Assembly (NCBI GenBank): GCA_965205025.1
Contig: CBDBFU010000013.1
Span: 1-64,000 of the forward strand
DNA from: Candidatus Poribacteria bacterium
GTDB lineage: Bacteria > Poribacteria > WGA-4E > WGA-3G
DNA: 64,000 nt
Direction of reading: 5' to 3'
Shown: positions 1 through 64,000 of the stretch, piece after piece
Position numbering within the stretch: position 1 is the first letter of the stretch
Layout of the letters: the number at the start of each line of letters is the position of its first letter
The notes under the pieces: model-generated
What the model saw: the letters and a program-made list of their open reading frames with translations, nothing else
What the model was told of the DNA's origin: nothing
Database searches by the model: none
Program-made: the position numbers and the translations under genes

Positions 1-332
1 ATTGGGGAACGCTGTTTGGTTTACTAACCTCGACCATAAAAAGCGGCACGAAGATCTAATCCTTTACAAGAAATACTCTCCTGATGAATACCCGAAGTAC
101 GATAATTACGATGCTATCAACGTGAATAAAACGATCATATCCCAGCAGATTATGATGGAGAAATAGGCGTGCGATTAGTTTTTTAGACAAACATAGTCCC
201 AATCAGTTTGAAATTATCGGTATGGATCGACCTCTCACAACCCAGCTAACAGGCAAGCAGAGCAGATTTAAAATCGAAGGCAAAGAGATTTATGCGCGCA
301 TCGTTATCCGCAACAAGAGGATACAGCAATGA
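1..332 (+). pseudogene. C-terminal part of EcoRI-family adenine-specific DNA methyltransferase (5' truncated by window, frameshifted)
   Basis: Manual translation from nt 2 gives LGNAVWFTNLDHKKRHEDLILYKKYSPDEYPKYDNYDAINVNKT. After frameshifts it continues IPADYDGEIGV..ISFLDKHSPNQFEIIG..YARIVIRNKR. These motifs are typical of the EcoRI-type methylase C-terminus. The stop overlaps the next ATG. Confidence 0.8.
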
Positions 333-601
333 AAATCGAGTTGTTAGACCTTACGGTGCAAGAGCTTATCGAGGATTACAGCGACGATGGTGAAGGCGGC
401 GTGACCGGGTACGGAGGCAAATTGGATATACGACCACCATTTCAACGCGAGTTTATCTACAACGACAAGAAACGCAATGCAGTCATTGATTCCATCTTAA
501 AGGGTTTTCCGCTAAACGTGATGTACTGGGCAGACCGAGAAGACGGTACATTTGAGATCATTGACGGACAGCATGCGTACAATTTCCATTGCACAGTATG
601 A
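329..601 (+). pseudogene. DUF262 (GmrSD-like ParB-fold) nuclease-associated protein, N-terminal fragment
   Basis: IRPPFQREFIY, SILKGFPLNVMYW and FEIIDGQ(Q)RTISI motifs. There is a frameshift in DGQQR, and homology ends at a short repeat at ~602. Confidence 0.8.
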
Positions 602-865
602 CATTCATACCGTTGATTCGCGGGGAGAAATGTGTATCGCTTAAAACTGTCCAAACTATAGTATCACTTTAGATGACAGTATCGACTAATTCATAAGAAA
701 TAAATGATGATTACTAATAAAAACGATCCTAATTGCCAACTTTTATTTACGTCAAAAAATGCACATCTTATGACGGTTAGGAATGTCAAAATCAGAAAAC
801 ACAACAATAACACAAAATCACACTTTTTCGAATTTTCTTATAAATTCAATTCAAATGGAGTAAAG

Positions 866-1007
866 CCAGTCTATGACAGGGGTTACAGGGATAATTTACA
901 CCGATTTGAATGTCACACCGTGTGACAAAAAGTGTAACTTTTTTCATTTTTTCGAGGCATAGACTCATGCAACAACAACACGATCTACTGTCTAAGTATT
1001 TAGGATT
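866..1007 (+). repeat. Dispersed intergenic repeat family A (copies 866-1007 +, 58460-58598 +, core only 45146-45180 -)
   Basis: CTATGACAGGGGTTACA...AATGTYACAC..TGTRAC.AAAAGTGTAACTTTTTTCATTTTTT...ATGCAACAACAA...CTACTGTCT.AGTATTTAGGATT is shared with 58460-58598. Confidence 0.85.
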
Positions 1008-1147
1008 AAATGACTGTTTTTACACCTGATTTATTGTCTGTATATTAGGATTAACAATTCTAATTCATGGAAAACTAAGTATCTAATGATAAGTCTATTT
1101 ATATTCAGTTTTCTATATCAAAAATACCGTACTCCAGCGAGTACCAT

Positions 1148-1361
1148 TGTCTATAGAAAGAATTCTAAGGAACAGTCTGGCACTTCAGCGGAGGTGCTAT
1201 GTCCCAATACACTTCGTATGAAAAACATATAAGTACTAAATACATACTTAAGTTATACAACAATTAACAAATGTGATTCACGGAGAATTGGTATGTTTTA
1301 ATTATAAACCCATATAGAATAAGGGCTCGTAAAATTGCTCCGTGAAGGTTTCCGTGAAAGT
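1148..1361 (+). repeat. Dispersed MITE/REP-like repeat family B (copies 1148-1361 +, 31627-31837 -, 58655-58743 + partial)
   Basis: ATGTGATTCACGGAGAATTGG...TAGAATAAGGG.TCG.AAAATTGCTCCGTGAAGGTTTCCGTGAA is present three times, with an internal inverted repeat TTCACGGAG/CTCCGTGAA. Confidence 0.9.
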
Positions 1362-1620
1362 ACAACCATTTCAATACGACAAAAATTAACAGTTATTACA
1401 ATACACAGTATCCATACATCTAACATGACTAGAGAATAGATGTATACCAAAGATGATACTTGAGATAAATATTGGTATCCAGGTACGATAGCAGCGTAAT
1501 GTTTAGTGACAAAAACTTTACACCCCATAGATTCTATCTAATCTTTATAAAATCTATAACTTATGCTATCATTATAGAAATTGAATCAACAAATATAGAT
1601 TTCCTCACATTGAGGTAAAA

Positions 1621-2313
1621 ATGCTAAAATCAAATTCATTTCTAAAATACATTATTGTATTAGTGCTATTAATTCTTGCGTTTTTTATAGCAAGGTTTTT
1701 TTATGATTATGGTATGTCTGTAGCGCTTCAAGTTCCACTCTCTGGAGCTTTAGCCAGTTATAAACAGTTCCATGTGATTGAACATAATCTTTCAGAAATG
1801 GAGGATTTAAGAGAAGAATGTAAAAAACAATTGGGAAAAAATGTTAAGAATAGCAGATTGGAACGATATAGTAAAATACTATAATGACGGTGGATCAATT
1901 AAGGACTTCATTAATGGTCTAAAAATGAGTGTTAGAGAAGATAGAATGGATCCTGGTGAATTTAGTAAATTAAGACAAAAAGGACTACTGGGTAACGAAT
2001 ACCGTATTACGATGAATGGTAATTTGAGATGGCAGACAGGTCGACACTATTTTGTTGGACGGCACGATCATGTAAAACCACCGGGTTTTTTAGATCATGC
2101 AAATCTTGATAATTACCATTTGACAGTAGGTTCGTGGTTTGGAACTGGTGGGTTTTGCCTTATGTTATGGAGAATCAAGTTCTAATGTTTTTAACTTTCA
2201 AGCTATTCTAAACTTCATTACAAAAACTGTTTACCATACTTTTTGTTGGGTTTTTACTCCTTATTGCTGTATTAATTTCAATGGGAATACTAAACAAAGG
2301 ATCACAGCAATAG
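1621..2313 (+). pseudogene. Hypothetical membrane-anchored protein, apparently one gene broken by homopolymer frameshifts (ORFs 1621-1884, 1841-2185, 2139-)
   Basis: The overlapping same-strand ORFs join at A6 (~1836-1841) and T4/T5 runs (~2153, ~2240). The N-terminus is a TM segment, and a shifted frame ends in a hydrophobic FVGFLLLIAVLISMG tail. Confidence 0.45.
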
Positions 2314-2342
2314 TTTTTAAGGAGATTCCGATCCCGAACCAA

Positions 2343-2843
2343 TTACTCTTGATATTTAAACTTATTCATCCAATATAAGTGGTGATTTATTAAATTGGTG
2401 TCGGATCTTATTCGCAGCGGAATAAACAGCCTTTTTTTGTATGATTTTACGAGCCAATCTCTTTTTACCCGGAAATCACTCAGTATTATTCCTGCAAAAA
2501 TGGTTAACAACCCCTGACCAGGTATACCCGGAACAGACAGCAATATACCCACAATGACAAGAATTCCACCAATAAGATTTTTTGAGACAGAAACAAGAAT
2601 CCTCAAAAACAGATTGTCAATGTGTTTACCTTGTTTTGATTCAGTGAAGTAATCGGAAGGAAGAAATGTAATAAGGGCTGCACATCCAATAATACTTAGT
2701 AGGATACTGGAAACCGATATAATTCCTAATAATAACTTATAGTCATTCAGGAAATACAGAATAGGTGAAATGAACTGCCAGAGATATATAAACCAACCAG
2801 CAAGAGTATCCCAACAACTACTAAAGAAATCTATCAACCACAA
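2343..2843 (-). CDS. PGPGW-like transmembrane protein (probable -1 frameshift near 2470)
   Basis: KNLIGGILVIVGILLSVPGIPGQGLLTIFAGIILSDF. The family-like continuation FPGKKRL lies in another frame. Confidence 0.7.
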   Translation of the reverse strand: MWLIDFFSSCWDTLAGWFIYLWQFISPILYFLNDYKLLLGIISVSSILLSIIGCAALITFLPSDYFTESKQGKHIDNLFLRILVSVSKNLIGGILVIVGILLSVPGIPGQGLLTIFAGIILSDFRVKRDWLVKSYKKRLFIPLRIRSDTNLINHHLYWMNKFKYQE

Positions 2844-2865
2844 AAGGCGTTTTCTCCTAACCTAT

Positions 2866-3666
2866 TCATCTTCGAGCAACTGCCCCACCGTCTACAGTCA
2901 TAATTTCTCCACTAATATAAGCAGCATCATCAGAAGCAAGAAACAATACTGCGCCAATATAATCCCAGACAGTGGCAGATCGCTCAAGTGGAGCATCTGT
3001 AGGAGCAGGTATTAACTCTGGCAAACTATCATCTTCAGGTAGGTTATGTGGAGCATTCATACCTGTCGGAGCACCGCCACCTGGAGCAATTGCGTTGACT
3101 GTAATGCCATGGGGACGAAGTTCTAACGCCAGACTCCGGGTTAACCGATTAACTGCTGCTTTACTCACACAATAACTTAATACACCAGCATGTGATTCTT
3201 CAGCAAAAATAGATGAATTATTAATAATCCTACCGCGAGTTCCATCTGCAATCATCACCTTCGCAACTGCCTGAGAACATAATAGACAACCTTTTACATT
3301 TACTGCCATCACATGATCAAATCCTTGAGGGATAAGTTCCAAAAGTGGTTGTCGATTAATAATTCCTGCGTTATTAAATAAAACATCAATCTGGCCAAAT
3401 GTTTGAATTGTCTTATCAACAGCTGATTGAACTTGCTCTGGTTTAGTAACATCTAATGGAATGGAAATGGCATGTCTGCCTAAACCCCTTATTTCTTTAA
3501 CAACAGCATCTGAACTTCTTCCTCCTGCAACGACAATTTTTGCCCCTTCTTTAGCAAAAGCCAAACACGCTGCACGACCAATTCCTAAAGGTCCGCCACC
3601 CCCAGTGACAAACACCACTTGATTTTCAAACCGCATCGGATTGTTTTCCATTTTAATACACCCCAA
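2866..3666 (-). CDS. SDR family NAD(P)-dependent oxidoreductase (likely start ~3651 or 3636)
   Basis: VTGGGGPLGIG, NNAG, catalytic YCVSK and VDGG motifs. Confidence 0.92.
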   Translation of the reverse strand: MGCIKMENNPMRFENQVVFVTGGGGPLGIGRAACLAFAKEGAKIVVAGGRSSDAVVKEIRGLGRHAISIPLDVTKPEQVQSAVDKTIQTFGQIDVLFNNAGIINRQPLLELIPQGFDHVMAVNVKGCLLCSQAVAKVMIADGTRGRIINNSSIFAEESHAGVLSYCVSKAAVNRLTRSLALELRPHGITVNAIAPGGGAPTGMNAPHNLPEDDSLPELIPAPTDAPLERSATVWDYIGAVLFLASDDAAYISGEIMTVDGGAVARR

Positions 3667-3737
3667 TATTATACTAACATATAAACCACTGTATGTAAAA
3701 GACTAAATTGAGAATGTATGACGAATATTAAAAAGAA

Positions 3738-3769
3738 CAACCCAACCTACAAAATAATAGGTTGGGTTG
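3738..3769 (-). terminator. Stem-loop downstream of VOC gene (terminator and/or GTAG-type REP doublet)
   Basis: CAACCCAACCTA-8nt-TAGGTTGGGTTG perfect 12-bp stem, with a T-run on the minus strand nearby. Confidence 0.6.
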
Positions 3770-3828
3770 AATAATCAAGCTTCCTGAAATGAGATTTATA
3801 GTCTTAAGTATCTCAATCAAATCGGAAT

Positions 3829-4254
3829 TTAATTTTCCTGAGTATGTTCAGCTATAATATCCCAATTGATACCAAATTTATCGGTTAATTTCCCATAATA
3901 TGCACCCCAGAAAGCATCTTCCATAGGATACAAAACTTTTCCACCAGTGGTTAGTTTCGCAAATATTTCATCTGCATGTGCTTTACTTTCCGCTTCAAAA
4001 CATAAAGAAAAGTTATTTCCCATCACTCGTGGGGGTCCAAGCGAAGAGCAAGATTCACTTCCCATCAATACACTTGATCCTATAGGTAAGGATACATGCA
4101 TTATACGGTCAAGATCCTCTTCAGCTACAGGTAAATCGTCGGGGCCATCCCGATAAGTCATTAAGCTTGAAAATTCACCACCAAAAACAGATTTGTAGTA
4201 TTCAAATGCTTCAAGACAGTTTTCATTGAACCATAGGTATGTGTTAATCTTCAT
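3829..4254 (-). CDS. VOC/PhnB (3-demethylubiquinone-9 3-methyltransferase-like) family protein
   Basis: YLWFNENCLEAFEYYKSVFG, IMHVSL, FWGAYYGKLTDKFGINW. Confidence 0.9.
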   Translation of the reverse strand: MKINTYLWFNENCLEAFEYYKSVFGGEFSSLMTYRDGPDDLPVAEEDLDRIMHVSLPIGSSVLMGSESCSSLGPPRVMGNNFSLCFEAESKAHADEIFAKLTTGGKVLYPMEDAFWGAYYGKLTDKFGINWDIIAEHTQEN

Positions 4255-4413
4255 GAATTTCTCCTAATCATAAAATATATTAATAGATATGTGATTTAAT
4301 CACAACAATTACACGTTATTGTGGGTAATATAGTTTCATTTGCCATTCCAATTCCTTGAAATTAAAATCAATATATAATATGATATTTACATCCCATTTC
4401 AAGGAGTAAATGA

Positions 4414-5919
4414 ATGAGTCTTTTGGGTATTGATGTTGGAACTACAGGATGTAAAGTTATTTCATTCCGTGAGGATGGTGAAATCTTATCACAAGCTTAT
4501 GGTGAGTATCCTCTGATACATCCACAACCTGGATGGTCTGAACTTGATAGTAATGTGGTATGGGAAAAGGTATCAGATGGTATACGAAAGGTAGCATCAG
4601 AAACAAAATCTGATCCTATAGAAGCTATCTCCGTTGCATCTCAAGGAGAAGCCGTAACACCAGTATGGGGTAATTGTGAAGTTCTTGCCAATGCAATTAC
4701 AACCTTTGATTCCCGTACAATTGGTATCTGTGATGAATTGCTACAGGATATAAGTCCTTTAGAAATTATGCAAATCACTGGTATGCCACCAAGTGATATC
4801 CATACTCTTGCTAAAATAGTATGGATACAAAGAAACCAACCAGATTTATATGGAGAAGTTTGGAAATTTTTCGGATTTGAGGATTTTGTCAATTTCAGAT
4901 TAGGTGTTCAATTGGCAGTTGATTATTCTCTGGCTGCACGTACTATGTTTTTCGACATCATAAATAAAACATGGTCGGAGAAGATGCTTAATCTTGCTAA
5001 TATTGATCCTGAACTCTTACCTGAACCTGTATCTTCTGGTACAATAATCGGTGAAATAGGCAATAAAGTTTCCAATGAACTTGGTCTACCAACGGGTGTA
5101 GTTGTCGTTGCAGGTGGTCATGACCAACCCTGTGGAGCATTAGGTGCAGGGATTATTCGAGGTGGTGAACTCATGGATGCTACGGGGACTGTTGAATGTA
5201 TTGCACCTGCATTTTCTGAACCGGTTATAAATAATCAGATGATTGAAGGAAATTTTGCCTGTTATCCACATGTTGTTGAAGATTTATATGTTACCTTAGG
5301 TTTTGTCTCAAGCGGGGGTGTAGTTCTCCGTTGGTTTAGAGATAATTTTGCAGAAGCCGAAGTTGCCCAAGCCACAGCAGAAGGTCGTGACGTTTATGAC
5401 ATCTTGTTAGAAGATATGCCAGATAACCCAAGTGCAGCAATGCTCCTACCTCATTTTACTGGTTCTGGAACACCACACCTTGACTTAGAATCAAAAGGGG
5501 CAATTGTTGGATTAACTCTTTCAACTACCAAGACAGAACTTGTCAAATCAATACTTGAAGGAATTAGTTATGAAATTAAGCAGAATCTTTCAATGTTACA
5601 AGAAGCAGGTGTTGAAATTAATGAGGTACGCGCTATCGGGGGTGGAGCGAAATCTGACAAGTGGTTACAACTCAAAGCAGATATGTTTGGGAAAAAGGTA
5701 ATTGCCCTTGATATTTCTGAAGGTGTATGTTTGGGAACAGCTATCCTATCAGGTACTGCTATAGGTAAGTATAATTCTATCGAAGAAGCAGTTGATCTAT
5801 TAGTAAAACCCCGTGAAACATTCTATCCTCGTGAAGAAATTGCTAAACAATATGATGAAAAACTACACATTTATCAAGAAATATATCCGTCAATCAAAGA
5901 AATTAATGATAAATTGTAA
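4414..5919 (+). CDS. FGGY-family carbohydrate kinase (xylulokinase-like)
   Basis: LGIDVGTTGCK, GGHDQ, GGGAKS motifs. GGAG RBS. Confidence 0.92.
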   Translation: MSLLGIDVGTTGCKVISFREDGEILSQAYGEYPLIHPQPGWSELDSNVVWEKVSDGIRKVASETKSDPIEAISVASQGEAVTPVWGNCEVLANAITTFDSRTIGICDELLQDISPLEIMQITGMPPSDIHTLAKIVWIQRNQPDLYGEVWKFFGFEDFVNFRLGVQLAVDYSLAARTMFFDIINKTWSEKMLNLANIDPELLPEPVSSGTIIGEIGNKVSNELGLPTGVVVVAGGHDQPCGALGAGIIRGGELMDATGTVECIAPAFSEPVINNQMIEGNFACYPHVVEDLYVTLGFVSSGGVVLRWFRDNFAEAEVAQATAEGRDVYDILLEDMPDNPSAAMLLPHFTGSGTPHLDLESKGAIVGLTLSTTKTELVKSILEGISYEIKQNLSMLQEAGVEINEVRAIGGGAKSDKWLQLKADMFGKKVIALDISEGVCLGTAILSGTAIGKYNSIEEAVDLLVKPRETFYPREEIAKQYDEKLHIYQEIYPSIKEINDKL

Positions 5920-5944
5920 GTTGTAAACATCACACAAAATAATT

Positions 5945-6898
5945 ATGTCAGATTATGTTGTAGGAATCGACATTGGAGGAACAAAACTCGCAACTGTTGT
6001 TGCTGACAAAACCGGAAATATCCTCAATAAAGTCCGTAAACCAACTCATTCTGAAAAAGGACCAGAATTTGCTATCCAAACACTCTTTGAAATGATCTAT
6101 CAGACAATACAAGATGTTGATATAGATAAAAAAGACATTTCAGGAATTGGTGTTAGTTGTGGTGGTCCTTTAGATACAAAAACCGGTATTGTCTATTCTC
6201 CTCCAAACCTACCGGGATGGGATGCATTTCCACTAAAAGATCGACTTGAAGACGAATTTAATATACAAACTGTTATAGAAAACGATGCAAATGCATCAGC
6301 ACTTGCTGAGTTTCGTTTTGGTGGTGCAAGGGGTTATAATGTTGTCCTCTATATGACAATGAGTACAGGAATTGGTGGAGGTATTGTAATCAATGGAGAG
6401 ATATATCATGGTGCCAACGATTCCGCTGGTGAAGTAGGACATCAAATTTTACTACCAAATGGACCACAATGTGGTTGTGGGAAACGGGGTTGTCTTGAAG
6501 CACTATGCTCTGGACCCTCAATAGCAAGACGTGCCAAAGAATCAGTAGAAAGAAATTCTGATAGTTTGATTCTTTCACTGGCAAATCATGATATAGATTC
6601 AATTAAATCAGAACATGTCCTTGAAGCTGCACAACAGGGTGATGCATTAGCAATACAGTTAGTTGATGTGACTGCATACTATATGGGATGGGGTATTGCA
6701 AATCTGGTGAATATCATTAATCCTGACATAGTTCTATTAGGTACAATCGCAATTGCTGCTGGGGATCTTCTTCTAAACCCAATACGTAAGACAGTTGCAG
6801 ATCTTGCCATGACTCGTCCTGCGGAAATAGTGAAGATAATGCCGGCAGAATTAGGTGAATCGTTAGGTGATATGGCTGCAATTTCTTTAGTCGTATAG
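5945..6898 (+). CDS. ROK family sugar kinase (glucokinase-like)
   Basis: GIDIGGTK, ENDANA, STGIGGG, GEVGH, CGCGKRGCLE. Confidence 0.93.
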   Translation: MSDYVVGIDIGGTKLATVVADKTGNILNKVRKPTHSEKGPEFAIQTLFEMIYQTIQDVDIDKKDISGIGVSCGGPLDTKTGIVYSPPNLPGWDAFPLKDRLEDEFNIQTVIENDANASALAEFRFGGARGYNVVLYMTMSTGIGGGIVINGEIYHGANDSAGEVGHQILLPNGPQCGCGKRGCLEALCSGPSIARRAKESVERNSDSLILSLANHDIDSIKSEHVLEAAQQGDALAIQLVDVTAYYMGWGIANLVNIINPDIVLLGTIAIAAGDLLLNPIRKTVADLAMTRPAEIVKIMPAELGESLGDMAAISLVV

Positions 6899-6934
6899 AT
6901 TTCAATATTCAGTAAAATCGGTGAGAATGAAAAT

Positions 6935-7498
6935 ATGGAGAGAATCCAAAGGTATATAACACATCTACAAGAAGTTTTGAATCAATTAAATATAGAGGAT
7001 GTTAGAAAATCCATAGATGTCATCATGGACGCATATTATAATAACAAGCAGATATTTGTTATTGGAAATGGTGGAAGTGCATCTACTGCATCCCATATCG
7101 CATGTGATCTTGGGAAAGGTACAAGTATACACAGTAAACCAAGATTCAAGGTTATCAGTTTAACTGATAATGTTGCAACTATGACTGCTTGGTCTAATGA
7201 TGTTTCTTATGATGATGTATTTATAGAACAACTTAAGAATCTTGTTAACACTGGGGATGTAGTGATTGGAATAAGTGCAAGTGGGAATTCTGAGAATGTA
7301 ATACGCGCCATGCAATATGCTGTTAATACAGGATGCAAAACTGTAGGATGGAGTGGGTTTGGTGGTGGTAAATTAGCAGACTTATGTGAAGTAAATGTTG
7401 TAGTTGACAGTAACCAATATGGACCTGTTGAAGATGTACATCTAATATTAAATCATATACTTCATGCCTGGATTTCAGAAGAATTTCAAGATAATTAA
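6935..7498 (+). CDS. gmhA: SIS-domain phosphoheptose isomerase GmhA-like
   Basis: GNGGSASTASH, ND, ISASGNSENV, EDVHL motifs. Confidence 0.85.
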   Translation: MERIQRYITHLQEVLNQLNIEDVRKSIDVIMDAYYNNKQIFVIGNGGSASTASHIACDLGKGTSIHSKPRFKVISLTDNVATMTAWSNDVSYDDVFIEQLKNLVNTGDVVIGISASGNSENVIRAMQYAVNTGCKTVGWSGFGGGKLADLCEVNVVVDSNQYGPVEDVHLILNHILHAWISEEFQDN

Positions 7499-7664
7499 TA
7501 TCTTATTCCATGTTCAGAACACTAACATTTTTTAATGACCATAATTATTACACCATCATAAGTCCGATTCAACATTCTTGACACTACTACCTACAATAGG
7601 TTATACTAAACAGATAAAGGAATGTAATTTTACACCTACAAACCAATATCAATGGAGATTGAAG

Positions 7665-9200
7665 ATGAGAATAAATACTTCTATACTATATGTATTACTT
7701 CTTTTTACAATTCCATTCATTTTAATTAACGGGTCATTTGCTCAAGATGATGGATTAGTCTATATTATAGACATTCGTTCTGAAATTGGTGGTGGTGTTA
7801 GTACATACATTAAGAAGGGAATCCAAAAGGCTGAACAAGTACAAGCTGACGCAATTATCTTTGATGTTGATACACCGGGTGGACGTGTTGATGCCGCTGT
7901 TAGAATTATCAGATCTATACAAAAAACTTCAATACCCACAATTGCATTTGTCAATAGACAAGCGATTTCCGCTGGTGCAATGATCTGTTCAGCATGTGAT
8001 CAAATTGTTATGACACCGGGAGCTACGATTGGGGATTCAGCACCTGTTGATGCACAGGGGAATGAGGCAAATGAAAAAGCAGTAACATATATCAGAGCAA
8101 CCATACGATCTACTGCTGAACGTCAAGGAAGGAATTCTGATATCGCTGAAGCAATGGTTGACAAAAGACTTGTACTTGTTCGTTTAAATGATGGTGAAAT
8201 TGTCAGAATGCGTCCAGAGGAGTTTCTTGATGAACAAGATGCTGGAACCCAGATGGAAGTCCTATGTGCAGAAGGTGAATTACTTACTCTAACGACAAGA
8301 GAAGCATTGGAATATGGTTTTGTTGAGACCCAGGCTATAAGTATATCCGGATTGTTGGAACAATACCAAATTGTGAATTATGAACGGGATTATGGTGATA
8401 GAATTGAGACAATCAAATTGGCTCTTACAAATGATGATTACCTGAGTAGAAAACAAGGAAGTAAGGGAGATAGATACACATCAATTAAATCACTTAGTGA
8501 AGTTCAAGTAGAGAGATTTGTTGTTACACTTGCGGATAGAACAGTGTTTTTCATTACGAGTCCTTACATCAGTGCTCTATTACTGTCTTTAGGCGGTATT
8601 GGTCTATTAATAGAAATACGTACACCGGGATTTGGTGTACCAGGATTACTTGGTATTCTCTTTATTGGTCTATTCTTCGGTGGATATATGTTGAATGATA
8701 TTTCTCAACCTTGGCTACCTTTTATCTTTATATTAGGTTTAGGATTAATAATTATTGAGGTATTTGTAATTCCAGGATTTGGTATTGCTGGTATTCTTGG
8801 TTTATTCTTGATGTTTGGTAGTGTATTTTTCGTGTTCTTTCAAAATACGGATGATCTTGGTGTAGCATTACTGTGGTTGTCAATATCGGTTATATTGACT
8901 TCAGTGTTAGCAATTCTTGCTACAATATATTTACCCAAATCATCTCCATTCCAAAAAATTGCATTATCTACAGTGATGAGTACCGAGGAAGGATATCACT
9001 CAGCTGGAACATTGGATTTTAACAGTTTTCTTGGAAAAACAGGTGTTGCTCTCACCCCATTACGGCCTGCTGGGACAGCTCGAATTGAAAATAAACGGTT
9101 AGATGTTGTAACGGTTGGTGATTTCATTCCTCAGAATACACCCATAAAGGTTAGTGAGGTAGAAGGTTCAAAAATAGCAGTTGAGGTATTTGAGGAATGA
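7665..9200 (+). CDS. nfeD: NfeD1/YqeZ-type membrane-bound serine protease (ClpP-like + TM + OB fold)
   Basis: DTPGG, AISAGA, EIRTPGFG and LTPLRPAG motifs. ATG at 7665 follows GGAG (ORF-track start is 7578). Confidence 0.9.
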   Translation: MRINTSILYVLLLFTIPFILINGSFAQDDGLVYIIDIRSEIGGGVSTYIKKGIQKAEQVQADAIIFDVDTPGGRVDAAVRIIRSIQKTSIPTIAFVNRQAISAGAMICSACDQIVMTPGATIGDSAPVDAQGNEANEKAVTYIRATIRSTAERQGRNSDIAEAMVDKRLVLVRLNDGEIVRMRPEEFLDEQDAGTQMEVLCAEGELLTLTTREALEYGFVETQAISISGLLEQYQIVNYERDYGDRIETIKLALTNDDYLSRKQGSKGDRYTSIKSLSEVQVERFVVTLADRTVFFITSPYISALLLSLGGIGLLIEIRTPGFGVPGLLGILFIGLFFGGYMLNDISQPWLPFIFILGLGLIIIEVFVIPGFGIAGILGLFLMFGSVFFVFFQNTDDLGVALLWLSISVILTSVLAILATIYLPKSSPFQKIALSTVMSTEEGYHSAGTLDFNSFLGKTGVALTPLRPAGTARIENKRLDVVTVGDFIPQNTPIKVSEVEGSKIAVEVFEE

Positions 9201-9301
9201 CATTCTATAATTATCATAATATCATTGTCTCTGGTTAGTATACTCAATTGACTAATTATCAGAATTTTCTGGAATACAACTTAAATCTAATGTATTGAAG
9301 A

Positions 9302-9799
9302 TTGGAGAAAATTATTATGTTATGGGTTCCAACGATACTGATTGCACTTGGAATTTTATTAATCTTCATTGAGATCTTGATATTACCTGGATTTGGTGCT
9401 GCAGGCATCCCTGGTATAATAATATTTTGTGTAGGTGTAGGATTAATCTGGTCGAAATCTGGTCTGACAACTGCTGCAATATATACTTGTGTGTCACTTA
9501 TTTTCGTGATCCCAATTTCAATCATCGGTCTATCACTTATCCGTGATTCAGCGATTGGTAAGATATTTATTTTAAATGCTGCAGAAAGAAGTGATGAGGG
9601 ATATCATGCTGCCCGTGAGGAATTAACAACCCTTATTGGGAAATCAGGCAAAGCAGTAACTCCACTTAGACCAGCAGGAGTCGCACTTATTAACGGACAA
9701 CGAATTGATATTGTTACTCAGGGTGAGTTTGTAGAACCAGAAACTGAAATTGAAGTTATACAAGTTGAAGGAAGTCGTGTGATTGTTAGGAGTTTATAG
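9302..9799 (+). CDS. Short NfeD-family protein (TM + OB fold)
   Basis: EILILPGFG, VTPLRPAG, EVIQVEGSRVIV. Confidence 0.88.
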   Translation: MEKIIMLWVPTILIALGILLIFIEILILPGFGAAGIPGIIIFCVGVGLIWSKSGLTTAAIYTCVSLIFVIPISIIGLSLIRDSAIGKIFILNAAERSDEGYHAAREELTTLIGKSGKAVTPLRPAGVALINGQRIDIVTQGEFVEPETEIEVIQVEGSRVIVRSL

Positions 9800-9845
9800 T
9801 TATTAAGATCTATTAGTTTAAAGAGATCTATGAAAGGAGTTTGAA

Positions 9846-10766
9846 ATGGGAGAATTCTTACCCGTATTGCCTATATTTGCAGTACTTTTCCTTATTGTTA
9901 TATTTATATTCTTCTGGTTTGTTCCAGTTGGTCTTTGGATAGCAGCTGTAGCAGCAGGTGTTCCACTTCGAATATTTGAATTAATTGGAATGCGTTTAAG
10001 AAGAGTCAATCCAAATGTAATTGTTAGGGCATTAATCAGTAGTCATAAGGCTGGCTTAACTGTATCAACCCCAGATTTAGAAGCACACTATCTCGCAGGA
10101 GGAAATGTCCTGAATGTTGTCAGTGCGCTCATTGCTGCAGACAAAGCAAGAAACATCACTCTTGATTTTGCCCAATCTGCTGCCATTGATTTGGCAGGTA
10201 GAGATGTATTTGAAGCAGTACAAATTAGTGTTAATCCAAGAGTAATTACAACACCAAGTATTAGTGCGCTTGCACTTGACGGAGTTGAACTAATTGCTAC
10301 TGTGAGGATTACTGTAAGGACATTTATCAATCGTTTGGTTGGTGGTGCCGGTGAAGAAACGATAATTGCACGTGTAGGTGAAGGTATTATTAGTGCTATT
10401 GGTGCCTCCGATACCTACGAAGATGTCCTTGAAAATCCAGACATCATTACAAAAACTGTTCTGGACAGCGGATTAGATGCCGGTACCGCGTTTGAAATCC
10501 TGTCTATTGATATCGCAGATGTAAATGTAGGGAAAAATATCGGTGCTGAACTTCAAGCTGAACAGGCAGAAGCAGACCTTGTCGTAGCTCAGGCTAAAGC
10601 AGAAGAACGTCGGGCACTCGCTGTTGCAAGGAAACAGGAGATGACTGCAAGTGTTCAGGAAAAAAGAGCGCAGGTGGTTGAAGCGGAATCTTCTGTCCCA
10701 AGAGCACTTGCAAATGCATTTCGTGAAGGCAATTTAGACATTTCACCTATAACCGAAGGAGAATAA
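9846..10766 (+). CDS. floA: Flotillin-like protein FloA (YqfA/UPF0365), copy 1
   Basis: [38 protein letters not shown]. Confidence 0.93.
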
Positions 10767-10768
10767 TA

Positions 10769-11794
10769 ATGTTAATTCCTGCAATTATTGCAGTATGTAT
10801 ACTTGTATTCCTAATAGTCATTGCTTGGTTAGTACCACTTGGTTTATGGATTACCGCTATTGCAGCAGGTGTGAAGGTAGGTATTTTTGACCTTGTAGCG
10901 ATGCGGTTACGTCGAGTACCACCAACTGGTATTGTAGAACCCCAAATCAATGCAACTAAAGCAGGACTTAGTCTATCACTTGATGATCTTGAAGCACACT
11001 TTCTTGCCGGTGGAAAAGTTGCAAGTGTAGTAGCAGCACTTATTGCCGCTGATAAAGCACAAATTGATCTGGATTTTGCCCAAGCTGCAGCGATTGATTT
11101 AGCTGGCAGAGATGTGTTAAATGCTGTTCAGGTGAGTGTTACACCTGAAATAATAGATATTCCAAATCAAGATGAACCTGTCAAAGGAATTACTGCTGTT
11201 GCTCGTGATGGAATCCAATTGATTGTTAAAGCACGTGTAACTGTCAGAGCAAATATTGATCGTCTGGTAGGGGGTGCTACCGAAGATACCATACGAGCAA
11301 GAGTGGGTGAAGGGATCATAACTACAATTGGGTCTTCTTCTAATCATAAACAGGTGCTCGAAAATCCGGTACGGATTTCAGAAACAGTTCTTGAGAAAGG
11401 TCTTGAAGCAGGAACAGCTTTTGAAATTCTATCTATTGATATTGCAGACATAAATGTTGGTGAGAATGTAGGTGCAAAATTACAGACAGATCAAGCAGAG
11501 GCTGAACTCAAAATCGCCCGAGCAAAAGCTGAGGAACAACGGGCACGTGCTGAAGCTGAAGAGGAAGAGAATAAAGCTCTTGTTGAGGAAATGACAGTAA
11601 AATTGATCGAAGCTGAAGCTGAAATTCCTTTGTCTATCTCAGATGCCTTTAATTCAACACGAATGAGTGTGATGGATTATTATACACTCAAGAATATCCT
11701 TGCTGATACTGAAATGCGACAATCAATAGCATCACCTGGTGGTACGGAAGATGGGGATACCACACGGTCAACTCATTCACTTGGTTTAACGTAG
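10769..11794 (+). CDS. floA: Flotillin-like protein FloA (YqfA/UPF0365), copy 2
   Basis: Same motifs plus the conserved [15 protein letters not shown] tail. Confidence 0.93.
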
Positions 11795-11814
11795 AATATG
11801 ATAGGGAGTAAAAT

Positions 11815-12240
11815 ATGGATTTTGATCAATTAATACCATTAATTGTAATAGTCCTTGGACTCATCTTTAGTATATTCCGACGAAAAAGACAATCTGAACA
11901 AGCGACAGAAACAGCCGATGAAGCTGATGTTAATCCACAGGAGGAATTTGGGATTCCTCCTTTCTTGGAAATTGAAGAACCAGCTGAAGAGCAGATGGTC
12001 TTAGAGGAGGAATCTGTTCCTGTGATGGCTGAAGAAGCTGAACCTGTTGTTGAAACACCTCCAGAACCCATGGAAACTGAACCACCCCCTATTCCACCCG
12101 AGTTAAGGGGGAAACCACCTACAGGAATAAGACAATTTCCAACGACTTCATTAATTGATGTTTCACCAGAAACATTTCGACAAGGTATTATATTATCGGA
12201 AATACTTGGAAGACCAATAACACTTCGTAGAAGAAGATAA
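11815..12240 (+). CDS. YqfB-like membrane-anchored acidic/Pro-rich protein
   Basis: N-terminal TM, E/P-rich linker and C-terminal RQGIILSEILGRP motif typical of genes downstream of floA. Confidence 0.75.
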   Translation: MDFDQLIPLIVIVLGLIFSIFRRKRQSEQATETADEADVNPQEEFGIPPFLEIEEPAEEQMVLEEESVPVMAEEAEPVVETPPEPMETEPPPIPPELRGKPPTGIRQFPTTSLIDVSPETFRQGIILSEILGRPITLRRRR

Positions 12241-12275
12241 TCTGCATAGATTGTCATCAATTTGGAATTAAGACG

Positions 12276-12512
12276 ATGATTTGGAAAGCACTTATTGCCC
12301 CTTTAATATTTTTAATATTTATAGGTATCATAATTTATAGAAGTAAGAGAGATTTAGAAGATATTCTAATCCAAAAAAAGCAGAATTCAAAGGACGAATG
12401 TCCAAAATGTAAATCCACCAAGTTATCTAATTCTTCAAAGGAATACCAGTCAATTGAATATATTCCTGTGCAAGATATTGAAGAAGATGACGACTTGGTA
12501 GATAAATCTTAG
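12276..12512 (+). CDS. Small membrane protein with CxxC
   Basis: N-terminal TM helix, CPKC and acidic tail. Follows the operon on the same strand. Confidence 0.45.
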   Translation: MIWKALIAPLIFLIFIGIIIYRSKRDLEDILIQKKQNSKDECPKCKSTKLSNSSKEYQSIEYIPVQDIEEDDDLVDKS

Positions 12513-12660
12513 TCTGATTACACCTATATTTGAATAAATCATTGTTCCATTTCAATTTCTTTAATACTGAATCAGATTAAGTATTATAACAATTACAAAT
12601 TTAAATCTCTCTTACATTATATTCTCAAATTTCATTCCATAACCGTAAAAAGTATATATA

Positions 12661-14796
12661 ATGTCCCGCCATTTAATACTGTTTATACTACCTCTACTCA
12701 TATTCTCTTTTTCTGATTGCAACCAAAATAAGAATATCAAATCAAATGAAAACCAGAAGTTTGTAATTCCATCTTATGCACGTCATATGAAGGGTTTAAA
12801 AATATGTCTCGACCCTGGGCATGGTGGACAAGGACATATCCCAGATTACAAACGCGGTCCAACCGGACTTCGTGAAGCAGTGATTAATCTTAAGGTTGCT
12901 AACCACCTGAGTGAATTTCTTGAAGGAGTTGGTGTCGAAGTTCTCATGACGCGTACTGAGGATTCTTATATCAGTCTTGCTGATCGAAGCCAAATTTCTA
13001 ATGATAATGATGCTGATCTCTTTATTTCATTACATCACAATGGAATAGATAATCCCGATACAAACTATACTTCTACTTGGTATCATGGGGATGCAGATGA
13101 ATCCAGATCAAGTTTAGATCTTGCAAGGTATATACAGCAAGGAGTCTCTGATGCACTTCAATTACCCAAAACACCATCAACAGGATTATACTCGGATAAG
13201 CTCTTAGTTGCATCAGGTTTCGGTGTTCTTCGTTTAACAAAATGTACTGCTGTTGTTTGTGAAGCATCATTTTATACAAATCCTGAGGAAGAGGAAAGAT
13301 TAAAGAATGATAATTACCTAAAAAAGGAAGCATACGGGTATTTTTTAGGTATTGCCAGATATGCTGAGGCAGGTTTTCCCAAAGGAGTTCTTATCACACC
13401 AGAACACAATTCTGTTATAGAATCCAAGACTCCCACCATAAAGATTAGTGTGAAAGATGGTATACATGAACGGGGTGCATGGATGTTAAAACGTCAACAA
13501 ATATATTCTAATTCAATCCAAGTTAGAGTAGATAATAACACTCATCCTTTTAAGTACGATCCAGAAACCGATATTATTAGTGTAAACATTAAAAACAAGC
13601 TATCGAATGGAATTCATTTAATACAAACAGATCTTGTAAATTACTATGGTAATCACAGTTTACCTAAACCACAACAGTTCAAAGTTGCCCCACCTGCGCA
13701 TAAAATGCTACTTAATGCATGGACAGACAATCTACCCTACGATGGTAAAAGTTATGTTGGAATTACAGTAATGGCAACAGATGCAGATGGATTACCCATT
13801 GCCGATGATGAAGTAATATATGCTACTACTACTCTTGGTACGTTCATTGAATCTGAAGACAATTCAATGAATGGTGAATCTATTTTTTATTTACAATCAC
13901 CAATAGAAAAAGGCACAGCAATTGTGGATGTTGTATATAGAGAAACAAAAGAGTCTATAAGAATTAACTTTACTAATCAAGATGAGACAATAATACAGGG
14001 ACAAGTAAATAATGGAGATACTGGAAGTCCCATACCCAATGCAAAGGTTGTGATATCTACAGAAATCAATACAAACACAGATAGAAATGGACATTACTTT
14101 ATTCATAAAGGTATTCCTAAAGAGCAATCAAACAGCGTAATAATTGAAATATTTGAACAAAGATATTATCCATTTTCACATGAATTAGAATTACATTCAA
14201 ATCAATCGACAATTCACAATGCAGCTCTATATGCAATTGCAGATGGTGTTTTTTTTAACACCACAATTGTTCTTGATTCACATTCAAATGAACCAAGAAC
14301 ACACAAATTGATCGACAGATTACAAAAGTTATTAGAATTTGCTGGTGCTAAAATCCATGCAATACACTTAGATACTATCAATCTAAATATTGAAGATAGA
14401 ATTAAATATATTAATGATATTAATGATGAAGGATATTATCTACAAATTAGACATAAGCCAATAGAGAATGGTGAACCAACAGTGGCTGCAGCACATAATC
14501 GAGGAAACCGTGGAACAGAGATGTTTCAAAAGAGTATTTTAGAACAATTTAATCAAGACCTTTTTGAAACATCGACAGACACTATTCAAGATAGAGTTAC
14601 TCCAGTAATACAACAGACCAACAAAATGGCAATGACACTTGAAATAGGGACATTGAAATATCTGGAATCAACACATTTGAGTGAGAGCCTGGTTATATTT
14701 AAGGGATTGTGGAAGTATCTTTCTGATTCTACCGAAATAGATAAAGAAAAATTGAATAGATTTATGTCCTATTTTATGGATTTACAGGACATGTAA
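12661..14796 (+). CDS. N-acetylmuramoyl-L-alanine amidase (Amidase_3) with Ig-like/carboxypeptidase-regulatory domains and a degenerate second amidase-like domain
   Basis: Signal/lipoprotein-like N-terminus. ICLDPGHGG, REAVINL, FISLHHN and VCEASF zinc motifs. Confidence 0.88.
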   Translation: MSRHLILFILPLLIFSFSDCNQNKNIKSNENQKFVIPSYARHMKGLKICLDPGHGGQGHIPDYKRGPTGLREAVINLKVANHLSEFLEGVGVEVLMTRTEDSYISLADRSQISNDNDADLFISLHHNGIDNPDTNYTSTWYHGDADESRSSLDLARYIQQGVSDALQLPKTPSTGLYSDKLLVASGFGVLRLTKCTAVVCEASFYTNPEEEERLKNDNYLKKEAYGYFLGIARYAEAGFPKGVLITPEHNSVIESKTPTIKISVKDGIHERGAWMLKRQQIYSNSIQVRVDNNTHPFKYDPETDIISVNIKNKLSNGIHLIQTDLVNYYGNHSLPKPQQFKVAPPAHKMLLNAWTDNLPYDGKSYVGITVMATDADGLPIADDEVIYATTTLGTFIESEDNSMNGESIFYLQSPIEKGTAIVDVVYRETKESIRINFTNQDETIIQGQVNNGDTGSPIPNAKVVISTEINTNTDRNGHYFIHKGIPKEQSNSVIIEIFEQRYYPFSHELELHSNQSTIHNAALYAIADGVFFNTTIVLDSHSNEPRTHKLIDRLQKLLEFAGAKIHAIHLDTINLNIEDRIKYINDINDEGYYLQIRHKPIENGEPTVAAAHNRGNRGTEMFQKSILEQFNQDLFETSTDTIQDRVTPVIQQTNKMAMTLEIGTLKYLESTHLSESLVIFKGLWKYLSDSTEIDKEKLNRFMSYFMDLQDM

Positions 14797-14797
14797 A

Positions 14798-15802
14798 ATG
14801 AGAATTTTTACCAAAATTACAAAACTACATCTACAACATCCCTTTAAAATTGCCCGTCGTACAACAGATTCATTTCGAGAAGTGATTTCAGTTGAGATTG
14901 ATGGTGGGGTAGGAGAAACGTCCCCAGCAAAGTTTTATGGTGAAACAGTACAAACTGTTGAAAAGGTAATACATGGATTATCTGGATATCTTGATGGAGA
15001 TTTAGATGCTATTCAGGATGTGATGAACCAAATTGAAGAATCTATAACTGGCAATTTTGCTGGAAAATCTGCAATAGATATAGCACTTCATGATAGATTG
15101 GGAAAAAAACTGGGAATTCCTCTATATAAGTTATGGGGATTAAATCCTGAGAAAACACCAATAACATCATTTACTATCGGACTTGACGAACCTGATATAA
15201 TGGCAGAAAAAGCCTACTTAGCAGAAGAATATCCAATTTTGAAAGTAAAACTTGGTAATGATAACGACTTTGATATACTTACAAACATCAGAAAGATCAC
15301 AAACAAACCAATTTATGTGGATGCAAATACTGCTTGGAATCCACAGGAAGCAGTTGAGAATATAAACCGATTATCTGATTTTGGAGTGGAATTAGTTGAA
15401 CAACCTACAAAAGCAGACGATATAGACGGCTTAAAATATATCCGAGATAATTCTGAGTTGCCAATTATCGCAGATGAAAGTGTCAAACGTGCTGAAGATA
15501 TACCCATTATTGCAGATGCTGTTGATGGAATCAACATCAAACTTGTTAAGTGTGGAGGATTACTTGAAGCAATAAGGATGATCCATGTTGCACGTGTATA
15601 TGGACTCCTTGTTATGATAGGGTGCATGATTGAGTCATCTATTGGTATAACGGCAGCAGCACATTTAACACCAATGGTGGATTATGCTGACTTAGATGGT
15701 AATCTGTTAATAAAGAATGATCCTTACACTGGTGTAACACTACAAAATGGGAAATTAATACTTCCAAATTGTCCTGGAATCGGAATCGCACCAGTTGAAT
15801 AA
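14798..15802 (+). CDS. L-Ala-D/L-Glu dipeptide epimerase (enolase superfamily)
   Basis: PFKIAR, LKVKLG, VDAN, VEQP, ADES, NIKLVKCGG, GCMIES, DLDG. Confidence 0.92.
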   Translation: MRIFTKITKLHLQHPFKIARRTTDSFREVISVEIDGGVGETSPAKFYGETVQTVEKVIHGLSGYLDGDLDAIQDVMNQIEESITGNFAGKSAIDIALHDRLGKKLGIPLYKLWGLNPEKTPITSFTIGLDEPDIMAEKAYLAEEYPILKVKLGNDNDFDILTNIRKITNKPIYVDANTAWNPQEAVENINRLSDFGVELVEQPTKADDIDGLKYIRDNSELPIIADESVKRAEDIPIIADAVDGINIKLVKCGGLLEAIRMIHVARVYGLLVMIGCMIESSIGITAAAHLTPMVDYADLDGNLLIKNDPYTGVTLQNGKLILPNCPGIGIAPVE

Positions 15803-15844
15803 TAGGATCTAAATTTGTTAGTAAGTCATGTTAATGGAGAAAAA

Positions 15845-16558
15845 ATGGAAAATAAAAATCGAAATATACTCATTACAGGTGGAACTGGTATATTAGGGAG
15901 TTCTGTAACCAAGACATTTCTCACACAAAGAGATAACGTTGCTGTTACATACCTATTTGATACGGAAGTAGATCGATTCAAAGAGTATAATCCAGAACTA
16001 TACGAGAATGTCACCTTCTTATATGCCGATGTAACTAAACAGGATGATGTACAAAAGACAATTGACACCTTACTTACAAAATTCAACCAATTAGATATCT
16101 TGGTAAATATTGTGGGAGGGTTTGTTGGAGGTATTACAACCACAGAACTCGAGGAAGACAAGTGGGATTTCATGATGAACTTGAATCTAAAATCTGTTTT
16201 TCTCTGTTGTAAGACTGTCATACCCCATATGACAGAACGTGGTTCAGGTAAAATTATAAATGTCTCTGCAAGAGCAGGACTAAAAGGTGAAGCCGGTATG
16301 AGTGCGTATTGTGTATCTAAAGGTGGGGTTCGTACTCTGACCGAATCATTAGCTGCAGAAGTGATGGATTCTGGAATCAATGTTAATTGTATTATGCCAA
16401 GTATTATGGATACACCAATGAATCGAGAAGCAATGCCAGATGAAGACCATACAAGATGGGTAAAAACAGATGAGGTTGCCGATGTAATTTCCTTTCTGAC
16501 TTCTGATGCTGCAGGAATCATAAATGGTGCTGCTATACCTGTGTATGGTAGAGCATAA
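15845..16558 (+). CDS. SDR family oxidoreductase
   Basis: ITGGTGILG and YCVSK motifs. ATG at 15845 follows GGAG. Confidence 0.9.
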   Translation: MENKNRNILITGGTGILGSSVTKTFLTQRDNVAVTYLFDTEVDRFKEYNPELYENVTFLYADVTKQDDVQKTIDTLLTKFNQLDILVNIVGGFVGGITTTELEEDKWDFMMNLNLKSVFLCCKTVIPHMTERGSGKIINVSARAGLKGEAGMSAYCVSKGGVRTLTESLAAEVMDSGINVNCIMPSIMDTPMNREAMPDEDHTRWVKTDEVADVISFLTSDAAGIINGAAIPVYGRA

Positions 16559-16657
16559 AATTATTAAATATACACAATTAAATCTTAAAACCTACTTTGT
16601 CGTTCATTGATGAGTAGGTATTCTCATTTAAATTATCTCTTTCACAATTTATTAGAT

Positions 16658-16696
16658 TGCCAAAAAAATAAGTTGATTCTGCCTAAAAAATAGGCA
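16658..16696. promoter_or_regulatory. Putative NtrC-like enhancer-binding-protein sites (tandem)
   Basis: TGCCTAAAAAATAGGCA, a 17-bp dyad at 16680-16696, plus a degenerate TGCCAAAAAAATAAGTT at 16658-16674 (22 bp apart), upstream of a sigma54 motif. Confidence 0.6.
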
Positions 16697-16769
16697 CTTT
16701 ATTTTATTAATGTTGAAACTATAATAAATAAACCTATATTTTGACTGTAATTATATGTACTAAAATTAC

Positions 16770-16786
16770 TTGGCATTAAAATTGCT
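16770..16786 (+). promoter_or_regulatory. sigma54 (-24/-12) promoter
   Basis: TTGGCATTAAAATTGCT: GG-N10-GC with TGGCA/TTGC consensus, ~80 bp upstream of the ANTAR regulator. Confidence 0.8.
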
Positions 16787-16863
16787 ATACAATTTGTAGT
16801 TGTAGATTCCAGTTATTAGTTAATAGTTGTCTCAAATTGGTTTTGAAAGGTTGACTTATTAGG

Positions 16864-17475
16864 ATGGAAACGGTCGCTAAAAAGCAGAGCGTTTTAATTA
16901 TTGATAACGATACAGAGAGAATTCAACAGATTAATCAACTGTTGAATCCCGAACGTTTTCCTGTAGTTGCAACAGTCAATATTGAATCCAACCTACAAGA
17001 TGTTCTTTTGAGAGAAAATCCGGATATTATACTTATAGGTGTAGAGACACCAGATGAAAATACAATTGCAATTGTAGATACTATAAGTAGTAATTTTCCT
17101 CGACCAATTGTAATGTTTGCTAAGGATGAACGTTCTGAAACAATTCGAAAAGTAACCCGCGCAGGTGTTTCTGCCTATGCTGTGGGTAGCCTTAGTAAAG
17201 AACGTATGGTTACAATAATAAAGGCAGCCGTTGCTCGGTTTTCAGAATTCCAGGCACTATTACAAGAACTTGAAAAAACTAAAACCACACTTGAAGAAAG
17301 AAAAACAATTGAACGTGCTAAGGAAATTGTCGCACAACAGAGAGGAACATCTGAAGCCGATGCTTACAAAGTTATGCGTAAAATGGCTATGGATCAAAGA
17401 AAACGACTTGCAGAAATAGCTAAGGAGATAATCTCAATTGCTGAGGTATTTACAAATAAGAAATTTCAGCAATAA
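16864..17475 (+). CDS. nasT: NasT-like ANTAR-domain antitermination regulator (receiver-like + coiled coil + ANTAR)
   Basis: PRPIVMF, AGVSAY, LEERKTIERAK...SEADAYKVMRKMAMDQRKRLAEIA. Lies upstream of nitrate genes. Confidence 0.9.
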   Translation: METVAKKQSVLIIDNDTERIQQINQLLNPERFPVVATVNIESNLQDVLLRENPDIILIGVETPDENTIAIVDTISSNFPRPIVMFAKDERSETIRKVTRAGVSAYAVGSLSKERMVTIIKAAVARFSEFQALLQELEKTKTTLEERKTIERAKEIVAQQRGTSEADAYKVMRKMAMDQRKRLAEIAKEIISIAEVFTNKKFQQ

Positions 17476-17559
17476 TAACTACATATACCATAATCTTCAA
17501 TAGAGATGAATTCATTCAACGTTGAATGAGTAATATCTAAATTATAATAGTAATATTTT

Positions 17560-17638
17560 CAGCCAAGGTTGGCTGTATCTGGACACAGGTGTCTATAAGA
17601 TAAACGGCATTGTTTATCTATGGATGCCTTTTTTGTTT
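17560..17638 (+). promoter_or_regulatory. ANTAR-binding dual-hexaloop RNA leader overlapping an intrinsic terminator
   Basis: P1 CAGCC-AAGGTT-GGCTG (17560-75) and P2 GGAC-ACAGGT-GTCT (17581-94), both with A1/G4 loops. The terminator hairpin 17587-17629 plus T-tract sequesters P2. An extra hairpin TTCATTC-AACGTT-GAATGAG lies at 17511-30. Confidence 0.85.
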
Positions 17639-17692
17639 AATAACATGTATTTTTAGATTTAGGCAAATTACAAACCCAAAGAGGAGTTGTAT

Positions 17693-19246
17693 ATGAGTGA
17701 ATTGGTTATGAAGAAACCGAAATTGAGCAGTAAGAATAGAGTTGGTAAAGGAAAAGTAAAAATCCATCCTGCTGAATTACTAAAAAAGAAGAAAAATGGT
17801 CTTGATGTTGTTGATGATATACCTTACTTCATACAAAATGGATGGGAATCTATACCTACCGAAGAACGGGATAGGCTTAAGTATGTAGGTGTCTTTTATC
17901 GTAAACAAACACCGGGGGCTTTTATGATGCGTCTTCGAATGACCAGTGGTAGGAGTAATTCTAAACAGTTTCGTGTAATTGCAAAAATCAGTGAATTACA
18001 CGGTCCAGGATATGTTGATCTGACCACTCGTCAACAAATTCAGCTTCGTGGTTTTACAATAGAGAATGTACAGACCATCTGGGATGAACTTGAAGAAGTC
18101 GGATTAAATTCAATGCAAACTGGTTTTGATAATATACGAGGCGTGACAGGATGTCCAGTTGCTGGATTGACACCAAATGAACTTTTTGATGCATCTAAAA
18201 TTGCACAGAAATATACAGAAATCATCGTTGGTAATAAGGATTTTACTGATTTACCAAGAAAGTTTAATGTAGGAATCACTGGCTGTCTTGACAATTGTAC
18301 ACATGCATCTTCTCAGGATATCGCTTTGATCCCGGCAATGAAGGAAATTGATGGAATAGAAGAAAAAGGATTTAATATTCTGGTTGGAGGAAAGATGGGA
18401 TCAGGAGGTTTCACCCCCGGTATAGACCTTGATGCTTTTGTTTTACCTAAACACGCAGCAAAATTGTGTGCTGAAATAACTATGATATTCCGGGATTACG
18501 GTTCACGGAGTATCAGAAATAAATCCCGTTTTGCTTTTCTTATATTGGAATGGGGTATTGACAAATTTAGAAAAGAATTAGAGACACGTTACGGAATGCC
18601 ACTTCATAATTCGGGTAAAGATATGAGAAAAAAGAGTAAAACTGACCATACTGGAATCTATGCACAGAAACAGAAAGGTCTAAACTATGTGGGAATTGTT
18701 GTACCCGTGGGTAGAATCACAACAGCACAACTTTTTGATGTCGCTCGAATAGCTGATGAATACGGCTCAGGTGATATCAGATTAACACAAGGTCAGAATA
18801 TTATTATTCCGAATGTTCCAGATGAGAAAATCGGTGATTTAACATCTGAAAACCTATTACAAGAGTTGAGATATGATCCAACTGAAATTAATCGTGGCAT
18901 GGTAAGCTGCACTGGTATGGATTACTGTCACTTCTCTCTTATTGAAACAAAAGAACGTGCAATGGAGGCAATCAAACATTTAGAGTCAAAATTGGATAAT
19001 GTTGAACCTTTGACAATACATTGGTCTGGCTGTCCAAATGGATGTGGCAACCATATGGCAGCTGATATTGGTTTACTTGGTAAAAAAACAAAAATCAACG
19101 GTGTGATAACGGATGCAGTGGATGTGTTTTTAAAAGGTGATTCTGGACCTAATCCTAAGACACCACCCAAACTATTAGAAAATGTACCATGTGACGATCT
19201 ACCTAATGTATTAGAAGGACTTATTCCCTATCTATCCCGGAGATGA
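17693..19246 (+). CDS. nirA: Ferredoxin-nitrite reductase (siroheme/4Fe-4S)
   Basis: TTRQQIQLRG, DLPRKFNVGITG, SCTGMDYC and HWSGCPNGCG ligands. Confidence 0.92.
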   Translation: MSELVMKKPKLSSKNRVGKGKVKIHPAELLKKKKNGLDVVDDIPYFIQNGWESIPTEERDRLKYVGVFYRKQTPGAFMMRLRMTSGRSNSKQFRVIAKISELHGPGYVDLTTRQQIQLRGFTIENVQTIWDELEEVGLNSMQTGFDNIRGVTGCPVAGLTPNELFDASKIAQKYTEIIVGNKDFTDLPRKFNVGITGCLDNCTHASSQDIALIPAMKEIDGIEEKGFNILVGGKMGSGGFTPGIDLDAFVLPKHAAKLCAEITMIFRDYGSRSIRNKSRFAFLILEWGIDKFRKELETRYGMPLHNSGKDMRKKSKTDHTGIYAQKQKGLNYVGIVVPVGRITTAQLFDVARIADEYGSGDIRLTQGQNIIIPNVPDEKIGDLTSENLLQELRYDPTEINRGMVSCTGMDYCHFSLIETKERAMEAIKHLESKLDNVEPLTIHWSGCPNGCGNHMAADIGLLGKKTKINGVITDAVDVFLKGDSGPNPKTPPKLLENVPCDDLPNVLEGLIPYLSRR

Positions 19247-19331
19247 TAACTCAAGACTTCTATATTTCTGATAATCATAAAGATATACGGAATAGATAAC
19301 TACAGCAACCCACAAATATTGGTAAAAAAGA

Positions 19332-20693
19332 ATGAATTTAGAAGATAAAAATCACAAAGCAACTGAAATCAAACTCTTTAGTATTAAATCAATTCAAATG
19401 CGTACGTTCCATATGACATGGTTTGCATTTTTCCTTGCATTTTTTGGATGGTTTGGGATTGCACCTCTAATGGCAATTGTACGTGAGGATCTCATGCTTA
19501 CACAAGCACAAATCGGTAATACGATTATCGCATCGGTGGCTATAACAGTTTTAGTACGAATGTTAATCGGTCCCCTATGTGATCGTATCGGTCCACGAAG
19601 GGTGTATACATGGTTACTTATTCTTGGATCTTTACCTGTAATGGGAATAGGTTTATCTCACAATTACACAACCTTTCTCATTTTTAGACTTGCAATTGGT
19701 GCAATCGGAGCATCATTTGTAATAACACAACATCATACATCAATGATGTTTGCACCAAATTGTATAGGTACAGCGAATGCAACTACAGCGGGTTGGGGGA
19801 ACATGGGTGGTGGAGTAACCCAAATGGTAATGCCATTGATATTTACTGCATTCCTCTTAATGGGTGCGGATAAATATATTGGGTGGAGATTGGCAATGAT
19901 AGTTCCAGGTATTGCATTATTTTTTACTGGATTTGCTTACTATTATCTTACTAAAGATACCCCATCTGGTAATTACTCTGATATTCATACAGATGACGAC
20001 AAGAAACAGTCCAAATCCAATAGTCTCACTACCTATATACAAGTAATCAAAGATTATCGTGTTTGGGCACTTTTTGTCATATATGCTGCCTGCTTTGGTG
20101 TGGAACTTACCATTAATAATATCGCAGCGTTATATTATAGAGATCATTTCCAATTAACATTGGGATCTGCAGGAATCATAGCTGGATTATTTGGTACAAT
20201 GAATATCTTTGCTCGCTCAATTGGAGGAGTCTTTTCTGATTATTCAGCAAAGAACTATGGACTCCGTGGACGAGTAATATTTCTATTCATCGTTCTATTA
20301 GGTGAAGGTGTGATGCTAATGGTTTTTTCACAGATGCAAGTATTGATCTTTGCTGTTGGAACAATGATTCTATTCAGTTTATTTGTACAAATGTCAGAAG
20401 GCGCTACATTTGGAATTGTTCCATTTATTAATAAAAAGGCGTTAGGTACGGTGGCAGGAATTGTTGGGGCAGGTGGCAATGCAGGTGCGGTGGCAGCAGG
20501 TTTTCTGTTTAGATCTGAAAGTATTTCCACATCCCAAGCATTACTTTTTCTAAGTGTGATAGTTATTGTTGCATCTTTTGCTACATTATTAATTCGTTTC
20601 TCACCCGCAACACAAAATGCAGAAAAAGAAGCGTTTGAGGCAGCATTAACAGAGAGACGATTAAAAGAGCAGACAGGAAATATATCATCTTAA
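19332..20693 (+). CDS. NarK/NRT2-type MFS nitrate/nitrite transporter
   Basis: MRTFHMTWFAFF, nitrate signature GTANATTAGWGNMGGG, FGVELT, ARSIGG. Confidence 0.93.
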   Translation: MNLEDKNHKATEIKLFSIKSIQMRTFHMTWFAFFLAFFGWFGIAPLMAIVREDLMLTQAQIGNTIIASVAITVLVRMLIGPLCDRIGPRRVYTWLLILGSLPVMGIGLSHNYTTFLIFRLAIGAIGASFVITQHHTSMMFAPNCIGTANATTAGWGNMGGGVTQMVMPLIFTAFLLMGADKYIGWRLAMIVPGIALFFTGFAYYYLTKDTPSGNYSDIHTDDDKKQSKSNSLTTYIQVIKDYRVWALFVIYAACFGVELTINNIAALYYRDHFQLTLGSAGIIAGLFGTMNIFARSIGGVFSDYSAKNYGLRGRVIFLFIVLLGEGVMLMVFSQMQVLIFAVGTMILFSLFVQMSEGATFGIVPFINKKALGTVAGIVGAGGNAGAVAAGFLFRSESISTSQALLFLSVIVIVASFATLLIRFSPATQNAEKEAFEAALTERRLKEQTGNISS

Positions 20694-20757
20694 CTCTAAT
20701 GAATCGATCTGTTCCAATACTCTATCTGAGATAGTATGAAATTGAATTATAAAGTAA

Positions 20758-22902
20758 ATGGTGATTACTATGGATACAACATCTGGTAAAGCTGTATGTC
20801 CCTACTGTGGTGTCGGATGTATCATTCGACCAACTGTTGAGAAGAATATTATTACAAAAATATCTACTGATGAGAATGATGCACCTAATTTTGGTATGCT
20901 CTGTCCGAAAGGAGCACTTCTCAAGCAGGCATATCAAAACCACGATGGACGACTGGCATATCCCATGATCCGTAAAGATAAGAATGAACCCCTAAGAAGA
21001 GTAACATGGGAGGAAGCTTTAGCATTCACAGCAAATCGTCTTCAGGAAATCCAGTTGGATTATGGAAAGGATGCAATTGCACTATATGGTTCAGGACAAA
21101 TGGATACGGAAGCATCTTATGTCTATAACAAACTATTCAAAGGATTTCTTGGGACAAACAATGTAGATACAAATAGTAGACTTTGTATGTCATCCGCTGT
21201 GGCTGCCTACCTTCAAGCATTTGGTTCCGATGGACCACCTACATGTTATGATGACATTAATCATGCCGATGTATTTCTAATCATAGGTGCTAATATGATG
21301 GTCAATCACCCTGTACTTTTTCAAATGATACGAAAAAGACGATCGTCCGACCCGAATGTGCGTATAATTTGCGTTGATCCGCGTAGGACTAAAACTGCCG
21401 AGTTTTCAGATATACATGTCCCTCTTGCTCCAGGTAGTGATGTAGCATTCTTACAGCTCATTTCCAAACGCTTGTTATCAATTGGACGTTCTGATAAACG
21501 TTTCATTCAAAGAAGTACTGAAAATTATTCTGCATATAGTAACCATTTAGAAAGTTTAAACGATGATTCATTACTATCAACCTGCGATATACATCCAGGA
21601 CGAATAGACGAGATTATTGAGTATTTGTCAAAACCAAATCGACTTCTTAGTTTTTACTGTCAAGGCACAAATCAAAGCACCAGTGGAGTTGATAAAAACG
21701 CGGCTTTGATAAATCTTCATCTCCAGTTAGGTGAAATTGGAAAAGAGGGTGCAGGTCCATTTTCACTAACAGGACAAGCGAATGCAATGGGTGGAAGAGA
21801 AGTAGGTTATCTCTCTCATCAACTTCCTGGATATAGAGTTGTGTCTAATGAAATGCATCGGGCATATCTTGAGGGAGCATGGAGGATTCCACCGGGCAGT
21901 ATTGATGAAAACCCAGGATTAACTGCTGTACCGATGTTTAATGCTGCAGCTAATGGAGTTGTGAAAGCACTTTGGATTGCATGTACTAATCCAGCAGTAA
22001 GTATGCCTGATACAAAGATTGCACAAGAAGGATTGGAACGCGCCGAATTGGTTATTGTCCAAGACTGTTATCATCCTACTGAAACAACTGAATATGCTGA
22101 TGTGTTATTACCAGCAGCCCAATGGGGAGAAAAACACGGTACCATGACAAACAGTGAACGGATGGTTATTCGAAGTGATAAAATGCTTGATCCTCCAGGG
22201 GTTGCTAAACCGGATTGGTGGATTTTCACTCAGGTTGCTAAGGTTCTGGGGTTTAAACGGGAGTTTGATTATCGTACACACGAGGATATATGGGATGAGT
22301 ATCGGTATCTAACTGGTGGAACACCTTGTGACCAATTGGGTATGACGAATGAACGGCTGAAAAATACATCATTGAGATGGCCATGTCCAAACACCCAACA
22401 TCCCGGTACACCACGACGATTTACACGAAAAAAGTTCTTGACTCCATCAGGGAAGGCACAGTTTATGACACCTATTTATAAACCACCCGATGAAAATATT
22501 GATGAGGAATTTCCTTTAGGGTTGACAACCGGACGCGTTTCAAGTCAATGGCATACAAGAACTCGAACAGGTAAGGTAGCCCAATTAAATAAAATAGATC
22601 CAGTTCCATTTGTTGAAATACATCCTGAGGATGCATTAGAATACGGTGTGAATGATAAAGATTGGATTTACCTTGTGGGAAGACGTGGAAGGTGTTATGC
22701 CGAAGCACGAGTCACAGAGACTATCCGTCGCGGATTACTCTTTATGCCATTTCATTGGGGAGACCTATTCCATAAAGAAACAAATGTTAATTATGTGACG
22801 AATTCAAACTTTGATCCTGTATCCAAGCAACCAGAATTGAAATATTGTGCTGTACGGATTGAAAGTAATGATGGAAAGAATCAATCAATTGAATTTAACT
22901 AA
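20758..22902 (+). CDS. narB: Assimilatory nitrate reductase catalytic subunit (NarB/NasA-type Mo-bisPGD, one 4Fe-4S)
   Basis: CPYCGVGC...LCPKG, DTNSRLCMSSA, SLTGQANAMGGRE, SKQPELK. At ~714 aa it lacks a C-terminal BFD extension. Confidence 0.9.
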   Translation: MVITMDTTSGKAVCPYCGVGCIIRPTVEKNIITKISTDENDAPNFGMLCPKGALLKQAYQNHDGRLAYPMIRKDKNEPLRRVTWEEALAFTANRLQEIQLDYGKDAIALYGSGQMDTEASYVYNKLFKGFLGTNNVDTNSRLCMSSAVAAYLQAFGSDGPPTCYDDINHADVFLIIGANMMVNHPVLFQMIRKRRSSDPNVRIICVDPRRTKTAEFSDIHVPLAPGSDVAFLQLISKRLLSIGRSDKRFIQRSTENYSAYSNHLESLNDDSLLSTCDIHPGRIDEIIEYLSKPNRLLSFYCQGTNQSTSGVDKNAALINLHLQLGEIGKEGAGPFSLTGQANAMGGREVGYLSHQLPGYRVVSNEMHRAYLEGAWRIPPGSIDENPGLTAVPMFNAAANGVVKALWIACTNPAVSMPDTKIAQEGLERAELVIVQDCYHPTETTEYADVLLPAAQWGEKHGTMTNSERMVIRSDKMLDPPGVAKPDWWIFTQVAKVLGFKREFDYRTHEDIWDEYRYLTGGTPCDQLGMTNERLKNTSLRWPCPNTQHPGTPRRFTRKKFLTPSGKAQFMTPIYKPPDENIDEEFPLGLTTGRVSSQWHTRTRTGKVAQLNKIDPVPFVEIHPEDALEYGVNDKDWIYLVGRRGRCYAEARVTETIRRGLLFMPFHWGDLFHKETNVNYVTNSNFDPVSKQPELKYCAVRIESNDGKNQSIEFN

Positions 22903-23013
22903 AATAGATATAAATCTCCATTAAAGTATCACTGAATCATGTCTCTATAAGATTGATCTGTCATAACTACACTATAATATTAGTCCATAGTATCCTCTAT
23001 GGAATTATTGTTT

Positions 23014-23976
23014 TTAAAATCCAAGTTCTTTATTCACTATATTCTTCAACTCTTCTCCATTTAGATATCGCTCTAAATTGTCTAAGAAAAATGAGGTTAT
23101 ACGGTTCATCCGGTGTTGAGATCCACCAGCAGAATGAGGAGAAATAATTACATTCGGAAAATCCCATAATGGACTGTTTGAATCTAATGGTTCAACTTCC
23201 GTGACATCTAACCCAGCACCAGCAATTTTTTCATCTTTCAAGATCTGAATTAGGTCTTCTTCTTTGACAATTGGACCACGAGCAACGTTAATAAAATAAG
23301 CAGTTGGTTGCATGACAGATAGATTATCAGCATTTATCAAACCTTGTGTTTCCTCTGTCAAAGGACAAGCAATCATAACAACATCTACTTGACTCATGAG
23401 ATCTTTTAGTTTATCCATCGGCATCAGTTCATCAACATTATCAGGTTTTTCTGTCCGGTATGCATCTACAGCAATAACATGCATATCAAACCCTTTTGCA
23501 CGTTTCACCATTTCCATACCAATACCACCCAAACCAACGATACCCATCTTAAATCCATCAATCTCAACCATCGGTGTACCCAGACCACCCCATTTGTGTT
23601 GATCTTGATTCCGTACCGTCTGGTGGATTCCTCTTGCCAAACCTAATAGCAGAGCAAAGGCTTGGTCGGCAACATGTGTAGCATATAATCCTGCAGCGTT
23701 TGTCAGAATTACATCACTTGCGCGTATTGCAGGATACATATGTCTATCCATACCTGCACTCGAAGCTTGTATCCATTTTATGTTTGGAAATAGCGGAAAA
23801 ATCTCTTCACTACAAAACCCGAAGAAAATATCAGTATCTTTACCTTCCTCAGCCATTTCCTCGTGTGAACCTGACAAGACGTAGGTGTGTTGATTACTAA
23901 TGATATCTTCTAATCGTTTAAGTTGTTCACCTTCAACTCTATGTTGTAATAATATCTTCATATATATTCCTTTCAA
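23014..23976 (-). CDS. D-2-hydroxyacid dehydrogenase family protein (likely start 23961)
   Basis: GIVGLGGIG, FINVARG, AGLDV.EVEPL, SPHSAG. Confidence 0.92.
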   Translation of the reverse strand: MKGIYMKILLQHRVEGEQLKRLEDIISNQHTYVLSGSHEEMAEEGKDTDIFFGFCSEEIFPLFPNIKWIQASSAGMDRHMYPAIRASDVILTNAAGLYATHVADQAFALLLGLARGIHQTVRNQDQHKWGGLGTPMVEIDGFKMGIVGLGGIGMEMVKRAKGFDMHVIAVDAYRTEKPDNVDELMPMDKLKDLMSQVDVVMIACPLTEETQGLINADNLSVMQPTAYFINVARGPIVKEEDLIQILKDEKIAGAGLDVTEVEPLDSNSPLWDFPNVIISPHSAGGSQHRMNRITSFFLDNLERYLNGEELKNIVNKELGF

Positions 23977-23997
23977 AATGGAATCGTCAATGTCATT

Positions 23998-24891
23998 TTA
24001 CCACGGAGGAGTATCCGGCAGTAATTCTTGAAATTGGGTTAGCAAATCTTCTTCATATCTACCAACATATTGTCCACTAAAAAATCTATCTATTCCTTCA
24101 TCCAAAAAATCTGCCCATGATGTATCTTCGGATCCAGGATTGACAGGAAAAAACATCGCATCTACACTCTGCGCTGCTTTTAAATCACCTGGAGAATCCC
24201 CAATCATTAATACACGATTTTTAGCATACTTACCTTCAGTTGTAATAGTAAGATGTTCTGTCTTTGTTCCCATCTCTTGTCCTGCGATTAGTGCAACATA
24301 CTGTTCTATATCATGTTCTACCCATTCACGTTGTAATGCTTCATCTGGTGTGGCAGAGACAACAATTACATCTGCTTTTCCTTGAAGTCGTTGTAATGCC
24401 TCCCTTACTCCTGGAAACGGAGGTAAATTGTAGACAATTTCTCCAACACTTACATTTACATCAAGACTCCATTGCATGACTTTGCTTAATTCATCATATT
24501 TTTCTCCGGATGCTTTATCGATTGCTTCTTGTAGAGCAGGATTACCAAGTTTTGTTTCTACTTCAGTCCATTCACGTAGATAAGGTAATTCTGGAACATC
24601 GACACCCATCTTCTGAACTAATGCCATTTCGCGTAAATAATCAAACACAAGTAAGACTGCTTTAAATCGGTTTGTCCCTCGCATTGTAGAGTATAGATTA
24701 ACAAAATCCCACGCCTGATGTACCTGACGTGAGATAGAGGCTAAACCGAAGTGTTTTACTACGTTTACACTAAAGCAATCATTATGTTTTACCTCCATGC
24801 TATTGAAGACACAACCGTCTGAGTCGATACCTACAAAAAAATCGTATTGTGGCTTAAAATCATGAAGGAGTTGTTGTGGACTATTCGTCAT
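23998..24891 (-). CDS. HAD-family hydrolase
   Basis: GIDSDGCVF motif I and MIGDSPGD motif IV. Confidence 0.85.
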   Translation of the reverse strand: MTNSPQQLLHDFKPQYDFFVGIDSDGCVFNSMEVKHNDCFSVNVVKHFGLASISRQVHQAWDFVNLYSTMRGTNRFKAVLLVFDYLREMALVQKMGVDVPELPYLREWTEVETKLGNPALQEAIDKASGEKYDELSKVMQWSLDVNVSVGEIVYNLPPFPGVREALQRLQGKADVIVVSATPDEALQREWVEHDIEQYVALIAGQEMGTKTEHLTITTEGKYAKNRVLMIGDSPGDLKAAQSVDAMFFPVNPGSEDTSWADFLDEGIDRFFSGQYVGRYEEDLLTQFQELLPDTPPW

Positions 24892-24990
24892 CTTCTCTCC
24901 TTAAATGCATATTTTGTAATCGATAAGCGGATTGTTGGTATATGGATAAGGATAGTATATGATAAATAAAACTGCCATAATTCTAATAGA

Positions 24991-26454
24991 TTAATCAATA
25001 GATACTTCTGGACGATTCTCCAACATCCATTCTGTATGGAATACCTTCGGCTCACCATCTACGCCAACAACGATATTACCATCATTATCCAATTTATGAT
25101 ATGTATGTGCTCCAAAATAATCGCGCATTGCCTGAATTAAGTTAGCAGATAATCTACTACTTCGGTAACTATCAAAATATGCCAAAGCAGAACTAAATGC
25201 TGGAACTGGAACACCTAATTGTGTTGCTGTACTGATTACATTTCTCCAGTGTGGTTGTGCAGTTTCAATGACACCTCGAAAATAGGAATCAAGTAGTAGG
25301 TTTGGCAAGTTTGGATTTCTATCAAATGCTTCTGCAATTCTATGAAGGAATTTAGCGCGAATAATACATCCACCCCGCCATCCTAAAGCTATGTTCCCAA
25401 GATCAAGATTCCAATCATACTCTGTACTGGCTTCACGCATGAGTGCAAAACCTTGTGCATAAGAACAAATCTTCGCAGCATATAATGCATCATGTATGTC
25501 TTGAAGCATTGCTTCACGGTCTCCATCAAATGTTCCTACAGGTCCCTTAATTACTTCCGCTGCATCCACTCGTTCACTCTTGATAGCAGATATACATCTG
25601 GCAAAAACTGCTTCAGCTATAGTAGGTGCTGAAATACCAAGATCTAAAGCAGAAATACTGGTCCATTTCCCAGTGCCTTTTTGTCCTGCTTGATCAAGTA
25701 CAACATCTACAAAGGGAAGACCTGTTGGATCATGTTGTGTGAATATATCAGCTGTGATCTCTATAAGATAAGAATTAAGTTCTCCTTGGTTCCATTTGTT
25801 AAAAACTTCATGCATCTCTTCAGCATTAAGACCTAATACCTCTTTCATCAGAGAGTAGGCTTCGCATATTAGTTGCATATCACCATATTCAATTCCATTA
25901 TGTACCATCTTAACATAATGTCCTGCTCCATCCGGTCCAATGTAGGAAGAACAAGGTGTACCTTCAACTTGTGCAGCAATCTTTGTAAATATTGGTTCAA
26001 CGAGTTTATATGCTTCTGGAGAACCACCAGGCATCATTGCTGGACCTTTTAATGCCCCTTCTTCACCACCTGATATACCTGTCCCAATATATAGAATATC
26101 TTGTTCAGTTAATTCTTTATGACGGCGAACAGTATCATTAAAGTTTGAATTTCCACCATCAATAATTAGGTCTCCTTTTGATAGATGGGGAACTAACATC
26201 TCAATGAATGCGTCAACAGGTTCTCCTGCTTTTACCATTAAAATGATCTTTTTGGGGGAATTTAATTGAGAAATGAAATCTGGAATGGAATGTGACCCGG
26301 TGATATTTTTGTCTTTTGCGGAACCAGAAAGGAATGCATCAACACGAGAAACTGTTCTATTGAAGACTGCAACTTCGAAACCTTTACTCTCGATATTTAG
26401 AGCAAGGTTTTCTCCCATAACTGCTAATCCTATGAGTCCTATATCTGCTGCCAA
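24991..26454 (-). CDS. gndA: 6-phosphogluconate dehydrogenase, NADP-dependent, decarboxylating
   Basis: IGLAVMG, GHYVKMVHNGIEYGDMQ, QKGTGKWT, WRGGCIIR, RDYFGAHTY. Confidence 0.97.
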   Translation of the reverse strand: MAADIGLIGLAVMGENLALNIESKGFEVAVFNRTVSRVDAFLSGSAKDKNITGSHSIPDFISQLNSPKKIILMVKAGEPVDAFIEMLVPHLSKGDLIIDGGNSNFNDTVRRHKELTEQDILYIGTGISGGEEGALKGPAMMPGGSPEAYKLVEPIFTKIAAQVEGTPCSSYIGPDGAGHYVKMVHNGIEYGDMQLICEAYSLMKEVLGLNAEEMHEVFNKWNQGELNSYLIEITADIFTQHDPTGLPFVDVVLDQAGQKGTGKWTSISALDLGISAPTIAEAVFARCISAIKSERVDAAEVIKGPVGTFDGDREAMLQDIHDALYAAKICSYAQGFALMREASTEYDWNLDLGNIALGWRGGCIIRAKFLHRIAEAFDRNPNLPNLLLDSYFRGVIETAQPHWRNVISTATQLGVPVPAFSSALAYFDSYRSSRLSANLIQAMRDYFGAHTYHKLDNDGNIVVGVDGEPKVFHTEWMLENRPEVSID

Positions 26455-26579
26455 TCTTATGTCCTCCTATGTTTACAGTGTCTTCATATCATACACCTTA
26501 TAGGAAAATAGTGTCAACACAAAAATAGCTGGACATAATTTTATAGAACAAAATATGTGAATTGATCGGACCCCACTAT

Positions 26580-28082
26580 TTAAAATAATACCAGAATATA
26601 CTTAACAATGAACTCTTTGTATATAGTTATACTTCCAAAGATAGAATAAAAAACAGCACATAATAGTAAACCAATCTGTTTCCATAGCGGTGCTTGTATT
26701 TCTCTTGGGAGGAATTTCCAGTTAACATATAATGTATGTATAGCCGTGATGACAAGTAGATAACCGCCAATAGTTGCAGAGAACAGTATCATAAACAATG
26801 GTTTTGCAAAGTACATTGCTATCACACCGTATAAGATATATACAAGTAAAATCGGATAATAAATCCATTTTGCATTGTGTTCACCCATTTTTCTTGCACT
26901 TTTAAATCCTGTCCAAATTATGTCTGTATATCTACGTGGAACACTATCAACCGCACCAAGTTGAGTAGAAAATAGTACCCAGAAACCGCATAACAGTGTT
27001 AGATACCACATAAATCTACCACTTCTTTCAGCTAAGCCATCAGCTTGAAAACCGGCGGCTTTCCATTGCTCCATTTCCTGACCTAATGGTACATATTCAA
27101 GAGTTAACATTGCGGGAAGTGCTAATCCAATAAAACATCCTATCATCCAGATAAAATACTGTTCAAAACGGACATATTTCCACCATTCACGGAACTTTTC
27201 AATATTCTCTGGAGTAATACGGAAGACTTTCCCAATATGTGAGAGTGTTACATTTTGCCCACCAATCATTGATGGAATAGCACCGACAAGTTTCCCCATT
27301 CCCCAACCTTTATCGCGTACATAATTCGAAATAGTGATATTTCCTAATCCACCACTACCTGCATAAGCTGCAAATGCCCCTAATAAAAGCCAGTTAAATG
27401 AAGATCCTTCCTCTGCTGGTTCAGGAATAGAACCGAAACTAAAAAAGCCTTTAATGACTGTCCACCAAACTCTTGGTGACACAAGTGCAAGGTCAACCGT
27501 GACAAGGTAACCTATAATCAGAACAACCATAATAAGTTGGACTACTGCTAATGAATTGTATATCTTTCCACCTACCATTACGATTGCCAGACAAGAGAAA
27601 AATATTATAAAGGCAAAGATTCTAACAGTTCCAGTTTCTGTTTCTTCAGGTAAATGTCCTAAATAAATTGCACCAAGTGCAGTGGCAGCTGTCATTGCCC
27701 ATCCAGGCCAGCTGCTTAAAAAATCGACACTTGAATATGTAATTGCCCAGAAACGTGGACCGGGTTTACATCGCATATACCCACTTAACATCGGTTCTCC
27801 GGTATAGAGAGTATATCGTATAGACTCAGTATTGAGGAATGCTTGCAATATAATTGCAATAGTAGCAATCCATAAAAGTGTACCACCATATTGTGCAGTT
27901 ATCGCTGGACCCAATAACCATTCACCACTTCCGATTGAAGCTCCAAGTGCAATAATTCCTGGACCCAAAATGGCTGCAAATGCTTTACCAAATTGGTATT
28001 TTGGTGGTTCAGGTAATTCTGCTACCTCCCAATCAGGAAGTTCTCCTCCATCAACATGTTCATTTTCAATATTTTCTGCCAT
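26580..28082 (-). CDS. Nramp-like / APC-fold membrane transporter
   Basis: GPGIIALGASIGSGEW, AYAGSGG, ~11 TM segments. Confidence 0.75.
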   Translation of the reverse strand: MAENIENEHVDGGELPDWEVAELPEPPKYQFGKAFAAILGPGIIALGASIGSGEWLLGPAITAQYGGTLLWIATIAIILQAFLNTESIRYTLYTGEPMLSGYMRCKPGPRFWAITYSSVDFLSSWPGWAMTAATALGAIYLGHLPEETETGTVRIFAFIIFFSCLAIVMVGGKIYNSLAVVQLIMVVLIIGYLVTVDLALVSPRVWWTVIKGFFSFGSIPEPAEEGSSFNWLLLGAFAAYAGSGGLGNITISNYVRDKGWGMGKLVGAIPSMIGGQNVTLSHIGKVFRITPENIEKFREWWKYVRFEQYFIWMIGCFIGLALPAMLTLEYVPLGQEMEQWKAAGFQADGLAERSGRFMWYLTLLCGFWVLFSTQLGAVDSVPRRYTDIIWTGFKSARKMGEHNAKWIYYPILLVYILYGVIAMYFAKPLFMILFSATIGGYLLVITAIHTLYVNWKFLPREIQAPLWKQIGLLLCAVFYSIFGSITIYKEFIVKYILVLF

Positions 28083-28083
28083 A

Positions 28084-29112
28084 TTACCACTCCCAGCATA
28101 TACTGATATCTAATTTTTCTGCAATTGATTCAAGGTTACGCAGATGGTCAACATGTATTGGTATACCTGATTCAATCCATACATCATAATTGTTCCACTC
28201 AATTTCTCCAGGCAAATACACTTGCTTTACATCTTCCTGTGTTTTGGCATTATGTATATGATTAATACCTTCATTAATCTGGTTTACATAAGTATCAGAA
28301 TCTGTAAAACTCTCAATATTAATAGCGATAAAGAAGTGTTCGGATGACGAACCTGTCTTAACACAAGACATCATTCCACCTACTAATGGTCCCGCTAAAA
28401 TTCCCATGATAAGTGCCAATCCATAACCCCTTGCCTCACCAGCAGGAAGCATCCACGGACCTTGATTTGGATTATCACTCGGGTTCCCGGTATCATCCAG
28501 CAACCATCCTTCAGGAACTTCTTTTCCATACATACGAAGCGTACCAACTTTACCCCATGAAGAAACACCACATGCCATATCCAATACAATTGGATGGCTG
28601 TCACCAGTTGGTAGGGCATAACTCATAGCGTTGTTTGCAGTAACCGCTTCTGCACCACCGGGAGGAACAAGAGTAGGATTCCCTGTATTCGTCGTAGAAA
28701 AGCCTATCATATTATCTAAGGTAGCCATAATGGAATAGCAGGCTGCTGCGCCAAAATGACCTGCATTGTTCACACCAACTGCCCCAATGCCTGTTGTTTT
28801 GGCTTTTGATATTGCAGTCTCCATTGCAAATGTACTGGCAATATGTCCTATTCCATTATCACCATCAATCACTGCAGAACTTGTTGATTCAGAAACTATT
28901 CGTAAATTTGGCTCAGGATTGAGTGTACCATTTAGAATTTGGTTTAGATATCCAGGTAGAGCACGCGTTCCGTGTGAATGAACCCCACGTAGGTCGGTTT
29001 GCACCAACAGTTTTGCCATTAACTCTGCATTTACACTTGATAACCCCGCACTTTCACACAATGATCGAGTGAATTCATGCAATCTATCTGACTTAACAAT
29101 GACTTCCTGCAT
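28084..29112 (-). CDS. Ldh_2 family (malate/L-lactate/ureidoglycolate/sulfolactate) dehydrogenase
   Basis: DLRGVHSHG, HFGAA, VLDMA, YLPGE. Confidence 0.9.
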   Translation of the reverse strand: MQEVIVKSDRLHEFTRSLCESAGLSSVNAELMAKLLVQTDLRGVHSHGTRALPGYLNQILNGTLNPEPNLRIVSESTSSAVIDGDNGIGHIASTFAMETAISKAKTTGIGAVGVNNAGHFGAAACYSIMATLDNMIGFSTTNTGNPTLVPPGGAEAVTANNAMSYALPTGDSHPIVLDMACGVSSWGKVGTLRMYGKEVPEGWLLDDTGNPSDNPNQGPWMLPAGEARGYGLALIMGILAGPLVGGMMSCVKTGSSSEHFFIAINIESFTDSDTYVNQINEGINHIHNAKTQEDVKQVYLPGEIEWNNYDVWIESGIPIHVDHLRNLESIAEKLDISICWEW

Positions 29113-29327
29113 TTGTACCTCATTTATATATTGGAGTAGTTCTTATTTTAACAGAGACACGAATAGGATACAAGGACATTATATAACGTGAGTTTTATAA
29201 AGTCATTTCAGAGTTGGATTGGCGTGAGAAAAGTGGCAAAAAACCAGAATCACTTTGAAAACATGGGAAGTATCTCTCAGAAATTGTCTAAACTGTAGGA
29301 AAGACATATTGTAGCGTAAACTTTATA

Positions 29328-29683
29328 ATACCATTTCTATCAGGACTTACGCAATATAAGCAGAAAAAGGTGAAATTTGACTTAAAAAGTCGTCATTTCA
29401 GCGTTTTAACCCCCTAAATCCCCCTTATCAGGGGGACTTTAAGATGAAATGCGTAAGTCCTGTCTATAAATTATTGTCTCATTAGTCGGTTATTATGGTA
29501 GTCATTTTTCAGGTCACAAACTGAATGAAGATTAAAATAATAATTCGGTAATGTGTTAGAAATACGGTTCGGTTAGGAAACCGAACCTACCAAGTTTGGG
29601 AAAATGGGAATTACCGAATTTAAAACTTAATCCTCATAAAGTTTGTGGTACAAAAAAGAGACCTTTTCAATTAGAAATGGTAT
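29328..29683. mobile_element. 229-bp nested-palindrome MITE family C, copy 1 (interrupted by a 122-bp MITE)
   Basis: TIR ATACCATTTCTA/TAGAAATGGTAT. Near-identical to 32835-33063 once the insert and 5-bp duplication are removed (356 = 229+122+5). Confidence 0.88.
29341..29462. mobile_element. 122-bp MITE family D with 13-bp TIRs and 5-bp target duplication
   Basis: CAGGACTTACGCA...TGCGTAAGTCCTG flanked by TCTAT on both sides. The empty site in the family C copy at 32843-32847 has a single TCTAT. Confidence 0.92.
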
Positions 29684-29763
29684 TATAATGATATACTTGA
29701 TAGATAGTATTTTCGTTTGAAATGTGAATAGAAGCGGTGTTAAAATTTTCTTAAATAGATGAT

Positions 29764-30348
29764 ATGGAGAATGAAGAAATGAAGAATATAACTACTTACA
29801 AGAGCAAACAAGCAGTGAAAGAGTTTAGAATCATTACATTTACCTTTCATTTACCAATCATTTTACTTCTAATATTAAATGCCTGTAAGAACCCATTAAC
29901 TCTTGTTTTAGGTGATGAAAGAAACGATGTATTATCACAATTACAAGATAGGTCTTTTAGACAATTTGTACCATCAAAAGATGCTGATAAGAGAAAGGCT
30001 GTTATCATCGATTTTTCTAATCATCAGAATAGTAAAATGCAATTATGGGGACAATATGCTGAGGGTGGAGTAGCTATTAATGAATGGGAAATTTCTGATG
30101 ATGAAGTTTTTGTGTATAAGAATGATACTTATTACGAATTGTCATTTATAACACCTGTAACGCATCAAACTTTTCCAGAAAAATGCGATGATTGTATAAT
30201 AACAGATGGGGTTTCGATTTCTATACGTAATTTGTATGATAATGAGATGATCGAATTTAGAATCAATGATGAGAATAACGTACTGCCACCACCTTTTCCA
30301 GTATTTAGTTCATGGACAAGATTCAATGAGGATGAGAGAGTTTATTGA
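29764..30348 (+). CDS. Hypothetical lipoprotein
   Basis: Hydrophobic stretch followed by lipobox-like LNAC. 194-aa ORF. Confidence 0.6.
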   Translation: MENEEMKNITTYKSKQAVKEFRIITFTFHLPIILLLILNACKNPLTLVLGDERNDVLSQLQDRSFRQFVPSKDADKRKAVIIDFSNHQNSKMQLWGQYAEGGVAINEWEISDDEVFVYKNDTYYELSFITPVTHQTFPEKCDDCIITDGVSISIRNLYDNEMIEFRINDENNVLPPPFPVFSSWTRFNEDERVY

Positions 30349-30388
30349 CCTATATACATTGTTATCATAATCGGTTAAGATTATAAAT

Positions 30389-30419
30389 AAATAGGCGTAC
30401 ATATAATGCACGCCTATTT
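30389..30419. terminator. Bidirectional intrinsic terminator between convergent genes
   Basis: AAATAGGCGT...ACGCCTATTT stem with A/T flanks. Confidence 0.7.
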
Positions 30420-30430
30420 CATATACTCAA

Positions 30431-31261
30431 TTACTTACGTTTGATATCCGCCCAAATTGTCGTCAACTTTTCTTCTGGTTCAACAGATAAGGCACCCGCA
30501 ACTTCTTGAAAGAAACTGGCTTGGTCGTCAGCATTTTTGGGATAGATTTTCACAGCATTATGAGTGTCATCATCAAAATGAAGATTTATATAAGCATCTC
30601 CTCCACCCTCACCACATCGAAACAGAACGACATTTGCCCCTTTTACCAATTGAACTTCAATGTTATAATCAACTTGTTGTGGTGCACCTGTCCATGCAGA
30701 ATTATTATACCACTTCTCACCATTTATCCATATCTGAGCGTGGTCATCATGTGCAGGTGACATGACGGATTTCATGTCTTTTTTTGCTTCAATGACACAT
30801 ATCCAATAACCATCAAAGTTGTCATTAGGTCCACCATCTTTTTGCATATTGTGTGAATTCGCAGGGTCAATTTCAAAGACTCCCCATCCTGCTGCACCAC
30901 CGTTATTATCACCCCAGTTAAGGTCAGTAGTCTTAGTCTTCATTAAACCTTTAATTGTTGAAAGATCAACTTGGTTAAGTTTTCCACCTGAACTCATATC
31001 AATCAGATCTTTAGGTGCAGAAGCACCAAAACCTCCATTATTAGCATAATTCTTATCAGGACCATACCACTTGGTAATCCATGTATCTACTCCAGAATGA
31101 TCTTCATTGAGTTCACCCGCTGGATTTACTAATAACTCATCATCTTTAAGTGGTCCACCGTCTATATTTACTTTACCGATAGCATATATAGGTTGAGAAA
31201 AACTCATAACTAAACCGAACGAGATTATTGTTATGAGTATGAATAGATATCCTTTTTTCAT
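30431..31261 (-). CDS. Secreted hypothetical beta-sandwich protein with C-terminal KLTTxWxDIK motif
   Basis: Signal peptide. HDDHAQIWINGE and VQLVKGANVVLFR resemble a carbohydrate-binding jelly-roll. Ends SVEPEEKLTTIWADIKRK. Confidence 0.75.
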   Translation of the reverse strand: MKKGYLFILITIISFGLVMSFSQPIYAIGKVNIDGGPLKDDELLVNPAGELNEDHSGVDTWITKWYGPDKNYANNGGFGASAPKDLIDMSSGGKLNQVDLSTIKGLMKTKTTDLNWGDNNGGAAGWGVFEIDPANSHNMQKDGGPNDNFDGYWICVIEAKKDMKSVMSPAHDDHAQIWINGEKWYNNSAWTGAPQQVDYNIEVQLVKGANVVLFRCGEGGGDAYINLHFDDDTHNAVKIYPKNADDQASFFQEVAGALSVEPEEKLTTIWADIKRK

Positions 31262-31626
31262 AATAAATTACTTCCTCCTATTTTAATATTACAAAACAAT
31301 TATTCAATACAATATTATCACTGATATCACACTTCTATTACACGTAAAGATAATATTGATTAAATAGATACTAAATCAGTAATATTAAAATGCTATATTA
31401 AACGAAAAAATATGTCAAGTGTTATATTATACTTGGGGTATGTAAAGTATTTGTCACTAAACATTACGCTGCAATAGTATATGGATCCCAATATTTATCT
31501 CTGAAATCATTTTACAAACAATATTACTCTTGCATTCAAAGTGAGGTCGAACACCTAATTCTGTTGGATGAATGGATTAATGTAAATATAAAAAAGTGTT
31601 AATATCTATCGTTTTGAAATGATAGC

Positions 31627-31837
31627 ACTTTCACGGAAACCTTCACGGAGCAATTTTACGAACCCTTATTCTATAAGGGTTTATAATTTAAAGTAGACCA
31701 ATTCTCCGTGAATCACATATGTTAATTATATTATAACTCAAGTGTATATTAAGTATTTATATGTTTTTATATGAAGTGTATTTGGACATAACGCTCCGCT
31801 GGAGTGCAAGATGTTGATATAACTTTTTCTATAGACA
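31627..31837 (-). repeat. Repeat family B copy
   Basis: Reverse complement of 1148-1361. Confidence 0.88.
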
Positions 31838-31988
31838 TATCACCCCTCTTGGATGAGGAAAGAATCTGAAAAACTGCGTTGTTGTGATATATGTATGTTA
31901 GTTGTTAGAGATGGGTGTTTTCTTCATTTTTAAAATTGACCATGATTTCAAGCACACTGGAGAAGACAAGTATATCGATTAATTCTGT

Positions 31989-32108
31989 TAGGACTTACGC
32001 AATATAAATTAAAGTCCTATGATAACAGAGATTTAAGCGTTAAAAGATCATAATAACGACTTTTTAAAGTCCAATTTACCTTTGTCTGCTCAATTTGCGT
32101 AAGTCCTA
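31989..32108. mobile_element. MITE family D, diverged second copy (inverted)
   Basis: TAGGACTTACGCAA...TTGCGTAAGTCCTA. The interior matches the reverse complement of 29341-29462 (GACTT.AAAAAGTCGT). Confidence 0.8.
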
Positions 32109-32187
32109 ATTGTGTTATTATCAATTAAATGATTCTAAAGTTTAGACTACAATACGATATGGGTCTCTATATAGATTTTCTTTGATG

Positions 32188-32784
32188 CTATAGGGATTTA
32201 ACCTTTATATTCCTACACCACAATCTACCACCGTGATCTTGAATTCCGATATGACCTTTCCTTGGAAAATCCTTTAAAGCAACACCGAATTTGTTCCTAC
32301 TCCCATCAGGATTCTCGTGAGGTGTATCCCATAAATCTAAATCAGCATCAACAATCTCTTCTCCATTCATCTCTACTTTTACTTGACTCCCATCACAAGT
32401 AATCCGCATCTGATTCCATTCACCTGCAGGTTTACAAACATTACGTGTGGGTTCCAATGCATCATAAAGTGCACCGCAACAATGTTTTGTAGCTGGATCT
32501 TTACCGTGTGTATCTAATATCTGAATTTCTAAGCCTGTCTGAACTGGATCATTCAGGTTAGCCCATCGAATGAATACACCACTATTTACATTTGGTTCTG
32601 ACTTATACTCAAGATCCAAAATGAAGTCATCAAATTGTTCTTCAGTATATAGGTATTGTCCACCCTTTACAGTGCAGAGAATAGAGCCATCGTCTACAAC
32701 CCAACCTTCATCACTGCCAGTTGCACCCCATCCATTTAATGTTTCACCGTCAAAAAGAGATTTCCAACCATTTTCATTTGCCAT
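32188..32784 (-). CDS. DUF1080 (3-keto-disaccharide hydrolase-like) protein
   Basis: WKSLFDGETLNGW, NSGVFIR, EIQILD, GEWNQMRI, GHIGIQDHG, RNIKVK. Confidence 0.93.
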   Translation of the reverse strand: MANENGWKSLFDGETLNGWGATGSDEGWVVDDGSILCTVKGGQYLYTEEQFDDFILDLEYKSEPNVNSGVFIRWANLNDPVQTGLEIQILDTHGKDPATKHCCGALYDALEPTRNVCKPAGEWNQMRITCDGSQVKVEMNGEEIVDADLDLWDTPHENPDGSRNKFGVALKDFPRKGHIGIQDHGGRLWCRNIKVKSL

Positions 32785-32834
32785 TTAATATTACCTCATT
32801 TTTGTTAATTTATGATAATCATAAGAATAGTTTT

Positions 32835-33063
32835 ATACTATTTCTATAAATTATTGTCTCATTAGACGGTTATTATGGTAGTCTTTTCTCTGGTCACAAA
32901 CTGAATGAAGATTAAAATAATAATTCGGTAATGTGTTAGAAATTCGGTTCGGTTAGGAAACCGAACCTACCAAGTTTGGGAAAATGGGAATTACCGAATT
33001 TAAAACTTAATCCTCATAAAGTTTGTGGTACAAAAAAGAGACATTTTCAATTAGAAATAGTAT
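32835..33063. mobile_element. MITE family C, copy 2 (uninterrupted, 229 bp)
   Basis: TIR ATACTATTTCTA/TAGAAATAGTAT. Direct repeat of 29328-29683. Confidence 0.88.
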
Positions 33064-34172
33064 TATTTTAGACTTTGTAAGAAAAGTCTGCCTATATCAA
33101 GGTTAAATTCGAACTCCGATTTTGAGCATGGACTATTATAGCCAATAATCGGAACATAACTTTCATGTCTTGAACCGTGTGAACGAAGAGATACGGATTC
33201 TTTTGCAACTTGTAATTCTCCAAATACCGTTTGTTGGTCAGCCAATAAGAATATATCCCCTATCCTTTCGGAGTGTAGTTGAAATTTCTGAGCTGCCTCT
33301 TCTGCTGTATACACTTCCTCAATTCCTTCTGTACTAATAAGACACTGAATCGCATCATCTAAGTCCTTTGGATCATTTAAGAATACATACGCTGCACCTC
33401 CTAAATTACCATGATGCACAACATATCTATCTTTTATGATAGGAATTGAATCTGCATGTATAGCATCTCTGTGAAGAATTCGTGCGGGGTCAAGTGCTGT
33501 CGTCTTATCCAACATTCCATGATCCGCAGTGATATATATCTCTCTTTCTGGATCTTGGTCAACAATATCCCCAATTATATTATCAAGTTCAGATAAATGT
33601 CTTTGAGAAATCTCATGCTCTGGTGGATATTTATGTTGTACCCAATCTGTGGTTGAGCAATATATCAACTCTGGATCATACTTCTGAATAGAATATAAGA
33701 CTGATCGTAACAACCACCAGTTTATTTCAATAGAGTAAATCGGTTCAGTCGGACCCACGGAATCGATAAATTCTTCAGGTGGATCTTCTGCAGCAACCTT
33801 TATATCTGCACCATTCTGTAAAATCCGTAGCAACTTCTTTTTTGTTACAAACAGTGCTGTAGTATCAGCAAATTTGGTATTTTTCGCGACTTCAAATAGA
33901 GTTGGAGAAAGTAAGAAACGGTTATCCTCTATAAATTCTCCTTTTCGTGTTTTTCTATCAACATAGTAGTTTGTCGTTATCCCATGTTTATCGGGGAATG
34001 CACCAGTAGCAATACTAACATTATTGACATTCGTAACAGATGGAATTACTGCATGACCGTGTTGAAGAAAACCTGCTTCAGCTAATTTAGATATATTTGG
34101 GATTTCACTTGCTGATAAATAATCATAACTTCCAGCATCAATACAAATAATTAGTACTTTGCGTCTATTCAC
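33063..34172 (-). CDS. phnA: Phosphonoacetate hydrolase (alkaline phosphatase superfamily)
   Basis: PSVTNVNNVSIATG..P..HGI, TTDWVQHKY, ITADHGM, LRSHGS match PhnA motifs. Confidence 0.82.
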   Translation of the reverse strand: MNRRKVLIICIDAGSYDYLSASEIPNISKLAEAGFLQHGHAVIPSVTNVNNVSIATGAFPDKHGITTNYYVDRKTRKGEFIEDNRFLLSPTLFEVAKNTKFADTTALFVTKKKLLRILQNGADIKVAAEDPPEEFIDSVGPTEPIYSIEINWWLLRSVLYSIQKYDPELIYCSTTDWVQHKYPPEHEISQRHLSELDNIIGDIVDQDPEREIYITADHGMLDKTTALDPARILHRDAIHADSIPIIKDRYVVHHGNLGGAAYVFLNDPKDLDDAIQCLISTEGIEEVYTAEEAAQKFQLHSERIGDIFLLADQQTVFGELQVAKESVSLRSHGSRHESYVPIIGYNSPCSKSEFEFNLDIGRLFLQSLK

Positions 34173-34244
34173 AATATTATAACTTTCATTTGTTCCAATA
34201 TGTTGAGATTACAACATATTTTCCTATGACATCCTAAATCTCAC

Positions 34245-35333
34245 TCATGGAGCAATAGCAATCCTAACAATTTCCTGTTTAAAGGCATGCGTGAAGGCAT
34301 CATTAATTTCTGATAATGGGTATACCTTTCCAATAAGCTCAGCAAACGGATAATTTGATTTCTGTTCATCTATAAAACTAACAATCTTATCCATTATATT
34401 TGGATGATAGTTGTGAACCCCTTTAAGTGTAATGCATTTTGTAACTAATTGATGCACATTAAATGGGATTCCATCAAGTGGGTATACATACCCAAGCGTT
34501 AAACATTTACCCCCAATAGCTAACCAGTCAATCATATCAGGTAATGCTGGTGGGGCACCACTCACTTCAACAACCAGATCAACCCCACGTCCATCAGTTA
34601 AATCATCTAATTGTGCTGATATCTCATCCTTTGAAACAGTTTCAGCGTTAAATGTATGTGTTGCACCATAACGTAATACAGTATTCAAGCGAACATCCTG
34701 TTTATCCACGACTCCAACAATTTTATATCCTTTTGATCGAAGATAACAGGCTGCATATATTCCTAACATTCCTGCTCCATGAACAACAGCGGATTCTCCC
34801 GGTTCAGTTCCGATTGATTCAATACCGTTTACAACTGTTCCCAAAGCACAATTTATTGGGACCACCTCTTCATCTGTTAGTGTATCAGGAATTTTATGTA
34901 TTGAAGTTCCTTTTTTCAACTGAATGTGGGTAGAGAATCCACCTGAAAGTGCATTTTCGCCTTTACTTTCTGCATGTCCATATTTAAACATGGATTCACA
35001 CTTTTGTGGAAGATTAATATGGGAGCAGTAATGACATTCTCCGCATGCTGTAGTTAAGCTCCATGTAATCCTATCCCCTACTTTTAAGGGTTCACCTTTA
35101 TCAGATTTTAAAGTAGTCGAAGCATCAACGACACCGATTGCCTCATGTCCTAACACACAAGGAACAACCATATCACGTCTACCAGAAACAGTGTGTAGGT
35201 CTGACCCACAAATTGTTGCGAGTGAGACTTTAGCTAATACTGTATCAGGTTTCGTTTGGATGGGAACAGAAATAATCTCAAATGGTTTTCCAACTCCATG
35301 AAATATTGCTGTCTGAGCATACTTTTGGGTCAT
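34245..35333 (-). CDS. Zinc-binding alcohol dehydrogenase, phosphonate-catabolism-associated type
   Basis: TICGSDLHT, LGHE, CGECHYC..LPQKC..MFKYGH, GAGMLG, GVHNY. Adjacent to phnA. Confidence 0.85.
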   Translation of the reverse strand: MTQKYAQTAIFHGVGKPFEIISVPIQTKPDTVLAKVSLATICGSDLHTVSGRRDMVVPCVLGHEAIGVVDASTTLKSDKGEPLKVGDRITWSLTTACGECHYCSHINLPQKCESMFKYGHAESKGENALSGGFSTHIQLKKGTSIHKIPDTLTDEEVVPINCALGTVVNGIESIGTEPGESAVVHGAGMLGIYAACYLRSKGYKIVGVVDKQDVRLNTVLRYGATHTFNAETVSKDEISAQLDDLTDGRGVDLVVEVSGAPPALPDMIDWLAIGGKCLTLGYVYPLDGIPFNVHQLVTKCITLKGVHNYHPNIMDKIVSFIDEQKSNYPFAELIGKVYPLSEINDAFTHAFKQEIVRIAIAP

Positions 35334-35423
35334 ATCTATTTGTTCATAATCCTTCTAAAATTTAATTAACCTGTTTCTGAATATTCAGTTCATAAACCCA
35401 CTGTTATTATTGCTAAAATATAC

Positions 35424-35452
35424 TTGCCACGTCAACTATTATTTCGTATAAT
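35424..35452 (+). promoter_or_regulatory. sigma70-type promoter for argB
   Basis: TTGCCA-17bp-TATAAT. Confidence 0.55.
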
Positions 35453-35493
35453 TTCACATCTTAACCGAAACTAATAGGAATTATCTATAATTC

Positions 35494-36372
35494 ATGAACC
35501 AAATTGCAGAAGTATTAATTGAAGCCTTACCCTACATACGTCGTTTCTCAAATCGGAGAATTGTAATAAAATATGGTGGGGCTGCGATGGAAGATGAGTC
35601 ACTCATTGATTCTGTCATCGAAGACATTGTATTAATGAAATTTGTTGGGATGCGACCTATTGTAGTCCATGGGGGTGGACCCAAAATTAGTGCTTGGATG
35701 GATAGAATTGGAAAAGAAGCAGAATTTATACAAGGATTACGGGTCACTGATGCTGAGACTGTAGAAATAGCAGAAATGGTTCTCGCAGGTACAATTAATA
35801 AAGGGATCGTCTCAAGGATAAATCAACAAGGTGGACAAGCGATAGGACTTTGTGGGAAAGATGCGAATTTAATTGTTGCTGAAAAATATACACCTCATGT
35901 AACTGATAAAGAAGGGAAAGAAACCGCGATAGATCTCGGTTTTGTTGGAAGTGTCATAGGTGTAAATGCTCAACCCATTATCACGCTTGATGAAGCAGAT
36001 TATATACCTGTGATAGCCCCTAATGGTATTGGAGTAGATGGACAAACATACAATATAAATGCTGATACAATGGCAGGAGAAATTGCCTCTGCACTCCATG
36101 CAGAAAAACTAATTCTACTTACCGATACACGCGGAATATGTAGTGATATGAATGATGAATCAACCTTAATTTCAACGATCAAAATGAATGAAATCAACAA
36201 ACTTATTGATGCTCAAGTAATATCCGGTGGAATGATACCAAAAATTGAAGCATGTGCTACAGCACTTCTTGGTGGAGTTTCAAAAGCACATATAATTGAT
36301 GGCAGAATAGAACACTCACTATTGCTTGAAGTATTAACAGAAGGTGGTATAGGAACAGAAATCATTCGGTAA
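35494..36372 (+). CDS. argB: Acetylglutamate kinase
   Basis: EALPYI, VIKYGG, VVHGGGP, NINADT, GGMIPK, HIIDGR. Confidence 0.97.
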   Translation: MNQIAEVLIEALPYIRRFSNRRIVIKYGGAAMEDESLIDSVIEDIVLMKFVGMRPIVVHGGGPKISAWMDRIGKEAEFIQGLRVTDAETVEIAEMVLAGTINKGIVSRINQQGGQAIGLCGKDANLIVAEKYTPHVTDKEGKETAIDLGFVGSVIGVNAQPIITLDEADYIPVIAPNGIGVDGQTYNINADTMAGEIASALHAEKLILLTDTRGICSDMNDESTLISTIKMNEINKLIDAQVISGGMIPKIEACATALLGGVSKAHIIDGRIEHSLLLEVLTEGGIGTEIIR

Positions 36373-37559
36373 TGAAAGGTGGACACATGGAAACTATGAA
36401 AAAAGTTGCAGCGATTCTCACGACCTATTTTCCTAACTCACATGCTGATGTCATAGCAACAAAATATATGAAGGGTTATCCAACAGATGAAGATCTTAAA
36501 CCCCCACGCGTGGAATTGGTCTCAATTTATCTTGATCAAATTGACCCGCGAGATATTGGGGTCGGATTAGCAGAAGAGCATAATGTACCAATCTACCAAA
36601 GTATTCGTCAGGCATTAACACTGGGTGAGAGTGAACTTGCTGTAGATGGTGTATTACTAATTGGTGAGCACGGTGATTATCCACATAATGAATTTGAACA
36701 GCACATGTATCCTCGACGATATATGTTTGAGCAAATTTGTGGGGTATTCGCTTCTTCAGGTCGTTCTGTGCCAGTTTTCAACGATAAACACCTTGCATAT
36801 AATTGGGATGATGCAATTTGGATGTATGAACGTGCTAAGGAGCTTGATGTACCATTCATGGCAGGTTCATCTTTACCTTTGGGATGGCGACAACCATTCT
36901 TAGAACACGATCTTGATACACCACTGGATTCTGCTGTTGGTATTGGCTATGGGGGTGTCGAATCTTATGGATTTCATGCTCTTGAAACACTCCAGTGTAT
37001 GATTGAACGTCGAAAAGGTGGAGAATCTGGGGTTGTTTCAGTTCAATGCTTAGAAGGGGATGCGGTATGGGATGCAGCAGAAAAAGGAGAATGGTCTATG
37101 ACATTAGCCGAAGCTGCTTGTAGCCAGATTAAGAACAGACCTGATACCTCTATTGTTGAAGGGTGTCCAAGTCCGACTGCTTTCTTAATTGAACATACTG
37201 ACGGGTTTAAATCCACTGTCTTAATGTTAAATGGTTATGTTACCGATTTTGCTTATGCCGGATTAATTGGTGATGAGATTCAAGCAACAGAATTTTATCT
37301 TCAAAATGGTGTTCCATTTTCACATTTTAGTTATCTGAGTCTTAATATTGAAGAGATGTTTCTTACAGGTGTACCTCAATATCCAGCGGAACGAACATTG
37401 CTAACAACGGGTATTCTTGATGCGGTTATGCATTCTCGACATCAGGGACATATTCGTCTTGAAACACCCCATTTAGGGAATATCAAATATCAATCTTTTG
37501 ATAAACCCCTAATCCGTCCTACAGCCCCACGGCCTGAAGGAGCGACTCTGCAGAATTAA
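36372..37559 (+). CDS. Conserved hypothetical Gfo/Idh/MocA-like oxidoreductase-fold protein
   Basis: SHADVI, DGVLLIGEHGDYP, PVFNDKHL, MAGSSLP, YGFHALE. This pattern is recalled from Planctomycetes/Poribacteria proteins. Confidence 0.75.
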   Translation: MKGGHMETMKKVAAILTTYFPNSHADVIATKYMKGYPTDEDLKPPRVELVSIYLDQIDPRDIGVGLAEEHNVPIYQSIRQALTLGESELAVDGVLLIGEHGDYPHNEFEQHMYPRRYMFEQICGVFASSGRSVPVFNDKHLAYNWDDAIWMYERAKELDVPFMAGSSLPLGWRQPFLEHDLDTPLDSAVGIGYGGVESYGFHALETLQCMIERRKGGESGVVSVQCLEGDAVWDAAEKGEWSMTLAEAACSQIKNRPDTSIVEGCPSPTAFLIEHTDGFKSTVLMLNGYVTDFAYAGLIGDEIQATEFYLQNGVPFSHFSYLSLNIEEMFLTGVPQYPAERTLLTTGILDAVMHSRHQGHIRLETPHLGNIKYQSFDKPLIRPTAPRPEGATLQN

Positions 37560-37583
37560 TCCTTATCCTGTTCTGAGAATTAT

Positions 37584-38081
37584 CTATACTTCATTAAATT
37601 TCTGAAACAGGTTTCGTAGGTTTTCTTGCGTAACAATTGGGTCTTCTATAATAATCCGCGCCCCACCGATTACATCCATAAATCCTAATTCCCGTTGGTA
37701 ACGTGGTACAACATGTAAATGTAAATGGGGTATACTGGCTCCTGATGTTTCACCCATATTAAATCCTATATTGAACCCGCGTGGTTGGTATGCCTCTGAC
37801 AATACCTCGAAACTTAAACACTGTAATTCATGCAGACCGAATACTTCATCAGAATTCAATTCACGTAAATCTACGACATGTCTTTGTGGGAATATCAATA
37901 GATGTCCGGGACTATAGGGGTATAAGTTAAGCGATATTGTGAATAACTCTGTGCGATGTACCTCTAACCTTTCAACCTTATCATCTTTTTCAACAATAGC
38001 ACATAATATACATTCAACCTTCGGTCGATTCTTTCCTTTTGCATAGGGTAATTTGTTTGGTACAAACAGATTTTGACGCAT
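37584..38081 (-). CDS. HIT-family nucleotide hydrolase (Ap4A phosphorylase-like)
   Basis: CILC, LNLYPYSPGHL, GASIPHLHLHVVPR. Confidence 0.92.
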   Translation of the reverse strand: MRQNLFVPNKLPYAKGKNRPKVECILCAIVEKDDKVERLEVHRTELFTISLNLYPYSPGHLLIFPQRHVVDLRELNSDEVFGLHELQCLSFEVLSEAYQPRGFNIGFNMGETSGASIPHLHLHVVPRYQRELGFMDVIGGARIIIEDPIVTQENLRNLFQKFNEV

Positions 38082-38253
38082 TATACTATCCTTATCTCAT
38101 AGTGTTATACTGGGACTGTTCCATAATAAACCATGTAAGATATAGATGCAAGTATAACGTGCGTGTGGGTTGTGTAAAGTTTTTGACACTATAGGCGTCA
38201 ATTTAAGCGTAATATTCTTCTATAGGGGAACTCCGATTCACTAATGTTGAATT

Positions 38254-39309
38254 TTAACTTATCGAAAAAACGCTCACTCCACCCGACTCGTCACCAACAG
38301 CAATATACTGGTCATTCGGTGCCCAAACGATGCTTGTGACCCCCGCTGTCAGAGTGGCTTCATGAACCGCACGGGAACTGAGTCTTCCTTTCAATTCCCA
38401 GACGTAGACCAGACCGTCGGCACCGCCTGAGGCCAGCAGTTTACCACTATGTTGAAAACGCACAACGCTGATAAAATTCCGATGGCCGGAAAGCGAAATA
38501 GGTTTGGTATCGGCCGGTCCGCTACCGGAACAATCCCACACCGTAACATCCAGACCGCCTCCCGTAGCTAAGAATCGACTTGTGGCATCCCATGAAAGTT
38601 CTTGCACTTTCGTCGGATAACCATACATTTGCAAGTCCTCTCCGGTAGACATAATCCAGAAATGTACGGTCGAATCTTGATCTCCGGTGGCGATGTATTT
38701 GCCGTCAGGGCTCCACGTAATCACCAATGATGAACCTTTCCAGACCAATCGGCGGACGGCTTCCGACTGTTCCGGGACCCACAGCGTGACACCGCCGTAG
38801 GTAATTGAGGCAAGTTGCCTTACACTCGGTTTCCATTGAATACCAGAAATCGTGCTCTGATGGTCGGGATATTCTTGAATAAGATCGCCGACAGCGTTCC
38901 AGACTTTCAGCTTACGTCCAGCGGCAGAGGCGAGTATCGGTTTTTCGCCGCCACTCCAAGCCAGGTGCTCAACCCATGCTGCGCCCCCGTCAAGCGAATG
39001 TGTCGCTTCGCCACTTGTGATATCCCACAACCGAATTTTCCCATCTTGTCCTGCGCTTGCAAGCACTTTGCTGTTTGGATGCCAAGCGATTGACATTGTG
39101 CCGAATTCATGCCCTTCGAAGGTATGGATAACCGTTCGTTGACGACCTTCAAAAATTGTCACCGGACCGAGAACCGACGCTGCAGCGATGTATCTCCCAT
39201 CAGGCGACCACGCCAGATCAATGACGTAGTCGCTGATGGTTGCGCTCCAATTTTCGCGTAGTTGAGAGGGCTGTACAAAGCGGTTGCTCAGTCTGTTCAA
39301 GCGAGACAT
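38254..39309 (-). CDS. WD40-repeat protein associated with COG0523
   Basis: Multiple WD repeats ([21 protein letters not shown]). Overlaps the stop of the GTPase gene. Confidence 0.92.
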
Positions 39310-40649
39310 GCTTCAAACCCTTCAGTCAATTCGGTACGGTTGAGGTTGCGTCCGATGAAGATGAGGCTATTGTAGCGCTCTTCATCACCCCATGGACGGT
39401 CGGGACGACCATCGAAGAGCATATGAACACCTTGGAAGACGAATCGGTTTGGCTGCCCCTTGATGCTCAGAATTCCTTTCATGCGGAAGATGTCAATACC
39501 TTTTGTCCGAAGCAGATCGCCAATCCAATCGTCCAACCGGTCGGGATTGAGGTCACCTGGGGTTGTGATGCCAACCGATGTAACTTCGTCATCATGTTCG
39601 TGGTCTGGCTTAAATTCGCGTTCAACAACTGGGTTGACAAGGGCACCGCTGCCGAAGAGTTGTGCTTGAAATTCGTCGGGGTGATGCTCGGTAAATAGTG
39701 CGTAAGCACCGGCGCGGTCGATCTGCACGTCAAAGCGTAATTCGTCCGCTGTGAGATTCAACTCAATGAGTTGTCCACTTGGTTGAAGGGTGCCACCCGT
39801 TGAAAGCTCATGCTCATCATCTGAGAAAACCATAACGACTGGCTCAACAGCGAGCTCCAAAGCTTCATCATTTGACTCATTTACGGGTACCAACGCGAGT
39901 TTCATCGACGGGTCAGGACCTTCTTGAAGAAGTAGTTCATGCGTACCAGCCGAAAGGTTATAAACACCTGCCCATTCAAAGGGGTATTCCGGTTCCATAA
40001 ACTGAGGGTCAACCTCCATCGCCCGGTCCAGATCGAATCCGCCGACATTGAGAATCTTGTCCATTTCAACCACGGCGTCTTTCGTTCGATAAATCTTCGC
40101 TGCACTGTTCATGCTGCGAATTCTGGCTTCCAGTTGATCTAACTCTTCCTCGGTCACAAGGTCAATCTTGTTCAACAAAATGACATCGGCAAAGGCAATC
40201 TGTTCACGAGCCTCGTCGCTGTCATCAATGTGCTGCCAAATGTGTTTGGCATCAACCACCGTCGTGACGGAATCCAGTTGCAGTTTCTCCTGCATTTCGG
40301 TGTCCATGAAGAACGTCTGAGCAACTGGTCCGGGGTCCGCAAGTCCTGTAGTTTCGACCATGATGTAGTCAAACTTATCACGACGCTTCATCAGATTACC
40401 TAAAATACGGATTAGATCACCACGCACTGTGCAGCAAATACAACCATTGTTCATCTCGAAAATCTCTTCTTCGGCACCGATGACCAAATCATTATCAACA
40501 CCGATCTCACCAAACTCGTTTTCGATGACGGCGATACGTTTGCCATGGTTTTCGGTGAGAATACGGTTGAGAAGCGTGGTTTTACCAGACCCTAAAAAGC
40601 CTGTCAACACGGTGACGGGGACTTGATCGTTTAGTATGGTTTCGTTCAT
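39297..40649 (-). CDS. COG0523/CobW-family metallochaperone GTPase with internal insertion
   Basis: [32 protein letters not shown] and CobW_C (RMKG..QGVH). Extra ~130 aa before CobW_C. Confidence 0.95.
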
Positions 40650-40668
40650 CTTTCTCTCCTTGTTGAAT

Positions 40669-40932
40669 TTAGCCAGCGGTTAAGCTAACGATGTCCGTCT
40701 GCTTCACCTCCGCCAGCGGTTTGTGAATTTTGTATTGTCGGGGCTTTCCCGGCGTCTCCATGATTGCAATGACCGTTTCAATAGGCGGACAGCCTTCTTC
40801 GGTGCATTCCAACTGAGAAATCATCACGGTGATATCCTCTGATAAGTCAAAGGCTTGGGAAACCCACGATTTGACTTGGACGATTTGCTGTGGGTCGCTC
40901 TCTTTTTTTGAATTGAAAAATTTCATCTGCAT
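40669..40932 (-). CDS. Small conserved protein with CxxxxCPP motif, COG0523-associated
   Basis: VKSWV..., [26 protein letters not shown] at 40932 follows GGAG. Confidence 0.75.
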
Positions 40933-41066
40933 CTGTAAGACTCCGTTGTATAAGAGGTTAGGATCCTCTATTCTCATGTAGAAACGGTTACTAACTCCAA
41001 TTTCCCAATCAAAGCATGTACAATCGTATTAGTATTATACATGTCATACCATAAGTAAAATTGAGA

Positions 41067-41099
41067 ACGGGGACAGATGATAGAAATTATCGTCCCCGT
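41067..41099 (-). terminator. Stem-loop downstream of TonB receptor gene
   Basis: ACGGGGAC...GTCCCCGT stem. Confidence 0.55.
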
Positions 41100-41109
41100 C
41101 CTGCAGTCT

Positions 41110-43377
41110 TTAAAAATTGAGTTTATACAGTAATTTCATATTTCGTCCGGGTTCCGGCATTGACGCTTTGATGCGGGACAGATGTTCACGATAAGTTGTA
41201 TCAAAGAGGTTTTCAATCTCAAAAACGATCATGTTCTCAAGCTGCAACCACGATAAATTGAGAAAACCACCAATATCATAGACGAGATAGCCGTCTGTCG
41301 GTTCCTCAAATTCGCCGAGTCGGGTCTGGCTGCCTGAAAAACGGGATGCAACATGCAAATGCAACGGTGTCGGCGTGTAACTGATGACGAATTTACCGTT
41401 GAGGGGTGGGATACGCTCCAGTGGTCGTCCACTGGTTTGAATAGTTCCGTGGATGTAACTCATATTCAACTGTAAATGGACCTGTGAGGCGACCTCACCA
41501 CCTATCTGAATTTCAGCTCCATCCATCACAACATCGTGTCCCATATATTGATAAATCCACAACCATCCGGCTGCCCCGCTGCCCCACTCCTTTTCACCAC
41601 TGTTCGTCGGAATGAGGTAGTTCTGTATCTGATTCCTGAAAAGTGCCAGATTGAGTCTGAACCTGTCATTAGTGTATTTGACAAAGAGTTCAGTGCCATA
41701 TCCATTCTCAGATTCCAGGTCTGCATTGCCGATTTCGTAGGAAAAGACAGCCAAGTGGGGGCCATCGCTGAAAAGTTCCTCAATACCGGGTGCGCGAAAC
41801 GTTTTCATGAGGGTCGCTCCAGTGCTCAACCCATCCGTCCAATGGTAAATTCCAGAGGCGGCACCGGAAACACCGCCGAAATCACGGCGTTTGACGGCTC
41901 CAGCTCGGACAACTGCACCGGGTCTAAACGGTTCGGCCCGTCTAACGTCGTAGCGGATAGCTCCTTGTAAAGTGAGGTTGTCAAAGTTACGCTGGTTTAG
42001 AAAAAATCCTGCCAACGCTAATTCACGGGTATGTGGTGTCCAGTAAAACCCGCCTGTGGCATGGTCTCTGTACTCACCCCAAATACCCGCAACGGCATTG
42101 TCAAACACGTGAGCCATTGCTGAGACATTGTAGGTTAGCACCCCGAATTCCACACCAAGTGTCCCGTTTGACTCCAGCTCTTGATGCTCATAACGCGTAT
42201 AGGCGCCCTGGAGTTTTACCTTTTCAAGCATTGTTGTATTGAATCGGTATTCCATCTGTCCTTCATAGCGTTGCTTGTCAAGTGAAATGTTAACTCCGCT
42301 GATATGTCCTTCTGGAGAACCAGGAACGCCGTAATCTGAACGATAACTGCTTCCAGATGTACCGATGTAGCCCCACGGCTTAATCATGGAGGCACCGCCT
42401 GAAAAATTGACGTTTGAAAGGGCAGTGTTTTCAAGGACACCCACCGGCGTTTGTATGTCGGATGCGCGACGCCGATTCCATTCTACATTCCCCGCAAAAT
42501 CACCAATGGGGATAGTAAAACCTGTCGTTCCAGTTAATCCTGAGTTTACAGATTCAGCCTGGAACGTTAGATGTGTATCAAGCCGTCTCGGTAGAATTTG
42601 AGGGATGTGATTGCTTTTGACGTTGATAACGCCACCCAGGGTACTTGAACCGTAAATGAGCGATGCGGGACCTCGTGTAATTTCAACGCCCTCAGCAGTC
42701 GTCGGATCAATGGATACGGCGTGGTCGGCACTGGAGGCGGATTTATCGCCTGTCCGTTCGCCGTTTTCCAAAATGAGTAGCCTGTCACCACCCAATCCAC
42801 GAATAACTGGACGGGCGATCGCACGTCCCATCGTCCGTTGTGAAACACCGATCTCATTTGCCAATGTGTTCGCCAAGGTCATGCCTAACCGTCTTTGGAG
42901 ATCTACCTCATCCAATGCTAAATCGGTTGTTTCCTCAAACTGTGAAAGAGTTCTATTTGAACCGAATACCCTGATGGTTTGCAGTTGAAACAACAGTGTC
43001 TCCAGTTCAATCTTGAGATAAGGCGTTGAGACATTGACATTAACGACCCGTTCAAACTGCTGATAACCAACCTTCATGAATTGAAGCGTCTGCTGTCCTT
43101 CCGGCACTGCGTCAAACTTAAACTGACCATTCACATCGGTTCTTACGTTCCTCTTAAGTCCTTTAATACGGACCGTAACCCCATCAAGTCGAGTACTGCT
43201 TTGTGTTTCAATGACCTCGCCTTCCAGGCACCGCCTTGTGTCCGGAGCACTTTGGACATCTTTGAGATAGCAGAACAGGCATCCTACTATTCCAAATACG
43301 AACACGAATAGGTGAGGACACGTTCTAAGCGTCCTCACCGTGGGAGACCTGTGCGAACAAGCACAAGTGCGTAACAT
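41110..43377 (-). CDS. TonB-dependent outer-membrane receptor (ZnuD-like) with N-terminal carboxypeptidase-regulatory-like domain
   Basis: RPVIRGLGGDR, SADHAV, RGPASLIYGS..GGVIN plug motifs, EELFSDGPH, NLFDTTY, C-terminal F. Confidence 0.93.
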   Translation of the reverse strand: MLRTCACSHRSPTVRTLRTCPHLFVFVFGIVGCLFCYLKDVQSAPDTRRCLEGEVIETQSSTRLDGVTVRIKGLKRNVRTDVNGQFKFDAVPEGQQTLQFMKVGYQQFERVVNVNVSTPYLKIELETLLFQLQTIRVFGSNRTLSQFEETTDLALDEVDLQRRLGMTLANTLANEIGVSQRTMGRAIARPVIRGLGGDRLLILENGERTGDKSASSADHAVSIDPTTAEGVEITRGPASLIYGSSTLGGVINVKSNHIPQILPRRLDTHLTFQAESVNSGLTGTTGFTIPIGDFAGNVEWNRRRASDIQTPVGVLENTALSNVNFSGGASMIKPWGYIGTSGSSYRSDYGVPGSPEGHISGVNISLDKQRYEGQMEYRFNTTMLEKVKLQGAYTRYEHQELESNGTLGVEFGVLTYNVSAMAHVFDNAVAGIWGEYRDHATGGFYWTPHTRELALAGFFLNQRNFDNLTLQGAIRYDVRRAEPFRPGAVVRAGAVKRRDFGGVSGAASGIYHWTDGLSTGATLMKTFRAPGIEELFSDGPHLAVFSYEIGNADLESENGYGTELFVKYTNDRFRLNLALFRNQIQNYLIPTNSGEKEWGSGAAGWLWIYQYMGHDVVMDGAEIQIGGEVASQVHLQLNMSYIHGTIQTSGRPLERIPPLNGKFVISYTPTPLHLHVASRFSGSQTRLGEFEEPTDGYLVYDIGGFLNLSWLQLENMIVFEIENLFDTTYREHLSRIKASMPEPGRNMKLLYKLNF

Positions 43378-43387
43378 GATGTCCCCC

Positions 43388-44029
43388 TTATTCTACTGTT
43401 ACCGGTATCAGAAGTGCCGCTGTGAAGTCCGGATGATCTCCGTGAAGAAGTTGCAGTTTAATTTCCGTTTTTCCTGCTTTCAGTCCCTCGAGTCCAAACG
43501 GTAACGCGTCAGCGTGGTCTTCACCATCATGGTCGTCATCTTCTTCACCTTCATGGTCTTCTTCACCTTCATGGTCATGTTCATCCAGATGGATCTTAAT
43601 AATAGTGGCATCGTAACCCGTCAGACCCAAACTGAAGGATTCCAACCCATCATGGTCATGGTCATCTTCACCTGCATGGTCATCTTCACCTGGCGGGGGT
43701 GCTACTTCAGCGAGACTGAGTTCGTTTTCATCCGCGTCAAGAAAATGTACATGTACCTCAATTTCTTCACCAACGGGAACGGTGAGACCGCCTTCATGGT
43801 GGCCTTGATGTTGATGATAGACCACTTTTCCATCGACTTCCAGGTTAAAGCCGTCGGCATCGGCGTGAAGGGGTGCATCCATGTGGTCGTCGTCGTGATC
43901 ATGATCATCATCATGGATAGGGTTGTCTTCACCACAACCTCCCATGAAGGGAAGTACAGCAATAAGGGTTATTAACATTACTCGTGAAATGATGTCAGAA
44001 AAATCGCGTTCAAATAAATTTGTAAACAT
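43388..44029 (-). CDS. His/Asp/Glu-rich lipoprotein, probable metal-binding accessory of the receptor
   Basis: Lipobox FMGGC, three H/D/E-rich tracts and LLHGDHPDF. ATG at 44029 follows GGAG. Confidence 0.85.
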   Translation of the reverse strand: MFTNLFERDFSDIISRVMLITLIAVLPFMGGCGEDNPIHDDDHDHDDDHMDAPLHADADGFNLEVDGKVVYHQHQGHHEGGLTVPVGEEIEVHVHFLDADENELSLAEVAPPPGEDDHAGEDDHDHDGLESFSLGLTGYDATIIKIHLDEHDHEGEEDHEGEEDDDHDGEDHADALPFGLEGLKAGKTEIKLQLLHGDHPDFTAALLIPVTVE

Positions 44030-44064
44030 TGTATTCTCCAATTTTGTTTTACAGCACAAATAAG

Positions 44065-44129
44065 TGCTAATAAGATTTGAGTTTACTTGCTAATAAGATT
44101 TGAGTTTACTTGCTAATAAGATATGAGTT
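44065..44129. repeat. 23-bp tandem repeat x ~2.8
   Basis: TGCTAATAAGATTTGAGTTTACT at 44065 and 44088, with a partial variant at 44111. Confidence 0.92.
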
Positions 44130-44294
44130 GCAGAAGATAAATATAATAGCGTACAAAACTATGTAAAACACTATACCCATTGTTATGTTCACAATGGTAA
44201 TTGTAGATGTTTCTACCCTCTAATAGAATGATATAGAATTAAATGATAGAGTGATGCAGAATTAAATGCTATTTTAACAATGGAAATTATAGAA

Positions 44295-44654
44295 TTAGAT
44301 TGAATTGGAAAATGTAGGAGGGGCGCGACTCTGGATGGTTGTTATAGGACTGGCAGTCCAAATATAAACTTCTTTTAGGGGAAGTGTTCTACGGTGAATC
44401 GTAGGGGATATGATTACATTTGGTTGGATTCCAACTTGGATATGTATGTTGATAAATACACACGCAGCACAACCTTCTTCTGTATGTGACTGTTCTGAAC
44501 GTTCATTTTCATTTTCATGACATGGTAAATGTTCATAACATGAAACCTGTCCATAACATGCATCATGCAGCAGTGGTGCGAAACTGAGTGTCACTACATA
44601 ACAGATTATAGCACTCAAAATTAGTAATTTTGTATTGAAATTGTGCTTTTTCAA
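44295..44654 (-). CDS. DUF2946/CruR-like leader protein with CxxC and C-terminal RAPP arrest motif
   Basis: N-terminal hydrophobic segment, His/Cys-rich middle, CAAC, ends QSRAPPTFSNSI. Lies upstream of the TonB receptor operon. Confidence 0.8.
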   Translation of the reverse strand: MKKHNFNTKLLILSAIICYVVTLSFAPLLHDACYGQVSCYEHLPCHENENERSEQSHTEEGCAACVFINIHIQVGIQPNVIISPTIHRRTLPLKEVYIWTASPITTIQSRAPPTFSNSI

Positions 44655-44807
44655 GAATCCAAACCTATATGCTTACTGCGTATTTTGTGTAATAGTATAA
44701 TGTACACAGTTTACGAATGCAAATATTTTTTGTGACAATTAGGACTTATGAGTCCCGTAGGAACGAAATGTCTATTGAAAATGTGTATATCTAATATCTT
44801 GAGTCCA

Positions 44808-44841
44808 GGGGAATGCCTTATGGCATTCATACCGTTGATTC
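44808..44841 (+). repeat. 34-bp palindromic mini-element family E (copies 602-619 partial, 44808-44841, 45002-45024 partial, 49582-49615, 55823-55855, 59711-59744)
   Basis: GGGGAATGCC-TTAT-GGCATTCATACCGTTGATTC with a GAATGCC/GGCATTC hairpin. Confidence 0.9.
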
Positions 44842-44896
44842 GCCGAACCTTAGGCGTCAATTTAGTGAGATTGGTATATTTTTATGCTTGTTTGAG

Positions 44897-44939
44897 TTGT
44901 CTGAATCACAGATTACACGGATTACGCAGAATACACGGA
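44897..44939 (-). repeat. 9-bp period repeat (AATCCGTGT)n ending GATTCAGACAA; copies at 54126-54170, 57789-57810, 57880-57901
   Basis: The reverse complement matches 54126-54170 ATCCGTGTAATCTGTGTAATCCGTGATTCAGACAA. Confidence 0.8.
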
Positions 44940-45457
44940 AAAGAGAGGTTATTATCAGTAAGATTTTCTTTCAATTAAGATACTAAGGTAGGGGAATCAA
45001 GGAATCAACGTTATGAACGCCTTATTATCAAACTCACGTTAAATAAGTAAAATTGGTATTATATAGAACTAAGGACAATAATTATGTAAATTTACTGTTT
45101 TTTAGTTGTTCACATTTGTTATATTTATATTATCAATATGTTGAAATAGTTACACTTTTTGTCACATGGTGTGACATTTGGAAAACCTTTATCCCGTCAG
45201 TACTACACTAAGTTTACAGCCACTTTTTTAAGGTAACAAGAATTTGCAATAATTATGAAATATGTGTCTTTTACTTTTCTTTTAATCCACTGATTTGGAG
45301 TCGTCTGAATTGGAATTATCCTAACCATCCCTACAAAGAGAATTATATCTGTATAGACGATTCGTATTAATGAGATACACTGTAGTTTTTTGATGTATAT
45401 GATAGAGTGTATTGTTTGAAACAGGTCTATTTTCAAGTTTTTTGATAAAAGTCCATT

Positions 45458-45514
45458 GTAGCGTAAACTTTCCAGTTTGCGCACAAAGACCACCAACTGG
45501 AAAGTTTGTGGTAT
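45458..45514. repeat. GTAG-type REP doublet (REPIN-like)
   Basis: GTAGCGTAAACTTTCCAGTTTGCGC followed by an inverted CAACTGGAAAGTTTGTGGTAT. Confidence 0.6.
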
Positions 45515-45776
45515 AAGAACAGTAAGGTATGCCTTCCAAGAAAGGACATGTTTTGAACTGATGCCATTTATTATCAAACTGGCGTTATGAATAAGGATCT
45601 TCTAACTCCCAAACTTTCGTGCCAGGTGTTAGTTTTAGTTTACAATTATTGAACGATATAGTATTGTACCATTTTATTTTCATTTTGACAAATGATTAAT
45701 TTATTTTATATTATTGTGATATATGTAGGTTAGATGTTTATGTTTTCTTCAATTTATATTAAGTCTTTTTGCTTTC

Positions 45777-45805
45777 TTGACGATATACCCCTCCTATGTT
45801 ATAAT
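45777..45805 (+). promoter_or_regulatory. sigma70-type promoter upstream of the RM gene
   Basis: TTGACG-17bp-TATAAT with extended -10 TG. Confidence 0.6.
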
Positions 45806-45984
45806 CCTCTTACCCAATCCAGATATACGCTGAGGGGATATATGTCAGAAACAGAACAATTATACCTTCCTTTAGAAACCGAAAGTAGCCATACTGATAA
45901 CGGTTTTTACGATTCACTAAATTTCATCTCGGATTATTAACTCCTATAACCATCAGAAACAAGATAACACTTAATGGAAAACTT

Positions 45985-48900
45985 ATGGAAACACTAAATC
46001 TTAAACCCACACATAAGTCAATAATAGACTACTACAAGGCATTGGAACAATATGACCAGCATGACTTCACACATGAAGGTGCAGTGAGTAATCCTTTTGC
46101 AATCTTACTTGACATCTGTGCAAAAAAAGTGAATGCCACCTTTGTTCCACAATATCGAATGCGTACCGCAGCAGGAAACAATATCTTCATTGATGGCGCG
46201 GTTATAGACGAATATGGACTCCCGATCGTTTACTGGGAAGCGAAGGATATTGATGACGATCTCACGACAGCAATTCAGGAGAAACGTGAAAACGGTTATC
46301 CATTTAATAATATCCTATTTCAAACCCCTGATCGCGCCATATTGTTTCAGGACGAGCAAGAAGTACTAAACATAGATATCACAGATTCCAAAAATCTTAT
46401 TGAGACACTTCAACGTCTCTTTTCATATTCAGATACTACTTTCAGCGATTGGAACGAAGCAGTTGATAAATTCAGTAATCGGATTCCAGCACTTGCTGAC
46501 AAGTTGAAAGAACTTATTTCGGAACAGAAACAAACAAATGCAGCGTACAAAACAGCATTTACTACTTTCTACCAAGCTTGCCGCAACTCAATTGACCCGA
46601 ATCTTTCGCAAGATACTGTTGAAGAAATGCTCATCCAGCATATCCTCACCGAACGTATTTTCCTCAAGGTTTTTGAAAGATCGGATTTCACAGACCGAAA
46701 TATAATTGCTCGTGAGATTGAAAAGGTCAGTGCAGTATTGATGCAGCGCTCAATGAGTCGAGATGAGTTTCTCAAACCCTTGAACCCGTTCTACGTTGCC
46801 ATTGAGAAGGCGGCAACAGTTTGTAAAGACTTCTCAGAAAAACAACACTTCCTCAATACCGTTTATGAGAAATTTTTTCAGGAGTATTGTGATAAAGTCG
46901 CAGATACACACGGAATCGTTTACACACCGCAACCGATCGTAGATTTTATGGTAAACAGCGTTGAATACCTTTTGCAAAACGAGTTTAACCGTTCGCTCTC
47001 GGACTACAATGTTCATATCATTGATCCGTTCGTTGGTACAGGCAATTTTATTGTTCGAATTATGCAGGACATACGGAAGACAGCATTAGAGGAAAAGTAT
47101 CAGCACGAATTGCATTGCAACGAAGTACTGTTATTGCCTTATTACATCGCCAATCTAAACATTCAACAAGAATATTTTTATCTCACAGGAACATCTCTAC
47201 CGTTTGAAGGGATAGCTTTCGCTGATACCTTTGAATTGTATGATAAAACTCAGATGGATCTTTTTACTGAAGAAAACACGAAACGGGTTGAACAGCAAAA
47301 AGAAAATGACATGTTTGTTGTTATTGGCAATCCACCCTATAATGCGGGGCAAGACGATGAAAACCAGAATAACAAAAACCGTCAATACCCACCGCTTGAT
47401 AAACAGATTCAAAATACATATTCAAAAGATTCCAAAGCACAACTCAATAATAAATTGTATGACCATTATGTCAGAGCGTTTTTCTGGGCATCAGATCGAA
47501 TTGGGGAATCTGGTATCGTGGCTTTTGTAACAAACAATAGTTTTATTACTGAACGGACTTTTGATGGAATGCGTAAACATCTGGGTGAAGGATTTAATGC
47601 AGTTTATGTGTGTAATTTAGGTGGAGACATCCGTAAAGGGCAACCTGTAGACTCTAATGTGTTCGGCATTACTGTCGGAGTAAGTATCTCCCTGCTTGTG
47701 AAAACAGGTGAACCTATTGACACTCCATGTATTTATTTCAACAATGAAACAGAGATACAGAGCAAGGCTCAGACCTTTGATTTCCTTAACAGACATCAAA
47801 ATGTAGGTAATGTTTCATGGCAACAGATTCAACCCGATGCAGGAAACAAATGGCTGACTGAAGGACTTCAAGAAGATTTTTTCGATCTTATTCCTTTGGG
47901 AACAAAAAAGGTAAAAGAAAATGAAAAGATTACTGTAGAAACTGCAGAAGGTGTAATTTTCAAAGACTTTAGTCTTGGTGTGTCAACTAATCGAGATTAT
48001 TGGGTTTACAACTTCAATCAAGACTCACTTTGTGATAACGTACAGCGAATGATAGATAATTACAACGTAGAAGTGGATCGCTATAATCGCCAAAGACCAC
48101 CAAAACCTAAAGTTAATGACTTTGTTATAAACGATGCTACGAAAATAAAATGGAGTCGTGACTTAAAGAAAAAGTTAAAACGAGGTGTAAGTACTGAATA
48201 TGTTCCTCATAAAATAAGGAACTCTCTATATCGTCCCTTCACTAAAACAACCTTGTTTTTTGACAAAATTCTGATAGACAGTCCGGGACAGTTTCCTTCT
48301 ATATTTCCCACTTCAGAAGTAGAAAACGAAAATCAAGTGATTTGTGTTGGCGGTTATGGAAGGAAAGAATTTGCCGTTATGATGAGCAAGTTGATTCCTA
48401 ACTTAAATCTCTATGGTGACCCACAGCAATCCTTCCCTTTCTACACCTACGATGAAGATGGGGCAAAACGCTGTGAAAATATCACCGACTGGGCATTAGC
48501 AGAATTTCAAAACCAGTACGACGATGACGGTATAACAAAATGGGATATCTTCCACTATATCTATGGGCTACTTCATCACAAGAGATATCGTGAAAAGTAT
48601 ACAGAGGACCTTAAAGATAATCTTCCTCATATCCCTTTTGCCGATGACTTTTGGGAATGCTCAAATGCTGGAAGAGAGTTGGCGTACCTCCATGTCAACT
48701 ATGAGTCCGTTCCAAAATACGAAGGATTGACGCTCAAGGAAAACCCCGACATCCCACTAAACTGGGGTGTTGAGAAAATGAAATTGTCTGAAGAAAAAAG
48801 ACAGATCCAATATAATGATTTCCTAACGATTGAAAATATACCTGCTGAGGCGTTTGATTATAAGCTGGGAGGTTGGTCCGCATTAAAGTGGATAGAGAAT

Positions 48901-49086
48901 CAATACCAAATTAAGGTGGATAAGGACACAAGAAATCGTAAAGGAAGTTATATCGTAAGGAATCCAAATAGGGAGGATGAACCGCAATACATTGTAGACT
49001 TAATCGCACGTGTTATTACCGTCAGTCTTGAGACGGTAAAGTTAATTAACGATTTACCCGCATTATATCCTGAAGGAGAAAACTAA
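45985..49086 (+). CDS. Single-chain restriction-modification enzyme (PD-ExK nuclease + N6-adenine MTase + LlaBIII/type ISP-like TRD, no helicase)
   Basis: IDGAV...YWEAKD, HGIVYTPQPIVDF, IIDPFVGTGNF, VIGNPPY, SLYRPFTK, IFHYIYGLLH..YR, SALKWI. Confidence 0.9.
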   Translation: METLNLKPTHKSIIDYYKALEQYDQHDFTHEGAVSNPFAILLDICAKKVNATFVPQYRMRTAAGNNIFIDGAVIDEYGLPIVYWEAKDIDDDLTTAIQEKRENGYPFNNILFQTPDRAILFQDEQEVLNIDITDSKNLIETLQRLFSYSDTTFSDWNEAVDKFSNRIPALADKLKELISEQKQTNAAYKTAFTTFYQACRNSIDPNLSQDTVEEMLIQHILTERIFLKVFERSDFTDRNIIAREIEKVSAVLMQRSMSRDEFLKPLNPFYVAIEKAATVCKDFSEKQHFLNTVYEKFFQEYCDKVADTHGIVYTPQPIVDFMVNSVEYLLQNEFNRSLSDYNVHIIDPFVGTGNFIVRIMQDIRKTALEEKYQHELHCNEVLLLPYYIANLNIQQEYFYLTGTSLPFEGIAFADTFELYDKTQMDLFTEENTKRVEQQKENDMFVVIGNPPYNAGQDDENQNNKNRQYPPLDKQIQNTYSKDSKAQLNNKLYDHYVRAFFWASDRIGESGIVAFVTNNSFITERTFDGMRKHLGEGFNAVYVCNLGGDIRKGQPVDSNVFGITVGVSISLLVKTGEPIDTPCIYFNNETEIQSKAQTFDFLNRHQNVGNVSWQQIQPDAGNKWLTEGLQEDFFDLIPLGTKKVKENEKITVETAEGVIFKDFSLGVSTNRDYWVYNFNQDSLCDNVQRMIDNYNVEVDRYNRQRPPKPKVNDFVINDATKIKWSRDLKKKLKRGVSTEYVPHKIRNSLYRPFTKTTLFFDKILIDSPGQFPSIFPTSEVENENQVICVGGYGRKEFAVMMSKLIPNLNLYGDPQQSFPFYTYDEDGAKRCENITDWALAEFQNQYDDDGITKWDIFHYIYGLLHHKRYREKYTEDLKDNLPHIPFADDFWECSNAGRELAYLHVNYESVPKYEGLTLKENPDIPLNWGVEKMKLSEEKRQIQYNDFLTIENIPAEAFDYKLGGWSALKWIENQYQIKVDKDTRNRKGSYIVRNPNREDEPQYIVDLIARVITVSLETVKLINDLPALYPEGEN

Positions 49087-49540
49087 TTAACACTTGAACA
49101 TACTGCCAGCTATAAGGAGAACAACTGTGAACCTAAACGAAGTGAATCTTGGTGATAAAGGCACAATAAGCGATATAGCAATAAAACTCCGGGATATTTT
49201 CAAAAATTTCAAAGGATAACTTGGATTATTAAAGACTGGTAGACGAACACTTAGGGTGAATGACGCGATTACAGCTATTGTGTTTCTCTTGAATACCTAA
49301 TTAATGTAGAAGAGTAAATTATCCCACCAGTAACGAATCCACCTGTATCATCCCTTACCTACTAAGGGGTACTCTATTTACAAGTTTTTAATTATCAAAC
49401 TCACGTTTATGTAGACTTGATAGTTATGTATCTGCACCTTTTTTAAATCATTAAAACAGGCAGATTTAATCAAAAATACTTAACTACGTGAGTTTGATAA
49501 TTAACAAGATGTGCGCAAATTAAACAGAGAACAGGCATAT

Positions 49541-49678
49541 TTGCTGAAAAAATCGTCATTTTGGTGTTTTTAACCCCTAAAGAATCAACGGTATGAATGC
49601 CTTATGGCATTCCCCGCCCTTATCAGGGGACTTTAAGAGGAAATGTGGAAGACCTAACTATTTATCAAACTCACGTTA
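49541..49678 (+). repeat. Composite repeat (degenerate family D MITE + family E insert + TTATCAAACTCACGTT end), inverted copy at 59648-59786
   Basis: About 138 bp, near-identical to the reverse complement of 59648-59786. Confidence 0.9.
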
Positions 49679-49941
49679 ACTGGTATATTGAATTCTAAAC
49701 TTATCTCTTTTGGTTAAAGTATAAAGGTGAATTGCAAGGGACAAATTATCAAATAGATAAACAACCTTTATTACCAATACTCCTAATTTCACCACATACT
49801 GAAGAACAGATGATCAGATACTTGATGCTAAACAAGCCGCCCCGATGTGGACACTTCCGACCTTGAAAATGAGATTGATAAGCTGGTGTGCGAATTGTAT
49901 AATTTAACGGTAGATGAGATTGCGATTTTGGAAGGAAAAGA

Positions 49942-52581
49942 ATGAGCAAACCGCTAAAAGGATTCATCACTTATTCACATAAAGACGCTGCAGCAAAGGA
50001 CGAATTGCGAGAACGCCTTGCTGTCATGGAGCAGAAAAATGAACTCACCACTTGGCACGATGGTGAAATTACTGCGGGTGACGAGTGGTATGAAGATATT
50101 TCCAAAAATCTTGCAGGGTCGGATATGCTTCTCTACCTCGTATCAGCAGCAAGTCTTGCCTCTAAAAACTGCAACAAAGAATTAGCAGAAGCCTTAACCG
50201 CAGACATAAAAGTCATTCCGATCATTCTTGAGTATTGCGATTGGCAGCAGCATCAACTCAGCGACTTTGAGGTTCTACCTTCCAAAGGTAAACCGATTTC
50301 CAACTGGGAGGAACCGAGCGAAGGTTGGCAAAATGTAGTGGATGGAATCCGAAAAGTCGTTGAAATGCAGTCTGAGAATTGTTTTTCTGAAACTATTGAG
50401 AAAAAACTTCGAGCTGAATCAGAATTCCACCGTGGGAATGTTCAGCAGCTGCTTGGGCAGATAGATACGGCAATAGAAGCCTACTCACAGTCCATTGACC
50501 TTAAACCTCGTGTTGCTTGTTCTTATAACAATCGCGGGGCTGCTTACCAGAAAAAAGGAAACTTTGATCGCGCCATTGAAGATTTTAACACGGCAATTGA
50601 ACTAAAAAATGACTACAGCCAAGCTTATTATAATCGTGGGTTCACTTATTACGAAAACGGTAAAATTGAAAAAGCACTTGAAAACTATAATAAAGCAATA
50701 AAACTCAAACCTGATTATGCTGAAGCATATAGCAATCGAGGCAATATTTATAAAAAAGATAGCAATCTTGATAAAGCTGTCGCAGACTATAACATAGCGA
50801 TAAAACTCAAACCAGACCTTGCTGAAGTTCATTACAATCGCAGTGTAGTTTACGAAAATGAAGGCGATTATGATAGGGCTATCCAAGATTGTAACACAGC
50901 AATAAAACTCAAACCTGATTTTCCCGAGGCATACAATAATCGCGGTAACGCTTACATAGGAAAAGGTGAATTTGACAGTGCTATCAACGATTATGATATG
51001 ACGATAAAACTCAAACCCGATTATGCCGAGGCGTATTACAGCCGTGGTACTATTTATGGTAGAATTGGCAATTCTGATAGTGCAATTAAAGACTTTGATA
51101 AAGCGATAGAACTCAAACCTGATTTTCCAGAGGCATACAGTAATCGCGGTAACACTTACGTCTTTGAAGGCAAGTTGGAAAACGCTCTCAAAGACTACAC
51201 CGAAGCAATACAACTTAAACACGACTATGTTGATGCTTACTATAATCGTGGGGCAGTTTATGGCATAACAGGCAATTATGATAGGGCAATCAAAGATTAT
51301 ACCGAAGCGATAAAACTCAATCCACAACATGCCAACGCATATAATAATCGTGGAGTGGCTTGGTTACACCTGCAAGAATGGGATAAAGCCAAAACCGATT
51401 TCACAACTGCCAAACGGTTAGGTGTGGACATAATTGCAATATTCCATAATTCCTACAAAAATGTTGAGAGTTATGAGAAGCGACATCGTGTCAAATTACC
51501 AGAAGACATCGCATTGCTTTTGACAGAACGCCGTCGTACCCGCTACCCCAAAACGCGTAACTTTTTGGATGCCGATGGCAACCCGTTTGAATCGCCGGAC
51601 GTGGTGAATTTACGCGAGCAGTTGCGCAACGTTGGACCACCTTTAAGCGAGTACATCAATGCAAAGTCCGCCTTCGGTATTAACACTGCACCCACTGAGG
51701 TGTTTGTGGTAAACAAAGCAACACGAAATAAACTCATTGCAGCTCATCCTTCCTCTGCTGATATTTTAAAACCGTTTTTACACGGACAGGAGCTCAGACG
51801 TTGGTACGTTGATACACCGCACCAGTGGTTAATCTTTACCCACCGAGGTATAACAATAGACGACTATCCAGCAATCCTGGAGTATTTAGAAAAACATAAA
51901 GAACCTTTGAGGAAAAGAAAAGGAAAACAGGAATGGTATGAGTTGCCAGCACCTCTTAAAGATGTGGAGCGTTTTGCACAACCGAAACTGGTCTGTCCAA
52001 ATACCTATAACCATCAGACTTTCGCGGTGGATACTGCCGGTTATTATTATGGGAATACGTCCTATCTCATCCCAACTGAAGAAACGTGGCTTTGTGGTCT
52101 CCTCAATTCCCGTACTGTGGAGTGGTTTTATTCACAGGTGTCAAAACAATTGACGATTGATCCGCTTCGGGCGCGCAGCGGGTATATCCAGCAGATTCCG
52201 ATTCCCAACATCACGCCAGTACACAAAGCACTTATAGCTAAAGTCGTTGATTATCTGATCTGTCTACAGCAGCAACCGGAGATAAACAGCAAGGATTTGG
52301 CACATGCCCGTGACCGCATAATGCTCGGATATTTTGAGCGAGTTATTGATGGATTGGTTTATGAGGCTTACCTACCTGCTGAACTTCAGAAGAGCGATAA
52401 AGTTTTCTTGCAACCGTTATTAGACGAGGGGTTGCCGTCACTTGAAGAGATTCAGGGTGATAAAATGTCTGCTCTCCGGGACATCTTTGAGCTGTTATAT
52501 GACAGGATGCATCTTGTCCGACGCCACCTTTATTATCTGGATGTTATAAAACCTATCCGCATCATTCAAGGAAAACTGTGA
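49942..52581 (+). CDS. TIR domain - ~10 TPR repeats - TaqI_C/Eco57I-like target recognition domain fusion
   Basis: TIR: FITYSHKD, WHDGEITAGDEW, LVSAASLASKNCNKE. TPRs: AIKLKPDYAEAY.NRG. TRD: LKPFLHGQELRRW, DYPAILEYLEKHK, WYEL, PKLV, LCGLLNS, QIPIP. No MTase motifs. Confidence 0.88.
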   Translation: MSKPLKGFITYSHKDAAAKDELRERLAVMEQKNELTTWHDGEITAGDEWYEDISKNLAGSDMLLYLVSAASLASKNCNKELAEALTADIKVIPIILEYCDWQQHQLSDFEVLPSKGKPISNWEEPSEGWQNVVDGIRKVVEMQSENCFSETIEKKLRAESEFHRGNVQQLLGQIDTAIEAYSQSIDLKPRVACSYNNRGAAYQKKGNFDRAIEDFNTAIELKNDYSQAYYNRGFTYYENGKIEKALENYNKAIKLKPDYAEAYSNRGNIYKKDSNLDKAVADYNIAIKLKPDLAEVHYNRSVVYENEGDYDRAIQDCNTAIKLKPDFPEAYNNRGNAYIGKGEFDSAINDYDMTIKLKPDYAEAYYSRGTIYGRIGNSDSAIKDFDKAIELKPDFPEAYSNRGNTYVFEGKLENALKDYTEAIQLKHDYVDAYYNRGAVYGITGNYDRAIKDYTEAIKLNPQHANAYNNRGVAWLHLQEWDKAKTDFTTAKRLGVDIIAIFHNSYKNVESYEKRHRVKLPEDIALLLTERRRTRYPKTRNFLDADGNPFESPDVVNLREQLRNVGPPLSEYINAKSAFGINTAPTEVFVVNKATRNKLIAAHPSSADILKPFLHGQELRRWYVDTPHQWLIFTHRGITIDDYPAILEYLEKHKEPLRKRKGKQEWYELPAPLKDVERFAQPKLVCPNTYNHQTFAVDTAGYYYGNTSYLIPTEETWLCGLLNSRTVEWFYSQVSKQLTIDPLRARSGYIQQIPIPNITPVHKALIAKVVDYLICLQQQPEINSKDLAHARDRIMLGYFERVIDGLVYEAYLPAELQKSDKVFLQPLLDEGLPSLEEIQGDKMSALRDIFELLYDRMHLVRRHLYYLDVIKPIRIIQGKL

Positions 52582-54006
52582 AAATAACCGACATTGAGAT
52601 AAAAAACTTCAGAGCTTTTCCCAAACCCTACCAAATCAAGCTGGATAATGCAGGAAAGAATTTATTAGTTTATGGAGAAAACGGGAGTGGAAAATCATCG
52701 TTGTATCTCGCGTTAAAATATTTCTTCAAATCAGGTTTGGATACCAACGACGAGAGTGACAAAAGTAATGATTTTGAAAGTCATCAGAACATCTTTGTCA
52801 ATGATCCTGGTCATGTCAAACTCTCTTTCGGTAAAGATTCCTATGAGTGGTCAAAATCCATTACAGAAACGACTGATGAACTGATTAAGGAGACAGCAAA
52901 AGCGAGCGGATTTCTTGACTATAAAGACCTTTTGGGAGTACACTATCTGCAACCCGAAGGCGAAGCAGTGAATGTGTTTGATTTGCTGGTTGAGACGCTT
53001 TTAGCATATACTATCAACCCTGTGACGGACAGAACCCTCGTAGACGATTGGGATGAGATCCAAGGAACCTTATCCCCGTAGAAGTGCAAAAAATAAAATT
53101 GCAGACCTTGAAAATCGGATAGACATCTTCAACATTGAACTTGCTAACAGATTAGATGAATTGCGTCCAAAAGTGAGCGAGATTCTTGGTAAGTTCGGAT
53201 ATAAAGTTGATCTTGATTTAGATTTTCAAGGTGTAACCTATAATCACACGAATAAAACGCTTGATAACCAGCAGATTCTATTGAATGTCAAATTCTTTGA
53301 CAAAGATGTCTCTAAAGAATACCTTTTGTTAAATGAAGCAAAATTGTCAGCAATTGCAATTTCCATTTATCTTTCATCGATTCTACTTCTACCAGATCCA
53401 GAAAGTGGATTGAGAATTCTTGCCCTTGATGATGTTCTAATCGGTTTGGACATGTCTAACCGCTTTCCAGTCCTTGATATACTTGAGGAGTACTTCAAAG
53501 ATTACCAAATCTTTTTGATGACTTACGATAAAGCCTGGTATGAGATTGCTAAACAACGGTTGGATGAGCAGAATTGGAAATACACTGAATTTTATTTCAA
53601 AGCAACCGACGAATACGAAATACCTGTGTGTAAGGAAGATAGACCATATTTGGAAAAAGCAAAAGAATATCTTGATGAGAATGACTATAAGGCTTGTGCT
53701 ATTTATGTTCGCACTGCATTTGAAGCGGCAATCAAGAAATATTGTGAGGAAAAAGACCTTGCTGTAAAATACCGTGAAAACCCAAAAGACTTGAAAAGTG
53801 AAGATTTCTGGGTGCCGATTAAAACAAAAATGAACGATGCTGGCAATCTTCTTTTGAATGTAAAAGTTGTTGACAAGATTGAATCGACTCGAAAATTTAC
53901 TTTAAACGAACTTTCTCATGTATCTGTTGCGAACATCTACATAAAAGAACTTGAGGATGCCATTGCAGCCGTGGAGGAGCTTGAAACTGCGTTAACATCA
54001 GTCTAA
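52578..54006 (+). CDS. RloC-like/AAA_13 ABC-ATPase with C-terminal HEPN-like domain, split by a +1 frameshift at ~53061-53064
   Basis: IKNFRAF, Walker A YGENGSGKSS, signature LNEAKLSA, Walker B LDDVLIGLD, MTYD, and C-terminal RTAFE...RKFTLNELSH. The frames join as DEIQ-EPYPRR. The GTG start overlaps the upstream TGA. Confidence 0.8.
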
Positions 54007-54428
54007 GTTTTACTAAGTCATTCACAACGATACAGACCAGATCAGTGAACTGCTAACACCCCCACAACCATAGCAGCAAAACAAAAACACTCACCTTAGC
54101 GGATAACCTGATGTTACAGACTGCCAATCCGTGAAATCCGTGTAATCTGTGTAATCCGTGATTCAGACAACAAAGAATCCCGAACAGACAAGACAACCCT
54201 CACACCACAGCACAAACCAATGCAAAGGCTTACACTTGAAAACGGTCTTGCTAAGCTGGGGTCTGAACTGTCCAATTTAAGGGAAAAAGAAATTGCGATT
54301 GTGGAGAGGGCTGTCTGATTAGTAGAAGGCACTGAGTTTGAGAGGGTAATAGGGATTTTGGTTGATATGTGGGGGTTGGTTGCGTTATCATTACCCTCAA
54401 GTAATACGAATTGTGCGGGAGAAAAGAT

Positions 54429-55094
54429 ATGCAAGAACTAAATCAAAGGTTTGTTAATGCCTCTTACGACCTCAATTTTATTTATGCTGATAACACACTT
54501 TTTCGCAAACAGAATAGTGTTGAGGCACACAATAACCAAGGCATTAATCATGCCGAAAATGGACATTATGATCTTGCCATCACCTCCTTCAACAAAGCCA
54601 TAGAACTGAAACCTGATTTTGCAACAGCCTATAATAATCGAGGTCTAACTTATCTGCTCAACGACGAAGTTGATAAGGCAATAAGAGATTATACGAAAGT
54701 AATAGAACTTAACCCAGATAATGCGGAAGTCTATAACATTCGTGGATGTATTTATTTCAGCAAAAATGTGGTTGACCGTGCCATTAAAGACTTTAATAAA
54801 GCAATAGAGCTTAACCCAGATAATGCCGTTGTCTATAACAACCGCGGTTTAGCTTATGCGAAAAAAAGTATGGTGGAACTCGCTATTGCTGACTATTCTA
54901 AAGCGATAGCACTCAATCCCGATTATACTGAGGTATATTATTATCGCGGAGGTGCATTGTTACGACTCGAAAAGCGAGAGAGGGCTAAATTAGACATCGC
55001 GATTGCCAGAAGCATGGAATATGACGCTCTCATTGCCTTAGACAAAATTCTGAAAGAATACGATCGCGGATGGAAAACCCTTGCCGACTTATGA
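54429..55094 (+). CDS. TPR-repeat protein
   Basis: About 5 TPRs (AIELNPDNA..YNNRG). ATG at 54429. Confidence 0.85.
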   Translation: MQELNQRFVNASYDLNFIYADNTLFRKQNSVEAHNNQGINHAENGHYDLAITSFNKAIELKPDFATAYNNRGLTYLLNDEVDKAIRDYTKVIELNPDNAEVYNIRGCIYFSKNVVDRAIKDFNKAIELNPDNAVVYNNRGLAYAKKSMVELAIADYSKAIALNPDYTEVYYYRGGALLRLEKRERAKLDIAIARSMEYDALIALDKILKEYDRGWKTLADL

Positions 55095-55232
55095 AATATT
55101 TAGATGATTGCAGACAATAAAATCCGCGTCCTTCGCGCACAAACTGCCGATTAGCATTCCCCGCTAAAACAATTGATGATCAACGAAAGTTGTGATATAC
55201 TCTTTTCAACTGTTTCACGAAGAGGTGGATAT

Positions 55233-55520
55233 CATGAAAACGCTCCCATTAGAAATAGACCATAAAATCAAGTTGCCCCGTGACTGGGTCAGAGAATTAG
55301 GATTGGAATCGGGTATTATACTTGAACTGACAGACGAGGGATCCTCATCCGTCCCTACTCAGCACAGACGTGGGACGAAATCTATGCCGAGAAACTCAAA
55401 ATGGGAATTCCTTCGGTATTAGACCTGTCCGAGGTAAGTGGTGATGACCTTATCTTCTGAACAATTCGCCGGTCGCGGATTAGACGCAATGCTGATCGTC
55501 TATTCTTTGCTCAATGACCA
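55233..55520 (+). pseudogene. AbrB-like antitoxin (frameshifted) plus N-terminal PIN-toxin fragment (VapBC remnant)
   Basis: KIKLPRDWVRELGL..LELTDEG continues in another frame as ILIRPYSAQTWDEIY...DDLIF*. The overlapping GLDAMLIVYSLLNDH is a PIN-like start that is then cut off. Confidence 0.6.
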
Positions 55521-55742
55521 TCAATTGTTTATTTCTTGTTGTCTCATAGCAAGGTGTTTGTTAATCAGTTCAAGCACTGCGGGTACCAATTCGGTAGGAA
55601 TCGTCATCAATGTGTTAGACTCATCCTGAAATGCAGCCTCATCTTCAGCAACAGCTTCACCCTCTGTTTGGTCTTCATAATGTGTAATAACACTTTGTAC
55701 GCTTGCTTCATCCCACCCAGGTGGAAATTTAATCTGCGTCAT
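55521..55742 (-). CDS. Small conserved hypothetical protein (probable orphan antitoxin)
   Basis: FPPGWDE..V..VI.HYE.QTE.EAVAEDEAA..M.IP.ELVP.V. AAGGAG RBS. Confidence 0.65.
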   Translation of the reverse strand: MTQIKFPPGWDEASVQSVITHYEDQTEGEAVAEDEAAFQDESNTLMTIPTELVPAVLELINKHLAMRQQEINN

Positions 55743-56024
55743 CGTCTGTTTCTCCTTAGAACATCTTCTACCTCATCCTCGTTGACATTATTGAGTGTAC
55801 TTAATAGTCTCTGATAAGGGACGGGGAATGCCTTAAGGTATTCATACTGTTGATTTTGTAGGTGAGTTCTCCAATCAGAGATGAGTAATTAACATTTAGA
55901 AATGGTATCATTTACCCGGTTTGCATAGTGAAAGCGTGTTTGAAGAGGGTAAGGAGTGATACCACAAACTAACAGTATGTGGTACAAAGAGGAACAGTGA
56001 ACAATAGTTGTATATGGACAGGGA

Positions 56025-56285
56025 TCATCCGACTGCGATAGCGTAATTGGTCAATGCTGGACTCCGTTTTTTTGCACGTTTTGCAGTCTCTATTAACTCT
56101 TTGACAGTGTCAATTAGGGCATCCATCGTTTCCGGTGTGAAGGAGGGATCTCCATCTTCTGGACACACCCATGCCCAGACATTTTCTATCCGAACAGATA
56201 TATCATCTTCGGTATATTCAAAGACAGTTTGACTCCATACTTTTTCTTTTTTGTGCTGTGTACAGATTGGTATAGGGTTATTCAT
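56025..56285 (-). CDS. YgiT/MqsA-type zinc-finger protein
   Basis: IPIC..H, IENVWAWVCPEDG. Paired with DUF4258. Confidence 0.75.
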   Translation of the reverse strand: MNNPIPICTQHKKEKVWSQTVFEYTEDDISVRIENVWAWVCPEDGDPSFTPETMDALIDTVKELIETAKRAKKRSPALTNYAIAVG

Positions 56286-56288
56286 AGA

Positions 56289-56624
56289 TTACCTCTCTTT
56301 GCGTTTCCTATGCTGAAAAGTTGGTGGTTCCCATTGAAGTTCATCAGGAATATAAGCGGTTATGAACTCAATTAGGACTGGATGAGCATGTTCACAGACG
56401 ACATGTAGGTAAACGGGTACGCCGTCTTGGAGCGTTGTCCTACCACTAATTAAGACTCGTTCTTCCTCTAAATATTCCTCTATGATCTCCCCATTCAAAA
56501 TTACGTCAATAATATGTTTACGTTCAAAACCTTCTTTTAATGCGTGCTGCACAGCATGTGGTTTCGTCAGATAGTGTCCATCGCGGATTCTATTTTGTAT
56601 AGTTTGTATATTCAAAGTTTCCAT
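56289..56624 (-). CDS. DUF4258 (RelE-like) putative toxin
   Basis: HA, ILNGEIIEEY, LHVVC, ITAYIPD..W. Confidence 0.85.
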   Translation of the reverse strand: METLNIQTIQNRIRDGHYLTKPHAVQHALKEGFERKHIIDVILNGEIIEEYLEEERVLISGRTTLQDGVPVYLHVVCEHAHPVLIEFITAYIPDELQWEPPTFQHRKRKER

Positions 56625-56877
56625 TACACTGGTATATAAAGCGTTCTACCAGCATATAATTAAAGAATATATTATTCTTGTTGTAATGTCAAATGGTAAT
56701 TGAACAAGGGGTGCATAAATAATTTGTCCCTATGGGTCAACTTAAAAAATTTGCTGATCTCCATGTAAGACTGGTTGGTTTTATTCCAAATAATGGTATA
56801 AGTTGACTATATGCAAAATATACCATATACTTTAATTCAACGAATATATGAAAAGTATTATAAAGAGGATCAAATAC

Positions 56878-57198
56878 ATGGCAATTGCAAAAATCCGAGA
56901 ACATGGACAGATAACCATTCCTAAACCAATCAGAGAAAGTTTAGGACTTAAAAAGGGTGATATCGTTGATGCACGACTTGAAGGAGATTGTGTAGTAATC
57001 ACTCCCAGAAAAATGGTTTCATCGGAGGACTGGGAAAAACTCTTGCAAGTCATGAATAGTGTGCATGAACAGAACAAAGGTATAAGTGAAGAACAAGTCT
57101 ATCAAGATGTAGAACGTGCAGTTGCTGAACTTCGACAAGAAGAATATGGTAAACAGAATATTGCCCACAATATTAGGATGGACTGTCCACTATTGTAG
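56878..57198 (+). CDS. AbrB/MazE/SpoVT-family DNA-binding antitoxin (orphan)
   Basis: AKIREHGQITIPKPIRESLGLKKGDIV. ATG at 56878 follows GAGG. Confidence 0.85.
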   Translation: MAIAKIREHGQITIPKPIRESLGLKKGDIVDARLEGDCVVITPRKMVSSEDWEKLLQVMNSVHEQNKGISEEQVYQDVERAVAELRQEEYGKQNIAHNIRMDCPLL

Positions 57199-57231
57199 AA
57201 TGTCGAATTAATACTAAAATCTATCATAGCC

Positions 57232-57700
57232 ATGTTTCACAGTCAAACCGAACTTATTGAAAAAATCATGTTGGGAGAAGAGTCAACGATAGAATTCAAA
57301 AGAGAGATGCCACACAGATATTCGTGAAATAATAATGGAGGCTATCATGCAAGAGTCATCAGTTATTCAACATTTCCTTCAACAAGGCATTGATCAAGGC
57401 GTGCGAGAAAGTCTCATTGAGGGCATCCTTGAAAACTTGGAGGTACGTTTCCATGCTCACAACTTGCAAGAAGTAAAGACAGCATTGGAACGTATTGAAA
57501 CGCTGCAACGTCTTAGACAATTGCGCCGTACATCCTTACAGGCACAGAGTCTGGAAGCTTTCCAGCAAACGTTAAATGAATAGACACAGAAGTTTGCTGA
57601 CAATGTTTTTCGAAGATGTGAATATCATGAACGACTATAGAGACATTATTACCATTGAACCGAGTAAACATAGCGACAACCATGTATTCGTGGAACGCGA
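57232..57700 (+). pseudogene. Concatenated gene fragments: AlbA_2/Schlafen N-terminus, Rpn-family (PD-(D/E)XK) C-terminus, DUF433 N-terminus
   Basis: MFHSQTELIEKIMLGEESTIEFK; MQESSVIQHFLQQGIDQG..LEVRF..LEAF; MNDYRDIITIEP..QPCIRG in a shifted frame. Confidence 0.6.
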
Positions 57701-58459
57701 CTCAACATCTTTATTCAATTCGTTTATTATAGAGGTAAAGATAAAGATGCAAATCATAGTAAGAGAATTCTGATAGGAAAACATCCTCTCCGTGTAATCC
57801 GCGATTCAGAAAATACACATCTTTGTACCACAAACTTTTAGTTTGTAAGATTACTCCTTATCCTCTACAAACCCTCTCCTCCGCGTAATCCGTGATACAG
57901 AAACGAGAACCATCCACACACAAAAACCCTCTTCTCCGTGAAATCCGTACTGTTTATACCGATCTTACAATAATATCAAATAAATTGAAGAAAAATATAA
58001 AACCAGCAACAAATAAACAACAGATAAAAAGCACCGTAAAATCCATAAATTCACAGAACGCCAGACAAAAGACAAATGGAATTCACTTGCATACAATATT
58101 CACATACGTTATAATATATGTAATACAGAGTATAGTATGAACCCAAAAACCGTTTTCATTACTTTTATAATAACTTTGGATTTCCAAAATATTTTGGAAA
58201 TCCAACAAACCTATGCCAATACAGGATTTATGACACACCCATCAAAATACAGAAATGCCATATTTAATAACAGATTAAAAATGTCCGATTTACATAACAG
58301 CCTGAAAACCCTTTCTGGTATGGGCGTTAGAGCAATTTTGAGTAAGCAATTTAAAAATTGTGTTATAAAAATCAAAATTACAGTTTTGGATATCATAAAT
58401 AAACTAAAGAAAAGGCAAAATTCAAATTTTTATAATTTCTATTTCAATTTGGTATAAAC

Positions 58460-58598
58460 CCAGACTATGACAGGGGTTACAAGGGTAATTTACACCAATT
58501 TCAATGTTACACGATGTAACGAAAAGTGTAACTTTTTTCATTTTTTTAACGCATAAAGAAATGCAACAACAAGAACTACTGTCTGAGTATTTAGGATT
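58460..58598 (+). repeat. Repeat family A copy
   Basis: Aligns by eye with 866-1007. Confidence 0.85.
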
Positions 58599-58654
58599 GT
58601 GATCCAAGAGTGTATACCATCTACAATCCAATTAAGTAAAATATAATATAACAT

Positions 58655-58743
58655 ATGTGATTCACGGAGAATTGGGGTTATTAAATCTATAAACCTTTAT
58701 AGAATAAGGGTTCGCAAAATTGCTCCGTGAAGGTTTCCGTGAA
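58655..58743 (+). repeat. Repeat family B copy (core)
   Basis: Aligns with 1271-1358. Confidence 0.88.
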
Positions 58744-58814
58744 TGAAGGTGTGGATTTCTCAATCGGATGTTAACAGAATCTTAACCATGAGATCAGATA
58801 TCGTCCAATGTTCA

Positions 58815-58843
58815 TTGACAAGAACCATAGTATAATATAGAAT
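58815..58843 (+). promoter_or_regulatory. sigma70-type promoter for LamG gene
   Basis: TTGACA-17bp-TAGAAT, followed by an AGGAGG RBS. Confidence 0.6.
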
Positions 58844-58878
58844 ATCCCTATTAAACTCTTGTTAGGAGGAAGCAAACT

Positions 58879-59634
58879 ATGAGAAACCCTATATGTATTT
58901 TGCTTATAACGACAATTCTTTGTATTCTAACAATACCTTATACTGTAGATGCAGCGGATGATCTTATTTTCCATTTCCCTTTTGATGAAGGGAATGGAGA
59001 TAAAACTAAAGACAAATCGGATAACAGTTTTGAAGGTACAATAAAGAATGCGAATTGGGTTGAAGGAGTGGTTGGTGAAGCACTTGAATTTAATAGTGGA
59101 TTTGTAAATGTCGAACCTTTGGGTGTTGACGTGCCTGATGAGATGACGATCGAAATGTGGTTTAAACCAGCCGAGAAAATTGCCGGTGGTGGCAGAATTG
59201 ATTTACTATATAGACTTACTGGAGGCGGAAGACCACATCTCACATTTAACCGGGGTGGACTTCTCTTTGGATGTTATGTAGCAACGAATGCTGTTGAGTT
59301 TGAAGTAATCTCAACCTATACCGCGTTTGAACCACAATGGTATTACCTTGTTTTGACACAAGATCAAGATACAGCCATTATGTATATTGATGGTAAGAAA
59401 GATGCTGAAGCAAATGCAGGTGGCCCTGTCAGAATGGATTTCTCTGCAAATGGAATGTGTATTGCAGCAAATCAAGGCAATAGTAATTTCTTCAATGGTA
59501 CAATAGATGAAGTTAAAATGCGGGATGTTGCTCTGTCTGCTGATGATGTAAAAAAGAATATGGATCAAGTCTTAGCAGTTGATGCTGATGATAAGTTAAC
59601 AACCACCTGGGGAGATATAAAGTCAAGACTCTAA
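58879..59634 (+). CDS. Secreted LamG-like jelly-roll protein with C-terminal KLTTTWGDIK motif
   Basis: Signal peptide, FPFDEGNG, WVEGVVGEALEF, TIEMWFKP, MYIDG, FNGTIDEV. Confidence 0.92.
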   Translation: MRNPICILLITTILCILTIPYTVDAADDLIFHFPFDEGNGDKTKDKSDNSFEGTIKNANWVEGVVGEALEFNSGFVNVEPLGVDVPDEMTIEMWFKPAEKIAGGGRIDLLYRLTGGGRPHLTFNRGGLLFGCYVATNAVEFEVISTYTAFEPQWYYLVLTQDQDTAIMYIDGKKDAEANAGGPVRMDFSANGMCIAANQGNSNFFNGTIDEVKMRDVALSADDVKKNMDQVLAVDADDKLTTTWGDIKSRL

Positions 59635-59647
59635 TTGTACCTAACAA

Positions 59648-59786
59648 TAACGTGAGTTTGATAAATAGTTAGACTTCCACATTTCCTCTTAAAGTCCCCC
59701 TGATAAGGGCGGGGAATGCCATAAGGCATTCATACCGTTGATTCTTTAGGGGGTTAAAAACACCAAAATGACGATTTTTTCAGCAA
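59648..59786 (-). repeat. Composite repeat, inverted copy of 49541-49678
   Basis: See 49541-49678. Confidence 0.9.
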
Positions 59787-59830
59787 TATGTCCGTTCATG
59801 GAATATCCAAAATAAAGAGAATAGTAAATA

Positions 59831-60691
59831 ATGCGAAAAATAACTGACGGCGAAATACAGTTTTTTATTGATAACGGTTACCTGATTTTAAAAAATATAA
59901 TACAATCAGATGAACTTGATGTCATACAAGGAGAAAGCCAACGATTAATAGATGAGATTTTAAATGAAGGTCCAGCAGATCCATGGTGTATGCGTGGACC
60001 TGAAGGTATCCCTTATTATCTGACATACCTTCACTCACATCCAAATGAATTCTCACTTAAGCTTCTTGGGCATCCATTCATTGGAGATTTACTTCATCGT
60101 ATCATCGGTCCAGACTTTATTCCATGTTATGAATCATTAGTCTTTAAACTTCCAAAAAATGGTTCATCTGTAAGATGGCATCGGGATGGCAATGCAATTC
60201 GAGAAAACCTTCCTATATTTAATGTTGATATTTATATAGATCATTCTACAGTTGAAAATGGTTGTGTTTGGGTGATACCTGGTAGTCATCTATGGGGAAT
60301 TGAAGAAGCACAAGAAATTATTGATCAAGGAGAAGTAAATTTTGATCGCTCCGATGCTGTACCTGCTGAAGTTGAACCTGGAGACATTCTCCTACACCAT
60401 ACCAAAGTCTTACATGGTAGTAAGATAAATACAAGTGATTCACTTCGTAGAGTAATTTATTTTGACCAACGAACACCAAAATGGAATGAAAGATATAAGT
60501 GGTGGCAGAACGAATTTCTCACACAACGATGTAAAATGTATCAACGTGCTCTTCATGAACGTAGCTCAAATCCCTACACTTCTGATACTGAACAATTTCA
60601 ATATGAAGTTCCTTCAGATATGCCGAAATGGGAAACTGAAGATGACTTTGACTTACGTATAAAACATGGTGATTATCGGTATGAAGATTAA
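59831..60691 (+). CDS. Phytanoyl-CoA dioxygenase (PhyH) family Fe/2OG dioxygenase
   Basis: WHRD, ENGCVWVIPGSH, PGDILLH..VLHGS..N.S..RR. Confidence 0.92.
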   Translation: MRKITDGEIQFFIDNGYLILKNIIQSDELDVIQGESQRLIDEILNEGPADPWCMRGPEGIPYYLTYLHSHPNEFSLKLLGHPFIGDLLHRIIGPDFIPCYESLVFKLPKNGSSVRWHRDGNAIRENLPIFNVDIYIDHSTVENGCVWVIPGSHLWGIEEAQEIIDQGEVNFDRSDAVPAEVEPGDILLHHTKVLHGSKINTSDSLRRVIYFDQRTPKWNERYKWWQNEFLTQRCKMYQRALHERSSNPYTSDTEQFQYEVPSDMPKWETEDDFDLRIKHGDYRYED

Positions 60692-60770
60692 TCTGTTAGG
60701 TTTATCACTCAATTTATTTGATACATAGTCTAATACTGATTATTCTATTTCTATTTAATGGTGAATAAAG

Positions 60771-61508
60771 ATGAACGTACTCCTTATCGGCGGTTCAGGA
60801 CATGTTGGTACAATGACACTTCCTTATATGAAAGACCATCACAATTTTCGTATACTTGACCTTTCTCCACCTAAAGACAATTCTGTAGATTTTATTCAAG
60901 GTTCAGTTACAGATGTGGATATTGTTCAGGAAGCTTTGAAGGGAATGGATACATTTGTGTATATGGTGATGTTACGTCCAACAAGTGATCGTTCATCCGT
61001 TGCAGATTTCCCTGACATAATTGCAAACTACGATGTAAATGCCAAGGGTCTACATATCGTTTTGCATGCAGCCAAAGAGATAGGGATACAACGTGGTGTC
61101 TATACCAGTACTTTTACTGTTCATGAACGGACACGAAATAGTTACCCTTATGAAGATCTTGTTCCACGGGATAATCCTGGTGTATACGGATTAACAAAAG
61201 GTTTTGGAGAACAGGTTTGTGAATACTTTTGTCGAGAACACAATATGTCATTGAGTGCATTACGAATCACAGGTCCGTCGACACGCGAACAGTGGTTAGA
61301 ACGACGAGAACAACCAAAGGATTCATCTGTACATATCTGGTGGACAGATGAAGAGGATTTGGCAAGTGCCTACCTCGCAGCTATTTCTGCAGAACACGAA
61401 GGTTTTGAAGCATTCTTTATTGCCGGAGACTATGAACAGAATGAAATTAATCTCTCAAAAGCAAAACGACTTCTCGGATGGGAACCATTAACACACACAA
61501 AAATATAA
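60771..61508 (+). CDS. NAD-dependent epimerase/dehydratase (uronate dehydrogenase-like)
   Basis: IGGSGHVG, YGLTKGFGE, AKRLLGWEP. Confidence 0.88.
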   Translation: MNVLLIGGSGHVGTMTLPYMKDHHNFRILDLSPPKDNSVDFIQGSVTDVDIVQEALKGMDTFVYMVMLRPTSDRSSVADFPDIIANYDVNAKGLHIVLHAAKEIGIQRGVYTSTFTVHERTRNSYPYEDLVPRDNPGVYGLTKGFGEQVCEYFCREHNMSLSALRITGPSTREQWLERREQPKDSSVHIWWTDEEDLASAYLAAISAEHEGFEAFFIAGDYEQNEINLSKAKRLLGWEPLTHTKI

Positions 61509-61548
61509 ATGAAAACTGTCTTAAACAATGACTACCTAAAATCATCCA

Positions 61549-63423
61549 ATGAAAAAGAAATTTGCTATAACCTTCCTTAATCTTCTAATTTTCCTACCAC
61601 TTTGTAACTCTCTCGCAGAAAAATATATCGAAATGAACCTACCTGAAGGTGCAATTGCACGTTTTGGAAAGGGTGGGATACAAATGATTAAATATTCACA
61701 AGATGGTTCATTAATGGGAGTAGCAAGTGGAATTGGGGTATGGATCTATGATACATCAACATATCAAGAGATAGACCTACTCACTGGACATACTGAACTT
61801 GTTAAAGCGTTTGCTTTTCATCCTGATGGAAATACAATCGCAACAAGTAGTTGGGATGGTACCATCAGAGTATGGAATAGGATTACTGGTAAACACAAGA
61901 AAAGACTCATTGGACAAAGTTACCATACAAATACAATCACATACAGTCCGGATGGATTATTACTTGCTACAGGAAGTGATGATGGCAACATTCGATTGTG
62001 GTCTACAGATAAGATGGAATTACAGAAAACACTCACAGGTCATACAGATTGGGTTTGGAGAGTCGCCTTTAGTCCAGATGGGAGTATCCTTGCAAGTGGA
62101 AGTGCAGATGGATCAATTCGTTTGTGGAATGTAAGAACCGGTAAAAACCTTCACACAAATTCAATTGATAAAGGAGCAATAATAGATATAGCATTTAGTC
62201 CTGATGGAGAAAACCTTGCTACTGCTGGATGGGAAGAAAATATCCATATATTGAATACCAAGAATGGTGATGAAAAGATGATACTATCTGGCGCAGAAGA
62301 TGGTTTTCGTTGTGTTACATTTAGTCCGGATGGAAAAAAACTTATAGGTGGAAATTATGATGGTTCTGTACAATTGTGGAACTTAGAAACAGGAAAACTA
62401 ATTAAGATCATTTCAAAATCTCATACAAAAGTCGAGAGTGTCTCATTTAGTCCGGATGGTAAAATATTGGCAACTGGTAGAAGAGATGGAAGTTTTGATT
62501 TATGGAACGTAAAAACATGGGAAATCCATAAGAGAATTAATGGATACTTATCTTGGGTAAATTGTGTTGCATATAGTCCAAATGGAAAAATGATTGCTAA
62601 TGGATGTTATGATGGTAACATTTATCTTTGGGATCCACATACCAAGTCTCATAAAAAAACACTATCAGGTAATCTTTCTTGGGTTAAAAGTATTGCTTTT
62701 AGTCCAGATAGCCAAAAACTTGTGAGTGGGACAAGTGACAGACTAATTCGATTCTGGGAGTTGACAACTGGAAAGTATGAAATTGGTAAAAAAGAACATT
62801 CTGATAGTGTAAATTCCATAGCTTTTCATCCAAAAAGTAATAAATTTGTTAGTGGAAGTGAAATGGGTGACATTTATCTTTGGAATACAATAACAGGCAA
62901 ATTCAAAAGTAGCTTTTCCAGTCCAGATAATGATGTGCTTTCGTTTGAAAAAGGTATCAATAGTCTTGCCTTCAGTCCAGATGGAAAAACACTTGTTAGT
63001 GGAAGTACGGACACAACACTCCGATTGTGGGATATAGATACAGCATCGTATAAGGTGGCATTTTTTGGACATAATGACTCCGTGAAGTGTGTTGCCTATA
63101 GTCCTGATGGAAACACAATCGTGAGCGGTGGTGAAGATGGAGAAATTCGCTTGTGGGAAGCGACAACTGGGATACTTAAAAATACCCTTACTGGACATAC
63201 TTTATGGGTGAATAGTGTGGCATTTAGTCCAGATAACAGTACTCTTGCAAGTGGTGGATGGGAAGGTAATATATTTATATGGGATTATAAAACCGGTACA
63301 TTCAAGAAAAAATTAGCAGGACATGTATCCTGGGTAAATAGTCTCGCATTCAGTCCAGATGGTAAAACACTTGTGAGTGGAAGCCGTGATTGTTCTGTGC
63401 TTGTGTGGGAGATAGCACAATAA
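61549..63423 (+). CDS. Secreted WD40-repeat protein (~14 repeats)
   Basis: Signal peptide, LPEGAIARFGKG, repeated GH...V..VAFSPDG..LASGS.DG.IRLW. Confidence 0.95.
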   Translation: MKKKFAITFLNLLIFLPLCNSLAEKYIEMNLPEGAIARFGKGGIQMIKYSQDGSLMGVASGIGVWIYDTSTYQEIDLLTGHTELVKAFAFHPDGNTIATSSWDGTIRVWNRITGKHKKRLIGQSYHTNTITYSPDGLLLATGSDDGNIRLWSTDKMELQKTLTGHTDWVWRVAFSPDGSILASGSADGSIRLWNVRTGKNLHTNSIDKGAIIDIAFSPDGENLATAGWEENIHILNTKNGDEKMILSGAEDGFRCVTFSPDGKKLIGGNYDGSVQLWNLETGKLIKIISKSHTKVESVSFSPDGKILATGRRDGSFDLWNVKTWEIHKRINGYLSWVNCVAYSPNGKMIANGCYDGNIYLWDPHTKSHKKTLSGNLSWVKSIAFSPDSQKLVSGTSDRLIRFWELTTGKYEIGKKEHSDSVNSIAFHPKSNKFVSGSEMGDIYLWNTITGKFKSSFSSPDNDVLSFEKGINSLAFSPDGKTLVSGSTDTTLRLWDIDTASYKVAFFGHNDSVKCVAYSPDGNTIVSGGEDGEIRLWEATTGILKNTLTGHTLWVNSVAFSPDNSTLASGGWEGNIFIWDYKTGTFKKKLAGHVSWVNSLAFSPDGKTLVSGSRDCSVLVWEIAQ

Positions 63424-63437
63424 ATATAACATTACAA

Positions 63438-64000
63438 ATGAGAGCTATCAGCATTTTATCTTTTCTTATAATTTTTGTCCAATCTACATATTTTCCTACT
63501 AAAATATATGCTGATGGACAATTCCATCGAGAACTACCAGAAGGTGCAATTGCACAATTTGGTAAAGGTTTTATCAACGATATACACTTTTCTCCAGATG
63601 GAGAATTACTTGCTGTAGCCAGTAGCATCGGAATTTGGATCTACGATACAGCAACACTACAAGAAGCAACTTTATTATCTGAACATAAAGATCATGTTCT
63701 ATGTGTTGCATTCAGTCCAAATGGAGATATACTCGTAAGTGGTAATATAGATGGTATTATTAACATCTGGAATCGACAGACTGGTACCCTAAGACGAGAG
63801 ATAACCGAATATAAAATTGGTATTAATAGTATTGCATTTAGTCCTGATGGAACTACATTCGCAAGTGGGAGTGGTGATGGTAAAATTCGATTTTGGGATA
63901 CAGCAACAGGTAAAATAAGGAAGACAGTATCCGGATTACCAGGACGAATCATGAGTCTTTCTTATAGAAATGATGGAAAAATGCTTGCCAGTGGAAGCGA
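63438..64000 (+). CDS. Secreted WD40-repeat protein, 3' truncated by window
   Basis: Manual translation MRAISILSFLIIFVQ...ELPEGAIAQFGKG..FSPDG. Open to the window end. Confidence 0.9.
   Translation, partial: MRAISILSFLIIFVQSTYFPTKIYADGQFHRELPEGAIAQFGKGFINDIHFSPDGELLAVASSIGIWIYDTATLQEATLLSEHKDHVLCVAFSPNGDILVSGNIDGIINIWNRQTGTLRREITEYKIGINSIAFSPDGTTFASGSGDGKIRFWDTATGKIRKTVSGLPGRIMSLSYRNDGKMLASGS

Follow-up and report, generated by a model that had tools for sequence, protein, structure and literature searches.

What is a gene doing that joins a TIR domain and a TPR array to a target-recognition domain (TRD) of the kind found in restriction enzymes, and that runs directly into a gene for an ATPase? 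The question is raised by positions 49942-54006 of the window, the stretch of 64,000 nucleotides of Candidatus Poribacteria DNA analyzed here, in which all genes discussed below lie on the forward strand. A first-pass annotation had seen in this pair a candidate defense system, although such a fusion might also have been a one-off recombination chimera. We consider it reasonably probable that a conserved two-gene module, a candidate system whose function is most likely anti-phage abortive infection, is present here as a decayed copy.

Domain architecture of the two genes

The open reading frame of the first gene (49942-52581) encodes 879 aa, and the elements previously read in it, namely a TIR domain retaining its glutamate, TPRs, and a TRD with no methylase, were all borne out by Pfam, PADLOC, and motif inspection. 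The TIR domain (aa 1-147, 49942-50382), also delimited by the family alignment, matches Pfam TIR_2 at aa 8-110 (E 1.3e-14) and a ThsB-type TIR model of PADLOC at aa 8-147 (7.4e-27); its SKNCNKE motif (aa 74-80) ends in the catalytic Glu80, a residue that, like Ser68, does not vary among the 38 TIR domains of the family that were aligned. The array of 10 TPRs that follows (aa 164-497, 50431-51432) is visible both as 10 stretches of Pfam TPR_1 (E 4.3e-92) and as a 102/204-nt periodicity in the DNA. Downstream from the last TPR lies a conserved cap with a linker (aa 498-548, 51433-51585), recognized by motif conservation and cap-only matches, and the cap motif is also found at the C terminus of TPR proteins of these genomes that have no C-terminal module. 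The TRD-like core (aa 549-783, 51586-52290) is homologous to the TRDs of TaqI-like methylases and Eco57I-type type IIG enzymes: Pfam TaqI_C is placed at aa 610-754 (E 2.6e-14), type IIG models of PADLOC match aa 551-771 (1.3e-21), the family profile matches the TRD of M.BseCI (7qw5_A, 4.3e-15), and the atlas neighbors of the core are the TaqI_C and MmeI_TRD clusters. C-terminal helices (aa 784-879; 52291-52581 with the stop codon) complete the protein. The motifs F.G.G and [DNS]PP[YFW] are absent from all 879 aa, and no methylase or nuclease family was detected there by Pfam at E 0.01 or below.

The second gene (52578-54006) begins within the end of the first, as the first-pass annotation had stated: the sequence at 52576-52583 reads CTGTGAAA, so that the TGA of gene 1 (52579-52581) overlaps the GTG (52578-52580) of the ABC-ATPase gene. 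In the window, this gene is a pseudogene in two pieces, of which the first (167 aa, 52578-53081) contains Walker A and the N-terminal lobe of a Rad50/SMC-like ABC head, and the second (317 aa, 53053-54006) contains the coiled-coil insert, the signature/Walker B lobe, and a HEPN domain (approximately 53635-54003). Intact orthologs have 474-501 aa, and DNA alignment with them places an extra base, a +1 frameshift, at 53062. The frameshift is real: contigs of three runs from two studies match the window sequence without gaps, and the extra base is absent in a run with a relative that is ~96% identical.

The product of gene 2 combines a Rad50-like ABC ATPase, whose coiled coil is short, with a HEPN domain of DUF4145 type at its C terminus. 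Its head is matched by 3qkt_A in Foldseek (5e-6), with VIA Z values of 12-13, and by 3qku_A in sequence (6.7e-7); the AlphaFold models are weak, with a mean pLDDT of 63 for the ATPase and values partly below 50 in the head (the model of the C-terminal module of gene 1, at pLDDT 47.5, was left out of the structure comparison). Residues 360-478 match the HEPN structures 1ufb_A (Z 10.5, rmsd 2.5 Å, 104 residues aligned), 2hsb_A (Z 10.3), and 1wol_A (Z 9.8); for helical bundles, chance matches can also reach Z values of about 10. Pfam DUF4145 was matched below threshold by five of five C-terminal ATPase pieces, and a duplicated copy in the relative P0127 clears its cut-off (30.9 vs. 23.1 bits). 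Judged by these models, the earlier description of the domain as HEPN-like appears right at the level of fold; the motif given for it, R-x6-SH, was miscounted, and reads TRKFTLNELSH, or R-x8-H. This spacing differs from the Rx4-6H that defines active HEPN RNases, which counts against reading the protein as an RNase in defense. The motif arginine is kept in at least 90% of 54 sequences but is not invariant, whereas the asparagine and histidine are. When five family members and six distant ATPases were aligned, K39, D289, D290, Y381, R383, E387, L447, N448, and H452 were identical in 11 of 11, and R443 was replaced by lysine in one.

Conservation, pairing, and effector exchange

A total of 766 database proteins match aa 500-879 of gene 1, and the best 120 of these are 79-89% identical, at lengths of 493-1212 aa. 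By searching genome contigs we found 76 related loci, containing 74 full C-terminal modules; by record title, 70 of the 76 are from Candidatus or uncultured Poribacteria MAGs, three from Latescibacterota, one from Gemmatimonadetes, and two from “uncultured bacterium” MAGs. At the N terminus, the 74 modules carry TIR (37), FRG (13), HNH (3), or no effector domain (21), at least 18 changes of class occur on the family tree, and the number of TPR copies ranges from three to 32. FRG belongs to the ART superfamily and is a putative NADase effector, as described in PMC9503650. Gene 1 encodes, in order, an N-terminal effector that is exchangeable, TPRs in variable number, the cap, and, at the C terminus, a module derived from a type IIG enzyme.

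Room for a downstream gene exists in 69 loci, and in 67 of these gene 1 is immediately followed by an ATPase gene, intact (54 ORFs) or broken (13), with none in the other two; among the loci examined first, the count is 15 of 15 with room. The reverse test, with the ATPase as the anchor, gave the same picture, as 26 of 26 matches with room adjoin a match to the C-terminal module. These counts show that the pairing of the two genes is conserved. Values of dN/dS are 0.10-0.17 in the TRD module (seven pairs), 0.11-0.26 in the TIR domain, and 0.08-0.23 in the ATPase, showing that all parts of the module are under purifying selection. Because the whole architecture is conserved in many genomes, a chance architecture is excluded; the two checks that the first-pass annotation had proposed, for the same fusion with its ATPase elsewhere and for neutral decay of the TRD, thus revealed neither a one-off chimera nor decay.

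Several observations count against a defense function. The module was not found in the viral contigs searched, all lineages in which the family was found are sponge-associated, and the closest loci of the same genus have housekeeping neighbors (YceI, a BNR-repeat protein, and ThrRS). Further, gene 1 is open in all 15 of the 69 loci in which the ATPase is broken (in L052/G003, by an in-frame stop) or missing, which also weighs against our preferred reading and means either that gene 1 works alone or that decay is common.

Origin of the C-terminal module and its predicted partner

Outside the family, the C-terminal module is most closely related to the C termini of true Eco57I-type type IIG enzymes. 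In a search of representatives, scores drop from >670 bits to 393 bits and below at enzymes with Eco57I and TaqI_C, which cover profile positions 35-381, and aa 549-878 of gene 1 share 35.8% identity with the C-terminal 335 aa of a true IIG enzyme, that of L150. By homology, this is shown to be a module (TRD plus helical tail) descended from an Eco57I-type type IIG enzyme. In a survey of 80 metagenome loci of such enzymes, where there was room, the ATPase-HEPN gene lies downstream from six of six enzymes with the tail helices and from none of 25 enzymes without them, and it is in no further locus of the 80. The ATPase gene is thereby shown to follow whichever protein bears the helical tail. 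The earlier suggestion that TIR-TPR replaced the nuclease-methylase of a type IIG operon is supported as the best reading, because the tail-bearing IIG subfamily itself precedes the same ATPase-HEPN gene.

Complex prediction suggests how tail and ATPase may be connected. For the C-terminal module with the ATPase, ipSAE was 0.85, 0.87, and 0.85, and the best control reached 0.00; the ipSAE mark is attained by 58 of 80 solved complexes and two of 110 mismatched pairs, a calibration that holds only roughly for predictions fed with custom alignments, as here. The runs share at least 70% of contacts, with partner pLDDT of at least 81. The predicted interface comprises residues 287-303, 321-322, and 358-382 of the 382-aa module, corresponding to aa 784-800, 818-819, and 855-879 of gene 1 in the window, and the helical tail is thus predicted to dock on the ATPase.

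ABC-HEPN proteins linked to restriction-modification are an established theme in the account given in PMC3710099, where PrrC, encoded with the type Ic system EcoprrI, is held by that enzyme; RloC is likewise encoded with restriction-modification genes. The resemblance is in the setting, since the ATPase is here predicted to sit on a module derived from a restriction enzyme. The label “RloC-like” holds for a Rad50-like ABC head with a HEPN fold, but not for membership of the RloC/PrrC group, as the ATPase has no Pfam AAA_13 match at E 0.001 or below. Its HEPN domain belongs with the DUF4145/MNT-associated type and has R-x8-H instead of Rx4-6H; its partner is a type IIG TRD tail and not a type I enzyme, as for PrrC; and no long coiled coil or zinc hook, as in RloC, was seen in it. 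Compared by description only, the ERFG_01251-type ABC-HEPN proteins (Anantharaman et al. 2013) agree with the structural neighbors 1ufb, 2hsb, and 1wol, but that group was reported near CRISPR-Cas loci and not with TRD-bearing partners.

Other known systems share single parts. Eco57I-family IIG enzymes and the TRD of TaqI-like methylases (M.BseCI, PDB 7qw5) are homologous along the whole C-terminal 330 aa of gene 1, which differs in lacking methylase motifs I and IV and in having TIR and TPR as its N-terminal 550 aa. The TIR domain resembles that of Thoeris in its match to the PADLOC ThsB1 model and its catalytic glutamate; unlike ThsB, it matches only positions 5-149 of the 319-position profile and is fused to TPRs and a TRD, and no ThsA-type effector was found among the neighbors scanned. 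In PARIS (AriA/AriB), Septu and retron I-A (PtuA/PtuB), Lamassu (LmuA/LmuB), and MADS (MAD3-MAD4), an ABC ATPase with a coiled-coil insert likewise partners an effector protein, and the LmuA proteins of Lamassu have exchangeable effector domains. The ATPase has weak PADLOC matches to AriA, PtuA, LmuB, GajA, and mad3, and structural matches to retron I-A PtuA (9n69), PtuA (8ee4), and Lamassu (9uxl). However, the PADLOC matches to these systems (E 1e-6 to 1e-12) are largely confined to the P-loop lobe, with no partner protein matched, and in the module it is the ATPase itself that bears the HEPN domain, with TPRs and a TRD on its partner. TIR-STAND/Avs-type receptors and BcTir/Tpr likewise join a TIR effector to a TPR array (10.1101/2023.05.26.542521), but no STAND NTPase family was detected in gene 1 (Pfam E 0.01 or below, best 25 of 33 families), the NTPase of the module is a separate ABC-type protein, and the TRD tail has no counterpart there. 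With PADLOC, models of named and candidate systems matched the two proteins in single domains at most, which counts against our preferred reading.

A sequence of events consistent with these comparisons would start from an ancestral system of an HKD-SNF2 helicase, a IIG methylase-TRD, and an ABC-HEPN protein, in which the ATPase-HEPN may have been seated on the restriction enzyme as PrrC is on EcoprrI. A TPR sensor with NAD-consuming or DNA-cutting effectors would then have taken the place of the enzymatic part in sponge symbionts. The TPR array, the TRD, or both could read a signal (DNA or a protein from the phage, or an anti-restriction protein) that switches the ATPase; the infected cell would be stopped by release of the HEPN as an RNase and of the TIR as an NADase.

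State of the local copy and rival readings

In the window, the IIG partner is reduced to its last 37 codons (49835-49945), whose stop codon, TGA, shares an ATGA with the start codon of the TIR gene. By tblastn, four IIG enzymes, those upstream of the module in related genomes, match this remnant with their final 31-36 residues at 58-65% identity (E 9e-6 to 2.7e-4), and no other part of the IIG gene was found upstream of the remnant. The gap left by the lost gene contains MITE-like inverted and direct repeats (approximately 49380-49677, by repeat comparison), with 27-nt arms at 49380-49406 and 49486-49512 that are 89% complementary and a third copy at 49659-49677. Downstream from the pair, a TPR-only protein (227 aa, four TPRs, 54411-55094) has an N-terminal motif resembling that of effector-less family members. 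A second module in the genome (HNH-TPR-TRD, contig C15) retains only the last 86 profile positions of its ATPase (385-470), that is, the HEPN part. Because one ATPase is frameshifted, the other is a HEPN remnant, and the IIG partner is down to 37 codons, the system is probably not working in this genome.

These same losses give an almost even chance to the reading that the open TIR-TPR-TRD gene is functionless here and awaiting decay, or acts alone in a reduced role, and the 13 comparable ATPase breaks among 69 related loci, together with a frameshift seen in three runs and absent from a close relative, point the same way. At least one of the three runs may, however, be the source sample of the window, so they are perhaps not independent. 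Gene 1 also keeps a full open frame of 879 codons with dN/dS of 0.10-0.26 relative to its relatives, and the values of 0.08-0.23 in both ATPase pieces date the break as recent. A promoter-like site inside the IIG remnant (49875-49903, TTGATA-17-TATAAT, 11 of 12 positions), ~40 nt 5' of the TIR start codon, also speaks against an inert gene, as a consensus match only, of which the region has 19 vs. 14.8 expected.

The trigger could also be more specific, making this a special case of our preferred reading: the TRD may serve as bait by imitating the surface with which a restriction enzyme binds DNA, such that binding of a DNA-mimic anti-restriction protein (Ocr/ArdA type) or of unmodified DNA releases TIR and HEPN as a back-up of the neighboring enzyme. 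We regard this as unlikely, even though the IIG enzyme from which the module derives is itself coupled to ATPase-HEPN, and invariant residues and low dN/dS are found in the TRD core and not in the tail alone. PrrC offers a precedent: in the account of PMC3710099, its type I enzyme keeps it inactive and the Stp peptide of the phage releases it. Of 74 loci, 22 have an intact Eco57I-type IIG gene upstream and two have HmaB/HmaC, a methylase system, there (PADLOC also places PDC-M54A beside one locus); in the other 52 of 74, no IIG gene lies within the sequence available, which counts against our preferred reading as well. Where an IIG enzyme is adjacent, the module is just 25-39% identical to its TRD and the enzyme has a different tail in place of the docking helices, and between loci the module is far more conserved (mean column identity 62%) than a domain tracking a variable specificity should be. 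The enzyme next to gene 1 in the window is unrelated to this conserved partner: P0004 (1033 aa, 45985-49086) is a type IIG/type ISP-like restriction-modification enzyme, with Type_ISP_C (2.6e-97), ISP_coupler, and N6_Mtase in Pfam and a PADLOC match to REase_MTase_IIG PDLC03621 over positions 61-1014 of 1024 (1.1e-184). It is a neighbor in the same small island and not a conserved partner of the module; since none of the 74 related loci has a P0004 homolog, the earlier idea that the pair guards it is unlikely.

TPR and TIR are classic eukaryote-like domains, and proteins bearing them in sponge-associated lineages are usually taken as host-interaction factors. That gene 1 is such a factor, disturbing host TIR signaling or phagocytosis with its restriction-enzyme tail incidental, is very improbable, despite the 70 of 76 loci from Poribacteria MAGs and the sponge metagenomes among the runs with parts of the locus, given that TIR can be swapped for FRG, HNH, or nothing on the same backbone, that the overlapping ATPase-HEPN partner is obligate, that the module is derived from and often linked to restriction-modification genes, and that no signal peptide was seen by eye at the N terminus.

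Our preferred reading, a conserved two-gene module with a decayed copy in the window, can be put as follows: sponge-symbiont bacteria have a TIR-TPR protein, predicted to destroy NAD, to which the part of a restriction enzyme that reads DNA has been joined as a tail. Together with the ATPase that it appears to dock, which bears a putative suicide-RNase domain, this protein looks like an undescribed and widespread anti-virus system.

Domain architecture of the gene pair

The analysis shows that the TIR-TPR-TRD gene of the window and the ABC ATPase gene that follows it form a conserved, selected gene pair descended from a restriction enzyme plus ABC-HEPN system. The first gene (gene 1, protein P0001) is an 879-codon ORF on the plus strand at 49942-52581, and its product contains TIR_2 at aa 8-110 (Pfam, E 1.3e-14), ten stretches of TPR_1, and TaqI_C at aa 610-754 (E 2.6e-14). 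With PADLOC models, aa 8-147 match a ThsB1-type TIR (7.4e-27; profile positions 5-149 of 319), in which the SKNCNKE string occupies aa 74-80, and the protein also matches the C-terminal part of type IIG enzymes (1.3e-21). Gene 1 thus resembles type IIG enzymes of the Eco57I/MmeI kind in its TaqI_C-type target-recognition domain (TRD), but differs from them in lacking motifs I and IV of gamma-class N6-adenine methylases: FxGxG and (D/N/S)PP(Y/F/W) are absent by regular expression from all 879 aa, and N6_Mtase, Eco57I, and MmeI_Mtase give no Pfam match. Nuclease families are absent from P0001 in Pfam at E <=0.01, the N-terminus being a TIR. The stop codon (TGA, 52579-52581) overlaps the GTG start (52578-52580) of the ATPase gene. 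Taken together, the ORF, Pfam, PADLOC, and motif results therefore bear out the domain layout and gene overlap described in the first-pass annotation; the HEPN motif, given there as R-x6-SH, is actually R-x8-H (TRKFTLNELSH).

The ATPase was modeled with AlphaFold from an intact orthologue (mean pLDDT 63; 75-94 over the C-terminal 120 residues). Its head matches Rad50 (3qkt_A, Foldseek, 5e-6) and the heads of cohesin/SMC, Rad50, and RecF (Z 12-13, VIA), with further structural matches to retron I-A PtuA, PtuA, and Lamassu LmuB, and at the sequence level positions 1-317 of the family profile align with Rad50 3qku_A (6.7e-7). Orthologue residues 360-478 align along the entire domain with the HEPN structures 1ufb_A (Z 10.5, rmsd 2.5 A, 104 aligned residues), 2hsb_A (Z 10.3), 1wol_A (Z 9.8), 4nqf_B (Z 9.3), sacsin 3o10_A (Z 9.3), and Csm6 6tug_A (Z 8.7), although helical bundles can score as high by chance. 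In Pfam, all five C-terminal pieces searched match DUF4145 below threshold (E 0.002-0.02), and three of the five match HEPN at about 0.05, also sub-threshold. In P0127, a 606-aa database relative, the HEPN domain is tandemly duplicated, and the second copy reaches 30.9 bits against the DUF4145 cut-off of 23.1; the position of the conserved His is not His in that copy.

Residues Y381, R383, E387, C394, L447, N448, and H452 are invariant in 54 ATPase sequences, and R443 is kept in at least 90% of them. Six distant homologues have identical residues at Y381, R383, E387, L447, N448, H452, K39 (Walker A), and D289/D290 (Walker B), with R443 replaced by K in one of the six. R383, E387, and K391 in the first helices of the HEPN domain fit R-x3-E-x3-K, and an Ex3[KR] element is mentioned in a review of HEPN domains (PMC3710099). 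The first-pass annotation called this protein RloC-like. The part of that description that holds is the Rad50-like ABC head with a C-terminal HEPN fold, shared with PrrC and RloC. Two features set the family apart from them: the motif spacing is R443-x8-H452 rather than the canonical Rx4-6H, and Pfam AAA_13 (PF13166) matches neither the N-terminal piece from the window (E <=0.01) nor the intact orthologue (E <=0.001). Two of the six distant homologues give weak AAA_13 matches (16.6 and 22.6 bits, cut-off 36), and the family is precomputed for 2 of the 120 database relatives listed. On these grounds the ATPase is placed among ABC-HEPN proteins in general, as surveyed by Anantharaman et al. (PMC3710099), rather than assigned to PrrC or RloC. 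NCBIfam searches returned nothing useful for any part of either protein.

Family members, partner gene, and selection

A search with aa 500-879 returned 766 database proteins. The best 120 of these are 79-89% identical over that region and 493-1212 aa long; many combine TIR_2, TPR families, and TaqI_C, and the name, where given, is [quoted passage not shown]. Scanning one genome per species gave 76 loci, which by record title belong to 70 Candidatus or uncultured Poribacteria MAGs, three Latescibacterota, one Gemmatimonadetes, and two labeled "uncultured bacterium"; 68 pattern matches on viral contigs included no relative. The same architecture with its downstream ATPase, for which the first-pass annotation had proposed a search in other genomes, is thus a conserved family and not the property of one assembly, and the many related genomes and the contigs of public sequencing runs rule out a one-off recombination chimera or an assembly artefact.

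The full C-terminal module (the TRD core plus terminal, or docking, helices; about aa 549-879 in the window protein) is present in 74 proteins of the 76 loci. By BLAST to N-terminal queries, 37 of the 74 begin with a TIR, 13 with an FRG domain, and three with an HNH-like region, and 21 run straight into TPRs. A Pfam check of eight N-termini confirmed TIR_2 in one and FRG in five; the FRG label of one protein (locus L103) is doubtful, its TPRs starting at residue 51 with Pfam blank before them, so the FRG count may be 12 and that of proteins with no N-terminal domain 22. [quoted passage not shown] The number of TPRs ranges from 3 to 32. On a FastTree phylogeny of the C-terminal modules (unrooted, SH-like supports only), the N-terminal class switches at least 18 times. 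One supported group (99*) unites the Latescibacterota and Gemmatimonadota copies, and every other named row of the tree comes from Poribacteria. In the TIR, all 38 of 38 sequences keep Glu80 and Ser68.

The ATPase accompanies the module with few exceptions. It lies directly 3' in 15/15 of the first 16 loci fetched that had room, 13 of these genes being intact (474-501 aa) and two broken. Across the family, 69 of the 74 module genes have room (at least 1500 nt) downstream, and 54 of the 69 are followed by an uninterrupted ATPase ORF of at least 450 aa, with an NTGA junction between the genes in 37 of the 54. A further 13 are followed by a frameshifted, truncated, or stop-containing copy that starts at the same overlapping position (in L052, a locus of genome G003, there is an in-frame stop), and only two of the 69 have no ATPase gene or trace downstream. 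A search with the ATPase, which has about 3,500 database homologues, was positive in 21 of 41 related genomes (E <=1e-20), and all 26 non-window matches away from contig ends adjoin a match to the C-terminal module. The ATPase is an obligate partner of the module gene. Within one genus it is found in 14 of 24 genomes, and this patchy occurrence is the pattern of an accessory gene.

In pairwise Nei-Gojobori comparisons of the window with seven relatives (dS 0.5-3.0, some pairs near saturation), the C-terminal module has dN/dS values of 0.10-0.17; the TIR ranges over 0.11-0.26 and the two pieces of the ATPase over 0.08-0.23. The first-pass annotation had considered that the TRD might be decaying neutrally; the values for the module therefore rule this out.

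Ancestry of the C-terminal module and its predicted contact with the ATPase

The idea that a TIR-TPR part replaced the nuclease-methylase of a type IIG enzyme can be followed through the C-terminal module. An AlphaFold model of the module was judged useless (mean pLDDT 47.5), so its fold assignment rests on profile matches, among them a match of the family profile to the TRD of M.BseCI (7qw5_A) at 4.3e-15. Against a library of 1.84 billion representatives, the module profile found 8447 proteins (E <=0.001), of which eight, all matched over the full length, exceed 670 bits. Scores then drop to 393 bits and below; the proteins in this lower range are about 960-1340 aa long and matched C-terminally over profile positions 35-381. 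Six of seven such proteins run through Pfam are enzymes with Eco57I and TaqI_C, and one has TaqI_C alone. Over 335 residues, the IIG enzyme of metagenome locus L150 shares 35.8% identity with aa 549-878 of the window protein.

The strongest support comes from gene order in 80 metagenome loci of one such IIG enzyme, which we searched with the module and ATPase profiles. The module profile matched in 48 of the 80, and in seven of these the match continues through the terminal helices to the end of the profile (position >=375). All six of the seven with room carry a downstream ATPase-HEPN gene (E 3e-86 to 6e-185), which overlaps or abuts the IIG gene in five cases and lies 1.6 kb off in one. The gene is found in 0/25 of those with room among the 41 loci whose IIG enzyme lacks the terminal helices, and it is absent, too, from the 32 loci without a module-profile match. 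The contrast of 6/6 with 0/25 corresponds to a probability of about 1.4e-6 (hypergeometric, computed by hand), a figure that treats related loci as independent, which they are not. The ATPase-HEPN gene hence goes with the terminal helices, whether these belong to a restriction enzyme or to a TIR-TPR protein, and this co-occurrence supports the proposed replacement.

A third gene accompanies the metagenome pairs. In five of the six ATPase-bearing loci (L150, L151, L154, L155, and L212), an ORF encoding about 1,060-1,110 aa stands before the IIG gene; the sixth, L157, begins inside that gene. The upstream ORFs of L150 and L155, the two run through PADLOC, match "HKD+Snf2" and DrmD-like helicase models. 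Outside sponge symbionts, then, the order is an ORF of about 1,060-1,110 aa, an Eco57I-type IIG gene of about 1,260-1,340 aa with docking helices, and the ABC-HEPN ATPase gene. In the window and the loci from Poribacteria, a BLAST search for HKD-SNF2 was negative.

Complex prediction for the module and the ATPase, run on 54-row alignments of both proteins, gave ipSAE values of 0.85, 0.87, and 0.85, while none of the three controls exceeded 0.00; 58/80 solved complexes and 2/110 mismatched pairs reach the mark used, a calibration that is only rough here because we built the alignments ourselves. The runs share at least 70% of contacts, with partner pLDDT of at least 81. The contacts predicted with confidence fall on the module at 287-303, 321-322, and 358-382 (roughly aa 784-800, 818-819, and 855-879 of the window protein) and on ATPase residues 54-57, 105-114, 152-157, 181-198, 221-223, and 275-280. 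The tail predicted to make contact is the same tail that goes with the ATPase gene in the independent genomic test, and the modeling supports a putative binding of the module tail to the ATPase.

Neighboring genes, known systems, and possible roles

Defense-related genes recur upstream of the module: a same-strand Eco57I-type IIG gene in 22 of 74 loci, HmaB/HmaC genes in two, and an additional TIR- or FRG-TPR gene without the module in 16. Genes embedded in Hma systems have served the discovery of new defenses (10.1101/2024.01.29.577857). One or two extra TIR-TPR or FRG-TPR genes often lie upstream (L034, L038, L042, L046, L068, L072, L077, L084, L089, L092, L096, L101, L103, and L117). The C-termini of their products in L046, L068, and L117 share the same cap motif and have no TRD module, and these proteins may be additional effector subunits of the same system. 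Housekeeping genes flank the module in the closest same-genus loci, where neighbors that looked BREX-like by size (205, 300, and 1345 aa) proved to be YceI, an unknown protein, and a BNR-repeat protein.

In the window the upstream enzyme is P0004 (1033 aa, 45985-49086), a complete-looking single-chain type IIG/type ISP-like enzyme with coupler, N6 methylase, and Type_ISP_C; a D...EAK pattern noted on visual inspection around aa 70-88 is a possible PD-(D/E)xK nuclease motif. A homologue of P0004 occurs in 0/74 related loci, which argues against the suggestion of the first-pass annotation that the pair guards this enzyme. A small ORF on the minus strand at 56289-56624 has a DUF4258 domain (E 2e-8), a family frequently annotated as toxin-like. 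The interval 38001-44000 has a G+C of 0.47-0.49, compared with 0.32-0.41 elsewhere in the window; among its large ORFs is a TonB-dependent receptor gene (41110-43377, minus strand), and the block may be foreign or highly expressed DNA.

The copy in the window is itself decayed. Before the TIR gene lie 37 codons that resemble the C-terminal 31-36 residues of IIG enzymes (58-65% identity, E 9e-6 to 2.7e-4) and end in ATGA on the TIR start codon, with no trace of the rest of an IIG gene beyond them. This tail is not a part that travels with the module, as it abuts the start codon in 0/74 other loci; the window's nearest relatives in the tree include L044 and L046, both with an IIG gene. The gap left by the lost gene contains, at 49380-49677, three copies of a MITE-like element of about 19-27 nt (core TTATCAAACTCACGT) in direct and inverted orientation, and a promoter-like site lies at 49875-49903 by consensus match only. 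The ATPase gene is split into pieces of 167 and 317 aa, and alignment with three orthologues places a single surplus base at 53062. Contigs from three public runs of two studies, one or more of which may be the source sample of the window, match it exactly across this site, and a fourth run, from a relative about 96% identical, is without the base. The genome has a second module (locus L006, contig C15:380472-384040), in a protein of 994 aa (381056-384040) with an HNH-like N-terminus (HNH_5 at 24.8 bits, below the cut-off of 27.5), about five TPRs, and a C-terminal module 50% identical to that of the window; behind it, all that is left of the ATPase is a remnant that matches the final 86 profile positions (385-470). 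There is therefore no intact ATPase-HEPN gene in this genome. Three RNA runs (X17-X19) contain only 6% of the sampled words and say nothing on expression. Just 3' of the ATPase gene, four repeats of a 9-nt unit, AATCCGTGA, occupy 54126-54161, and a frame at 54100-54330 is weakly like an IIG tail (tblastn, E 0.15).

Several known systems share parts with this one. As with PrrC, the ATPase gene stands beside restriction-modification genes, in the six metagenome IIG loci, in the loci with an upstream IIG gene, and, as a remnant, in the window. As in Thoeris, gene 1 has a ThsB-type TIR with an invariant glutamate, but a ThsA effector (SIR2 or Macro/SLOG) is absent from P0001-P0004 and from ten neighboring ORFs (the latter by Pfam only). 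PARIS AriA matches the ATPase only in part (aa 2-84 at 1.5e-12, or 1-237 at 5.2e-8), and the locus, unlike PARIS, has no Toprim (AriB) protein. Matches to mad2/mad3 of MADS (PMC13662399) reflect only shared methylase and OLD-like ABC ATPase folds. In PADLOC-DB v2.0.0, P0001 matches TIR, IIG, methylase, and generic TPR models only, the ATPase matches HEC-01A/B, PDC-S06, and others over its first ~110 residues (E 1e-5 to 1e-6), and named and candidate systems (HEC, PDC) match single domains but neither protein at full length. Searches of open-access main texts found no description of a TIR/FRG-TPR-TaqI_C protein with an ABC-HEPN partner; the accessible text of Kaur et al. 2020 (PMC7159879) does not describe the architecture, and that of the MANTIS preprint has no relevant passage. 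As far as we have seen, both the exaptation of a TRD plus docking tail by TPR-effector proteins and the ancestral pairing of a type IIG enzyme with ABC-HEPN are new, although the gene pair might be listed in the supplement to 10.1101/2024.01.29.577857. The logic of a restriction-linked ABC-HEPN back-up with exchangeable effectors is already known.

By analogy with PrrC-EcoprrI, the TRD tail would hold the ATPase-HEPN protein until a signal, read through the TPR array and/or the TRD, switches it; HEPN and TIR would then serve as suicide effectors. The decoy role of the TRD suggested in the first-pass annotation is possible, but it is weakened because a restriction gene is absent from the sequenced DNA of most loci and because the module is not closely like the TRD of the neighboring enzyme: neighboring IIG TRDs are 25-39% identical to it, and those enzymes end in other tails, not docking helices. 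That the TRD is an integrated decoy, a DNA-reading surface of a restriction enzyme kept purely as bait for phage DNA-mimic anti-restriction proteins, seems to us improbable; if true, it would be a sponge-symbiont counterpart of the integrated-decoy NLR receptors of plants, with an ABC-HEPN chassis in place of a STAND chassis and NADase and RNase suicide effectors firing together. A role of the TIR-TPR part in host interaction is consistent with the sponge habitat but at odds with effector swapping, with the RNase-ATPase partner, and with restriction-enzyme ancestry.

Descent from a restriction enzyme plus ABC-HEPN system makes this pair a clear and testable case of immune systems rebuilt from parts, in which the docking tail and TRD of an enzyme were detached and joined to TPR sensors and exchangeable effectors, with the ATPase-RNase partner unchanged. 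A three-gene system of HKD-SNF2 helicase, type IIG methylase-TRD, and ABC-HEPN is indicated in soil and other metagenomes, and may be a type IIG counterpart of the classic PrrC-EcoprrI pair. The TIR, FRG, HNH, and domain-free N-termini on one backbone offer a natural series with which to probe the predicted NADase role of FRG. The family is very abundant in Candidatus Poribacteria, with thousands of matching database proteins; some of the well-known "eukaryote-like" TPR/TIR proteins of sponge symbionts may therefore serve phage defense rather than host manipulation.
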